NCBI GenBank assembly: GCA_903847545.1
Contig: CAINDZ010000414.1
Coordinates: forward strand, 1 to 30,788
Source: an uncultured bacterium
GTDB taxonomy: Bacteria; Krumholzibacteriota; Krumholzibacteriia; LZORAL124-64-63
Direction: 5' to 3'
DNA length: 30,788 nt
Shown here: one piece after another, positions 1 through 30,788 of the stretch
How positions within the stretch are numbered: the first letter of the stretch is position 1
How the letters are laid out: each line of letters starts with the position of its first letter
Notes under the pieces: model-generated
Told to the model about the DNA's origin: nothing
Seen by the model: only the letters and a program-made list of their open reading frames with translations
Databases searched by the model: none
Position numbers and translations under genes: made by a program

Positions 1-387
1 GCCGACTCGGCCCTGATGGCTGCGCTGATGGAGGGCCTGTCCCGCCGCGGCCTGCGCTTCGTGGACAGCCTCACCTCGCCGGCCTCGGTCGCCTATGCCG
101 CGGCGCGGCAGGCCGGCGTGCCGGCGCTGCGCAGCCGCATCTTCCTGGACGCCGACCGGACCAGCAGCGAGGCCATCGCCGCGAACCTCGCGCGGCTGGT
201 CGCGGCCGCGCGGGCCGGCGGCGCCGCCGTGGGCATCGCCCACCCGTACGTGACGACGGCCGAGGTGCTGGCGGCCGAACTGCCCCGTTACGAAGCCGCC
301 GGGGTACGCTTTGTCACGGTCTCCGAACTGATGGCGAAAACACCCGCCGGGTCGGACCCCATGGGGGAGGACGCCGGTGGCCGCTGA
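1..387 (+). CDS. Divergent polysaccharide deacetylase family protein (YibQ-like), 5' truncated
   Basis: The frame is open from base 1. Motifs FVDSLTSPASVA, RIFLD and AVGIAHPY match the C-terminal half of this family. Confidence 0.8.
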   Translation, partial: ADSALMAALMEGLSRRGLRFVDSLTSPASVAYAAARQAGVPALRSRIFLDADRTSSEAIAANLARLVAAARAGGAAVGIAHPYVTTAEVLAAELPRYEAAGVRFVTVSELMAKTPAGSDPMGEDAGGR

Positions 388-1486
388 CGTCTTCCTGTGG
401 CGGTTGCCGGGCGCCGACGGGACCGAGCTGGGGCCCCCGGACCTGCGCCCCGGGCTCGACCCCCTGCTGGCCGCCGCGGGCCCGCTTGGCACCGCTTCGG
501 GTGGTGGCCCCGCGGTGCTGAAGGTCCACGTGGGGCCGCCCGGCCGGCCGGCCGCCATCCTGCCGATTTGGGCGCACGCGGTGGCCGCAGCTGCCGGCTG
601 CCCCGGGGCGACGTTCACCGACACGCTCAGCATCAGCACGCGCGGCCTCGACACGGCGCCCGCCCTGGCGGCGGTGGCCGCGGCGAAAGGCTACCCCACG
701 GAAGAAACCTCTGCAGCCGCGGGCGGCAGGTTCGTGGTCGGGGACGGCCCCGAGGCGCCGGCGCCACTGCCGGCGCCCCCGGTCCCCGGGGGACGCCTGG
801 AGGGGCTCGAGCTGGCCGGCATCCTGCGCGGCGCCGGCAGCCTCGTCGTGCTCAACCCTGTCCGGGCGCACCCCCACCTGGGCGTGGTCGGGGCGGTGGC
901 CACCCTGGGCCTGGAGCTGGCCTCGCGAGACACCAAGCTGCGCCTGCACGTCGGGATCCGCCCGCAGGTCGACACGCCCTTGTGCGCCGGCTGCGGCAGC
1001 TGCCTGGACGTCTGCCTGTACGACGCCATCGTGATCCGCGCCGGCCGCGCCCTCATCGACCACCACCTGTGCACGGGCTGCGGCGAGTGCATGGGCGTGT
1101 GCTTCATGGCCGGCATCGCCCCCGAGGAGGCCGGCGGGCTGGCGCGGTTCCAGCAGGACGTGGCCGAGTCCGCCGTTGCCGTGGGGCTGGCCGAGCCCGC
1201 CGGACGGGCGGGGGGCCGGTCGGTCCTCTACTTGAACTTCATGATTCAATTGGGGGGCGCCGCCACGGCCTCGAAGGCCCGCCGGCGCCTGCCGGTGGCC
1301 GGTATCGGGATCCTGGCCTCGCGCGACCCGGTGGCGCTGGACGCGGCCTCGCTGTCCTGCCTCGAGGCGGGGGTGGGGGTGCCCCTGGCCGAATGGACCG
1401 GGTACGCCCAGGGCCCCGGCGACCTGCTGGGCCGGGCCGAGGCGCTGGGCCTGGGGTCCCGCGAGCACCGACTGCGGGAAGTCTGA
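377..1486 (+). CDS. DUF362-family protein with a 2x[4Fe-4S] ferredoxin domain
   Basis: Two CxxCxxCxxxC motifs (CAGCGSCLDVC, CTGCGECMGVC), plus LKVHVG, FTDT and DPVALDAAS motifs. GTG start overlaps the upstream gene by 11 bp. Confidence 0.75.
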   Translation: MAADVFLWRLPGADGTELGPPDLRPGLDPLLAAAGPLGTASGGGPAVLKVHVGPPGRPAAILPIWAHAVAAAAGCPGATFTDTLSISTRGLDTAPALAAVAAAKGYPTEETSAAAGGRFVVGDGPEAPAPLPAPPVPGGRLEGLELAGILRGAGSLVVLNPVRAHPHLGVVGAVATLGLELASRDTKLRLHVGIRPQVDTPLCAGCGSCLDVCLYDAIVIRAGRALIDHHLCTGCGECMGVCFMAGIAPEEAGGLARFQQDVAESAVAVGLAEPAGRAGGRSVLYLNFMIQLGGAATASKARRRLPVAGIGILASRDPVALDAASLSCLEAGVGVPLAEWTGYAQGPGDLLGRAEALGLGSREHRLREV

Positions 1487-1522
1487 GCCACGGCTGAATT
1501 TCTGGATTCCCCGCCGCCTTTG

Positions 1523-1531
1523 TGCTATCAT
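1523..1531 (+). promoter_or_regulatory. Possible extended -10 promoter for secDF
   Basis: TGCTATCAT (TGn + TATCAT) in the intergenic gap. No convincing -35. Confidence 0.4.
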
Positions 1532-1709
1532 GTTCACCGCCATTTAAGGCGAAAGGCCGGGTTCCACGGGCCCCTCGGGGGACAGTCGTGCGCCCCGGCA
1601 GGCATGCCGATGCGTGCGAACTACGGCGTGCTTTTTTTTGCCGTCCGTCGTCTTTTTTCGCGCGTATTTTCGCGACAACGGTTGGGTTCGATGTCCGGGG
1701 AGTGCCAAG

Positions 1710-3305
1710 ATGAACCGTTCCCTGCAGATGAAAGCAGGGCTGTGTGCCGTCATCATCCTTCTGGCGATTTACGGCATGCTGCCGACTTTCAAGGCCCTTG
1801 CGATCTCGCACGCCGAGCGGGAGGCCGCCAAGGCCAACCCGACGCGCCTGGCGCAGATCGAGGAGATCGATGCCAAGGCCATCCGCCGCGGCCTTGACCT
1901 CAAGGGCGGTATGTACCTGGTCCTGGAAGTGGACCAGACCGGCATGGATCCGAACCAGGCCGCCGATTCGTTGAAGCGGGTGAAGGAGATCCTTTACAAC
2001 CGCATCGACAAGTTCGGTGTTTCCGAGCCCGAGATCACGACCTTCGGCTCGAACCGCATCGTGGTGAAGCTGCCGGGCCTGCAGGATCCCGAGCGCGCCA
2101 AGGCGCTGCTGGGCAAGACGGCCAAACTCGAGTTCCGCCTCGTGCGCCAGCCCGACGAGATCACCGACGCCCTGACGCGCATGGACCAGGCCTTCCTCGG
2201 CGACAAGAACTTCGCCGCCGCAGTCGACACCACGCTGGGCGCGGACCCGGCGGCCCAGCGGCCGTTCAGCGGCCTGCTGGTCACCCAGCCCGGTATCACG
2301 AGCACGCCGCTGTTCGTGGCCGAGGAGGATGTCGACCGCGTCGTCGCCATGCTGGACGACCCGCGGGCGCTGTCGCGCCTGCGTGGCGTCGAGTTCCAGT
2401 TGGGCATGGAATCCCTGTCGTCCGGCGCCCGCAAGCTGCGTCCGCTGTACCTGGTCGATGGCAAGGCGTCGGTCAGCGGCGACCAGTTGACCGATGCCCA
2501 GGCCAGCGCCAACAACGAGCGGCCGGGCCTGTGGCAGGTCAACTTCAGCCTCGGGACGCGCGGCGCCCGCGAGTTCGCGCGCCTGACCGGCGAAAACGTC
2601 GGCCGCTACCTGGCCATCTCGCTGGACGGCCGCATTTCGTCGGCCCCGGTGATCCAGTCACGTATCGCGGGGAACGGGACGATCAGCGGCAACTTCACGA
2701 ATGACGAGGCGTCCGACCTCGCCCTGCTGCTCCGGGCCGGCGCCCTGCCCACCGACATCTCGATCGCCGAGGAGCGCACGGTCGGGCCGAGCCTCGGCTC
2801 GGACTCGATCCGCATGGGTGTCAACGCATCGCTCGTCGGTTCGCTGCTTGTGGTGCTCTTCATGGTGGTGTACTACCGCGTGGGCGGCCTGGTGGCCGTC
2901 GTCGCCCTGGTCGCCAACATCCTGATCCTGCTGGCGGTCCTGGCGCAGTTCAACCTGGTGCTGACGTTGCCGGGCCTGGCCGGCATCGCGCTGACGGTCG
3001 GCATGGCGGTGGATGCCAACGTGCTCATCAACGAGCGCATCCGCGAGGAACTGCGGAAGGACAAGTCGGTCCGGGCGGCCGTGCAGGCCGGCTACCACAA
3101 CGCTTCGCGGACGATCGTCGACTCGAACCTGACGACGCTGATCGCCGGCGTCGTGCTGCTGTGGTTCGGCACCGGTCCGGTCAAGGGTTTTGCGGTCACG
3201 ATGTCCATCGGCATCCTGACGAGCATGTTCACCGCGCTGGTCATGACCCAGGTCATCACCGACATGATGCTCCTGAACCCGAAGAAGCAGACGCTCAGTA
3301 TCTGA
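1710..3305 (+). CDS. secD: Protein translocase subunit SecD (531 aa)
   Basis: GLDLKGG, RIVVKLPG, EERTVGPSLG and GMAVDANVLINERIREE motifs. Start moved from 1614 to ATG 1710, which follows GGGAG. Confidence 0.97.
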   Translation: MNRSLQMKAGLCAVIILLAIYGMLPTFKALAISHAEREAAKANPTRLAQIEEIDAKAIRRGLDLKGGMYLVLEVDQTGMDPNQAADSLKRVKEILYNRIDKFGVSEPEITTFGSNRIVVKLPGLQDPERAKALLGKTAKLEFRLVRQPDEITDALTRMDQAFLGDKNFAAAVDTTLGADPAAQRPFSGLLVTQPGITSTPLFVAEEDVDRVVAMLDDPRALSRLRGVEFQLGMESLSSGARKLRPLYLVDGKASVSGDQLTDAQASANNERPGLWQVNFSLGTRGAREFARLTGENVGRYLAISLDGRISSAPVIQSRIAGNGTISGNFTNDEASDLALLLRAGALPTDISIAEERTVGPSLGSDSIRMGVNASLVGSLLVVLFMVVYYRVGGLVAVVALVANILILLAVLAQFNLVLTLPGLAGIALTVGMAVDANVLINERIREELRKDKSVRAAVQAGYHNASRTIVDSNLTTLIAGVVLLWFGTGPVKGFAVTMSIGILTSMFTALVMTQVITDMMLLNPKKQTLSI

Positions 3306-3381
3306 CCAACGCGCACTGCGGCCGGCGCCCCGAGGGGCGCGGCCGTCGCCGGGATCCGACCCGGGAAAGGCCAAGAGCAAG

Positions 3382-4311
3382 ATGCAGTTCTTCACGAAGC
3401 CCAACTTCAATTTCGTCGGTGCGATGAAGTTCGCCTTCTCGCTTTCCGGCGTGGCGGTGCTGGCGAGCCTGATCCTGCTGCTCGTGCACGGCGGTCCCCG
3501 CTGGAGCATCGACTTCACCGGCGGTTCCGTGCTGCAGGTCAAGTTCGCCTCGTCGCCCGGCATCGCCGCCGTGCGGCAGACGCTCGAGAGCAAGGGGTAC
3601 GCCGGTGCCCAGGTGACCGAATTCGGCGCCACGGACGAGTTCCTGATCACCCTGCCGGCCAAGAAGGGCGCCGGCGGCGCGGAGGCCGCGACGGCCGCCC
3701 AGCGCGTGCTCGACGACCTGCGCGCCACCTACCCGAACGGCCAGATCGACATGCGTCGCTCCGAGTCGGTCGGCCCCAAGGTGGGCGGTGAACTGCGGAC
3801 GGCGGCCATCAACTCGGTCGTCGTCGGCCTGTTCCTGATTGCGGTGTACATCTGGTTCCGGTTCGTGCTGCGCTACGGCTTCGCCGCGATCCTGGCGCTC
3901 TTCCACGACGTGATCCTGACCCTCGGCATCTTCTCGCTGCTCAATCTCGAGGTCAGCCTGCAGATCGTGGCCGCGCTGCTGACGATCGTCGGCTACTCGA
4001 TCAACGACACGATCGTGGTCTTCGACCGTATCCGCGAGAACATGAAGCTGCGCCGCAAGGAGAGCTACCGCGAGGTTATCAACCGGTCGATCAACGAGAC
4101 CCTCAGCCGCACGATCCTGACGTCGTTGACCACTTTTACGGTGGCAGTGGTGCTGTGGATCATGGGCGGTCCGGTGATCCGCGACTTCGCGTTCGCGATG
4201 AGCTTCGGCGTGTTCGTCGGCACGTACAGTTCGATCTTCATCGCCAGCCCGCTGCTGGTGTGGTGGTCGGACCGCCAGATCGACAAGAAGCAGGCTGCTT
4301 TGGAGATGTAG
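3382..4311 (+). CDS. secF: Protein translocase subunit SecF (309 aa)
   Basis: IDFTGG, ESVGPKVG and GYSINDTIVVFDRIRE motifs. Directly follows secD. Confidence 0.97.
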   Translation: MQFFTKPNFNFVGAMKFAFSLSGVAVLASLILLLVHGGPRWSIDFTGGSVLQVKFASSPGIAAVRQTLESKGYAGAQVTEFGATDEFLITLPAKKGAGGAEAATAAQRVLDDLRATYPNGQIDMRRSESVGPKVGGELRTAAINSVVVGLFLIAVYIWFRFVLRYGFAAILALFHDVILTLGIFSLLNLEVSLQIVAALLTIVGYSINDTIVVFDRIRENMKLRRKESYREVINRSINETLSRTILTSLTTFTVAVVLWIMGGPVIRDFAFAMSFGVFVGTYSSIFIASPLLVWWSDRQIDKKQAALEM

Positions 4312-4337
4312 CCCGAGAGCAGGCACGATCGAGTTTT

Positions 4338-4371
4338 CGGGGCCCCCGCGGTGTTCGCAGCGGGGGCCCCG
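4338..4371 (+). terminator. GC-rich hairpin after secF, between convergent genes
   Basis: CGGGGCCCCCGC / GCGGGGGCCCCG 12-bp stem with only a short, offset T run downstream. Confidence 0.5.
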
Positions 4372-4522
4372 CCGTTTGTCAGGGCTGCGCGGTTGGGAAT
4401 GTGTCAGGTCCGGGATGTGCCGGCGCCCGGGCGCTGTCACCAGAACGCACGGTGGACCACATGGAGAAAGCATCGGCCGCGTCAGTCAGTGGCGCGGCCC
4501 GACAGCTTCAAGCAGGTACAGC

Positions 4523-5662
4523 CTACCGGATCGTGGGGAATGGGGAAGCGCCCGAGCTGCCGTGGCAACTCACGCAAGCCCGCCCCTCCTCATGACTCTC
4601 GTCATGACACTTCTTGCACAACTGCCCCTGGCCCACGCCGGGATACGGGCTCGGCAGCGCGTACGACCCCGACACGACCCCGTCGTCGGCCAGGCGGTAG
4701 ACCCGGAAATCCCAGCGCCCGGCCGCCGGCCCCGACGATCCGTGCGCCCGGTGGCAGGTCAGGCACATCAGCCTGCTGCCGGCCTGCGGCCCACTGGTGC
4801 CGGTGACCGTCATGGCGGCGTCCTCGAACGGGACCTGGGAGACATAGGCATCAACGCTGCTGCCGGTCCCGGGGCTGGCATCGCCCTCGTAGCGGTTGTA
4901 CCGCGTGCGTTCGTCGGAGCCGAGCGTCCCGTCCACCGGGTGCTCGAACGCGGCGCCGCTGCCTTCCTCGTGGTACATGCCGTGGCAGTTGGCGCACCAC
5001 CGGGACATGCCTGAGCGGTAGGCGGTGTGCGACGCGGCCGTTTCCGTGGCGCCGGAGTCGGTGATGTCGAGCCCCTCGGCGACGGGCGCGGGATACAGGA
5101 AGTTCGCCACGCCGTTCTGCACCGGCCCGGGGCCATTCAATGACCGGAACCCGTCCGAGCCGTGGGGGTCGTGGCAGCTGGTGCAGCCGAGCAGGGCCGA
5201 CGGGAACGTGCCGCCGGGGGCGTGCGACCAGCGGGGATCGGCGTTCGTGCCCCGCGCGGGCGACACGATGTTGTGTCCCGAGGCGTGGCCGCCGAGGGGC
5301 GACGCGGCCCCGCCGGCGGCGTCATTGATGTTGTCCTCGAGCAGCCACGTGAAATTTCCGGCGCCCCGCTCGGCAGGAGGCACGTTCGGCGCCGGGCCGA
5401 AGACGCCGTAGCTGCCGTGACAGGTCAGGCAGAGGTCGGTGGCCGAGGCCGCCACCAGCAGGGGGCGCGTGCCGTCGAGGGCGATCTCGCCGGCGGCCGC
5501 ATCGTGCATGATGTGGCAGGTTCCGCAGGAGCCGACGCCGCCCGCATGAATGGGGCCGCCGTGGGCCGGCACGGCTGCCAGCACCCAGGCCAGGCCGGGC
5601 GCCATGACGAGGACGCAGGCCTTGCGCAAGGCCCGGACGCGGCGGGATCGTGAAGGCGTCAT
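4523..5662 (-). CDS. OmcS-family multiheme cytochrome c, paralogue 2, seven CxxCH (379 aa)
   Basis: CGTCH, CLTCH, CTSCH, CANCH, CLTCH, CKKCH and CVSCH. OmcS-type motifs HAGGV..C..CHIMH, GHNIV, APGGTFP, GMSRWCANCH, VPFED and CLTCHRAH. Signal peptide present. Start moved to ATG 5662. Confidence 0.85.
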   Translation of the reverse strand: MTPSRSRRVRALRKACVLVMAPGLAWVLAAVPAHGGPIHAGGVGSCGTCHIMHDAAAGEIALDGTRPLLVAASATDLCLTCHGSYGVFGPAPNVPPAERGAGNFTWLLEDNINDAAGGAASPLGGHASGHNIVSPARGTNADPRWSHAPGGTFPSALLGCTSCHDPHGSDGFRSLNGPGPVQNGVANFLYPAPVAEGLDITDSGATETAASHTAYRSGMSRWCANCHGMYHEEGSGAAFEHPVDGTLGSDERTRYNRYEGDASPGTGSSVDAYVSQVPFEDAAMTVTGTSGPQAGSRLMCLTCHRAHGSSGPAAGRWDFRVYRLADDGVVSGSYALPSPYPGVGQGQLCKKCHDESHEEGRACVSCHGSSGASPFPTIR

Positions 5663-5703
5663 CGTGAGTGCCCCCATGGGGATACGGCCATGTTCGTCCC
5701 TCA

Positions 5704-5712
5704 ATTCTAGCA
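5704..5712 (-). promoter_or_regulatory. Possible extended -10 promoter for paralogue 2
   Basis: Minus strand TGCTAGAAT, downstream of the hairpin and about 40 nt before the start codon. -35 is weak. Confidence 0.45.
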
Positions 5713-5732
5713 CGGGGCAGGGGTTCAGGCCA

Positions 5733-5779
5733 GCCCGCAAAAGCGGGCGGGCCCCGCGGATCGCTCCGCGGGGCCCGCC
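5733..5779 (-). terminator. Terminator or stabilising hairpin after the omcS-like gene
   Basis: Perfect 15-bp stem (5746-5760 / 5765-5779) with a GCGA tetraloop on the minus strand, then CGCTTTT. An alternative hairpin GCCCGC-TTTT-GCGGGC (5733-5748) overlaps it. Confidence 0.7.
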
Positions 5780-5809
5780 TCAAGGGCCATCAGGCCGACC
5801 AGTCGGCTC

Positions 5810-6907
5810 CTAGTAGAGCTTGTGGTCGTTGTAGTCCTTGGCATGGCACTTGTTGCACAGCGAGCGCTGGTTCGCCGAGAACGTGTAGCCATAGTACTTG
5901 CGGTCGACATCGGTCTGGATGAAGCCGGTGTCGGTCGCCAGCGGGTGCGACTGCGAGATCAGCATGACGCTCATGTCCCAGCGGGCGGCGTCCGCGAACG
6001 GCGAGGCGTGGGCGCGGTGGCAGGTCAGGCACATGACTTCGTCAGCGCCGTCCGGGCCCACCGTGTTCGTCGTCGAGTTGACGGTCGCCACGTCAGCCTG
6101 CACGTCCTCGAAGGGCACCAGGCCGTTGTACGACGTGGCCTGCGTGCCGCTGGTCATGTCGTCGGAGCTCACGTACGCGTTGTACGCGGCGGCGATCGTC
6201 GAGCCCAGCTCGCGCGTCGGGTGCACGAAGTTGGTCGTGTTGTCCTCGTGGAAGTTCTCGTGGCAGTTCGCGCACCAGTCGCTCATGCCGCTGATGTACA
6301 CGGTGTGCTTGGCGTTGGTCTCGTCGCCGTTCGTGGCGGAGCCGACGTAGGTGCGGCGGCTGTTGCCCTTGGCGATCGGGGCCGGGTTGGCGAAGTCATA
6401 GCGGCCACCGGCGTAGAAGGGGCCGAGGTCGGCGCCGTACAGCAGGCGGAAGTTCTGGTTGCCGTGGGGGTCGTGGCAGCTGGTGCAGCTCAGGTTGGCG
6501 CCCGAGAAGTCGCCGCCGGGGGCGGTCGTCAGCGTCACGTCGGCAGCGATGCCCTTCGTGGGAGCGACGACGTTGTGGCCGTGGCTGTCGCCCTTGCTGA
6601 TGCCCGTCGAACCCCAGGTGAACGTGCGGGTCACCCAGTAGAAGTCGCCGCCGGGGCCGTAGCCCTGGCCGTTCATGAACTGGCCGTAGTTGGCGTGGCA
6701 GCGCAGGCAGGTGTCGCTCGGCGAGCCGGCGTTCAGCAGGAACTCGTTGCCGGCGGGATGGGCGGCGTCGACGACGGCGCCGTTCTGGCTGTTGTGCATG
6801 GTATGGCAGCCGGCGCAGTAGGCGACGCCACCATCATGGAACGCGAGCACGGAGCTGGCCGACAGGCCGAGCACCAGCACCAGGGCGAACTTGATGAGAT
6901 TCTTCAC
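5810..6907 (-). CDS. omcS: OmcS-like hexaheme cytochrome c, putative nanowire subunit (365 aa)
   Basis: Sec signal MKNLIKFALVLVLGLSASSVLA, then FHDGGVAYCAGCHTMHN, PGGDF, GHNVV, TLTTAPGG, CTSCHDPHG, GMSDWCANCH, CLTCHRAHAS and QRSLCNKCHAKD. These are collinear with G. sulfurreducens OmcS as I recall it. Six CxxCH. GTG start at 6907 with GGAGG 7 nt upstream. Confidence 0.9.
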   Translation of the reverse strand: MKNLIKFALVLVLGLSASSVLAFHDGGVAYCAGCHTMHNSQNGAVVDAAHPAGNEFLLNAGSPSDTCLRCHANYGQFMNGQGYGPGGDFYWVTRTFTWGSTGISKGDSHGHNVVAPTKGIAADVTLTTAPGGDFSGANLSCTSCHDPHGNQNFRLLYGADLGPFYAGGRYDFANPAPIAKGNSRRTYVGSATNGDETNAKHTVYISGMSDWCANCHENFHEDNTTNFVHPTRELGSTIAAAYNAYVSSDDMTSGTQATSYNGLVPFEDVQADVATVNSTTNTVGPDGADEVMCLTCHRAHASPFADAARWDMSVMLISQSHPLATDTGFIQTDVDRKYYGYTFSANQRSLCNKCHAKDYNDHKLY

Positions 6908-7065
6908 GAGTGAGCCTCCAGAAGCAAGTTTGCTGGTCCCGCACGACGGCACGGAACCGTTACGAGTGACCTTTGCCGATCCGCTGCCGGAAGGCCTGGC
7001 AGGATCGACGCCGAACGAACCATCCACCTTGCAGAGACGCCTTCCACGAACCTCTTCCCAAACCA

Positions 7066-7083
7066 GCCCGGCCGAAGCCGGGC
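7066..7083 (-). terminator. C(UUCG)G tetraloop hairpin just after the NHL gene
   Basis: Minus strand GCCCGGC-TTCG-GCCGGGC followed by TGGTTT. Could be a weak terminator or a processing/stability element. Confidence 0.45.
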
Positions 7084-7087
7084 ATGT

Positions 7088-8068
7088 CTATTCAGCCGTC
7101 CCGATGGCCTGGACGTTGAATACCTGCACCAGGCTGCGGAACGACTGCGCCACGTAGACGTGGCCGTTGCCGTCCGCCGCCATCGACACCGGGTAGTAGA
7201 AGGCGCCCGGTGTGTCGCCGATCGAGCCGTACTCGGCCACGAACTCGTTCCGGCCATCGAAGGCCATGATCTTGTGGCGCAGCTGGTCCAGCACCAGCAG
7301 CGTCCCGCCCGGGCCGGCCGCGGCGGCGACGGGGAACACCATGCGGCCGGGGGACGAGCCCACGCGACCGAAGCTGCCGGTCTGCTGGCCATCCTCGTCG
7401 ACGACCAGCATCACGTGGAGGTTGCCGCCGGGCACGCGGAACGTGCCGTCGGGCATCTGCGCCGGGCGCCCGAGGTTCATGTCCAGCTGGGCGTCGTCGT
7501 TCTGGCCCTCGCCGATGACGTGCGACCACAGTAGGGCGCCGGTGTCCTTGTCGTGCTTGGCCATCAGGCCGCTCGCGCCGTCCACCGTCACGTAGTGGCC
7601 GTCGCGTGCGACCAGCAGGTGCGTGGGGCGCCAGTCGCCCGCGGGGCGCTCGACACGGTAGCCGTCGGGTTCGCCGTAGGTGTCCAGGCGCACGATCGAC
7701 GCGTCCTGCCCGTCGACCGCCGACGTGGCCACGAGGCGGCCCTCATGGTCGACGGCGCCGTCGCTCGGCAGCGAGATGCCCGCGAAGCCGCCGGTGCGGA
7801 AAGTCTCGCAGCCCGCGGCGTTGAACACGTGCAGCGCGCTGTAGGCGGATTCGGTGACGCAGATCTCGCCGGCCACGGCATCGCAGGTGACGGCTGCGGG
7901 GCGGGCCCGGCCGTCGTGGTTCTGCGAGAGGTTCAGCGCGCCCGAATACTGGAAGCTGACCGTGCCGGTCGTCGCAGCCGCCACCGACGCAAACGCAAGG
8001 GCGGCTGTTATCACAGCAACACCCTGGAGGCCGTTCGCGATCGTGGTGGAGGGGCGATGGAAGGTCAC
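7088..8068 (-). CDS. Exported NHL-repeat beta-propeller (326 aa)
   Basis: NHL-like repeats (FGRVGSSPGRMVFPVAAA, YGSIGDTPGAFYYPVSMAADGNGHVYVA...VQVF). N-terminal hydrophobic signal. No CxxCH. Confidence 0.8.
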   Translation of the reverse strand: MTFHRPSTTIANGLQGVAVITAALAFASVAAATTGTVSFQYSGALNLSQNHDGRARPAAVTCDAVAGEICVTESAYSALHVFNAAGCETFRTGGFAGISLPSDGAVDHEGRLVATSAVDGQDASIVRLDTYGEPDGYRVERPAGDWRPTHLLVARDGHYVTVDGASGLMAKHDKDTGALLWSHVIGEGQNDDAQLDMNLGRPAQMPDGTFRVPGGNLHVMLVVDEDGQQTGSFGRVGSSPGRMVFPVAAAAGPGGTLLVLDQLRHKIMAFDGRNEFVAEYGSIGDTPGAFYYPVSMAADGNGHVYVAQSFRSLVQVFNVQAIGTAE

Positions 8069-8133
8069 GCGTCACGCTCTTGTCACAGGTTTCGTTGGGA
8101 GGCCGGTCGTCCCGGCTCACTTGTCACGGATAT

Positions 8134-8161
8134 ATCATATCACACGCCCGGACGATGTCAA
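8134..8161 (-). promoter_or_regulatory. Sigma70-type promoter for the NHL/omcS-like unit
   Basis: Minus strand TTGACA (8161-8156), 16-nt spacer, TATGAT (8139-8134) with an extended TG, and an upstream T-rich tract. Confidence 0.75.
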
Positions 8162-8260
8162 CCCATACGCCAAAAAATAAACGTGTGATTGGGCATCGCA
8201 TATGACTTTCGGTATCAAAATGTAACTTGTGACATATCCTACATTTAACTTGGAGTTCGG

Positions 8261-8348
8261 GAAAACAGAAGCGGCAGGCCGGGGAAACCGGCCTGCCGCC
8301 CGGGGTTGGAACGCCCCGCGGGAGGGTTTGGCGACCCTCCCGCAGGGG
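8261..8348 (-). terminator. Double hairpin / intrinsic terminator after the 42-heme cytochrome
   Basis: 10-bp stem at 8318-8343, then a perfect 12-bp stem at 8271-8299 followed by TTCTGTTTT on the minus strand. Confidence 0.8.
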
Positions 8349-8357
8349 TGTCGGAAG

Positions 8358-11300
8358 CTAGGAACCCTCGCGCTTGGGGCGCAGCTTGTCGGTGTGGCAA
8401 CCGATGCAGAGCTTGCCGTCGGGATCATCCCGCAGGAAGCGCACGAACTGCGACCCGTGCGGGTCGTGGCAGCTGTCACACGTCATCTTCAGGCCCGTGC
8501 GGGGATCGACGGTCGTCTCGCCCATCGGGTGGTCGGTGTGGTCCCGGTAGGTGTGGCACGCCAGGCAAACCTCGGGGGCCTTGACGCCGTCGGTGCTCTT
8601 GGGAGCCGCCAGGTGCGGGTCGTGGCAGGCCGTGCAGAGGTCTCCCTTCACCTCGGGATGGCGATGGGCCGCCTTGCGGTTGAGGTCCACCTTGTCCTGG
8701 TGGCACGTGCCGCAGATGGCCGCCTGCGACCGCGGCAGCAGCGGCGCGTTCGGCGACGTGTGCGGCGAGTGGCAAACCGTGCAGGCCTTCTCGCCCGTCA
8801 GCGGGGCGTGCAGGGTCCCTGTCTTCAGGTCCTCCTTCATCGCCACGTGACAGCCGAAGCACAGCGCCGGCTGCGCGGCCTTCGTCGCCTTCGTGCTGCC
8901 GACATGGCAAGCCGCACAGTTGCCCTGCGCGAACGGCGCGTGCTCGTTCGGGTGGGGCAGGTTCGCCCGCTTGGCGGCGTGCGGCGTGTGGCAGCCCGCG
9001 CAGTCCGCGTCGGCCACCGGGAAGCCGCGGTGCTTGGCCGGCAGCGCCTGCGGCGCGTGGCACTTGGCGCACAGGACCTTCGTCTCGGCGACCAGGTTCA
9101 TCTCCACCGGGCCGCCGTGCGGGTCGTGGCAGCGCGTGCAGGCGCCGGTCTTCAGCGGCGCGTGCACCACCGGCAGCTTCTTGAGCTCCTCGATGGGCTT
9201 GTGGCAGCTGACGCACAGCTCCGCGGCCGGCAGCCGGAGCAGCTTCGGCTGCGGCGAGGCATGGGGGCTGTGGCAGGCCTCGCAGCGACCCTCGCGCACG
9301 GGGGTGTGGGCGAGCTCCGGCCGGGGCGTCAAGGTGGACGGGTCGTGGCAGGTCGCGCACACCACGGCCGTCGTCGTGCCCTTCAGGAAATGCTCGCCGC
9401 GCGAGACGTGGGGGTTGTGGCACGCGCTGCACTCGCCGTCCCCGAACGGCGCATGCACCGTCTGCCCCGGGGCCGCGGCGTCCGGCAGGCTGTCGTGGCA
9501 CTGGGCGCAGACCGGCGTCTGGTTGGCGATCGGCTCGGCCGACTGGTGGCAGCTGGCGCAATCGCGGTCGGCGAACGGCGGGTGGGCCTTGGCCACCAGC
9601 AGGCCCGGCACGGTCGCGTTGTGCGGCTCGTGGCAGTCCAGGCACGCCATGGAGGCCCCGTCGCGCCCGCGGTGCTTCTCCTGGAAGCCGGCGCCCTTCT
9701 CGTCATGGCACCGGAAGCAAAGCGCCGGCACCTTGTCGCGCAGGAACCCGGGACCCTGGCCGCCGTGGGGGAGGTGGCATTCCAGGCACTCGCCCTGGCT
9801 GGGCGGGTGGATGGAGGCGGCGCCCTTCGGCGCGGCGATGTCCTCGTGGCACAGCCCGCAGAGCTTGTCCTTGTCGGCGACCAGGAGCACCTTGCGCGTC
9901 GAGCGGTGCGGATCGTGGCACGCCGTGCAGTTGCCGTCGCTCACCGGCTTGTGGCCCTGCCAGCCCGTTCCGGACGGCTGCCCCACGTCGTGGCAGGCCG
10001 CGCAGGTCGGGGCCACCGGCTGCCGCAGCAGCGCGTGCTCCTGCCCGCCGTGCGGCAGGTGGCAATCCAGGCAGGCGCCCTCGGCCGCCGGCGGGTGCAG
10101 CGCGCCGCCCTCGGGCTGCTTCGACAGGTCGGCGTGGCAGCCGGCGCACAGGGCCGCCGGGGCCTTGGTCAGCAGCGCGGGCTGGTCCGAGGTGTGCGGC
10201 TTGTGGCAAGCCAGGCACTCGCCGCGGGCCACCACGTCGTGCGTGTTCGGGGCCGAAAGTTCCAGCTGCACCTTGGTGTGGCAGCCGAGGCACAGCGTGC
10301 CGGCTTCCTTGCGCAGCAGGGCCGGATGGCTGGCGCTGTGCGGGTCGTGGCACACCGAGCACGCCTGCTTGGCCAGCGGGGCGTGGACCACGGTCGCGGT
10401 CGCGCCCGCCGCCGGCAGGACGTCGGTGTGGCAGCCGGCACAGACGGCGTTCGTCTCGTCCTTCATCAGCTTGGGACGGTCGCCGCCGTGCGCGTCATGG
10501 CATGTGCTGCAGGCGCCCTCGGCCGCCGGCGCGTGCTGGACGGCGCGCTCGAACGGCTGCGATTCGTGGCAGGACAGGCAGACCTTGCGCTCGCCGGCCA
10601 CCAGCAGGGCCGGCCGCGCGCTGCCGTGCGGCGCGTGGCACTGCACGCACTCGTGCTCGGCCGCGGGCGGGTGCGGGACCTTGCGCGACGCCGGGTCGTC
10701 GTGGCACTGCACGCAGAGTTCGGCGGCGGGCACCGTCAGGGCGCCCTTCGCGGCGGTGGGCGAAAGGTCGTGGCACTGCGCGCAGTCGCCGTCGGCCATC
10801 GGCGCGTGCTGCACCGCGTACTGCAGGTTCTCGCCGTCGGCGCTGTGGGGGTCGTGGCACGACACGCAGCCCGAGACCGTGCCCTGGACCTTGTGCGCCT
10901 TGGCCAGCTTGCCGGCATCGGCGTGGCACGACAGGCACATCTGGTCGCCCGGCAGCTTCAACAGGCCTGCGTTGTCCGACGCGTGCGGGTCGTGGCACGC
11001 CGCGCAACCGCCCTTGGCCAGGGGCTGGTGCACGTGCTTGCGCTGGTACGGCTTGGGGTCGTGGCACTTGAAGCATGCCGCCTGGCCGGCCGCCGGCAGC
11101 AGTCCCGGCTGGCCCGAGCCGTGCGGGTCGTGGCAGCCGGTGCAATCGCCCTTGCGCAGCGGGTCGTGCACGACGTCACGCTTCGTCACGCCGATCAGGT
11201 CCTTGTGGCACTCGGTGCACAGGTCCTTGCCCGTGTTCTTCAGCACGAGCTTGCCGATGACCCCGTGGCGCCGGTGGCAGCCCTCGCAGTCGCGGGCGGC

Positions 11301-11486
11301 AAAGGGCTGGTGGGCCGACTTCGCGGGGACCTTCTTCAGCGTCTCCTGGTGGCAATCGACGCATCCCTTCGTCTTGAAGCCGGCGGCCGCGGCCGGGGCG
11401 GCGCACAATCCGGAGACGAGGGCCAGCGCCAGGAGGGCCCCCAGGGCGTCCCGGCGACGGGCATGGGCAGCGGTGCTGTGATCCAC
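8358..11486 (-). CDS. Giant multiheme cytochrome c with 42 CxxCH motifs (1042 aa)
   Basis: 42 CxxCH counted by hand. Signal peptide ends ...AAPAAAA. GTG start at 11486 with AGGAGG 7 nt upstream; the track start at 11846 overlaps the upstream gene. Confidence 0.93.
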   Translation of the reverse strand: MDHSTAAHARRRDALGALLALALVSGLCAAPAAAAGFKTKGCVDCHQETLKKVPAKSAHQPFAARDCEGCHRRHGVIGKLVLKNTGKDLCTECHKDLIGVTKRDVVHDPLRKGDCTGCHDPHGSGQPGLLPAAGQAACFKCHDPKPYQRKHVHQPLAKGGCAACHDPHASDNAGLLKLPGDQMCLSCHADAGKLAKAHKVQGTVSGCVSCHDPHSADGENLQYAVQHAPMADGDCAQCHDLSPTAAKGALTVPAAELCVQCHDDPASRKVPHPPAAEHECVQCHAPHGSARPALLVAGERKVCLSCHESQPFERAVQHAPAAEGACSTCHDAHGGDRPKLMKDETNAVCAGCHTDVLPAAGATATVVHAPLAKQACSVCHDPHSASHPALLRKEAGTLCLGCHTKVQLELSAPNTHDVVARGECLACHKPHTSDQPALLTKAPAALCAGCHADLSKQPEGGALHPPAAEGACLDCHLPHGGQEHALLRQPVAPTCAACHDVGQPSGTGWQGHKPVSDGNCTACHDPHRSTRKVLLVADKDKLCGLCHEDIAAPKGAASIHPPSQGECLECHLPHGGQGPGFLRDKVPALCFRCHDEKGAGFQEKHRGRDGASMACLDCHEPHNATVPGLLVAKAHPPFADRDCASCHQSAEPIANQTPVCAQCHDSLPDAAAPGQTVHAPFGDGECSACHNPHVSRGEHFLKGTTTAVVCATCHDPSTLTPRPELAHTPVREGRCEACHSPHASPQPKLLRLPAAELCVSCHKPIEELKKLPVVHAPLKTGACTRCHDPHGGPVEMNLVAETKVLCAKCHAPQALPAKHRGFPVADADCAGCHTPHAAKRANLPHPNEHAPFAQGNCAACHVGSTKATKAAQPALCFGCHVAMKEDLKTGTLHAPLTGEKACTVCHSPHTSPNAPLLPRSQAAICGTCHQDKVDLNRKAAHRHPEVKGDLCTACHDPHLAAPKSTDGVKAPEVCLACHTYRDHTDHPMGETTVDPRTGLKMTCDSCHDPHGSQFVRFLRDDPDGKLCIGCHTDKLRPKREGS
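8370..11365 (-). repeat. Tandem doubled-CxxCH protein repeats of about 40 aa
   Basis: The recurring unit HxP---G-CxxCHxPH-S----LL------LCxxCH is visible throughout the protein. Confidence 0.85.
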
Positions 11487-11506
11487 GTTCGAGCCTCCTG
11501 CTGCGA

Positions 11507-12856
11507 TCACTTCGAGGCCGCGTTGTTGATGGTGGCGGCATTGGCGGTCGCCGCCTTGGCGACCTCGGCGACGACGCGCGCCACTTCCTGCTCGGCACCG
11601 GGCAGGATGACGATCGGGGATTCCTTCTCCAGGCGCGCGATGATCATGGCCATGTGGTCGCGCATCGCGTCGCGCTTCATCATGCCCAGGATCTGCTCCC
11701 GGCACTGCTCCAGGGGCAGCGGCTGCCCGGGCTCCAGGGCGACGACCTGCGCGACCACCCAGCCGTCGGGCACCTGGTAGGGCTCGGGCACCATGTTCAG
11801 CTTCACGTCCTCGGGCTTCAGGCCCATTTCCTCCGGCCGCAGCCACATGTCGGGGAACGGCGCCGGCCCCTTGGCCACGCGCTTGTCGTTCTCGGCCAGC
11901 CAGCGCACCGTCGCGCCGCCGAGGATCTTCTCGCGCAACTGGTTGGCCACCTCGGGCGAGGCCGCCTTCAGGCTGGCCATCTTCAGGCGCGGCGGCGCGG
12001 TCACTTCAAGCGTGTGCGCGCGGTAGTAGTGCGAGATCTCCTGGCTCGTGGGCGCGAAGTCGAACTGCAGCAGGACGCGGAGCGCCTCCTCGAGGATCGT
12101 GCTGCGCTCGAAGCGCGCGCGCAGCATCACCATCTGCGGCTGCTGGTCCATCTTCTGCGCCTTCAGCTGGCGGTTCACGGCGACCTGGGCCAGGTGGTCG
12201 CGCAGGATGTCGTCGCGGCGCTGCGAGGCGTCCGGCTTGCCGACCAGGCCGTGGAACTCGGTGAAGCGCAGCTCGCGCGTGAAGTCGGCGACCGTCAGTG
12301 AGCGGCCGTTGCCCACGCGGGCCAGCACCTCGGTGCTGTTCTGCAGGCGCTTCTGCACCGCGGCCTCGGCCGAGCCGTAGTCCAGCGACCGGAGCACCGT
12401 CGAGTCGACCGAGACGCCATAGCGGCGGAACAGTCCGTCCAGGTAGGCGCCGACCGCGGCCTTGCGCTTGTCCTGCACGCCCGGCGTCTCCGCGGGGATG
12501 GCCAGGGCGACGGAGTCGAGCAGTGCCTTCATGCACTCGTGACGGACGACCTCGTCGCACTGGTTGCGGACGGTGAACTCCTGGTCCAGGCCCATGCGGA
12601 AGCCTTCCTGGATGATCAGGTGGTTCTGCGTGAGCCGCTTGAGGATGTCCTTCGGCTCGCCGAACGACAGCGCGACGTTGTTCTCGTTCCTGACCTGCAT
12701 CAGGCCGAGCTCGATGTTCAGCTCCGTGGTGGTGACGGTGTCGGGCCCGACCAGCGCCAGGGGGATTTCCCGGGGTGTTTCCGCCATGGTGCGGACGGCC
12801 GAGGCCATCACGACGGCCGCGGTGGCCAGGGCCAGGCGCTTCGTTGTCGATTTCAT
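11507..12856 (-). CDS. SurA/PrsA-like exported chaperone with a parvulin-like domain (449 aa)
   Basis: ATG at 12856 with GGAGGAG and an ATGA overlap with the upstream stop. Signal peptide. Two 'LA.VG...T..EL/DF' SurA-N-like starts and a C-terminal 'A..L.EKI..G....LA...PEP..V.DGW.V..V' rotamase-like pattern. Confidence 0.7.
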   Translation of the reverse strand: MKSTTKRLALATAAVVMASAVRTMAETPREIPLALVGPDTVTTTELNIELGLMQVRNENNVALSFGEPKDILKRLTQNHLIIQEGFRMGLDQEFTVRNQCDEVVRHECMKALLDSVALAIPAETPGVQDKRKAAVGAYLDGLFRRYGVSVDSTVLRSLDYGSAEAAVQKRLQNSTEVLARVGNGRSLTVADFTRELRFTEFHGLVGKPDASQRRDDILRDHLAQVAVNRQLKAQKMDQQPQMVMLRARFERSTILEEALRVLLQFDFAPTSQEISHYYRAHTLEVTAPPRLKMASLKAASPEVANQLREKILGGATVRWLAENDKRVAKGPAPFPDMWLRPEEMGLKPEDVKLNMVPEPYQVPDGWVVAQVVALEPGQPLPLEQCREQILGMMKRDAMRDHMAMIIARLEKESPIVILPGAEQEVARVVAEVAKAATANAATINNAASK

Positions 12857-13929
12857 GGGGTGGGCTCCTCCAGGAGGCGTTGCAGGTTGGGCCAGAGTTG
12901 ATCGGCGCCCTTGCGCATCTGTTCCAGCAGCGTCGGCGTGTGCGTCAGCCCGAACCACCCGGTGTGCGGGGCGCCCGGGGCCAACACGGAGTCGGCCGCG
13001 CGGACACGCCCGGTCCCGAGGTCGAGCACGCGCCAGGTCATCGTCAGGTCCCCGGCCTCGCTGGCGCCGGCGGCGGCGTCCTCGGGCTCGGGCGGCGCGG
13101 CCACCGCGACGGCGCTGCCGTCGCGGCCGAACGAGACCACCTCGGCCTCGACGGCCAGGGCGACGCCGAAGGCCTGCGCCAGCAGGTCGCGTCCGCCGCG
13201 GTCCAGGCGGGTCAGGTCGCGACCGTCGGCCAGCGCCACCCCCGTGGCCAGCGCGGGATCGAGCACGCGCCGCGAGGTGTCGCGCACCGCCTCGGCGAGC
13301 AGGCACGTCGTGGCCTGGCGCGCCGCCAGGGCGTCCAGGCCGATGCCCGTGCCCGGCAGCACGAGCAACGCGGCGCCCTTGCCGGTCAGGTTGCGCAGCG
13401 AAGGCATCGCGTCGCGAAGCACGTCGACCAGGGCGTGTTGCCAGCGGCCGGTGGGGACGGGCGCCTCGGCGATGCGGATGTCGGCCAGCCTGCCCGTGCC
13501 GGTCGCCACGGACCGCCCGGTCGCCGTGAAGCGACCGTCGCCGGAAAGCAGCGTGAAGGCGACCAGCGTCTCGGCGCCCACCTCGTCGCGCAGCCCCGAC
13601 AGGAACGCCGGCGGCAACGACGCCGCCGAGCGAACCCGGAAGCGGTGGACGAGTTCCTCGGTGGCGGCGCGGTCGGCCAGCGGCTGGTCGGTGGCGCCGA
13701 CCATCGCGGCGATCATGTCCAGCGCCGTGCGGCGCACGGTCGCGACATCGGCCTCCAGGCCGGCCACGGGATCGCCCTCGATGTGCAGCATGATGGCGAT
13801 GGTCCCGGGTCGCGGCGCCTGCCCGGCGGCGACCAGCGTGTCGGGCGCGTCCCCGGCAGCGCCGGCGCCCGTCGCCAGGAGCAGCCCGGCGACGGCGCAC
13901 AGCAGGCGGCTGCCGGGCACGATGCGCAT
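12853..13929 (-). CDS. Exported protein with two tandem CsgG/TolB-N-like domains (358 aa)
   Basis: Signal peptide. Two 'G.....V...V/L ... R.V/LD..TGR' patterns (EVGAETLVAFTLL..RSVATGTGR and AFGVALAVEAEV..RVLDLGTGR). TGATG coupling to the upstream gene. Confidence 0.5.
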   Translation of the reverse strand: MRIVPGSRLLCAVAGLLLATGAGAAGDAPDTLVAAGQAPRPGTIAIMLHIEGDPVAGLEADVATVRRTALDMIAAMVGATDQPLADRAATEELVHRFRVRSAASLPPAFLSGLRDEVGAETLVAFTLLSGDGRFTATGRSVATGTGRLADIRIAEAPVPTGRWQHALVDVLRDAMPSLRNLTGKGAALLVLPGTGIGLDALAARQATTCLLAEAVRDTSRRVLDPALATGVALADGRDLTRLDRGGRDLLAQAFGVALAVEAEVVSFGRDGSAVAVAAPPEPEDAAAGASEAGDLTMTWRVLDLGTGRVRAADSVLAPGAPHTGWFGLTHTPTLLEQMRKGADQLWPNLQRLLEEPTP

Positions 13930-14510
13930 CAGAACAGGGTCTCCAGCGCGGCGCGGACGTTGGCGCGGGCCACGTCGAAGATGCCGGCCGTGCCGCCGCC
14001 GAACAGCTTGCGCATGACCGAGGTGCCGTCGGTGCGGGTCTGCGAGGACCAGACCAGGCGCCCGGTCTGCGTCTCGTGCAGCTGGTAGACCGACGTAACG
14101 ACCTGCGCGGGGTCATGCGCGGAGCGCTCGGTGCCGTATTCCTCGACGGTCCCGAAGAAGACGCCGTCGACCTGCAGTCGCTTGCCCAGTTCCATGACCT
14201 GTTCGGGGCTCATCACGCGGTCGGGGGCGATCTTCATCTCGGACACGATCGCGAGCGTCTCGCCGCGGTCGGCCACCTCGACCTGCCCGGTCTTGAGGAC
14301 CTCGGTCACGAAGATCGACTGCACGCGCTGTGCCGCGAACGTGTCCTGCGTGAGGTTGTAGAAGGGGAAGATGGCGACCCGGCGAATGAAGCTGAAGTCG
14401 ACGTCCTCGCGGATGTACTGGCTGGCGCGGGGGCCGCATCCGGCCGCCAGCGAGCACAGGACCACCAGCGCCGTGGCCAGGCCGAGGGCTGCGTTCCTCG
14501 TGTACTTCAT
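13929..14510 (-). CDS. CsgG/GNA1162-like outer-membrane lipoprotein (193 aa)
   Basis: Lipobox LAAG-C25 with Gly at +2. RVAIFPFYN, ELGKRLQVDGVFFGTV and ETQTGRLVWS match this fold family. ATG at 14510 after AAGGA. Confidence 0.7.
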   Translation of the reverse strand: MKYTRNAALGLATALVVLCSLAAGCGPRASQYIREDVDFSFIRRVAIFPFYNLTQDTFAAQRVQSIFVTEVLKTGQVEVADRGETLAIVSEMKIAPDRVMSPEQVMELGKRLQVDGVFFGTVEEYGTERSAHDPAQVVTSVYQLHETQTGRLVWSSQTRTDGTSVMRKLFGGGTAGIFDVARANVRAALETLF

Positions 14511-14580
14511 CGTTCGTCCTTTCGCCGGTCGGCCCGCACCCGCAGGGCAGCCCGTCACACGAAAATCTGCGATACCGCAG

Positions 14581-16779
14581 TCAGAATGTCCAATATGCGC
14601 GCAACTGGAACCCGAACGGCCAGCTTTCGTGCCCTTCGAGCCGCTCGAAGTTCTTTTCGACGCTGCCGGCCAGGGACAGGCGCGTCCGCGCCTGCCAGTC
14701 GACGGTGACACTGCCGCCGCGGCGCAACTGGCCGGTGCGCGAGTCCTGGTAGTCGTTCGCCTGGAAGGACGTGAGCACGCTGCCGCCGCGGAGCGGGCTC
14801 CACGAGAGGGTGTTGCGGACGATCCAGTCAGTTTGCTCCCGGCGCTGGCTGGTGGCCTGGCACGACCACGAAAGCAGGGGCCTGATCTCCCAGGAAGCGT
14901 CCACTTCGGCCTCGCCGAACGACGTGAAACCCGAGCCGGCCTGCTGCCCCACCCAGCGCTCGGTCCGGCGCACGTCCAGGCGCACGCCGGGACGCGGCAC
15001 GCTACGGATCTCCGAGGCCACCAGCCACGAATCCGAATCGGCCGTCCCGTATTCGCCGGTGCGCCAGCTGCGCGACACGCGCTGGACGAACGTCAGCTGG
15101 GGGGCCGCCTGCCAGGTGGCGTCCGTCATGACGGACTCGGTGACCTGCCGGACGCTGTAGGTGTTGTCGCGGGCCTGCATCCACGACAGCCTGGCCGACA
15201 GGGCTCCGGGGTCGCGCCGGGCCAGCGAAACCTGTCGCGTGTTGGACTCCGAACGCAATCGCGTCGGGCTCTCCTCGGTGTTCGTCTGGTACTGCCCGGA
15301 GAGCGACCAACCGGCCACGCGCCATGTCGCCAGCGCACCCTTGTTGACGCGCTCGAGACGGCCGATGCCCAACTGGTCGCGCCGATCGAGGTTGCCGTCG
15401 ATCCTCACCTGCAGGCTCGGGGCGGGGCTGAATTCGAGGGCGCCGGCGAGCGTTGTCCGCTCCTGCCGCGACGAGCGGTTGGGCTGCCCGGTCTCCGTGG
15501 GCCCGTAGACCTCGAACTCGGTGACGAACAGGTCGCCGAGCGTCGGCCCCAGCTTCCGGTCCACCAGCTTCAGGCGGCGATGCGAGACCGACCCGGTGAA
15601 GGTGATCTCCCACCCCTGGCGCCCCGACTCCTGCTCGACGTAGCGGATGCTCCAGGCGCCCGGGGCCACGGCGCTGCCCCAGTCGCGGCCTTCCGCCTCG
15701 TCGCAGAAATAGAGGTCCCACTGGAACATCGCGGGGATGCTGCCGATCCGGCGGTCCACGTAGAGGAACGCCGACGTCATCGCCACGGGCTCGCCGAAAT
15801 CGAGGGTGATGTTCCGGTAGTCGCCGCCGAAGTCGCGCCCGGCCGGCGCGTTGTCGCCGAGGTTGATGATCGTGGGGACCAGGCGGTCGTTGTCGAACAG
15901 GGCCGGCACCTGCTCCGGCTGCGTCTCGAGCGGATCGAGGAAGCTCGGCGTGTCGTCCACGCCGAAACCGCCGGTCACCGGCTGCCGGTATTGCGACACG
16001 ATGTCGCCGGTGAATTCCTCGCGCTGGTCGAAGCGCCGGTGGCCCATCGTCCACGACACGCGCCCGCGCGGACCGGCAAAGGCGCGGTTGCCCTGGTATT
16101 CCACCTGCTGTGTCGTGTAGCGGGCCAGGCGGTTGTTCGTGACGGCGTCCTGCTCGACGAGCGTCGCGCGGTACTGGAGATTGTCCTGGCGGGAGAGGTC
16201 CAGGCGCAGCCTGCCGCTGCCGAGGCGGTCGCGGTTCTCGCGGTCCTCGCCCTCGGCGCGCCGCCACGACGCGTTGTCCTGGTAGTTCGCGTCGCCCGAA
16301 AGCCTGCCCAGGCGGGCGCTGGTCCACACGCCGAACTCGAGGCTGTCGTCCCGTTGAGCCGGGATGCCGACGAAGTCCTGGTCCGAGCGATTGCCCCGCG
16401 CGAACGCATTGAAGCGCCAGCTGCCGGCCTGCATCGCCAGGCTGCTCGAAGGCGAGAGCACGGTCATGTGGTTGTCGACCGTCGTGCCCGCCGCCGTGCC
16501 CCGCAGCAGCTCGCGCCGGGCCGTGTACTGGAACTGCAGGCTGGCCCGCTGCGAGAGGCGGATCGTCTGGTCCACGCCGAACAGGTGCCACTGGTTGTCG
16601 CTGCTGTACGCGGTGCCGCCGGAGTTGCCCTCCTGGTGCAGCGAGCGCACGTCGAACCTGCCGTCGAGCGCGAGTGCGGGACCGACCACGCCGGCCACGA
16701 CCATGCCGGCCACCAACAGGCGACCGACACATGCCACGCAGTGGCGCTCGGGACGGGGCTTCGCGGCGAGCGGCGACAT
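14581..16779 (-). CDS. Large outer-membrane beta-barrel protein with an inserted soluble domain (732 aa)
   Basis: Signal peptide, alternating amphipathic beta-strands throughout, and C-terminal GFQLRAYWTF ending in an aromatic residue (BAM-type signal). Confidence 0.75.
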   Translation of the reverse strand: MSPLAAKPRPERHCVACVGRLLVAGMVVAGVVGPALALDGRFDVRSLHQEGNSGGTAYSSDNQWHLFGVDQTIRLSQRASLQFQYTARRELLRGTAAGTTVDNHMTVLSPSSSLAMQAGSWRFNAFARGNRSDQDFVGIPAQRDDSLEFGVWTSARLGRLSGDANYQDNASWRRAEGEDRENRDRLGSGRLRLDLSRQDNLQYRATLVEQDAVTNNRLARYTTQQVEYQGNRAFAGPRGRVSWTMGHRRFDQREEFTGDIVSQYRQPVTGGFGVDDTPSFLDPLETQPEQVPALFDNDRLVPTIINLGDNAPAGRDFGGDYRNITLDFGEPVAMTSAFLYVDRRIGSIPAMFQWDLYFCDEAEGRDWGSAVAPGAWSIRYVEQESGRQGWEITFTGSVSHRRLKLVDRKLGPTLGDLFVTEFEVYGPTETGQPNRSSRQERTTLAGALEFSPAPSLQVRIDGNLDRRDQLGIGRLERVNKGALATWRVAGWSLSGQYQTNTEESPTRLRSESNTRQVSLARRDPGALSARLSWMQARDNTYSVRQVTESVMTDATWQAAPQLTFVQRVSRSWRTGEYGTADSDSWLVASEIRSVPRPGVRLDVRRTERWVGQQAGSGFTSFGEAEVDASWEIRPLLSWSCQATSQRREQTDWIVRNTLSWSPLRGGSVLTSFQANDYQDSRTGQLRRGGSVTVDWQARTRLSLAGSVEKNFERLEGHESWPFGFQLRAYWTF

Positions 16780-16911
16780 GGGTTCTGCGCAGCCTCGGCT
16801 GGAAGGGTGGACCGGCGGTGGGGGACGGCTTCCGGCGCGCCCGGGTCAGGGGGCGACTGCGGCGCGCGTAAGTCCTTGTCCGCCGTAGGATTCCTGTCGT
16901 TGCGAGTTAAA

Positions 16912-16940
16912 AAAATAACAAATAGGACGAAAATAAGCAA
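16912..16940 (-). promoter_or_regulatory. Possible sigma70 promoter upstream of the beta-barrel gene
   Basis: Minus strand TTGCTT-N17-TATTTT with TG extension, inside a strongly AT-rich intergenic patch. Confidence 0.35.
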
Positions 16941-16986
16941 TCATGAACTTGGGATATCACGGGGGGTTACGAAATACCCTCGGTCC

Positions 16987-17832
16987 TCAGGGGACTTCCG
17001 TCATGGACGCCATCAACCGGGTGTCGGCCGTCGGTCCCGAGTTCTTCAACTGGTGGCAGCCGAGGCAGAGTTCGGGCTGCGTCGGGAACGCCACCAGCAG
17101 GTCGCGCTGCCCGCCCGTCAGGGAGTGGCACGTCTGGCACTCGACCTTGCCGTCGAACAGGCGCAGGCGCGGGTCGATCGGCGAGCGCAGGCGACGCTCG
17201 TCGTGCCCTGAACCGGCCACGGCTTCGACACCCAGGGGGTGGGTGGCGTGCTGGTTGAAGGTCAGCGATTCGCCGCCGGCGTCACCCTGCCAGGTCGAGC
17301 CGCTGCCGCTGGCGTGGCAGTTGAGGCAGCCCTGGCTCGGTGACTGGCCTGCCAGCAGCGCCGCATCGCGATGATACAGGGCTGCGGCGGCCCGGTGCGC
17401 CGGCGAGAGTTTCGACAGGTCGGCGCCGGGCTCGTGGCAGCCGGCGCAGTGCGCCGGGACGCCGTCACCCAGGCCCTCGGCCGGCATGGTCAAGGTGCCG
17501 ACCGATGTCTTGAGCCGGCCGAGGTCATGGAACGTGTGACATCCGGCGCAGTCGGCCTTGGGGTCGTCATGGAAGCCCAGCTGGCGCGACGCCGGCGATC
17601 CCTTGGCGGACACGTCGCGATGGCACGTGCGGCACGCCCGCGAGCGGGGGTCCGGGTCGTCGGGACCGGCGGTCGCGACCGCCCGCGCGGCGGCTCCCAG
17701 GTGGCAGCGCGCGCAGGCGATCCCCTCGTGCGGATCCGCAGCCGACGCCGAAAGCCCGTTCGCGGCCACGGAGGCTGCGGACAGGAGCAGGGCCGACAGG
17801 ACGGCAAGGTGCGTGCGCAAGGTGTCATTCAT
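16987..17832 (-). CDS. Exported heptaheme cytochrome c (281 aa)
   Basis: CARCH, CRTCH, CAGCH, CAGCH, CLNCH, CQTCH and CLGCH. Signal peptide from M at 17832. No clear RBS. Confidence 0.85.
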   Translation of the reverse strand: MNDTLRTHLAVLSALLLSAASVAANGLSASAADPHEGIACARCHLGAAARAVATAGPDDPDPRSRACRTCHRDVSAKGSPASRQLGFHDDPKADCAGCHTFHDLGRLKTSVGTLTMPAEGLGDGVPAHCAGCHEPGADLSKLSPAHRAAAALYHRDAALLAGQSPSQGCLNCHASGSGSTWQGDAGGESLTFNQHATHPLGVEAVAGSGHDERRLRSPIDPRLRLFDGKVECQTCHSLTGGQRDLLVAFPTQPELCLGCHQLKNSGPTADTRLMASMTEVP

Positions 17833-18028
17833 GCCGCAAGGTTTCGGATGATTTCTTAAATGCTTTAGTATTTTGTTGTATTGTGCGAAACCATGGCCGT
17901 CGCTGCCGGGGGACGGCCTGTATTCTGCGGGATACGGTCGGGCCGCGTGCGTGTTAACATGAGTGACGTGAAACGGCGTGCGGACACGGGCTTGCCCGTC
18001 CATCGCGTCGGTCCACCGGCGTCACGGG

Positions 18029-18045
18029 CTGGCACGCGGATTGCC
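18029..18045 (+). promoter_or_regulatory. Sigma54 (RpoN) -24/-12 promoter
   Basis: CTGGCACGCGGATTGCC versus consensus YTGGCACGNNNNTTGCW, about 60 nt before the first gene of the operon. Confidence 0.75.
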
Positions 18046-18105
18046 ACATGGGTTTGCCATATGGATCTGCCCGCACCGGTCCACAGCTTCAGACAAGGGT
18101 TTCCG

Positions 18106-18612
18106 ATGGACATGCGCCGACATCGCCAAGCGCCGGAACCCCGGTTCCGCCGGGCCGCCTGCCTGTCGGGCCTGTTCGTGCTGCTGGCCGTCCTGCCTCT
18201 CGCGGCAACGGCGGCGCCGCAGGCCCGCGGCGAGCATGCGCGACCGGCGGGGGATGCGCCGGGAGACGTGTTCTCGCGGCTGGCGTCGGCGTTCGAATCA
18301 GGCGATGCAGGCGGCCTGGCCGCGCTCGTGCATCGCGAGGGCCTGGCCGTCACGGACCGCGGCGAGCGATCCAGCGAGTACAGTCCCAGCCAGGCGCTCT
18401 ATTTCTTCAAGAACCTCTTCCAGGGGCAGCGCACGCTGCTGTTCGCGTACCGCACGTCGCCCGACGATGGTGACGGAGGCCGGGCCCGGGCCATGGCGCA
18501 GTGGAAGCGTCGCCGGATCGACTCCGAAGTGGTCGTCGAGGTGCAGGTGGTCCTCGTGCTGGCGCTCGACGAAGGGCGCTGGCGTCTCGCCGAGATCAAC
18601 ATGGTTCGCTAG
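18106..18612 (+). CDS. Small exported NTF2-like protein, DUF4783-like (168 aa)
   Basis: Signal peptide. AFESGDAGGLA, EYSPSQALYFFKNLF and GRWRLAEI resemble DUF4783. Start uncertain (18061, 18106 or 18112). Confidence 0.55.
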   Translation: MDMRRHRQAPEPRFRRAACLSGLFVLLAVLPLAATAAPQARGEHARPAGDAPGDVFSRLASAFESGDAGGLAALVHREGLAVTDRGERSSEYSPSQALYFFKNLFQGQRTLLFAYRTSPDDGDGGRARAMAQWKRRRIDSEVVVEVQVVLVLALDEGRWRLAEINMVR

Positions 18613-18620
18613 GAGGCGCG

Positions 18621-21600
18621 TTGGGCCGGTCCTGGCAGCGAGTGACAGTTGCCGTCGGCGCACTGTGCGTGGTGGCCCTCGGCGTGCTGCTGGCGCTGGC
18701 GGGTCGCCGTGCCGATGCCGCCGTGCTTCCCGGTCGCGTCGCGTTCGTCGGCCTGTCGATGCTGGCGTGCATCTCCGGTGGCCTGGCGTTGCGGCCGGGG
18801 CCGCGGCGCCAGGCCGCCGGCGCCGTGTTCCTGCTGGGCGCCGCGCTGGTCGCCGCGGCCATGTTGCTGCCGGGAGCGGGCGGGCGCAGCGCGACGGCGC
18901 CGGGCCTGTCGCGCGACGTGGATCTCGCGGCCGAGGCCCTCGAGCATGACGCGGCCGGCATCTGCGCGTTCGCCGAGCGGGGAGCCGCGCAGTTCGTGGC
19001 GCCGCCGGCCGGGCCCGGCGGTGCCGACTTCCGCCGGCTGGCCGGGCATGCCGCGACCTGGCGGCCGCGCGCGGCATGGAATCGCGAGGTTTCCCTCGGG
19101 CTGTGGCGCGACGGCCGGCTGGCTGCCTGGACCACCGGTGCCATTCCACTGGCGGCGCCTCGTCCCGGCCTGGCCGCTCCCGTCTCGAGGCTCGAGGCCT
19201 ACCGCGATGCATGGGTGCTGAGGCGGCTGCAGCCGTGCCCGGGCGGCGCCGTCCTCGAGGTCCAGATGGCGCTTCCCGACCCGGGTGTCGCCGTCGCCGG
19301 CTGCGATTTCGAGGTGGTCCCGGGCGGCGCCCGCGCAGGCGCGACGCATCGCGATGTCGACCTCGACGGTGACGCGACCGCCATGGTCGTGCGCGTCCGT
19401 CCCACCCTGGGGGCCGCCGCGACCGCGGCCGCCTCGAACGGCGCGCGCCTGTTGGCGCTCATGCTCGTGGCCTGGGGCGCGCTGCTTGTCGCCGTCGCCG
19501 CGCTCACCGGCCGGGGCCTGGTCGTGCTGGCGGCGGCGGTGGCGGCGCGCGCATTCCTGGCGGCGGTCGACTTCCGGCAGTGGCTCGTCGCCTCGTTCCC
19601 GTCGGTGGAAATGCCGACTGCGCCCGGGTCGTGGTCCAGCCTGATCGATCCCTCGTACTTCGCGACGCCCTTGGCATGGGGCTGGTTCGCGACTACGGCC
19701 GACGCATTGCTGACGGCCGCCCTCGTGGCCTTCGCCGTGCGACTGGCCCACGTCGGCCTGGCGACGATGCCCGCCGCACGGCGCGACCAGCGGACGGGAG
19801 ACCCGGGCCCCTGGTGGCCCGTCGTGGCGTTCGCGGGCGCGGGGGCGATCCTGTTGCCGGGGCTGCGCGAGCTGGTGATCCAGCTGGCCAACAGCGCCAA
19901 CGCGCGACTGATCGGGCCGGGCGTGACGCTCTCCCTGTTGACGTTCTGGGCGCTGCACGTGGTGATCCTGCTGCTGGCCATGTCGGGACTGGCGCTGCTC
20001 GGGCTGCTGGCGGCCGCGACGCGCTCCGCAGCGCCGGGGCTTTCGCCGGCGCGGGTCGGCGGCGTCCCGGCCTTCGCCGGGGCGGCGGCCGGGGGGTGGA
20101 TGGCCGGCGCCGCGCCGGCCACCGGCCTCCTGGCCGGCGCGCTGGCCGCGGCAGTGTGGTGGTTCGAGGCCTGGGTGCGGTCCGTGCCCGGGCGTGGCGG
20201 CCGGTTGGCGTGGCCCGCCCTCGTCCTTGTGGCCGCCCTGTGGAACTACGCGTCGCTGCGGCACGTGCACGACACGGCGGAGAAGGTGTGGCTCGAGCGG
20301 CGGGCCGTGGACATCACCGAGGACAAGTCCGCCTGGTCGCGCAGCCTCCTGCAGACGATGCTCGTCGACCTGCAGGCGATCGACGACACGGCGCCGGCCG
20401 AGGAACAGGACGAACCGTGGCGCGACGAGGCGGCATGGCGGTTGTTCCGCGCGTCGATGTTCCACGACCTGCACCTGCCGGGCCTCGTCGAGATCCTCGA
20501 CCGTGACGAGCGCAGCGAGGGCCTGTTCGCGACCGGGTTCCTGCGCGACTACCACTACGAGACGATGGCGCGGTCGGGGTGGCAGACGGCCGGCGGCTCG
20601 CCGGCCGGCGCGGGCGACGACGTGGTGTTCCGCTCCGAGCGGCGGCTGTACAGCGGCGGGCAGGAGGACATCCTGGTGGCCGAGGCGCCGCGCCGCTCGG
20701 GCCGCGGCTGGCTTCGTGTCGAGCTGCCGCTGCGGTCCTGGCGCGTGTCCACGCTGAACGCGACGCCCGAACAGCCCGACACGGACGCGGCGCGGCGCTA
20801 CCGGCCGCGGCAGGAGATGGACCGCCCGGTCCTGTTGCTTCTGGCCGATGATGCCGGCTGGCGTGGCTCGGGCGCCGAGGGATTCCCGGGGCCCGAGGGA
20901 GATGCGCCCGTGGCCCGCCTGCGCAGCGGACAACGCTCCTGGGCGCTCGTGCCGATCGGGGGGCGCGACTGGCTGTGCCGCTGGGCCGCCATCCCGCCTG
21001 CCGCAGCCCGCGCGCCGGGCGAGGGATTCCTCATCGGCGTCGAACGCCCGACGGTCGGGGACACGCTGCTGGACGCGTCGAGGCTGGTCCTGATCGACAT
21101 CGTGGTCTTCGTCGCGCTGGCCGCGCTGGTCCGGTGCCGGCGGCTGTTCGGCCGGGGCGGCTGGCAACCCGGCATCCAGGAGAAGTTCCTCGCCGGCTAC
21201 CTGCTGCTGGGCCTGGTGCTGCTGCTGATGGTGGGGTATTCGGTCGACCGCGTCGGCTACGAGCGCGTGCGGAGCGAGGCGCGGCAGCAGGCGCGCGACG
21301 GGCTGGCCATGGCGATGCAGCAGCTCGGGGGCCTGCTTTCGGACCAGGCGCGCGACCTGGCCGACAGCGGCAGCCTGGACGAGGCGATGGGCGCGGGGGC
21401 GACGGCCGGACTCGCGGACGGCGACCTGCGTCGCGCGGTACTCTTCGGCGGCGATGGCCGCCTGCTGTTCGACGGCGCGGACACGCCGCTGACGGCGGAC
21501 GAGGCGGCGGCCCTGCTGGCGGCCGCGCGCCAGTCGCCGGTCGTCCTGGTGCGCGAGCAGGGCGAGGTGTTCGCCGGTGTCGCGGTGCCCGTGGCCCTCG

Positions 21601-23288
21601 GGCGCAGCCTGTCCGGGCCCGCAGCCTTCCCGGGCGGCGCCGCCCGGCATGGCGGCGTGGCGAACGACGGCCTGCTGATCTACCGGCAGCGCATCGACGG
21701 CGCCCTGATGGCCGGCCTCTCGGACCTGCTGAAGGGCGAGGTCACGCTCAGCATCGACGGCCATCCGCGCCTGACGAGCCATCCCGAGGGCCTGTTCGCG
21801 GGGACGCGACCGCCGCTGGTGGATCCCGGCCTGATGGCCACGCTCCACGACCATCCGCAGGGCCCCGGCCTGTCGTCGCCGGCCGGCCGGCCGTTCGCCT
21901 GCGACGCGGGCCAGCCCCTGCCCGCCTTCGAGCGCGACGGCTCCGGTCGCCTGGGCCGCAGACCGGCGCCTGCCGTGCTGGGCGTGTCGTTCCCCGGGCG
22001 CGAGCGCGAGTTCGCGGCCCAGCGGCGCGCCAACCTCCTGTTCCTGGCCGGCCTGGCCAACCTGATCCTGCTGACGGCGCTCCTGCTGGCCGCGCTGATG
22101 TCCTGGAGCCTGTCACGCCCGTTGCGCGTGCTGATGGGAGCGACGCGGTCGCTGGCCCGCGGCGACTACACCGCGCCGCTGCCGACCCCCGGGGGCGATG
22201 AGGTCGGCCGGCTCACGGAGGCGTTCGGGACGATGCGCGGACAGGTCCAGCGCGCGCGTGACGATCTTGCTGCGCGCGAGCGGTTCCTGGCGTCCGTGCT
22301 CGAGCGCGTTCCGGTCGGGGTGGCTGTCCTGTCCGGCGCCGGGGAACTGCTGGTGGTCAATCCCGCGGGCCGCGCGATCCTCGCGCACTCGTGGCCGGGC
22401 GAAGACGCGGCCACCGGGGTGCGGCGACTGTGCGACGGGTTCGGGCGGCGGGGCGCCGCCGGCGTCCCGGCGTCCGGCGAGCTGACCGTCGGCGACGGCC
22501 GTTCGACGCTTCGCGGCGCCGTGGCGCCGCTCGACGAGGATGATGTCGACGGCGACCTGATGATCGTCTTCGAGGACATCAGTGAGTTCCTGGCCACGAA
22601 GAAGCTGGCGCTCAACGCCGAGCTGGCGCGGCAGGTGGCGCATGAGATCAAGAACCCGCTGACACCGATCCAGCTCTCGGTCCAGCTGCTCGGGCAGGCC
22701 TGGCGCGACCGCCATCCCCAGCTCGAGCGGATCGTGCCGGACACCGTCGAGCGCGTCCTGGACCAGGTGGACCTGCTGCGGCGCATCGCCTCGGAATTCA
22801 GCCTGCTCGGACGCCCGGACCCGCTCGCCTGCGTTCCCGTCGCGCTGCCGGATCTCGTGGCGCGCATCGTGGGCGGCTACGCGGGCGCCGAGGTGACGGT
22901 GCGCGGCGAGGCGCCCGCGGGATTGCCGCGCGCACTGGCGCACGAGGAATCCCTGAAGAAGATCCTGGGCAACCTGATGCAGAACTCGCTGGACGCGGCG
23001 CGGCCGGGCGTGCCGGCCGAGATCGAGCTGGGCTGGGGCGCCGCCGATGGAAAGGTGCGGCTGACGTGGCGCGACAACGGCGTCGGCCTGGGGGCGGACG
23101 TGGCTGCGCGCCTGTTCGAGCCTTATTTTTCCACCAAGAGCAAGGGCACGGGCCTGGGGCTGGCGATCTGTCGCAGCCTGGCCGAGCGCATGGGCGGGAC
23201 CATCAGCCTGGCCGGACGCCGGGACGGACCCGGGGCCGAGGCCGTGCTGGAACTGGCGACGGCCGCGGTGGACGGGGAGGAGGCATGA
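18621..23288 (+). CDS. Very large NtrY-like membrane sensor histidine kinase (1555 aa)
   Basis: HAMP and PAS-like segments. H-box ARQVAHEIKNPLTPIQLS, N-box GNLMQNSLDA, DNGVG, LFEPYFSTK and GTGLGLAI. TTG start at 18621 after AGGAGG. Confidence 0.9.
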   Translation: MGRSWQRVTVAVGALCVVALGVLLALAGRRADAAVLPGRVAFVGLSMLACISGGLALRPGPRRQAAGAVFLLGAALVAAAMLLPGAGGRSATAPGLSRDVDLAAEALEHDAAGICAFAERGAAQFVAPPAGPGGADFRRLAGHAATWRPRAAWNREVSLGLWRDGRLAAWTTGAIPLAAPRPGLAAPVSRLEAYRDAWVLRRLQPCPGGAVLEVQMALPDPGVAVAGCDFEVVPGGARAGATHRDVDLDGDATAMVVRVRPTLGAAATAAASNGARLLALMLVAWGALLVAVAALTGRGLVVLAAAVAARAFLAAVDFRQWLVASFPSVEMPTAPGSWSSLIDPSYFATPLAWGWFATTADALLTAALVAFAVRLAHVGLATMPAARRDQRTGDPGPWWPVVAFAGAGAILLPGLRELVIQLANSANARLIGPGVTLSLLTFWALHVVILLLAMSGLALLGLLAAATRSAAPGLSPARVGGVPAFAGAAAGGWMAGAAPATGLLAGALAAAVWWFEAWVRSVPGRGGRLAWPALVLVAALWNYASLRHVHDTAEKVWLERRAVDITEDKSAWSRSLLQTMLVDLQAIDDTAPAEEQDEPWRDEAAWRLFRASMFHDLHLPGLVEILDRDERSEGLFATGFLRDYHYETMARSGWQTAGGSPAGAGDDVVFRSERRLYSGGQEDILVAEAPRRSGRGWLRVELPLRSWRVSTLNATPEQPDTDAARRYRPRQEMDRPVLLLLADDAGWRGSGAEGFPGPEGDAPVARLRSGQRSWALVPIGGRDWLCRWAAIPPAAARAPGEGFLIGVERPTVGDTLLDASRLVLIDIVVFVALAALVRCRRLFGRGGWQPGIQEKFLAGYLLLGLVLLLMVGYSVDRVGYERVRSEARQQARDGLAMAMQQLGGLLSDQARDLADSGSLDEAMGAGATAGLADGDLRRAVLFGGDGRLLFDGADTPLTADEAAALLAAARQSPVVLVREQGEVFAGVAVPVALGRSLSGPAAFPGGAARHGGVANDGLLIYRQRIDGALMAGLSDLLKGEVTLSIDGHPRLTSHPEGLFAGTRPPLVDPGLMATLHDHPQGPGLSSPAGRPFACDAGQPLPAFERDGSGRLGRRPAPAVLGVSFPGREREFAAQRRANLLFLAGLANLILLTALLLAALMSWSLSRPLRVLMGATRSLARGDYTAPLPTPGGDEVGRLTEAFGTMRGQVQRARDDLAARERFLASVLERVPVGVAVLSGAGELLVVNPAGRAILAHSWPGEDAATGVRRLCDGFGRRGAAGVPASGELTVGDGRSTLRGAVAPLDEDDVDGDLMIVFEDISEFLATKKLALNAELARQVAHEIKNPLTPIQLSVQLLGQAWRDRHPQLERIVPDTVERVLDQVDLLRRIASEFSLLGRPDPLACVPVALPDLVARIVGGYAGAEVTVRGEAPAGLPRALAHEESLKKILGNLMQNSLDAARPGVPAEIELGWGAADGKVRLTWRDNGVGLGADVAARLFEPYFSTKSKGTGLGLAICRSLAERMGGTISLAGRRDGPGAEAVLELATAAVDGEEA

Positions 23289-24010
23289 CGACGATGACCT
23301 CACGACGCCCTCCTGCTCGCGTGGCGAGGTCGTTGCGCCTGCGGGCGCCTGCCATGGCCGCCGTGCTCGTCGTCGTCCTTGCCGCGAGCGCGCCGGCGGC
23401 CCCGGTCGGTGACACGGCCCTGGTCGGCGTCGCGCGCCTGCAGTACGGGGGCGGCGGCGACTGGTACTGCAACCCGACCAGCCTGCCGAACTGGCTGGCG
23501 CTGTTCAGCCAGCGCACGGGCATTCCCGTGGCTCCGCGCGAGTTCGTGGTGACGCTCGACAGCGAGGACCTCTTCCGCCACCCGCTGCTGTACATGTCGG
23601 GCCACGGTCGCATCGCGCTGACCGAGGGCGAGTTGCAGTCCCTGCGGCGCTACCTGGACGCGGGCGGGTTCCTGTGGGCGGACGACAACTACGGGCTCGA
23701 CGCGTCGTTCCGCGCGATGGTGGCGCAGTTGTACCCCGGGCAGAAGTTGGAACCCCTGGGCGGGGACCACCCCATCTACCACGCCTACTACGACCTGCCC
23801 GGACTGCCGAAGATCCACGAACACGATGGCGACCCCGCGCAGGGCTTCGGCATCGAGCGCGCCGGGCGCCTGGTCATCTTCTATTCGTGGTCCGCGGATA
23901 TCGGGGACGGACTCGAGGATCCTGATGTTCACGGCGATCCGCCCGCCGTCCGCGAGTCGGCGGCGAAGATGGCGGTCAATGTCCTGACCTACGCCCTGAC
24001 CAGACCCTGA
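23285..24010 (+). CDS. DUF4159-family protein (241 aa)
   Basis: YGGGGDWY.NP, HPLLYMSGHG, LRRYLDAGGFLWADDNYG and DIGDGLED motifs. ATGA overlap with the kinase stop. Confidence 0.85.
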   Translation: MTTMTSRRPPARVARSLRLRAPAMAAVLVVVLAASAPAAPVGDTALVGVARLQYGGGGDWYCNPTSLPNWLALFSQRTGIPVAPREFVVTLDSEDLFRHPLLYMSGHGRIALTEGELQSLRRYLDAGGFLWADDNYGLDASFRAMVAQLYPGQKLEPLGGDHPIYHAYYDLPGLPKIHEHDGDPAQGFGIERAGRLVIFYSWSADIGDGLEDPDVHGDPPAVRESAAKMAVNVLTYALTRP

Positions 24011-24022
24011 GGCGGCGCGACC

Positions 24023-27000
24023 ATGGGGGCCCCTGCCGACATCGCGGTGCGCGAACTGGGACGCCTGCAGCGGCGCGTGCGCCGTCGTGCGCTCGCGTAC
24101 GGCCTGTTCGGCTGGCTGGCGACGGCGGTGCCACTCGCCGCGTTCACGGTCTGGCTGGCCGGCGCCTGGGGCGCGCGGGCCGGCGGGCTCGCCGCGGGCC
24201 TGGGCGTGTCGTTGGCGACGGCGCTGCTGCTGGCGGCATTCATGCACATCTGGCGCCCCTGGCGTCGCTACGCCGGGCTCGCCCGTTTCGCCCGCTGTGT
24301 GGAGGCGCGCGGCGGCTTCGACAACCTCGTGGTCGCGGCAGAGGAGGCGGCGCGCGCGCCCGCGCGCTGGCCGGCCGACGATGTCGTCGCGCGGGAACTC
24401 GCCCGGCGCCTCGACGCCCGGGCCGCGCAGCTCATCGGCTCAGTCTCCCCGGCAACCGTCCATCCCCTGGTCGGCCTGCGCCTGCGCGCCGGGGCGCTTG
24501 CGGCCGGCGTGGCGGCCTGCATCGTCCTGGCCGCCGGGTGGCCGGCCCTGACCGTGCGCGGACTGACGGCGCTTGCCGACCCCCTGGGCGCCGGCAGGGC
24601 GAGGGCCGCGGCCGGCCTGCTGGCCGAGCCGGGACCGGACTGGGTGCTGTTCGGCGGGACCGTGGCGTTGTCGGCGCGCGATTTCGCCATGGAGCCGCAG
24701 GGCGTGCGCTGCGAGCTCCGGTTCGGGGAGGCCGCGTGGACGTCCGTCGACGCCAGGCCCGAGGCGAGGACGTCCGGCCTCGAGGCAGGCCAGGGACCCG
24801 GCGCCGGGCGTCGCTGGACGGCACAGGTCGGCGACATCCGCGAGGATTTCGCGTGGCGCTTCCGTCGCGGCGGCGTCGTCACCGCCGTCGGCAAGGTTGC
24901 GGTACGGCGGCCCCCGATCCTGGCGCAGGTTTCCGCCCGCATCGAGCCGCCGGCGTACACCGGGCTGCCGGCCTCCGACGTCGAGCGCCTGCCGGCCCTG
25001 AGCGAGGTGCCGACGGGCAGTCGCGTGACGATCAAGGCCCGCGCGGGCCATGACCTGGCCGCCGGCTGGCTGCGGCTGGCCGGCGGCGACAGCCTGCCGA
25101 TGACGATCGACGGGAGCCGGGCCACGACTTCCCTCGTCGTTGATCACGACATCGTCTTCACGTTCGGCTTGAAGGACGGCTACGGGCTGTCGGCACGCGA
25201 CCCGCTGGAATACCGGCTCGGTGCGCTGGCCGACCAGCCGCCCGGCGTGCTCCTGGCACGCCCCGGCGACGATGGGCGCCTGCCGCTGGACGGCAGGCTC
25301 GACCTGGTCGTGGAGGCCAGCGACGACTTCGGGCTCGCGAAGCTCGAGTTCCTCGCCGGTGGCGCCGATGCCGCTGGCGCCGGACGCGGCGCGTTCGGCC
25401 CGCGCCTGCCCGCGAACTGGTTGGAGGTGCGGACGGCGACCGGGACGCTGCGGCTGCGGGCCCGCGCGCTCGACGGTCCGCCGTCGCCGCTGCGCGCGGC
25501 GATCGCGCTCGAGGTCGATGCAGCCGCGCTGGACCTGGCCCCCGGCGACGTGTTGGACCTGTCCGTGGAGGCGACCGACAACCGCGCGCCGGGAAAGGGC
25601 CAGGTGGCGCGTTCGGCGACGTTGCGGCTCGTCTTGCCGTCGGCCGGCAGCGTGCTCGCGGCGCAGGCCGATTCCGCGCGCGCCAGCCGCGAACAGCTCG
25701 AGGATGCGCGCGGCCGCAGCTGCGACCTGGACGCGGACCTCGCCCGCCTGTCGCGCGAGCTGCTCAAGAACCCGGTCACCGACTGGGCCCGCCAGCAGGA
25801 GATCGAGGCGGCGCTGGCCCGGCAGCAGGCGATGCAGAAGGAGCTCGCCGCCGTCGCCGACGAGTTGCGGCGCCAGATGGATGAGCTGGCCCGCGGCGGC
25901 CTGACGTCGGAAGAGCAGGTGCGCAAGGCGGCGGAGCTGGCGGACCTGCTGTCGCCGCAATCGCCGACGGCGCTCGAGGACCTGCTCCGGCGCCTGGACG
26001 CCGCCGACGGCAAGCCCGCGGCCGAGGACCTGGCGCGGGCCATGGAAGAGGTGACCCGCGCGCAGAAGGACCTGGCCCGGCGCCTGGATGCCGCGCTGGA
26101 AGTGATGAAGCGCATGGCCGAGGAACAGCAACTCGAGGGCCTGACCGCGCTGCTCGAGGACCTGATGCGCCGGCAGCAGGAACTGGCGGACCTCAGTCGC
26201 AAGGCCGGCGAGGCCGATCCGGCCGGTCGGCAGGCGGCCAGCGAGGAGATCGCCCGCCGGCAGGAAGCGCTGGCCCGCGAACTGGACGCGTTGCGCGACA
26301 AGCTGGAGCAGGCGCTGGCCGCGCGAGGCGACCAGGAGGGCGGCCAGCAGCAGAGCAGTCCACAGGACGACGGCAACAAGGGAGAATCGGGTCAACAGGG
26401 CGAATCGTCATCGTCATCGTCGCAGAAGCAGGCGCTGCGCGAGGCGCTCGAGAAGTTGAGGAAGCAGCAGGCAGAGGGCGGCATGGACAAGGCCTCGCGC
26501 GCCCTGCAGCAGCTCGATCCGGACGAGGCGGCCAGGATGCAGCAGCAGGCGCTGCGCGACCTGGGCTCCCTGTACAGCGTGCTGGTGGCCTCTCAGAAGG
26601 CGATGCAGTCGGCCCTGAAGATGGAGCAGGTCGCGTCGTTGCGCGGCCTGGCTGCGGACCTGCTGGCGCTGTCGGAGCGGCAGGAGTCGCTCGGCGGCCG
26701 GATCCCTCCGCAGTTGCAGGATGTGCGCAACGTCGAGCTGACGCGGCAGCAGCATCGGTTGCAGAAGGCGGCCGTCGGCACGCGCGAGCGCCTGGCCGTC
26801 CTGGCGAAGGAAGCTCCCAATCGCGTGCTGAAGCTGCTCGAGAAACTCGACGGCCTCATCGAGGAGATGGGAAGCGGCGTCCGCGCGCTCGACGAGGGGC
26901 GCGCAGCGGAGGCGCGCGAGGCGTCGAGCCGCAGCCTGGCCGAGTGCAACCGCATCGTCATCGGTCTGCTGACCGAGGCGCAGATGTCGGGCTCGGCCAG

Positions 27001-27613
27001 CGGCGGCGGGGGTGGCCAGCAGTCGGCGAGCGAGCAACTGCAGGAACTGGCCCGGCAACAGGCGGCCCTCAATGGCGCCACCGACGAACTGCGCCAGATG
27101 CTGGCCGATCGCGGCATCAGCCAGGCTGCGCGGGCGCAGATGGAGCGACTCGGCCAGGAGCAGGCGAGGCTCGGCCAGGAGCTCGGGCGCATCGCGGAAC
27201 AGGAACGGCAGCGACCGAAGGGCGACGGCGATCGGTTGCTGGGCGACCTGGGCGAGCTGGGGCGGCAGATGGAGCGCGTCGGCGGCGACCTCGGCGACGG
27301 CCAGGTCGACCGGGAGACCCTGCAGCGGCAGGATCGGATCCTCGGCCGGCTGCTGGACGCCCGCAATTCGGTGCGCGAGCGCGACTACAGCCCGCGACGG
27401 GAAAGCCGTACCGCCGCGCGCACCTTCACGCCGCAGGCCGGAAGCACGGGGCGTGGCGCCGACGGCGCGGGAGCCGGGACGCGCGAGCGCTTCCGGCGTC
27501 TCGAGGACGCGCCCCTGGAATATCGCGACCTCGTGCGCCGCTACTTCGCCGCGATCGACTCGCTGCGCCGCGGCGAGGGCTCCCGCTTCGCGCCGGCGCC
27601 GGAGCTGCCATGA
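24023..27613 (+). CDS. DUF4175-like membrane-anchored coiled-coil protein (1196 aa)
   Basis: N-terminal TM helices, beta-rich middle (PPAYTGLP, EASDDFGL, EATDN), Q/E-rich coiled-coil tail ending EYRDLVRRYF. Confidence 0.7.
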   Translation: MGAPADIAVRELGRLQRRVRRRALAYGLFGWLATAVPLAAFTVWLAGAWGARAGGLAAGLGVSLATALLLAAFMHIWRPWRRYAGLARFARCVEARGGFDNLVVAAEEAARAPARWPADDVVARELARRLDARAAQLIGSVSPATVHPLVGLRLRAGALAAGVAACIVLAAGWPALTVRGLTALADPLGAGRARAAAGLLAEPGPDWVLFGGTVALSARDFAMEPQGVRCELRFGEAAWTSVDARPEARTSGLEAGQGPGAGRRWTAQVGDIREDFAWRFRRGGVVTAVGKVAVRRPPILAQVSARIEPPAYTGLPASDVERLPALSEVPTGSRVTIKARAGHDLAAGWLRLAGGDSLPMTIDGSRATTSLVVDHDIVFTFGLKDGYGLSARDPLEYRLGALADQPPGVLLARPGDDGRLPLDGRLDLVVEASDDFGLAKLEFLAGGADAAGAGRGAFGPRLPANWLEVRTATGTLRLRARALDGPPSPLRAAIALEVDAAALDLAPGDVLDLSVEATDNRAPGKGQVARSATLRLVLPSAGSVLAAQADSARASREQLEDARGRSCDLDADLARLSRELLKNPVTDWARQQEIEAALARQQAMQKELAAVADELRRQMDELARGGLTSEEQVRKAAELADLLSPQSPTALEDLLRRLDAADGKPAAEDLARAMEEVTRAQKDLARRLDAALEVMKRMAEEQQLEGLTALLEDLMRRQQELADLSRKAGEADPAGRQAASEEIARRQEALARELDALRDKLEQALAARGDQEGGQQQSSPQDDGNKGESGQQGESSSSSSQKQALREALEKLRKQQAEGGMDKASRALQQLDPDEAARMQQQALRDLGSLYSVLVASQKAMQSALKMEQVASLRGLAADLLALSERQESLGGRIPPQLQDVRNVELTRQQHRLQKAAVGTRERLAVLAKEAPNRVLKLLEKLDGLIEEMGSGVRALDEGRAAEAREASSRSLAECNRIVIGLLTEAQMSGSASGGGGGQQSASEQLQELARQQAALNGATDELRQMLADRGISQAARAQMERLGQEQARLGQELGRIAEQERQRPKGDGDRLLGDLGELGRQMERVGGDLGDGQVDRETLQRQDRILGRLLDARNSVRERDYSPRRESRTAARTFTPQAGSTGRGADGAGAGTRERFRRLEDAPLEYRDLVRRYFAAIDSLRRGEGSRFAPAPELP

Positions 27614-29625
27614 GCCAGCGCCCGGTTACTCTCTCGCGCCTTTCGGGGCTGCTGCTTGTCCTGGCGGCGCTGGCGGCATCGTCACCGCCGGCAGCGGCGC
27701 AGCAGGATGGGAACCCGCCGGCGGCGCCCGGATTGCCGCCGTTGCCCGCGCGGCCGCCGTTGTCGGAACGGCTTCCGCACGGCGCCCGCCCGGGCGCGGT
27801 CGACATCATGGAGCTGCGGCGCAGGCTGGGCGAGCTGGACCGGCTGCTGCTCCTGGGCAGCGCCGCGCGGGCCGAGGCGCTGCTCGCCGACCTGGCGCAG
27901 CACTCGGCGCTCGAGCGCGAGCTCGTGCCGCGGCGGATCAAGCTCGCGCAGCTGAAGGGGGACCACGCGGAGGCGGTGCTGCTGTGCCGACGGGCGGTGG
28001 CGGACGAGCCGCGCAACGGGGGCCTCTGGCGTGAGCTGGCGAAGTCGCTCCTGGCCGTCGACCAGCCCGACTCGGCGCGCCTGGCGCTCGACAGGTTCCT
28101 CGTCTTCAGCCCGAACGCGCGCAGCGCGGGCATCGTCGCCGTCGACATGCTGCGGACCGCCACGCGACCGCGCGCGGCCCTGGCCGTGATCGACTCCTTG
28201 CGGGGCGTGCTGCGCGAGCCCCATTTCCTGGGCATCGAGAGGGCCGCCGTGCTGCTTGCCGTCGATCGGCAGGAAGACGCTGCCGACGAGGCGATGTTCG
28301 AGCTCGCGGCGGGGCCGTTCAACCTGGCGCTGCTGCGGACAAGCCTCCTGGACGGGCCGTACCAGCCCGGCAGGTCGGGGCGCTTCGTGTCACGTCTGGC
28401 GGCCAACGCCGCCCGCCCCGACGCGCCGCCGGCCGCGCTGCTCCTGGCCGCGGACCTCGAGCTGGTCGAGGGCCGTCCGGAGGCCGCGCTGGCGTTGTCG
28501 CTTCCGCTCGTGCCGCGGCCGGATGGCGCGCTGCAGTTGATGCAGAACGCCATGGTCCTGCTCAGGGAACGCAGCCAGGACGCGCCCGAGGCCCAGCAGT
28601 CGCCGCAGGCCCAGGCCACGATCGACTACCTGCTTCCGCTGCTGGACCGGCTGGTCGAGCAGGCCGCCGCGCCGAGCCTGCGCGTGCGCGCGGCCGATGC
28701 GCTGGCCGAGGCCTGTGAGCTGGCGCTCGGGCGCGGCCTGCTCGGCGCCGACCCGCGTGGCGCCGTCGCCCGGTTCGACGGCCTGCTGGCCCGCGTGCGG
28801 GCGGCGAACCCGGCCAGCGAGTTTCTCTATTCGTCGCGCATCCGGCTCGCGACCTACCGGCGCGACGTGCTGCACGAGCCCGCCGAGGCGGCGCGCGGCC
28901 TCGAGCGACTGGCGACCGACACGAACCTGCCGACCGAGGGCCTGGCGCTGGTCCGGCTGACGCTGGGCGAGTGCTACCTGGCCGCCGGCGACACGGCGCG
29001 AGGGCGGCAGGTGCTGACGGCCCTGGGTCGCGACCCGGAATTCCGCGAGGTGGGCGGCAACGCGCACTACCACCTGGCGCGCCTCGACCTGGCCGAAGGG
29101 CACTACGCGACGGCGCGCGACCGCTTCGCCGTCATCGCCATGGACAACCCGGCTGCCCCGTACGCGAATGACGCGCTCGACCTGGGCCTGGCCCTGGCCG
29201 AGGAACTGGAGAACCCGGGCGGCGGCCCCACCATCATGGGCGCGTACGCCGCCTCGGTGTACGCGGACCTGACCGCGCGGCCGGCCGAGCGCCTGGCGGC
29301 GCTCGAACGCTTCGTGCAGGAAGCCTCGATGCGCCTGGACCCCGCCGAGCCCCAGCACCTGCTGGAGCGCGGGCGCTGGGAACTGGCGCAGGCGCTGGTC
29401 GCGGCGGGCCGCAGGGCCGACGGCCTGGCCCAGCTGGATGCGATCGTGGCGGGCCACCCGGACGGTCGTTACCCGGCGGCGGCCCTGCAGTTGAAGGGGC
29501 GGCTACTGGCGGAGGACGGCCGTCCGGAGGCGGCGCGCGAGGCCTGGCAGCGGCTGTTGTCCCAGTATCCCGGCTTCCTGTTCAGTGACGACGTGCGCGA
29601 TGACCTGCGGAGGCTGCCCCATTGA
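27610..29625 (+). CDS. Exported tetratricopeptide-repeat protein (671 aa)
   Basis: ATGA overlap at 27610. Signal peptide. TPR-like helices (LTLGECYLAAGD, HYHLARLDLAEG, WQRLLSQYP). Confidence 0.75.
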   Translation: MSQRPVTLSRLSGLLLVLAALAASSPPAAAQQDGNPPAAPGLPPLPARPPLSERLPHGARPGAVDIMELRRRLGELDRLLLLGSAARAEALLADLAQHSALERELVPRRIKLAQLKGDHAEAVLLCRRAVADEPRNGGLWRELAKSLLAVDQPDSARLALDRFLVFSPNARSAGIVAVDMLRTATRPRAALAVIDSLRGVLREPHFLGIERAAVLLAVDRQEDAADEAMFELAAGPFNLALLRTSLLDGPYQPGRSGRFVSRLAANAARPDAPPAALLLAADLELVEGRPEAALALSLPLVPRPDGALQLMQNAMVLLRERSQDAPEAQQSPQAQATIDYLLPLLDRLVEQAAAPSLRVRAADALAEACELALGRGLLGADPRGAVARFDGLLARVRAANPASEFLYSSRIRLATYRRDVLHEPAEAARGLERLATDTNLPTEGLALVRLTLGECYLAAGDTARGRQVLTALGRDPEFREVGGNAHYHLARLDLAEGHYATARDRFAVIAMDNPAAPYANDALDLGLALAEELENPGGGPTIMGAYAASVYADLTARPAERLAALERFVQEASMRLDPAEPQHLLERGRWELAQALVAAGRRADGLAQLDAIVAGHPDGRYPAAALQLKGRLLAEDGRPEAAREAWQRLLSQYPGFLFSDDVRDDLRRLPH

Positions 29626-30788
29626 TCCGCCTGACTGCCCGCGTTCTGCGCCGCCGTGGCGGCGTGACTGGTTCCTGTCGCGCCGCGTTCCTGGCGTTGG
29701 CGCTGCTGTGCGGGGCGGCCGCCACGCCCGCCCGTGCCGAGCGCTGGCTGCTGCTGCCGATGGACCTGGCCCAGCACGATCACCTGCGCGCCTACGGCGT
29801 CGCCTTCCACACGCTGCAGGCGGGCGACAAGGTGAACTGGCTGCTGAACTACCGGGGAGGCAGCTTCCTTCTCAAGGACACCGAGAGGGCGCGCCTCGAC
29901 GCGCGGGTGCTCGGCGTCGACTTCGAGCAACTGGGCGACGCGGAGGTGGCGGCGATCCGCGCGGTGGTCGCGCAGGAGAACATGGACGACGTGCTCCTGG
30001 AGACCCCGCCGCGCATCGCCGTCTACAGCCCTCCCTACATGCAGCCGTGGGACGATGCCGTCACGATGGCGCTGACCTACGCCGACGTGCCGTTCGACGT
30101 CGTGTACGACCAGGATGTGCTCGGCGGCCGCCTGGCCGACTACGACTGGCTGCACCTGCACCATGAGGACTTCACCGGGCAGTACGGCAAGTTCTACGCG
30201 AGCTTCGGGCTCGAACCGTGGTACCTGGAGCAGCAGCACTTCCAGGAGGACCTGGCCGCGAAGCTCGGCTACGGCACGGTGTGGCAGGAGAAGCATGCCG
30301 TCGCCCTGGCCATCCACCAGTACGTCGAGGGAGGCGGCTTCCTGTTCGCCATGTGCTCGGCCACCGACTCGATCGACATCGCGCTGGCGTGGCTGGGCAC
30401 CGACATCGTCGGCGAGCCCTACGACGGCACCCCCGTCGACCCGGCATACAGGCAGAAGGCGGATTTTTCGCGCACCTTCGCCTTCGAGAACCTCAAGCTC
30501 ACGACCAACCCGATGGTCTACGAGTACTCGGACCTCGACACGAGCAACTACTCGCAGATGCGCGGTGCCGAGGCCGACTACTTCACGCTCTTCGCGTTCG
30601 CCGCCAAGTACGACCCGGTGCCGGCGATGCTGACGCAGGACCATGTGAGCGTCATCAACGGCTTCCTGGGCCAGACCACGGGCTACCACGCGGGGCTCAT
30701 CAAGCGCTCGGTGATCCCGCTGGCGCAGGTCGAGGGGACGGACGAGGTGAAGTACCTGCACGGCAAGTGCGGGCAGGGGACGTTCACC
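29622..30788 (+). CDS. Conserved exported protein of the family often auto-labelled 'asparagine synthetase B' (not true AsnB), 3' truncated
   Basis: Absent from the ORF track because it has no stop. Read by hand from TTG 29622 (GGAGG upstream): LLPMDLAQHDHLRAYG, WLLNYRGGSF, PWDDAVTMALTYA and DWLHLHHEDFTGQYGKFY. Confidence 0.75.
   Translation, partial: MIRLTARVLRRRGGVTGSCRAAFLALALLCGAAATPARAERWLLLPMDLAQHDHLRAYGVAFHTLQAGDKVNWLLNYRGGSFLLKDTERARLDARVLGVDFEQLGDAEVAAIRAVVAQENMDDVLLETPPRIAVYSPPYMQPWDDAVTMALTYADVPFDVVYDQDVLGGRLADYDWLHLHHEDFTGQYGKFYASFGLEPWYLEQQHFQEDLAAKLGYGTVWQEKHAVALAIHQYVEGGGFLFAMCSATDSIDIALAWLGTDIVGEPYDGTPVDPAYRQKADFSRTFAFENLKLTTNPMVYEYSDLDTSNYSQMRGAEADYFTLFAFAAKYDPVPAMLTQDHVSVINGFLGQTTGYHAGLIKRSVIPLAQVEGTDEVKYLHGKCGQGTFT

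Follow-up and report, generated by a model that had tools for sequence, protein, structure and literature searches.

An OmcS/osc-type multiheme cytochrome locus in a Krumholzibacteriia genome from lake water

Gene content and transcriptional layout

The window, i.e. the whole stretch of 30,788 nucleotides analysed here, belongs to a Krumholzibacteriia MAG from lake water, which is 96.5% complete with 3.2% contamination, is spread over 790 contigs, and encodes 32 multiheme ORFs with a total of 291 CxxCH motifs. DNA of the locus also occurs in lake water metagenomes. The features that concern us are the following:

16987-17832, minus strand: G1, secreted 7-heme c-type cytochrome of 281 aa (7 CxxCH), first gene of the upstream unit
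14581-16779, minus strand: G2, OscE-type outer-membrane beta-barrel of 732 aa with an inserted beta-sandwich (discoidin-like) domain (HMM, hhalign and AF2 model)
13929-14510, minus strand: G3, OscF-type lipoprotein of 193 aa with an LAAGC lipobox (phmmer against OscF)
12853-13929, minus strand: G4, OscG-type protein of 358 aa with two tandem PelC/LpoB-like domains and a signal peptide without lipobox (HMM and hhalign)
11507-12856, minus strand: G5, OscH-type periplasmic PPIase chaperone (Pfam Rotamase_2, 1.3e-7)
8358-11486, minus strand: G6, 42-heme cytochrome (42 CxxCH), OscI (26 hemes) joined head to tail with OscJ (16 hemes)
8269-8301, minus strand: intrinsic terminator after G6 (14-bp stem with 11 GC, followed by a T-rich tail)
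8134-8161, minus strand: predicted sigma-70-type promoter of the NHL-OmcS-OmcS unit, inside an AT-rich island
7088-8068, minus strand: G7, NHL-repeat beta-propeller of the GSU2505 type (Pfam NHL and phmmer)
5810-6907, minus strand: G8, compact hexaheme OmcS homologue, OmcS-A (phmmer against PDB 6EF8)
4523-5662, minus strand: G9, OmcS paralogue with a seventh, C-terminal CxxCH, OmcS-B (phmmer against 6EF8)

A preliminary description of this DNA had proposed nine co-oriented genes at 4523-17832, all with export signals and with 62 CxxCH motifs in total, including a 42-heme and a 7-heme cytochrome. These claims hold: G1-G9 are GC3-supported ORFs on the minus strand, the motif count is exact (7 in G1, 42 in G6, 6 in G8 and 7 in G9), and a signal-like N-terminus, predicted from a basic and a hydrophobic stretch, can be read in nine of the nine translations. 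GC3 is uniform across all nine genes, and neighbouring reading frames overlap, the stop of G3 with the start of G4 in TGATG and the stop of G4 with the ATG of G5 in ATGA. Furthermore, an AT-rich leader lies 5' of the ATG of G1 at 17832.

The predicted promoter consists of TTGACA and a TG-extended TATGAT separated by 16 nt, matches at 11 of 12 positions, and is the only such sigma-70-type site in 14.5 kb, where 0.3 would be expected. Since this promoter (8161-8134) follows a strong terminator (8301-8269), the nine genes are likely split into at least two transcription units: a predicted unit 1 of G1-G6, encoding the machinery and the periplasmic cytochromes, and a predicted unit 2 of the NHL protein, OmcS-A and OmcS-B with a strong promoter of its own. 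A sigma-54 promoter for the osc genes was also considered and rejected, as the sole perfect TGGCAC-N5-TTGC (18030-18044) faces divergent plus-strand genes.

OmcS homologues and their multiheme partners

Our reference for comparison is the omcS-companion (osc) cluster that spans GSU2505-GSU2493 in Geobacter sulfurreducens (Shen et al. 2025, Cell Chem Biol 32:239, as summarised in PMC13194489). The latter source assigns GSU2501 to oscC, GSU2495 to oscI and GSU2494 to oscJ, and the letters in between were interpolated by us. It also supplies the functions ascribed to OscH, OscEFG and OscD: OscEFG are credited with OmcS secretion and OscD is proposed to control filament morphology. In Geobacter itself, the part of the Osc proteins in OmcS folding, secretion and filament morphology is to some extent a proposal. 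Exact matches to OmcS peptides served to recognise the G. sulfurreducens genome, whose osc locus is denoted L120 below.

Judged by sequence, G8 and G9 are true OmcS homologues, as the preliminary description had assumed for two of its cytochromes. G8 matches OmcS of PDB 6EF8 from end to end, as three collinear stretches that together span chain residues 1-407 (phmmer 6.1e-57), with 42% identity, and its mature N-terminus, FHDGGV, aligns with F1 of OmcS, the pattern F-H-x-G-G-V being common to both; the match of G9 to 6EF8 reaches 1.1e-25. In an alignment that includes OmcS, OmcT and OscC of G. sulfurreducens (A4), six CxxCH motifs are invariant, as are His2, 16, 110, 147, 247, 257 and 335 (mature OmcS numbering). 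G9 keeps the equivalent of His16, which is likewise invariant across the 11 sequences of a further alignment (A1). In the solved OmcS filament, described by Wang and colleagues in 2019, His16 reportedly ligates heme 5 of the neighbouring subunit. The additional C-terminal motif of G9 is no peculiarity of this genome: each of the seven other species in the genus has it too, in its adjacent B copy (7/7).

Compared with the OmcS structures (PDB 6EF8/6NEF), OmcS-A shares the full-length match, the six CxxCH in register and the invariant distal histidines including His16, but lacks two loops at about mature residues 60-80 and 150-190. It is more compact than Geobacter OmcS, with ~342 aa in the mature protein versus 407, and because these two loops are missing, the subunit interfaces may differ. 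Metatranscriptome contigs that are 94-98% alike map only to G8, although they number three, are short and all come from a single RNA library that may contain carried-over DNA. From its sequence, OmcS-A would be the most likely filament subunit.

The largest cytochrome, G6, contains 20 Paired_CXXCH_1 stretches by Pfam and unites two proteins that are separate in Geobacter. OscI of G. sulfurreducens is collinear with residues 18-647 of G6 (36%, 1e-146), and the separate 16-heme proteins of three other loci (L021, L068 and L079) align best with residues ~655-1031 (1e-75 to 1e-80). In 37 species of the family the junction is uninterrupted; most of the open frames that contain it have at least 1000 aa, and the few shorter ones lie on short contigs. 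A fusion shared by at least 30 species hints that OscI and OscJ work as a single wire. The 7-heme G1 matches the cytochrome c7/c3/Paired_CXXCH families of Pfam, and homologous 7-heme genes occur at the related loci L019, L021 and L068 (tblastn 2e-18 to 5e-43).

The conserved barrel, lipoprotein and chaperone module

G2 itself has no match in Pfam or NCBIfam. Iteration of a G2-type profile, however, retrieved homologues in 46 loci, and a shared profile scores OscE of G. sulfurreducens (L120:8484-10670) at 9.6e-232 and G2 at 1e-144; alignment of the G2-type and OscE-type families by hhalign gave 97.1% (E 7.2e-11 over 596 columns). The AF2 model (pLDDT 87) comprises ~28 long strands, with an insert around residues 235-400, and its best Foldseek matches are large outer-membrane barrels, namely TonB-dependent transporters, MtrB and ushers, all with low TM-scores of ~0.3. 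The match to MtrB (6r2q_B) has an E of 5.3e-9 with a TMq of only 0.33, like those to TonB-dependent transporters and ushers. Among members of the G2 family, 6 of 36 match F5/8 type C and several match OMP or porin families. Together, the model and the homology to OscE bear out the beta-barrel that had been read from the sequence.

The two genes downstream encode small proteins of a common fold group. G3 matches LpoB (1e-4) and GNA1162-like (1.7e-3) in Pfam and is homologous to OscF of G. sulfurreducens (L120:7862-8458; phmmer 5.6e-31), its homologues being kept beside OmcS homologues in 47 loci. G4 itself has no Pfam match, but its HMM recognises OscG of G. sulfurreducens (L120:6712-7887) at 1.2e-10, and hhalign of the two gave 89.9% (E 1.7e-6); in all loci, the G4-type gene invariably lies between the OscF-type and OscH-type genes. 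Foldseek searches with its AF2 model (pLDDT 86.4) matched PelC, FlgT, GNA1162, TolB-N and LpoB, with PelC as the best solved fold match, whereas CsgG ranked 35th (E 1.2e-3, TM 0.24-0.37, rmsd >10 A). Members of the OscG family match the Pfam models LpoB, GNA1162-like, CsgG and FlgO, that of CsgG in 4 of 31 cases (best 5.5e-8), and the CsgG model (PF03783) is matched by neither G3 nor G4 themselves. The designation of both as CsgG-like was thus right as to the broad fold group, but their fold is that of PelC/GNA1162/LpoB/TolB-N and CsgG ranks lower. Modelling alone predicts that G3 and G4 bind each other, with an ipSAE of 0.65 versus 0.01 for the best control, a level that 51 of 78 solved complexes and 2 of 108 mismatched pairs attained. 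G5, described before as a SurA-like chaperone, has a Rotamase_2 match in Pfam and is homologous to OscH of G. sulfurreducens (L120:4907-6640; phmmer 2.3e-19) and has homologues in 40 loci.

The propeller protein G7 is homologous over its full length to GSU2505 (L125:199-1188; phmmer 9.2e-24), whose gene immediately precedes omcS in Geobacter, and reaches only 4e-4 with GSU2493; this NHL-OmcS gene pair is kept in most loci. G7 gave no match to OscD and was hence rejected as its counterpart. Searching with OscD of G. sulfurreducens (GSU2500, beta-propeller-like with one CxxCH) returned nothing in the whole 96.5%-complete MAG, nor did it match the close relatives L007, L008 and L057, while homologues were found in 32 other loci. 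OscB (GSU2502, a membrane protein of ~1035 aa) is missing from the cluster, with weak partial matches on other contigs (best 7.6e-10); it was found in 8 of 84 loci and is missing from most non-Geobacter loci. As OscD was not found and OscB is not in the cluster, both may lie outside the minimal machine. The expectation that all osc classes would be represented therefore stands for the chaperone, the channel-like proteins and a propeller as such, but the latter is of the GSU2505 type and not OscD.

The module of barrel, lipoprotein, second lipoprotein, PPIase, 26-heme and 16-heme cytochromes together with NHL and OmcS genes recurs in ~45 loci of many phyla, including Geobacter, Geomonas, Nitrospirota, Acidobacteriota and Fibrobacteria. 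Within the Krumholzibacteriota, all 36 of the 36 barrel-bearing genomes are among the 57 with OmcS, and the barrel and OmcS genes lie ~9 kb apart on one contig. Both the homology of the accessory genes to osc proteins (at the values given above for OscE, OscF, OscG, OscH and OscI) and their co-occurrence with OmcS homologues elsewhere, on which the preliminary description had made its reading depend, are thus found, and its proposal of an OmcS/osc-type locus outside Geobacter is supported, with a Krumholzibacteriia host. The novelty that it saw in host and architecture was overrated: a paper from 2021 had already described OmcS genes in Krumholzibacteria (PMC7914226), and a publication of 2025 presents the osc machinery as widespread (Shen et al., cited in PMC13194489 and PMC13748539). 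The locus is a real and coherent new example of a known system.

A proposed export and filament mechanism and its alternatives

Homology shows which components are present, as far as sequence can assign them: an OmcS pair, OscE-, OscF-, OscG- and OscH-type proteins, an OscI-OscJ fusion and a GSU2505-type propeller. In relation to the G. sulfurreducens cluster, homologues of OmcS/OmcT/OscC, OscE, OscF, OscG, OscH, OscI, OscJ and GSU2505 are shared, and the sub-order of barrel, lipoprotein, lipoprotein-2, PPIase, 26-heme and 16-heme cytochromes is identical. However, the machinery block precedes the omcS genes here but follows them in Geobacter, OscI and OscJ form one 42-heme protein, OscD was not found and OscB is missing from the cluster, and G4 lacks the lipobox of Geobacter OscG and has lost the lipid anchor. 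Furthermore, a 7-heme OmcS paralogue and an operon-leading 7-heme cytochrome are peculiar to the present locus in this comparison.

Other secretion systems offer analogies for the module. In the PelBC exporter (PDB 9H80, 5T0Z, 5T10/5T11), PelC, the best solved fold match of G4, forms a lipoprotein ring under an outer-membrane barrel, and this arrangement could serve as a working model for OscF/OscG under OscE. However, sequence homology to PelBC could not be detected, a heme protein would be exported instead of a polysaccharide, and G4 has two tandem domains. G4 falls into the same broad alpha/beta fold group as CsgG (PDB 4UV2/4UV3), but here a large barrel is encoded by a separate gene, so that, unlike in CsgG, the pore need not be made of the lipoproteins. 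MtrCAB/Pcc conduits likewise combine a large outer-membrane barrel with multiheme periplasmic and outer-surface cytochromes in one locus, whereas G2 has no sequence homology to MtrB/Pcc porins and carries a discoidin-like insert, and the locus encodes PelC-like lipoproteins and a PPIase in addition.

Taken as a whole, the locus is probably best explained as a Krumholzibacteriia version of the osc system with the following mechanism for OmcS-A export and filament formation. Sec would export the apoproteins, with heme attachment in the periplasm, where the OscH-like chaperone G5 may hold OmcS-A competent for export. The OscF-like lipoprotein and the OscG-like protein would form a periplasmic assembly under the OscE-like barrel, reminiscent of the PelC ring under PelB, and together with the barrel pass OmcS-A through the outer membrane. 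Outside the cell, OmcS-A would polymerise head to tail, His16 ligating heme 5 of the next subunit, while the 42-heme G6 and the 7-heme G1 would bring electrons across the periplasm to the filament base. Points that weigh against this reading are the failure to find OscD, the lack of OscB in the cluster, the two loops missing from OmcS-A and the lost lipid anchor of G4. That the OmcS-like proteins of this host form filaments at all is what we infer from their sequences. More speculatively, and in our view with rather little likelihood, the barrel-lipoprotein module could do more than export and form the socket of an unbroken electron route, in which the fused 42-heme wire spans the periplasm and is plugged into or through the OscE-type barrel, and OmcS-B serves as a basal adaptor or cap coupling the wire to the OmcS-A filament.

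The same genes might instead constitute a porin-cytochrome conduit, in which the barrel encloses either the 42-heme or the 7-heme cytochrome, much like MtrB around MtrA, the OmcS-like proteins are surface reductases acting as monomers or small oligomers, and the lipoproteins and PPIase merely assist the biogenesis of barrel and cytochromes. The appearance of MtrB (6r2q_B, E 5.3e-9) among the best Foldseek matches of G2, the heptaheme gene directly upstream of the barrel gene, the constant presence of giant periplasmic cytochromes in the module, and the conserved OscI-OscJ fusion, which argues for one electron path tied to the module, all speak in its favour. Yet the TM-scores of G2 are low (~0.3) to all known barrels, its discoidin-like insert is unknown in MtrB, and OscEFG are credited with OmcS secretion in the work summarised in PMC13194489. 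Moreover, strict conservation of His16 in all aligned OmcS homologues would be hard to explain for monomers, and we consider such a conduit unlikely.

Multiheme chains are reversible in principle. The same machinery could serve inward electron flow, the filaments taking up electrons supplied, for instance, by Fe(II), by a mineral acting like a cathode or by a syntrophic partner, and feeding the oxygen or nitrogen-oxide reductases of the cell. This would fit a Krumholzibacteria MAG from an oxygen-limited, iron-fed reactor that encodes OmcS together with the iron oxidase Cyc2 and oxygen reductases (PMC7914226), as well as the occurrence of the locus DNA in lake water, but the window gives no sign of electron direction, and we regard this option as distinctly improbable. 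That the genes came together by chance or through misassembly of a fragmented MAG (790 contigs, 3.2% contamination) has a negligible probability, as conserved synteny refutes it: the same gene order is present in the independent assemblies L007, L008 and L057 and in all seven species of the genus. The start/stop overlaps between neighbouring genes and the uniform GC3 likewise speak against it.

Returning to the osc-type reading, our analysis extends the OmcS/osc system, complete and in synteny, to Krumholzibacteriota from lake water. The compact OmcS-A (~342 residues) could provide a simpler subunit for structural and engineering work, and the lineage-specific traits, namely the OscI-OscJ fusion, the conserved 7-heme OmcS paralogue and the apparent absence of OscD and OscB, offer hints on the Geobacter system itself. 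If the socket reading were true, the fusion would be “Rosetta stone” evidence for an end-to-end action of the separate OscI and OscJ in Geobacter as well. More broadly, the locus lends support to the idea that extracellular electron transfer of the OmcS type is ancient and common to many bacteria, with a bearing on iron and carbon cycling in freshwater.

Gene arrangement and transcription

Third-position GC served to tell real genes from spurious ORFs in this window of ~70-75% GC, and heme motifs were counted. The nine co-oriented genes of the preliminary description were recovered in tandem on the minus strand, from 17832 down to 4523, our own count gave the same sum of 62 CxxCH motifs, and the claimed export signals agree with a signal-like segment at all nine N-termini, as read by eye from the translations.

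Features of the cytochrome locus
16987-17832, minus: G1, 7-heme cytochrome (third-position GC, motif count)
14581-16779, minus: G2, 732 aa
13929-14510, minus: G3, lipoprotein with LAAGC lipobox
12853-13929, minus: G4, 358 aa
11507-12856, minus: G5, PPIase
8358-11486, minus: G6, 42-heme cytochrome
8301-8269, minus: terminator after G6, 14-bp GC-rich hairpin and T tail
8161-8134, minus: sigma-70-type promoter in an AT-rich island, TTGACA, 16 nt, TG-extended TATGAT
7088-8068, minus: G7, NHL repeats
5810-6907, minus: G8 (OmcS-A), 6 hemes
4523-5662, minus: G9 (OmcS-B), 7 hemes

G3 and G4 overlap by TGATG, and G4 and G5 by ATGA. Since the terminator and the promoter, with no other strong sigma-70-type site in the region, lie between G6 and G7, the locus is read as two units, G1-G6 and NHL/OmcS-A/OmcS-B, in agreement with the shuffled relative order of these two blocks in other phyla. 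The AT-rich island (8080-8260, ~180 nt) between the 42-heme and NHL genes, in a genome of ~70% GC, spans the terminator's tail as well as the strong promoter, and may hold regulator binding sites.

Both flanks are unrelated: SecD and SecF on the left converge on the locus, SecF facing G9, and the right flank holds a divergent gene for a secreted protein, then one for a HAMP histidine kinase of 1595 aa. The genes in 1-4311 and 24023-27613 (a polysaccharide deacetylase fragment, a DUF362/4Fe-4S protein, SecD, SecF and a 1196-aa DUF4175 protein) have no evident tie to the cytochromes. A perfect sigma-54 consensus, TGGCAC-N5-TTGC, occurs at 18030-18044 (plus), ~65 nt upstream of the divergent small secreted protein gene (~18109-18612, plus); the next gene (18501-23288, plus) encodes the HAMP/HisKA/HATPase sensor kinase, which could be a local regulator of the cytochrome locus.

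Correspondence with the osc cluster

The representative genome of G. sulfurreducens was recognised, within the family of Geobacter sp. AOG1, by exact OmcS peptides, and its omcS-companion (osc) locus, L120, runs GSU2505 (NHL), omcS, omcT, OscB (1035 aa), OscC, OscD (498 aa, one CxxCH), OscE (729-aa barrel), OscF (199-aa lipoprotein), OscG (392-aa lipoprotein), OscH (578-aa PPIase), OscI (26 hemes), OscJ and GSU2493 (NHL), where GSU2501, GSU2495 and GSU2494 are oscC, oscI and oscJ (PMC13194489). In the same summary, OscH is assigned a role in folding, OscE/F/G one in secretion and OscD one in morphology (PMC13194489). In L120, the 16-heme gene oscJ is read as two overlapping frames (L120:1593-2930 and 1616-1969, with 10 and 5 CxxCH), suggesting a frameshift or sequencing error in the representative genome; an oscJ frameshift is listed for an evolved strain (PMC13194489).

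Direct and profile comparison bore out the proposed kinship of the assembly and export genes, as G2, G3, G4 and G5 match OscE, OscF, OscG and OscH. G3 and G5 align with OscF (5.6e-31) and OscH (2.3e-19), G2-type with OscE-type profiles (97.1%, E 7.2e-11, 596 columns), and G4-type with OscG-type profiles (89.9%, E 1.7e-6), the G4 and OscG types being further joined by intermediate sequences and identical position. G7 matches GSU2505 at 9.2e-24 but GSU2493 only at 4e-4, and gave no match to OscD, for which the G. sulfurreducens query found nothing in the whole MAG either; OscB is absent from the window's cluster. Whereas Geobacter OscG carries an LLAAGC lipobox (L120:6712-7887), G4 has a cleavable signal peptide without the lipobox cysteine, and the OscF-type lipoprotein may be its sole membrane hold. 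A complex model of G3 and G4 passed its controls with an ipSAE of 0.65 (best control 0.01); 51 of 78 solved complexes attained this mark, as did 2 of 108 mismatched pairs. The model, whose interface is on the second domain of G4, supports a predicted binding of G3 to G4.

The G4 model (pLDDT 86.4) comprises two tandem alpha/beta domains, for which PelC of the PelBC exporter, FlgT, GNA1162, TolB-N and LpoB head the solved fold matches, ahead of CsgG, and Pfam matches at family level are LpoB, GNA1162-like, CsgG and FlgO. As the name of a fold group, the earlier label "CsgG-like" thus holds, although PelC beneath PelB offers a closer analogy. G2 (pLDDT 87) is modelled with ~28 long strands and a beta-sandwich insert at residues ~235-400, resembling large OM barrels only loosely; F5/8 type C domain matches occur in 6 of 36 G2 relatives.

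OscI is collinear with G6 residues 18-647 (36%, 1e-146) and separate 16-heme proteins from three loci align best at residues ~655-1031, so that G6 represents OscI fused to OscJ (26 + 16 = 42). Since the 201-residue junction piece runs without a break in 37 family species, for the most part inside open frames of at least 1000 aa, the fusion is a lineage trait and not an assembly error.

Against solved OmcS (PDB 6EF8), G8 aligns from the mature N-terminus through the C-terminus (6.1e-57) and G9 at 1.1e-25. When the pair was aligned with G. sulfurreducens OmcS, OmcT and OscC, six CxxCH and seven further histidines (mature OmcS His2, 16, 110, 147, 247, 257, 335) proved invariant, among them His16, the reported ligand of heme 5 (Cys328-x-x-Cys331-His332) in the next subunit of the published filament. 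G8 is a compact form, missing two loops of Geobacter OmcS, whereas G9 possesses a seventh CxxCH beyond the OmcS end point, in a C-terminal extension shared by the B copy of 7/7 other species of the genus. Besides these, contigs C499 and C689 of the MAG carry two additional OmcS paralogues: tandem copies 57-63% identical to G8 lie at C499 6701-7888 and 7993-8649, at the contig end, the second probably continuing at C689 2-373. Its 32 multiheme ORFs hold 291 CxxCH motifs, and a further barrel, lipoprotein or PPIase module is absent from this genome.

Distribution, host and expression

An OmcS-alignment scan of species-representative genomes yielded 79 loci from many phyla, and profile iteration over every ORF of the fetched loci placed the barrel in 46, OscF/OscG-type proteins in 47, the PPIase in 40 and the NHL protein in 49, in the near-constant order barrel, lipoprotein, lipoprotein-2, PPIase, 26-heme, 16-heme, with the NHL-OmcS pair close by. 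Within the phylum, 57 of 208 species genomes contain an OmcS homologue and 36 the barrel, all 36 being among those 57, with ~9 kb between barrel and OmcS on one contig. No statistical claim is attached to this overlap, since related genomes do not count as independent samples. The accessory genes co-occur with OmcS homologues elsewhere. By matching contig coordinates, loci L006, L048 and L020 fall in genomes (G210, G215 and G224) of the window's own GTDB family, and these genomes, like the nearest named protein homologues, are labelled Candidatus Krumholzibacteriia or Krumholzibacteriota at NCBI.

Near-identical DNA is present in lake water metagenomes. In one lake metatranscriptome (X19 and X20 are seemingly the same data set entered two times), three short contigs at 94-98% similarity were confined to G8 and its 5' end (5794-7100), with none over OmcS-B or the NHL gene body in this lake-water run, which hints weakly at expression of G8.

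Krumholzibacteria OmcS genes were already reported in 2021 (PMC7914226), and the osc machinery has been described as occurring widely among bacteria but not in archaea (Shen et al. 2025, cited in PMC13748539). The locus, a genuine and complete osc-type OmcS system from a new host lineage, shows some informative variations, yet is no new kind of system; homology, synteny and folds of its proteins are demonstrated. In such a system, OmcS-A would be exported through the barrel and polymerise, and G6 and G1 would deliver the electrons.

Follow-up and report, generated by a model that had tools for sequence, protein, structure and literature searches.

The window, that is, the whole stretch of 30,788 nucleotides analyzed here, carries on its minus strand a series of genes ending in two tandem OmcS-like cytochrome genes, a hexaheme (P0002) and a heptaheme one (P0001). 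The P0001 reading frame extends over 4523-5740, with the start taken at the ATG at 5662, and its CxxCH motifs begin at residues 46, 78, 160, 223, 300, 349, and 363 (table 1). In the direction of transcription, the order is a small multiheme cytochrome, a 732-aa protein without Pfam match, an LpoB-like protein, a 358-aa protein, and a PPIase-domain protein; then a very large multiheme cytochrome (42 hemes), an NHL-repeat protein, P0002, and P0001. The secF and secD genes lie on the opposite strand and converge on this cytochrome block. Pfam matches among the neighbors comprise NHL, Rotamase_2, LpoB (weak), and a large Paired_CXXCH cytochrome. An 869-aa open reading frame at 11507-14116 (minus strand) almost certainly represents two genes, encoding the PPIase-domain protein (about 447 aa) and the 358-aa protein, because the gene calls of syntenic contigs split it.

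Table 1. Position of the heptaheme cytochrome gene, its motifs, and neighboring features in the window
Feature	Position	Strand	Remarks
Heptaheme OmcS-family cytochrome gene (P0001)	4523-5662	-	379 aa; stop codon 4523-4525; open reading frame and translation
Probable Sec signal peptide, about residues 1-33	5564-5662	-	Basic N-terminus, hydrophobic helix, putative cleavage between VPA and HG
Heme 1 motif CGTCH (46-50)	5513-5527	-	Invariant column
H53, counterpart of OmcS His16	5504-5506	-	Aligns with CEGCHTMH of OmcS
Heme 2 motif CLTCH (78-82)	5417-5431	-	Invariant column
Heme 3 motif CTSCH (160-164)	5171-5185	-	Invariant column; Pfam Paired_CXXCH_1 match
Heme 4 motif CANCH (223-227)	4982-4996	-	Invariant column
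Heme 5 motif CLTCH (300-304)	4751-4765	-	Counterpart of OmcS C328-H332; invariant column
Heme 6 motif CKKCH (349-353)	4604-4618	-	Counterpart of last OmcS motif, C400-H404; invariant column
Stretch past heme 6 motif, residues 354-379	4526-4603	-	True extension is 357-379
Linker H357, candidate distal ligand of heme 7	4592-4594	-	Linker His in 52/52 subfamily tails
Heme 7 motif CVSCH (363-367)	4562-4576	-	C363, C366, H367
Hexaheme OmcS-like gene (P0002), upstream tandem partner	5810-6910	-	Ends ...CNKCHAKD...
NHL-repeat protein gene, first of apparent NHL/hexaheme/heptaheme unit	7088-8068	-	Pfam NHL
Promoter-like site, sigma-70-like, 11/12, with TG	8161-8134	-	Pattern match only
Terminator-like GC-rich hairpin and T-run, preceding the promoter-like site	8301-8269	-	Pattern match only

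This gene order recurs on five independent contigs, one of which is a 4.7-Mb contig of GCA_016712675.1, and the hexaheme/heptaheme tandem pair was also found on metagenome contigs. By gene composition, the locus has companions of the osc type, with NHL, PPIase, secretion-type, and large multiheme genes adjoining P0001. In Geobacter, roles in the folding, secretion, and morphology of the wires have been attributed to the genes that accompany omcS, the osc set (Shen et al. 2025, cited in PMC13194489 and PMC12977616), and the composition of the locus matches this set as cited there. From their adjacency, the osc-like genes may serve P0001. The stretch that separates the large multiheme gene from the NHL gene contains a terminator-like hairpin followed by a strong, near-consensus promoter-like site, and the NHL, hexaheme, and heptaheme genes may therefore form a separate transcription unit. 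Contigs from four metatranscriptome runs, belonging to four studies of lake water and ice, partly cover the hexaheme region (5784-7100, P0002 and upstream) at 90-99% likeness, most pieces being 95-99% alike; close relatives or carried-over DNA may be their source. For the heptaheme gene, the same contigs cover only a conserved 34-base motif (5159-5192) from other organisms, which says nothing about its expression.

The basic and then hydrophobic N-terminus makes P0001 a probable exported protein. The AF2 model places a helix at residues 6-29 of this signal region, and the family alignment has an AxA consensus immediately ahead of FHDGG.

Sequence and predicted fold both identify P0001 as a true homolog of OmcS (GSU2504) of Geobacter sulfurreducens, a relationship already proposed by the first-pass annotation of this DNA. 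OmcS (6EF8/6NEF) was the sole PDB sequence matched at an E-value of 1 or better (phmmer, 7e-26), and a family profile built from 116 members covered residues 1-407 of the OmcS chain of 6EF8 with an E-value of 1.6e-73. The motifs beginning at residues 46, 78, 160, 223, 300, and 349 align in order with the six motifs of OmcS, in which H332 is the proximal histidine of heme 5 according to the profile alignment. The alignment-based, cofactor-free AF2 model of P0001 has a mean pLDDT of 86.5. Foldseek retrieved OmcS alone as a significant match (6ef8_A, E-value 1.1e-15), and VIA aligned the model with 6ef8_A over 297 residues (Z 26.9, rmsd 2.7 A, 31% identity). The annotation had also regarded the His16 equivalent as retained, and H53, in the CGTCHIMH of P0001, does align with H16 in the CEGCHTMH of OmcS, in a column occupied by this residue in every heptaheme member (100%) and in 97% of the hexaheme ones. 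His16 is, in OmcS filaments, the inter-subunit ligand of heme 5. Pfam and NCBIfam contain no model specific to OmcS, and P0001 receives generic multiheme matches only.

The structural alignment spans residues 35-356 of the model and 3-407 of OmcS, whose terminus (...CNKCHAKD) lies three residues beyond its sixth motif in the profile alignment. Because the alignment stops at model residue 356, the counterpart of OmcS 407, residues 357-379 constitute an extension; the chain of P0001 does continue where OmcS ends, as had been claimed, and the seventh CxxCH (residues 363-367) lies exactly where it had been placed, at 4562-4576. OmcS family members are expected to have exactly six hemes, and P0001 departs from this in having seven motifs and a chain that runs on. 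On account of the seventh motif and of residues 357-379, we therefore treat it as representing a variant branch within this family.

The homolog set consisted of the best 120 matches from a search of 5.8 billion proteins, of which 110 were full-length; 46 of these 110 have a second CxxCH after the heme 6 motif. Fifty-four two-motif tails were listed, and 52 belong to what we define here as the heptaheme OmcS-like subfamily, with a seventh CxxCH 9-12 residues past the heme 6 motif and a histidine in the linker. The two outsiders are a 42-heme protein and a classical OmcS-like protein in which the gap is only 3 residues. In all 52 subfamily tails, both cysteines, the motif histidine, and one linker histidine are kept. 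The linker His lies either four residues past the heme 6 His or six residues ahead of the first Cys of motif 7; in the common 9-residue linker, of which DESHEEGRA of P0001 (containing H357) is an example, both spacings hold. C363, C366, and H367 are present in 100% of both heptaheme clades and absent from hexaheme members, and the only His columns specific to heptaheme members are those of H357 and H367, the other conserved histidines being shared with hexaheme proteins. The residues between and beyond the conserved positions vary freely, and this conservation spans proteins down to about 50% identity. In P0034 and P0096, the chain stops just 2 residues past the seventh motif, so that the motif itself is what is kept. 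These alignments indicate that the tail is real and under selection, far beyond what chance would produce. A search among homologs had been suggested in the annotation; the seventh CxxCH proves to be kept, with its Cys and His residues, rather than absent or unconserved among close relatives. A genuine site for a seventh heme is therefore well supported, and the tail very probably binds one. With the tail kept in more than 50 independent sequences, a reading-frame or assembly artifact was ruled out.

The AF2 model gives the tail block-mean pLDDT values of 84 (residues 351-360) and 80 (residues 361-370), with the last six residues below 50, and places a short helix on the seventh motif, as at heme 6. 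It is hardly credible that the seventh CxxCH should be free of heme, whether it were to form a disulfide, to bind a metal, or to persist as a mere vestige. By our own reasoning, heme attachment so near the C-terminus could be inefficient, yet the retention of Cys, Cys, His, and linker His in 52/52 subfamily tails amid variable surroundings is the signature of a bis-His c-type heme, and the chains of P0034 and P0096, short as they are, have not lost the motif.

The terminal stretch ACVSCHGSSGASPFP (residues 361-379, window 4526-4580) resembles the heme-binding stretch of class I c552/c4 cytochromes (E-value 0.005, domain E-value 0.41). In a class I cytochrome c, the domain comprises about 80 residues, its CxxCH lies close to the N-terminus, and a distal Met follows downstream; the seventh motif of P0001 is followed by 12 residues that contain neither Met nor His. 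This weak local match was therefore rejected as a sign of class I identity. The likeness is confined to the sub-clade of the window, other heptaheme clades being without it, and probably reflects convergence around the CxxCH-G...P turn. Other routes to seven motifs were also seen: P0157 has a second motif just 3 residues past heme 6 (CNKCHHQDCVACH), and P0150, P0186, and P0263 reach seven through an extra motif near the N-terminus. Judged from these alignments, heme number appears labile at several places in the OmcS-like family.

A maximum-likelihood tree of 122 rows, built without the tail columns, places P0001 in an all-heptaheme clade of 27 rows (SH-aLRT 96). The heptaheme trait requires at least 5 changes over the 122 rows, versus about 37 when labels are shuffled. 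Some hexaheme sisters hold a "GHD...P..P" remnant after heme 6, which suggests a simple deletion of the motif. At strict thresholds, no core column is specific to heptaheme members, and partial correlation with the tail is limited to Q347, position 99, and L336.

Within the genus of the window, the tail is present in eight out of eight species, the seven other orthologs being 58-78% identical to P0001, and each of the eight has a hexaheme gene ending in CNKCH-[AV]KD directly before the heptaheme gene. Other genera of the same family have a mix of six and seven hemes. The nearest named loci are those of Krumholzibacteriia, one same-family genome (G008) has a tail identical to that of a protein labeled Candidatus Krumholzibacteriia at NCBI, and the DNA runs that contain the window stretch are lake-water metagenomes. 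In its own assembly (3.8 Mb, 96.5% complete), there are at least 4 OmcS-like genes, and P0001 alone has the tail.

Several additional loci may be mentioned. Contig C499 of the same genome (6710-8625; L087 and L089) carries two further tandem hexaheme OmcS-like genes without a seventh motif; the second is truncated where the contig stops, and C689 11-352 (L090) may be its missing end. A same-family heptaheme ortholog (L098, G014:C7:110389-111492) has an in-frame TGA within the match; an error in sequencing, decay to a pseudogene, or recoding of the codon could each account for it. On L006 (2610-12395), from a genome labeled Alphaproteobacteria, a heptaheme homolog stands alone, preceded by response-regulator-like open reading frames (as judged from their first residues only) and followed by putative membrane proteins.

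The first-pass annotation had proposed that the extra heme could act as a branch point, a cap, or a docking site. A branch or docking role fits best, considering that the tail starts beside heme 6 and that the core barely changes. A cap is disfavored because H53 and the heme 5 motif are kept and because some heptaheme genes in other genomes have no hexaheme partner within 8 kb. More generally, P0001 could terminate or anchor the filament of the neighboring hexaheme paralog, serving as its cap, tip, or adaptor, as the strict preservation of the hexaheme/heptaheme tandem in the genus and in metagenomic relatives might lead one to expect. We regard this as very improbable: at three heptaheme loci of other clades (L002, L006, and L011), neither an OmcS-like partner nor an NHL or 42-heme gene was found within 8 kb, both halves of the OmcS-type interface (H53 and the heme 5 motif) are kept with nothing to mark a chain terminator, and the tandem omcS and omcT genes of Geobacter have no known mixed filaments (PMC12977616).

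On balance, we lean slightly toward the following reading: P0001, an exported cytochrome of the OmcS family that belongs to a conserved seven-heme subfamily, would bind with its tail a bis-His side heme for lateral electron exchange, and it would probably polymerize. The seventh heme, to judge from the tail sequence, would be of the c type, with H367 as proximal and H357 as distal ligand. A histidine 3-4 residues past the motif recurs four times in the family (CHIMH, CHDPH, CHGMYH, and CHRAH), and the first such His in OmcS (CHTMH) ligates a neighboring heme. The same pattern returns after heme 6 in CKKCH-DES-H, which suggests that heme 7 has H357 as its distal ligand; the "spare" histidine of the annotation is thus the conserved candidate. 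Hexaheme members conserve eight nonproximal histidines for six hemes, so that counting histidines alone is no proof that H357 ligates heme 7. Just nine residues separate motifs 6 and 7, and heme 7 would therefore have to pack against heme 6, which in OmcS (6EF8) sits at the subunit junction.

Heme 7 may well be a peripheral side heme that adds no new link to the main chain. Two observations suggest this. H53, three residues past the heme 1 His, is conserved in 100% of heptaheme members, an argument for a junction still built as in OmcS (heme 1' of the next subunit on heme 6, its His16' on heme 5), and the tail has changed at least five times with almost no core change. One might instead picture seven hemes per subunit in a single continuous chain, in which heme 7 forms the bridge from heme 6 to heme 1', since the tail starts exactly at the OmcS C-terminus, after heme 6 at the subunit junction. 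Such an arrangement seems quite improbable, because if H53 still ligates heme 5 of the neighbor, there is no space between heme 6 and heme 1', and a link of the conducting chain is unlikely to have been gained or lost at least five times with the core nearly unchanged.

Whether P0001 forms wires bears on a further alternative, namely a monomeric or non-wire OmcS-like cytochrome, periplasmic or at the surface, in which heme 7 lengthens the internal chain by one and docks a partner such as the 42-heme cytochrome or the filament of the hexaheme paralog. With 94.6 bits to OmcS versus 197 for P0002, P0001 is the more diverged of the two paralogs and may on this account be a non-wire member; among Geobacter paralogs, OmcS alone is known to polymerize (PMC12977616), and the cluster-linked paralog OscC is listed as periplasmic (PMC13194489). 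The strict conservation of H53 in the heptaheme group would, however, be hard to explain for a monomer, and the monomer model shows little order in the N-terminal arm, which one would expect if the arm packed on a neighbor, a weak argument. We consider this alternative rather unlikely. A complex prediction with two copies of residues 36-379 and four hemes obtained a score of 0.00, which speaks neither for nor against self-association.

Returning to the side-heme reading, heme 7 would let electrons enter or leave laterally in a wire-type cytochrome that otherwise has only buried hemes, a role that has been proposed for the exposed heme of OmcZ. P0001 would be made together with its hexaheme paralog and the NHL protein, downstream of the osc-like assembly genes, and would probably polymerize as OmcS does; we infer both the branch role and filament formation from the evidence given above. 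A more specific form of this proposal, which we put forward only tentatively and consider doubtful, is a "leaky" OmcS-type nanowire, in which the heptaheme subunits polymerize like OmcS and each exposes heme 7 at the subunit junction. If true, such a wire could charge and discharge along its whole length, via the 42-heme cytochrome, minerals, or neighboring wires, and in Krumholzibacteriota and other phyla the tail, repeatedly gained and lost, would act as a simple evolutionary switch that makes a wire insulated or leaky.

Among cytochrome nanowires, that of OmcS is the textbook example of an "insulated" one, and electron entry and exit along its length are still debated. A widespread heptaheme variant that adds a heme at the subunit junction would offer a natural test case for this question. 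Heptaheme and hexaheme sisters are 53-61% identical overall, with little differing beyond the tail, and their comparison would bear on the effect of a side heme on conductivity, redox window, and docking. With these data, the genes for OmcS-type extracellular electron transfer also extend to a lake-water lineage about which little is known, probably Krumholzibacteriota. Moreover, members of the family need not have six hemes, a fact to be considered in annotation pipelines that choose OmcS homologs by "six CxxCH."

In the Geobacter literature consulted, OmcS relatives count as hexaheme and are even chosen by their number of hemes (PMC12977616, PMC7399161); OmcT, which the annotation had described as hexaheme along with OmcS, is so stated there, as are the other Geobacter paralogs (PMC12977616). 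In the literature searched, we found no description of a seven-heme OmcS relative. An analogous published case concerns five-heme OmcE-like proteins of uncultured bacteria, in which one extra CxxCH is added to a tetraheme core (PMC13712944, mBio 2026) and AlphaFold3 predicts the extra heme to be solvent-accessible, comparable to that of OmcZ, with the core chain kept (PMC13712944). These belong to a different family of "insulated" nanowire cytochromes, and the OmcS family is not described in PMC13712944. For OmcE-like proteins, the idea that a nanowire cytochrome may expose an additional heme has thus already been published, and the seven-heme OmcS branch is, as far as we searched, newly recognized. 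The octaheme nanowire OmcZ of G. sulfurreducens has one branched, solvent-exposed heme (PMC13712944). The arrangement proposed for P0001 would work in the same way, combining a linear chain with an off-chain heme in each subunit for lateral exchange; no kinship in sequence or fold between the two was found, Foldseek and VIA having listed chains of OmcS, MtrA, and OmcE only.

Within its own family, P0001 can be compared with OmcT, OmcJ, OscC (GSU2501), and P0002, which are hexaheme and without the tail; as with the tandem of the window, OmcS paralogs of Geobacter are arranged in tandem or linked in clusters (PMC12977616). P0001 differs from OmcS in being about 23 residues longer past heme 6, with a seventh CxxCH and an extra conserved His, in its shorter internal loops (about 345 versus 407 mature residues), and in the phylum of its host, probably Krumholzibacteriota. 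It shares with OmcS the six motifs in order, the fold, the His16 counterpart, export, and osc-like neighbors.

Follow-up and report, generated by a model that had tools for sequence, protein, structure and literature searches.

The question raised by this locus is whether a hexaheme cytochrome from an uncultured member of the Krumholzibacteriota, here called P1, is the subunit of a filament like that of OmcS from Geobacter sulfurreducens (GSU2504; PDB entries 6EF8/6NEF). The P1 gene lies in a contig of 30,788 nucleotides, the whole of which was analysed and is referred to as the window. Filament formation has been shown for OmcS only, and P1 is known here from its sequence. Within the family the G. 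sulfurreducens OmcS is the one proven wire, its paralogues not being known to form wires (PMC12977616). From the evidence set out below, P1 is a good candidate for a secreted filament subunit, for which polymerisation is plausible and is backed by the gene context. To our knowledge, the OmcS paralogues OmcT, OmcJ and GSU2501 are uncharacterised.

The P1 reading frame was translated without interruption over its full length (Table 1). The cleavage site of its signal peptide was placed by alignment to residue 1 of mature OmcS, giving the mature N-terminus FHDGGVAYCAGCHTMHN. The features from which an earlier note on this DNA had started, namely a mature N-terminus with His16, six CxxCH motifs (mature positions 9-13, 45-49, 119-123, 190-194, 271-275 and 329-333) and a mature chain of 343 aa, are all present in the sequence. 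Charged residues make up 14.8% of P1, the lowest proportion in the cluster, and N/S/T/Y/Q 30%, the highest; GC3 is also the highest in the cluster (0.954), with a lower overall GC content (0.667 versus 0.715 for the rest of the cluster). Such a composition and codon usage point to an extracellular protein that is strongly expressed. Searches of Pfam and NCBIfam with P1 returned generic multiheme matches (Paired_CXXCH_1 and similar) and no OmcS-specific model.

Table 1. Features of the P1 locus, in window coordinates.
Feature	Position	Strand	Remarks
Heptaheme cytochrome	16987-18003	-	First in transcription order
732-aa protein, OscE position	14581..16779	-	Weak BLAST match (E 0.002) to the 752-aa protein of L080; found by profile once in each of 66 loci, L080 and L054 among them
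LpoB/GNA1162-like lipoprotein, OscF position	13929..14561	-	E 5e-31 to the L080 gene; start approximate
LpoB-like two-domain protein, OscG position	12853..14112	-	Iterated profile reaches the OscG-position genes of L080 and L054
PPIase/SurA-like chaperone, OscH position	11507..~12901	-	Weak BLAST match (E 3e-4); start approximate
Giant multiheme cytochrome, OscI position	8358..11486	-	E 2e-127; start uncertain, reading frame open to 11846
Terminator-like site	8269-8301	-	After the giant cytochrome gene
Sigma-70-like promoter	8134-8161	-	11/12, extended -10; before the NHL gene
NHL beta-propeller, 326 aa	7088..8068	-	E 7e-16; homologous to propellers flanking OmcS-like genes in Geobacter-type osc clusters
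Terminator-like hairpin	7066-7083		Right after the NHL stop
GGAGG ribosome-binding site	6915..6919	-	7 nt upstream of the P1 GTG start (6907); read from the sequence
P1, compact OmcS-family hexaheme cytochrome gene	5810..6907	-	Stop included; precursor 365 aa, mature chain 343 aa
P1 signal peptide, 22 aa	6842..6907	-	Sec-like, ends in VLA; mature chain begins Phe-His, like OmcS
P1 His16 codon (CAC)	6794..6796	-	Aligns with OmcS H16; predicted inter-subunit ligand of the neighbour's heme 5
P1 heme-5 motif CLTCH, mature 271-275	6017..6031	-	Equivalent to OmcS C328-H332; predicted acceptor of the next subunit's His16
Two GC-rich hairpins	5733..5776	-	In the P1-P2 intergenic region, the fold of which has z -2.9
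P2, heptaheme OmcS-family paralogue	4523..5662	-	Immediately downstream of P1

When all PDB sequences were searched with P1 (phmmer), OmcS (6ef8/6nef, 407 aa) was the sole match, with E 4.9e-57, and the pairwise alignment with 6EF8, a check that the earlier note had proposed, set His16 of P1 against H16 of OmcS. The aligned sequence falls into three blocks, corresponding to OmcS residues 1-56, 81-153 and 186-407. A structure predicted with AF2 from an alignment of 95 family sequences (A1) had a pLDDT of 88.6 and a pTM of 0.86. In a Foldseek search with this model, 6ef8_A alone was found at E<0.1 (E 5e-25, TMq 0.79), and comparison using VIA-align superposed 325 of the 343 residues on 6EF8 with Z 32.4, an rmsd of 2.6 A and 44% identity, the next match having Z 4.8. 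The earlier note's description of P1 as an OmcS homologue is borne out by the sequence match, the fold and the conserved ligands, and it is firmly supported, as judged from the predicted structure, that P1 is a true OmcS relative with the OmcS fold.

The two proteins have six CxxCH motifs in identical order and the N-terminal motif F-H-x-G-G-V-A-x-C-x-G-C-H-T-M-H-N, which includes His16, and all six distal histidines of OmcS (H2, H16, H110, H147, H257 and H335) are kept in P1. They differ in length, as the earlier note had stated, the 6ef8_A chain having 407 aa and mature P1 343 aa, or 64 residues fewer. After heme 2, OmcS residues 57-80 are matched by 7 residues in P1, and after heme 3, residues 154-185 are matched by almost nothing; smaller deletions lie between hemes 4 and 5 and between hemes 5 and 6, and the C-terminal tail of P1 is 7 residues longer than that of OmcS. 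Because the superposition on 6EF8 extends over 325 residues, P1 can be described as the OmcS core minus the long loops.

Of the 12 histidines that serve as axial ligands in OmcS, 11 belong to the subunit that holds the heme, and the remaining one, on heme 5 (heme 505), is contributed by an adjacent molecule (PMC6584659). Among 95-108 homologues, exactly 12 histidines are invariant: those of the six CxxCH motifs together with H2, H16, H89, H126, H207 and H278 (mature P1 numbering), which correspond to OmcS H2, H16, H110, H147, H257 and H335. The OmcS residue that binds the neighbour's heme 5 was reportedly identified as His16 by Wang et al. in 2019. At the sequence level, the twelve histidines of P1 fit the OmcS ligand count and H16 aligns with OmcS H16, and since no invariant histidine is left to spare, heme 5 of P1 most likely takes His16 from another chain. 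The earlier note had listed six other candidate distal histidines, five of which, H2, H89 (in GHNV), H126 (DPH), H207 (HP) and H278 (RAH), proved invariant; the sixth, the NFH histidine (H198), is conserved in only 75% of the family and is probably not a heme ligand. When stretches of 20 residues are ranked by conservation in the family, both the N-terminal 20 residues and the heme-5 segment are among the top three.

The N-terminal motif containing His16 was nearly identical in about 104 of the 108 family sequences, the four exceptions being heptaheme forms that were set out of register by trimming. Sequences bearing the motif came from Krumholzibacteriota, Eisenbacteria, Gemmatimonadota, Ignavibacteriota, Zixibacteria, Calditrichota, Acidobacteriota, Poribacteria, Thermodesulfobacteriota, Myxococcota and Nitrospirota, and His16 was also invariant in the Geobacteraceae paralogues sampled outside the OmcS-proper clade. 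The earlier note had put forward the retention of His16 as a distinguishing feature. As this residue is invariant across the whole family (about 100 members, more than 10 phyla), its retention is not diagnostic, and His16 was rejected as a special mark of P1.

Matches to P1 at E<1e-5 numbered at least 4600 proteins, family matches were present in at least 553 species genomes, and at E<1e-30 the family formed 142 clusters (50% identity) among 1.84 billion representatives. The family set used here consisted of 108 members from 80 genome loci and the window's own genome. Sixty of these are shorter than 350 aa, some being only 318-329 aa, and P1 lies near the median length, so the idea that it is unusually minimal was rejected. 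The compact forms (318-350 aa) are the phylogenetically widespread majority, and P1, which the earlier note had taken for a more minimal subunit, is an ordinary member that typifies its clade and does not stand out from it.

A maximum-likelihood tree divided the family into two clades, with SH-aLRT support of 97-98 for the split. Clade I contains Thermodesulfobacteriota, Myxococcota and Nitrospirota, with the long forms (377-449 aa), L072 among them, as a nested subclade; clade II contains the compact forms of the FCB group, Acidobacteriota and others, including P1 and P2, which occupy separate subclades. The OmcS-proper clade was anchored with L072, a protein from a Geobacteraceae MAG that aligns end-to-end with 6EF8 (E 2.8e-160), and the OmcS-type sequences L072_9860 and L080_8060 fall in clade I. 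P1 was not found inside the OmcS-proper clade (orthologues of about 407-420 aa) in this tree, being placed in the sister clade II, and this placement makes it co-orthologous to the OmcS/OmcT/GSU2501 group taken as a whole instead of an orthologue of OmcS. The largest length differences do lie after hemes 2 and 3, where the earlier note had seen trimmed loops, but the direction is reversed: judging from the sequences, it is the OmcS lineage that seems to have gained long loops by insertion, not P1 that has lost them. The smallest and most distant family member seen was a second hexaheme copy of about 305 aa, located close to the principal OmcS-like gene in each of two genomes from uncultured organisms (L019:12419-13333 and L020:9439-10356); it is very divergent (branch length 1.9) and has an N-terminus of the type ExHxExQVCSxCHTxHFSQH.

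The genes around P1 bear on its function. In PMC13194489 and PMC12977616 the osc (omcS-companion) cluster is given as GSU2502-GSU2493, after Shen et al. 2025, and its genes are proposed to act in the folding (OscH), secretion (OscE, F and G) and morphology of OmcS nanowires. GSU2501 is oscC and GSU2495 is oscI (PMC13194489), and the osc block may originally have served secretion, before nanowires (PMC12977616). In the window, all genes from 4523 to about 18000 lie on the minus strand, in the transcription order heptaheme cytochrome, 732-aa protein, LpoB/GNA1162-like lipoprotein, two-domain protein, PPIase/SurA-like protein, giant cytochrome, NHL protein, P1 and P2. In Citrifermentans bremense (L080) and Geobacter sp. 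AOG1 (L054), the OmcS-like cytochrome gene is followed downstream by genes for a propeller, for proteins of 752 aa, 196 aa (LpoB-like) and 375 aa, for a PPIase of 612 aa and for a cytochrome of 677 aa. For each of the five positions from OscE to OscI the window has a homologue, and these are collinear with the genes of the two loci and similar to them in size, with the difference that the OscI-position cytochrome exceeds 1000 aa versus 677 aa in L080. The osc names were assigned to the window genes by position and by homology to the Citrifermentans and Geobacter loci. Pairwise BLAST between window and reference genes gave the E values listed in Table 1, which are weak for the PPIases and the 732/752-aa proteins. 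Iterated profiles, applied to the loci only, linked every such pair of homologues, with one match per locus at the expected position, and genes like E, F/G and H occurred together in 54 of 83 loci. A search of the 732-aa window protein against Pfam gave no match; the OscE-position gene of Citrifermentans (L080:12750-15008) has a weak match to F5/8 type C (discoidin), with E 0.005.

The arrangement of the window differs from that of the osc cluster in that the genes run E-F-G-H-I, followed by the propeller and then by the cytochromes. The propeller-cytochrome module is downstream, not upstream, of the E-I block in the window and in its closest relatives (L001-L016, L023). A separate OscD-type beta-propeller (about 500-580 aa) was not found in the window, the sole propeller there being the NHL protein, and several other compact-clade loci are also without OscD. 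The window shares with hexahemes of the GSU2501 (OscC) type the presence of an OmcS-family gene beside an NHL/beta-propeller gene and an oscE-I-type block, and in loci of canonical order compact-clade members fill exactly the OscC-type position (PMC12977616). GSU2501-type proteins are encoded directly upstream of the osc block, whereas the window cytochrome genes are downstream of it and lack an OscD-type propeller, and the Geobacteraceae paralogues sampled all fall in the other main clade than P1.

Several further genes flank the cluster. Those resembling secD and secF (1614-4311, plus strand) adjoin the OmcS-like cluster in the window and likewise in L001, L002, L007, L023, L029, L033, L035 and L041; this adjacency, seen with both cluster arrangements in Krumholzibacteria-type loci, may be mere lineage synteny. 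Divergently oriented beside the cytochrome cluster is a gene for a 1595-aa sensor histidine kinase (18501-23288, plus strand) with C-terminal HAMP, HisKA and HATPase_c domains and a very long N-terminal region of unknown function. Beyond it, in a stretch of high GC content, are two large open reading frames on the plus strand, overlapping as listed, with matches to DUF4175 (24023-27613) and TPR (26944-29625).

An inter-chain ligand could also serve an assembly smaller than a filament. P1 may be a secreted or periplasmic monomer, dimer or short oligomer that acts as a surface electron shuttle or terminal reductase and forms no micrometre-long filaments, His16 being used for local pairing only or replaced in vivo. 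Such behaviour would have parallels in GSU2501, which is listed as periplasmic (PMC13194489), and in a homologue from G. uraniireducens that has been argued to form no long filaments (PMC6771412), and the absence from P1 of about 64 residues of OmcS loops also counts against a filament. It is at odds with the ligand set, as the 12 invariant histidines for six hemes leave none but His16 for heme 5, and with the geometry of the OmcS fold, in which His16 lies beside heme 1, at the opposite end of the stack from heme 5. The preservation across phyla of an obligate inter-chain ligand is hard to explain without at least head-to-tail association, and the P1 gene adjoins an osc-like block. We consider a monomer or short oligomer unlikely, while treating it as the main competitor to the filament. 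When two copies of mature P1 were predicted together, using alignment A1 and four hemes and without controls, the score was 0.00 in both runs, a value that weighs neither for nor against association.

P1 and P2 are neighbours on the contig. P2 has seven CxxCH motifs, the extra one being C-terminal and beyond the end position of OmcS, and keeps all 12 family-invariant histidines, including the equivalent of His16. Its orthologues have seven motifs in L001-L003 and six in more distant relatives, and its composition, rich in Ala, Gly, Arg and Pro, resembles the genome background. In the nearest relatives (L001-L004, L007, L012 and L016) the tandem arrangement of P1 and P2 has been kept. The MAG (3.8 Mb, 790 contigs, 96.5% complete) contains at least one further full OmcS-family gene, with 59% identity to P1, and two incomplete copies that run into contig ends and may be fragments of a single gene; the additional sites are C499:6743-7822, C499:8119-8643 and C689:2-361. 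Counting the further full gene and the partial copies, the family has expanded to 4-5 copies in this MAG.

The hairpins, the promoter and the terminator-like site within the co-oriented cluster (Table 1) suggest several transcription units, and the hairpins between P1 and P2 are possibly an attenuator or an RNA stabiliser. In an RNA-seq run from lake water, three contigs with 94-98.5% identity matched 5794-5994, 6144-6338 and 6860-7100, thus covering P1 and the upstream intergenic region; they derive from a related strain, and DNA carry-over is possible. In the same run no contig matched P2, and the NHL gene was touched in its last 13 nt only. A second RNA-seq run, identical in size, seems to be a duplicate deposit of these data. 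The window DNA was almost complete in three lake-water metagenome runs of one study, which are probably its source. Together with the composition of P1, these data hint that P1 is the major, abundant subunit and that P2 plays a minor part beside it.

A mixed assembly, in which the two proteins jointly form a hetero-filament, or in which P2, carrying one more heme at its C-terminus, serves as a cap, base or branch point of a P1 filament, so that P1 alone is not the functional unit, would account for the conserved tandem, for the retention of the 12 histidines beside a seventh CxxCH in P2 and for the unequal expression that the intergenic hairpins suggest, but seems improbable given the many compact-clade loci with a single cytochrome gene beside the osc block (e.g., L025, L037 and L038).

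The reading preferred here, that P1 forms filaments linked through His16, is held to be somewhat probable. On this reading P1 is a hexaheme c-type cytochrome that is exported by the Sec route, has the OmcS fold and belongs to a compact clade that is common in the FCB group and other non-proteobacterial phyla. All six hemes would have bis-His ligation, with five distal ligands (H2, H89, H126, H207 and H278) supplied by the same chain and the sixth, on heme 5, predicted by homology with OmcS to be His16 of the neighbouring subunit. Through this link the subunits are proposed to stack head-to-tail into a continuous heme wire. The PPIase chaperone would fold P1, the E-, F- and G-like proteins would carry it across the outer membrane and the giant periplasmic cytochrome would feed it electrons, with the NHL propeller and the osc-like genes jointly serving folding, export and electron supply. 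The analysis establishes the family membership, fold, ligand conservation and gene context of P1; that it reaches the cell surface, polymerises by way of His16 and takes part in extracellular electron transfer is what we infer.

OmcS matches in Krumholzibacteria MAGs have been reported before, with FeGenie as marker (bioRxiv 10.1101/2020.09.22.307553). That report concerns organisms of this kind, the nearest named relatives of the present MAG being Krumholzibacteriia, and this gene family, and is a marker-gene call only, without analysis of ligands, fold, clade or osc-like genes. The wide distribution of OmcS and the osc genes has also been published (Portela et al. 2024; PMC10954620). Lacking a solved structure or biochemistry, the compact clade is a reasonable experimental target, and the family alignment, by separating the OmcS core (325 superposable residues, 12 His) from lineage-specific loops, is useful for the engineering of smaller subunits; the biotechnological value that the earlier note saw in P1 is speculative. 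The 2025 work of Shen et al. reportedly also deals with how widely OmcS and the osc cluster are distributed.

We tentatively propose, while leaning slightly toward doubt, that the compact clade (318-350 aa) represents the ancestral, minimal OmcS-type nanowire, made in freshwater by bacteria of the FCB group such as Krumholzibacteriota with a rearranged osc system, and that Geobacter OmcS acquired its long loops later, by insertion. If this is true, OmcS-type wires would be widespread well beyond Desulfuromonadia, and a core of about 330 aa would suffice for polymerisation. Should the compact proteins indeed polymerise, OmcS-type nanowires would be a common tool of extracellular electron transfer, not restricted to Geobacter, and such wires would be present in uncultured phyla of freshwater and sediment, including Krumholzibacteriota, Eisenbacteria, Ignavibacteriota, Zixibacteria and Acidobacteriota.

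Follow-up and report, generated by a model that had tools for sequence, protein, structure and literature searches.

The gene at 8358-11486 of the window, as the whole analysed stretch of 30,788 nucleotides is called here, encodes a cytochrome with 42 c-type heme motifs, which, judging from its sequence, is very probably a single-chain, fused form of OscI and OscJ; the pair of Geobacter sulfurreducens was compared by published names and heme counts. The window, from a lake bacterium that is uncultured and whose nearest named relatives are Krumholzibacteriia, carries a complete OmcS-type locus, and its 42-heme gene adds to a known, widespread family. The explanation as a whole, comprising the identity of the protein, its rod-like fold and its function as a periplasmic wire, is regarded as moderately probable.

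The 42-heme protein and its two-gene relatives

The coordinates given in an earlier note on this DNA proved exact. The gene sits on the minus strand and its product has 1042 amino acids, with a GTG start at 11486 and a stop codon at 8358-8360. This frame was taken as the coding one because its GC3 is 0.95. The plus-strand frame at 8358-11486 is also open and carries no heme motifs; it was rejected as the shadow ORF of a gene of 70% GC. The gene and its parts, all on the minus strand, are as follows.

11494..11499 (-), Shine-Dalgarno sequence AGGAGG, 7 nt upstream of the GTG start of the 42-heme gene
8358..11486 (-), 42-heme cytochrome gene, probable fused OscI-OscJ equivalent (ORF, 42 CxxCH, GC3 0.95)
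11385..11486 (-), signal peptide, aa 1-34, SPase I type (sequence, clade consensus cleavage motif, model helix 7-32)
9546..11384 (-), probable OscI-equivalent part, hemes 1-26, aa 35-647 (aligned 26-heme protein of locus L005, spacing fingerprint)
9510..9545 (-), 12-residue linker at the junction of hemes 26 and 27, aa 648-659 (split forms have a stop codon and a second signal peptide here)
8358..9509 (-), probable OscJ-equivalent part, hemes 27-42, aa 660-1042 (aligned 16-heme protein of locus L005, spacing fingerprint)

Translation of the minus-strand ORF confirmed the 42 CxxCH motifs previously counted within 1042 aa, and no CxxxCH or CxxxxCH motif occurs in the whole protein. The motifs follow one another at 17-29 aa, the shortest distance (17 aa) being that between hemes 26 and 27, and the mature chain has about 24.0 aa per heme. 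All of the motifs (42/42) are invariant among 74 orthologues; in the orthologue alignment, 39 non-proximal histidines are likewise invariant and two more are conserved at 82% and 65%. By domain model, the protein is of the doubled-CXXCH type (Paired_CXXCH_1, PF09699, and TIGR01905), with 20 matching stretches and scores of 663.6 and 631.3 bits, and the Cytochrome_C7 Pfam matches overlap these. The part equivalent to OscJ ends in a conserved C-terminal HP-x-G...DP-R-T motif (orthologue consensus) and contains a modelled beta-hairpin with strands at 989-1001.

In the signal peptide, an RRR n-region goes with a hydrophobic core. The consensus common to close relatives is of the SPase I type, A-x-A before the cut and (A)G(P)FK-x-K-x-C after it, and from it cleavage was placed after AAAA34. 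The earlier reading of a cleavable signal with neither lipobox nor transmembrane anchor was thus borne out: the cysteine of 'SGLC', considered as a lipobox, has Leu at -1 and is missing from the relatives L007, L008 and L021; lipobox-like motifs occur in at most 7 of the 74 fused orthologues, none of them conserved within the window's clade; and no hydrophobic helix was found in the protein beyond the signal peptide, which is the sole long helix of the AlphaFold model.

The proposal of the same note that the protein might be a fusion is well supported, as the adjacent 26- and 16-heme genes of split relatives map to hemes 1-26 and 27-42. At L005, the 26-heme protein aligns to aa 38-648 of the window protein (336 bits) and the 16-heme protein to aa 623-1031 (226 bits), so that the pair tiles end to end and is colinear over the full length; the heme-spacing fingerprints agree as well, including the 28-aa gaps 8 and 25. 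In 35 of the 69 species-level loci that are complete, a single ORF has 42 motifs, and in the other 34, adjacent ORFs have 26 and 16. With the window added as a seventieth row, the total is 42 by CxxCH alone in 64 of 70, and in the remaining rows one position reads CxxxCH (five) or CxxSH (one). The best 120 database clusters include 75 with exactly 42 motifs and 24 with exactly 26; one database protein (P0093) consists of a PPIase joined to a 26-heme cytochrome.

Fused forms and the 34 split loci align together in one tree, where the fused/split character requires two changes. A second fused clade (100% SH-aLRT) lies inside the split forms; hence, there was either more than one fusion event or a transfer of the fused gene. 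A leaky stop was considered and rejected: the 'stops inside' noted in the phylum search were terminal stops, frameshifts (two MAGs) and one TAA (one MAG), and no conserved in-frame stop was found at the junction in that search.

GSU2495 and GSU2494, which the earlier note had placed near omcS, are indeed c-type cytochromes of that region, and their genes are now called oscI and oscJ (PMC3495685, PMC13194489). For GSU2495, 26 heme motifs were reported (PMC2996986, PMC12977616), and the neighbours Gbem_1124 and Gbem_1125 of G. bemidjiensis have 26 and 16, the latter with no full-length match listed in G. sulfurreducens or G. metallireducens (PMC2996986 supplement). Our search with the OscJ type gave mainly Desulfobulbales-like matches. 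The doubled-CXXCH architecture is common to OscI (GSU2495, 26 hemes), OscJ/PccJ (GSU2494) and the window protein; unlike that pair, the latter is one polypeptide, in which the 12-residue linker replaces the stop codon and second signal peptide. Several of the 26-heme forms are lipoproteins, whereas the window's clade has no lipobox.

Gene neighbourhood and distribution

The genes and signals around the 42-heme gene, likewise on the minus strand, are listed from the head of the cluster onwards.

16987..17832 (-), secreted 7-heme cytochrome, cluster head
14581..16779 (-), outer-membrane beta-barrel (OscD-like), 732 aa, with an inserted jelly-roll domain (weak colinear match to OscD-position proteins)
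13929..14510 (-), OscE-like lipoprotein, 193 aa, lipobox LAAGC (phmmer E 4e-31 to L003, 1e-27 to L005)
12853..13929 (-), 358-aa protein in the OscF position (GC3 0.94; weak match to an L003 protein of 350 aa, E 0.01)
11507..12856 (-), PPIase (OscH-like), 449 aa, directly upstream of the 42-heme gene (Rotamase_2; phmmer 1e-7 to the L005 OscH-like protein)
8269..8301 (-), intrinsic-terminator-like hairpin with a 14-bp stem and T tract, 57 nt past the stop codon of the 42-heme gene
8134..8161 (-), near-consensus sigma-70-like promoter, TTGACA-16-TATGAT with TG, in the AT-rich spacer before the NHL gene
7088..8068 (-), NHL beta-propeller protein (OscK-like), downstream (NHL match; phmmer 4e-19 to the L003 NHL protein)
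5810..7027 (-), OmcS-family hexaheme cytochrome, 6 CxxCH (PDB 6ef8 OmcS, E 6e-57)
4523..5740 (-), OmcS-family cytochrome, 7 CxxCH (PDB 6ef8 OmcS, E 1e-25)

Two longer ORFs were discarded by GC3, namely an 869-aa version of the PPIase, which is an over-extension (0.97 for the 449-aa gene against 0.60 for the extension), and a 946-aa plus-strand ORF, which is an over-extension or shadow. The putative promoter at 8134..8161 has 11 of 12 matches, where 0.2 such sites are expected in shuffled sequence. The 42-heme gene is thus read as the last of a predicted transcription unit that comprises the barrel, OscE-like, OscF-position, PPIase and cytochrome genes, the NHL and OmcS-family genes being predicted to be separately promoted.

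With a PPIase, an NHL protein, an OscE-type lipoprotein and two OmcS homologues around the 42-heme gene, the window carries a cluster of osc-like make-up. As for OscI/OscJ, the cytochrome stands between PPIase (OscH-like) and NHL (OscK-like) genes and beside OmcS-family genes; the gene order differs in that the OmcS genes of the window are downstream, and a separate OscG was not found in its cluster. When flanks of up to 10 kb, as retrieved for the 69 loci, were searched by tblastn, an NHL gene was detected in 66, in most of them directly downstream, an OscE/G-like gene in 60, an OmcS-like gene in 53 and a PPIase gene in 43.

Records of the 42-heme family, as collected by a genome scan with a 5-sequence alignment as the query, bear the labels of ten or more phyla or candidate phyla and include cultured Geothrix and Anaeromyxobacter. 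The window's own phylum and family hold both fused and split forms; in Anaeromyxobacter, a fused 42-heme form is present in one MAG and split 26 + 16 forms in A. oryzae and A. oryzisoli. A literature search for 42-heme, 26-heme or periplasm-spanning cytochromes returned nothing specific except a remark on a '40-heme' cytochrome of Anaeromyxobacter dehalogenans 2CP-C (PMC2330069). That protein is another giant multiheme cytochrome in a genus that carries the 42-heme family; it is likened to the window protein by description and genus, the published count being two off 42.

Predicted structure of the heme chain

The AlphaFold model of the 42-heme protein, made without hemes, has a pLDDT of 81.6 (78-82 in the junction linker) and a pTM of 0.61. 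Its only clear structural match is MtrA (6r2q_A), with a Foldseek E of 4e-6; VIA-align to the same chain gave Z 10.4 and an rmsd of 4.0 A over 225 residues, the next match having Z 4.0. The superposition covers one 10-heme stretch only, residues 298-536 of the model on 64-333 of MtrA. The model indicates that the chain most likely folds as an MtrA-like extended heme rod. The rod-like, non-globular shape suggested by the earlier note is therefore upheld locally, while the full chain of 42 hemes may be curved or coiled overall. The pitch of MtrA is roughly 0.8 nm per heme, by which the rod would measure some 30-35 nm if straight.

The likeness to MtrA/DmsE (6R2Q chain A; TIGR03508) extends to a sequence-family match, the linear heme chain and bis-His ligation. 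The TIGR03508 model scores 413 bits against a curated cut-off of 192, a score summed across 9 stretches. MtrA has 10 hemes, however, and its family some 300-350 aa, as opposed to 42 hemes and 1042 aa, and no MtrB/MtrC-type genes adjoin the window gene; the 42-heme protein works like a concatenated MtrA and is not a member of the MtrA/DmsE family. The GSU1996-type dodecaheme cytochrome (PDB 3OV0) is likewise a peptide-minimised polymer of small heme domains and was proposed to be a wire or a store; its domains are of the c7-type triheme-like kind, whose Cytochrome_C7 matches in the window protein coincide with the doubled-CXXCH ones, and the structural match of 3ov0 to the window model is insignificant (Foldseek E 7.5, TMt 0.17).

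Complex prediction for the split halves, in which the C-terminal 8 hemes of an OscI-type protein were paired with the N-terminal 8 of an OscJ-type protein, gave weak support at 0.35, the best control reaching 0.00. In calibration, 58 of 80 solved complexes and 2 of 110 mismatches attained this mark, and passing scores of up to 0.60 belonged to 7 of the 80 complexes and to both passing mismatches; these counts hold roughly, as the alignments were supplied by the analyst. Contacts agreed by at least 96% between runs, and the partner pLDDT was at least 82.

Proposed function and its alternatives

The protein would be exported by the Sec pathway and remain soluble in the periplasm, with its 42 c-type hemes, nearly all bis-His ligated, arranged in about 21 two-heme 'doubled CXXCH' units. 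Electrons from quinol oxidation at the inner membrane would enter the rod, hop from heme to heme through the periplasm and leave to the base of an OmcS-type filament or to outer-membrane machinery. Such a trans-periplasmic wire is a plausible function, put forward tentatively; we infer the partners at both ends as well as the direction and purpose of electron flow. Against the wire stands the one phenotype found, that of a GSU2494 (PccJ/OscJ) mutant of G. sulfurreducens, which behaved as wild type (PMC9248073 citing Aklujkar 2013). The published role of the osc cluster also speaks against it, as does the text consulted on OscI and OscJ, where both simply appear among periplasmic proteins (PMC13194489).

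In the same source, the osc cluster is described as machinery for OmcS folding, secretion and morphology (PMC13194489 citing Shen 2025; also PMC12977616), which is in favour of a scaffold, where the rod would act as base, primer or ruler for OmcS polymerisation or would tether the filament to the envelope, and other cytochromes would deliver the electrons. The predicted co-transcription with PPIase, lipoprotein and barrel genes and not with OmcS genes points the same way, as does the existence of the PPIase-cytochrome fusion P0093, and a heme number fixed at 42 with conserved termini would suit a ruler or docking. A scaffold, however, would have no use for an MtrA-like heme chain without breaks, nor for some 41 distal His ligands that are conserved, and the wild-type-like behaviour reported for the GSU2494 mutant (PMC9248073) counts against this reading as well. 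This alternative is considered rather unlikely.

A conduit of the porin-cytochrome kind is improbable. Here, the barrel would sheath one end of the rod, as in MtrA/MtrB, and a single chain would start in the periplasm, cross the outer membrane and reach the filament. The MtrA-family sequence and fold and the large barrel gene within the same predicted transcription unit are in line with it. By the dimensions of MtrA, a straight 42-heme rod would be about 33 nm long, which is more than the usual width of a periplasm by about the thickness of a membrane. The barrel model (pLDDT 83.9, about 28 long strands) has a central domain conserved in 29 homologues; its fold search, however, does not single out MtrB, since TM is ~0.3 for TonB-dependent receptors and ushers as well as for MtrB, and the queries used here picked up a barrel gene in just 34 of the 69 loci.

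A chain so dense in hemes (24 aa for each) would also suit a capacitor, which would hold up to 42 electrons in the periplasm and buffer respiration during acceptor scarcity, as was proposed for the '40-heme' cytochrome of A. dehalogenans (PMC2330069). This role is equally improbable, as it fails to explain the exact total of 42, fused or split, over many phyla, the near-universal linkage to NHL, OscE-like and OmcS-like genes, and the extended MtrA-like geometry.

Finally, a repeat-driven mis-assembly that fused or inflated two genes can practically be dismissed, even though the gene is internally repetitive and the source MAG has 790 contigs: its DNA repeats are merely 60-79% identical over at most 80 nt, it is spanned by Logan contigs without indels, and the same single ORF with 42 motifs occurs in 35 other species-level genomes and 75 protein clusters. 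The Logan contigs come from three lake-water runs of one study (the source lake) and contain nearly all or all of the gene; one of 4364 nt covers 8340-11900 with 7 mismatches and a second covers 8383-11269 with 1. Short 'joints' in the read table were discarded as 20-25-nt matches from unrelated contigs. An orthologue in another MAG, 87% identical, likewise has 42 motifs in one frame, and neither the mis-assembly nor the internal stop against which the earlier note had cautioned was seen.

How electrons pass over the periplasm to cytochrome nanowires is still debated, and the accepted picture for Geobacter is one of small diffusing cytochromes. For the window itself, the result is mostly annotation. 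For the family, a conserved 42-heme unit genetically tied to OmcS assembly genes is an obvious candidate for a fixed wire. It is conceivable, though unlikely, that the invariant 42 hemes act as a molecular ruler, fixing the rod at just the length needed to stretch between the inner membrane and the envelope's outer face, with one end threaded through the large barrel; if true, OmcS-type filaments would have a hard-wired electrical root of their own in place of diffusing periplasmic shuttles. That fused and split forms keep exactly the same number of hemes is a simple regularity open to testing, and the fused form in cultured Geothrix, such as Geothrix paludis, offers one protein for purification, imaging and deletion.

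The 42-heme gene and its product

The minus strand carries the gene, at 8358-11486, where the earlier note had counted 42 CxxCH motifs in 1042 amino acids; both the coordinates and the count hold. The plus-strand reading of this interval is an open frame with zero heme motifs, and the minus-strand frame is taken as the coding one because of its GC3 of 0.95. It starts with GTG, preceded by AGGAGG, and its motifs are 17-29 residues apart, with no variant forms. A basic n-region and a hydrophobic core mark the N-terminus, and the cleavage motif A-x-A|(A)G(P)FK-x-K-x-C, common to close relatives, predicts signal-peptidase-I cleavage after residue 34. The cleavable signal claimed previously is thus borne out, and so is the absence of a lipobox, since the cysteine of 'SGLC' does not form one and is unconserved in the nearest relatives. 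The mature protein has 24.0 residues per heme and, with its hemes, a calculated mass of ~132 kDa. All 42 motifs are invariant in the family, as are 39 further histidines, and two additional ones are conserved at 82% and 65%; hence nearly all hemes should be bis-His ligated.

Mis-assembly, raised as a possible objection, was checked. Internal DNA repeats of the gene reach only 60-79% identity over at most 80 nt. The gene is covered, with no insertions or deletions, by Logan contigs from three lake-water metagenome runs that belong to one study and may represent the source samples (one spans 8340-11900, a second 8383-11269). Another MAG has an orthologue, at 87% identity, with the same single frame. 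Mis-assembly appears effectively excluded on this contig-level evidence.

Probable correspondence to OscI and OscJ

Pfam and NCBIfam profiles give 20 'doubled CXXCH' domains and match the DmsE/MtrA decaheme family in multiple stretches, MtrA being the sole solved-structure relative by sequence. An AlphaFold model of the full chain, supplied with 74 orthologues, had a mean pLDDT of 81.6 and a pTM of 0.61. Its sole significant structural match was again MtrA, essentially all of which is covered by residues 298-536 with ten hemes (Z 10.4, rmsd 4.0 Å; second-best match, Z 4.0). Extrapolation from the dimensions of MtrA would give a rod about 30-35 nm long if straight.

In a search of a large protein collection, 75 of the best 120 clusters had exactly 42 motifs (1028-1100 aa) and 24 had exactly 26 (about 650-690 aa). 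As 26 + 16 = 42, the tiling of 26- and 16-heme proteins was tested. At L005, the locus of a 26-heme member, the order is OmcS-like cytochrome, proteins of 680, 192, 507 and 194 aa, PPIase, 26-heme cytochrome, 16-heme cytochrome and NHL protein, the same as that reported for the Geobacter osc block. Residues 38-648 of the window protein gave the best alignment for the 26-heme protein, and residues 623-1031 that for the 16-heme protein. The spacing fingerprints of the pair match gaps 1-25 and 27-41, including the unusual 28-aa and 15-19-aa ones.

GSU2495 of G. sulfurreducens has 26 heme motifs (PMC2996986, PMC12977616); it is named oscI, and GSU2494 oscJ (PMC3495685, PMC13194489). Both belong to the eight-gene block GSU2500-GSU2493, which two papers tie to OmcS nanowire maturation (PMC13194489, PMC12977616). 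In G. bemidjiensis, Gbem_1124 has 26 motifs and its neighbour Gbem_1125 has 16 (PMC2996986). The earlier note was right in substance on the adjacent long cytochromes GSU2494 and GSU2495 near omcS and on a possible fusion: published names and heme counts agree, and the L005 pair tiles end to end. The best reading, through the L005 pair and the published counts, is that the window protein would be equivalent to OscI plus OscJ in one chain.

Fused and split loci

Scanning a single genome for each species gave 80 loci, 69 of them complete; at this species level 35 were fused in one 42-motif ORF and 34 split into adjacent 26- and 16-motif ORFs. If only CxxCH is counted, 64 of the 70 rows (one of them the window) reach 42, and in the remaining six one position is CxxxCH (five) or CxxSH (one). 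In one split clade (L028, L031, L039, L081, L085) the 14th motif of the 16-heme gene, the 40th site of the unit, is CxxxCH; the heme site is retained with changed spacing.

In split forms the first protein stops a few residues past heme 26, and its partner starts with a signal peptide of its own; in place of this stop and signal peptide, fused forms have a linker of 12-24 residues, shortest in the window's clade. Confidence of the window model is maintained across this junction. When the junction region is left out of the tree, only two changes are needed to explain the fused/split label. The large fused clade comprises Holophagaceae (including three cultured Geothrix species), Krumholzibacteriia, Eisenbacteria and Ignavibacteria, and a second, well-supported one, of Acidobacteria plus an Anaeromyxobacter MAG, branches from within the split forms. 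The window clusters with uncultured lake MAGs and Krumholzibacteriia (support 100%). Strong matches were found in 70 of 201 sampled genomes of its phylum and 7 of 7 of its genus, and both forms are present even within its family. Recurrent fusion of this kind is a classic signature of two proteins that would work as one unit.

On author-made alignments, the eight-heme C-terminal stretch of the 26-heme type was co-folded with the eight-heme N-terminal stretch of the 16-heme type. The score was 0.35 (best control 0.00), which is weak support; 58 of 80 solved complexes and 2 of 110 mismatches reach this mark, but only 7 of those 80 do so at or below 0.60, as do both of the mismatches that pass. 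Between runs, at least 96% of contacts are shared, and partner pLDDT is at least 82.

A conserved leaky stop was rejected, the internal stops of the phylum search being terminal stops or sporadic MAG defects. L097 (G016:C110) has an in-frame TAA just past heme 25 and is a pseudogene or a MAG error; L094 and L096 have frameshifts. L002, on a small contig (G000 C29:152-838), is a fragment of another doubled-CXXCH cytochrome, with 38% identity to the C-terminal part and an in-frame TAG.

Gene neighbourhood and proposed function

The minus-strand genes were redefined by GC3 and homology.

Genes of the cytochrome cluster in transcription order
16987-17832, minus: secreted 7-heme cytochrome, first in order
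14581-16779, minus: barrel, 732 aa (AlphaFold, pLDDT 83.9; homology to OscD-position proteins)
13929-14510, minus: OscE-like lipoprotein, 193 aa (homology, GC3)
12853-13929, minus: 358-aa protein (GC3, homology)
11507-12856, minus: PPIase, 449 aa (GC3, homology)
8358-11486, minus: 42-heme cytochrome, 1042 aa (ORF, motifs, GC3)
7088-8068, minus: NHL protein
after the NHL gene, minus: two OmcS homologues (PDB 6ef8, E 6e-57 and 1e-25)

By GC3, an 869-aa ORF in 11507-14116 (minus) and a 946-aa ORF at 14371-17211 (plus) are high-GC over-extensions or shadows. The barrel has ~28 predicted strands and a conserved jelly-roll-like insert (aa about 262-427, AlphaFold); its homology to OscD-position proteins runs through the conserved central domain, and its fold matches are of a kind common to large barrels. 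A divergently oriented sensor kinase gene (18501-23288, plus; HAMP/HisKA/HATPase, 1595 aa, very large N-terminal region) adjoins the cluster and possibly regulates it.

The PPIase, 358-aa and lipoprotein genes are linked by overlapping stop/start codons. The AT-rich 289-nt spacer 3' of the 42-heme gene contains two hairpins (noted at 8134-8357), one of them strong and terminator-like with a 14-bp stem and a T tract, and a near-consensus extended -10 promoter ahead of the NHL gene. Because of this hairpin and promoter, the 42-heme gene seems to close a 'machinery' operon, with the NHL and filament-subunit genes transcribed separately from their own promoter.

Tblastn over flanks reaching at most 10 kb found an NHL gene near 66 of 69 loci, an OscE/G-like gene near 60, an OmcS-like gene near 53 and a PPIase near 43. 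One database protein, P0093 (1217 aa), naturally joins a SurA-like PPIase to a 26-heme OscI-type cytochrome, which hints that the PPIase may act directly on the latter. The 42-heme locus L003/L034 (230-kb contig) has a more complex set of envelope cytochromes, with 25- and 15-heme proteins upstream whose motifs are of the C4xC/C2xCH type, and it has two PPIase genes.

The protein is best read as a soluble, periplasmic rod of hemes that would conduct electrons toward the OmcS-type filament or toward that filament's outer-membrane machinery. That 42 hemes and both termini are exactly conserved speaks for a defined geometry in which each end docks. A structural role, as the base of the filament or as a ruler, is less likely, though it would accord with the description of the osc cluster as assembly machinery (PMC13194489). 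That description and the GSU2494 mutant, reported as wild-type-like (PMC9248073, citing Aklujkar 2013), are thin but real evidence against a strong respiratory role. Partial insertion of the rod into the cluster's barrel is less probable still. A mere electron store, the idea of 2008 for an Anaeromyxobacter '40-heme' protein (PMC2330069), is argued against by the exactly conserved heme total and termini.

The protein family and cluster, with their names, are already published, giant cytochromes of such size have been noted since 2008, and public genomes of cultured Geothrix contain fused orthologues. The window adds one more member, from an uncultured lake lineage, and the survey adds a counted regularity: a total of 42 (by CxxCH alone in 64/70 rows), with about half of the loci fused.
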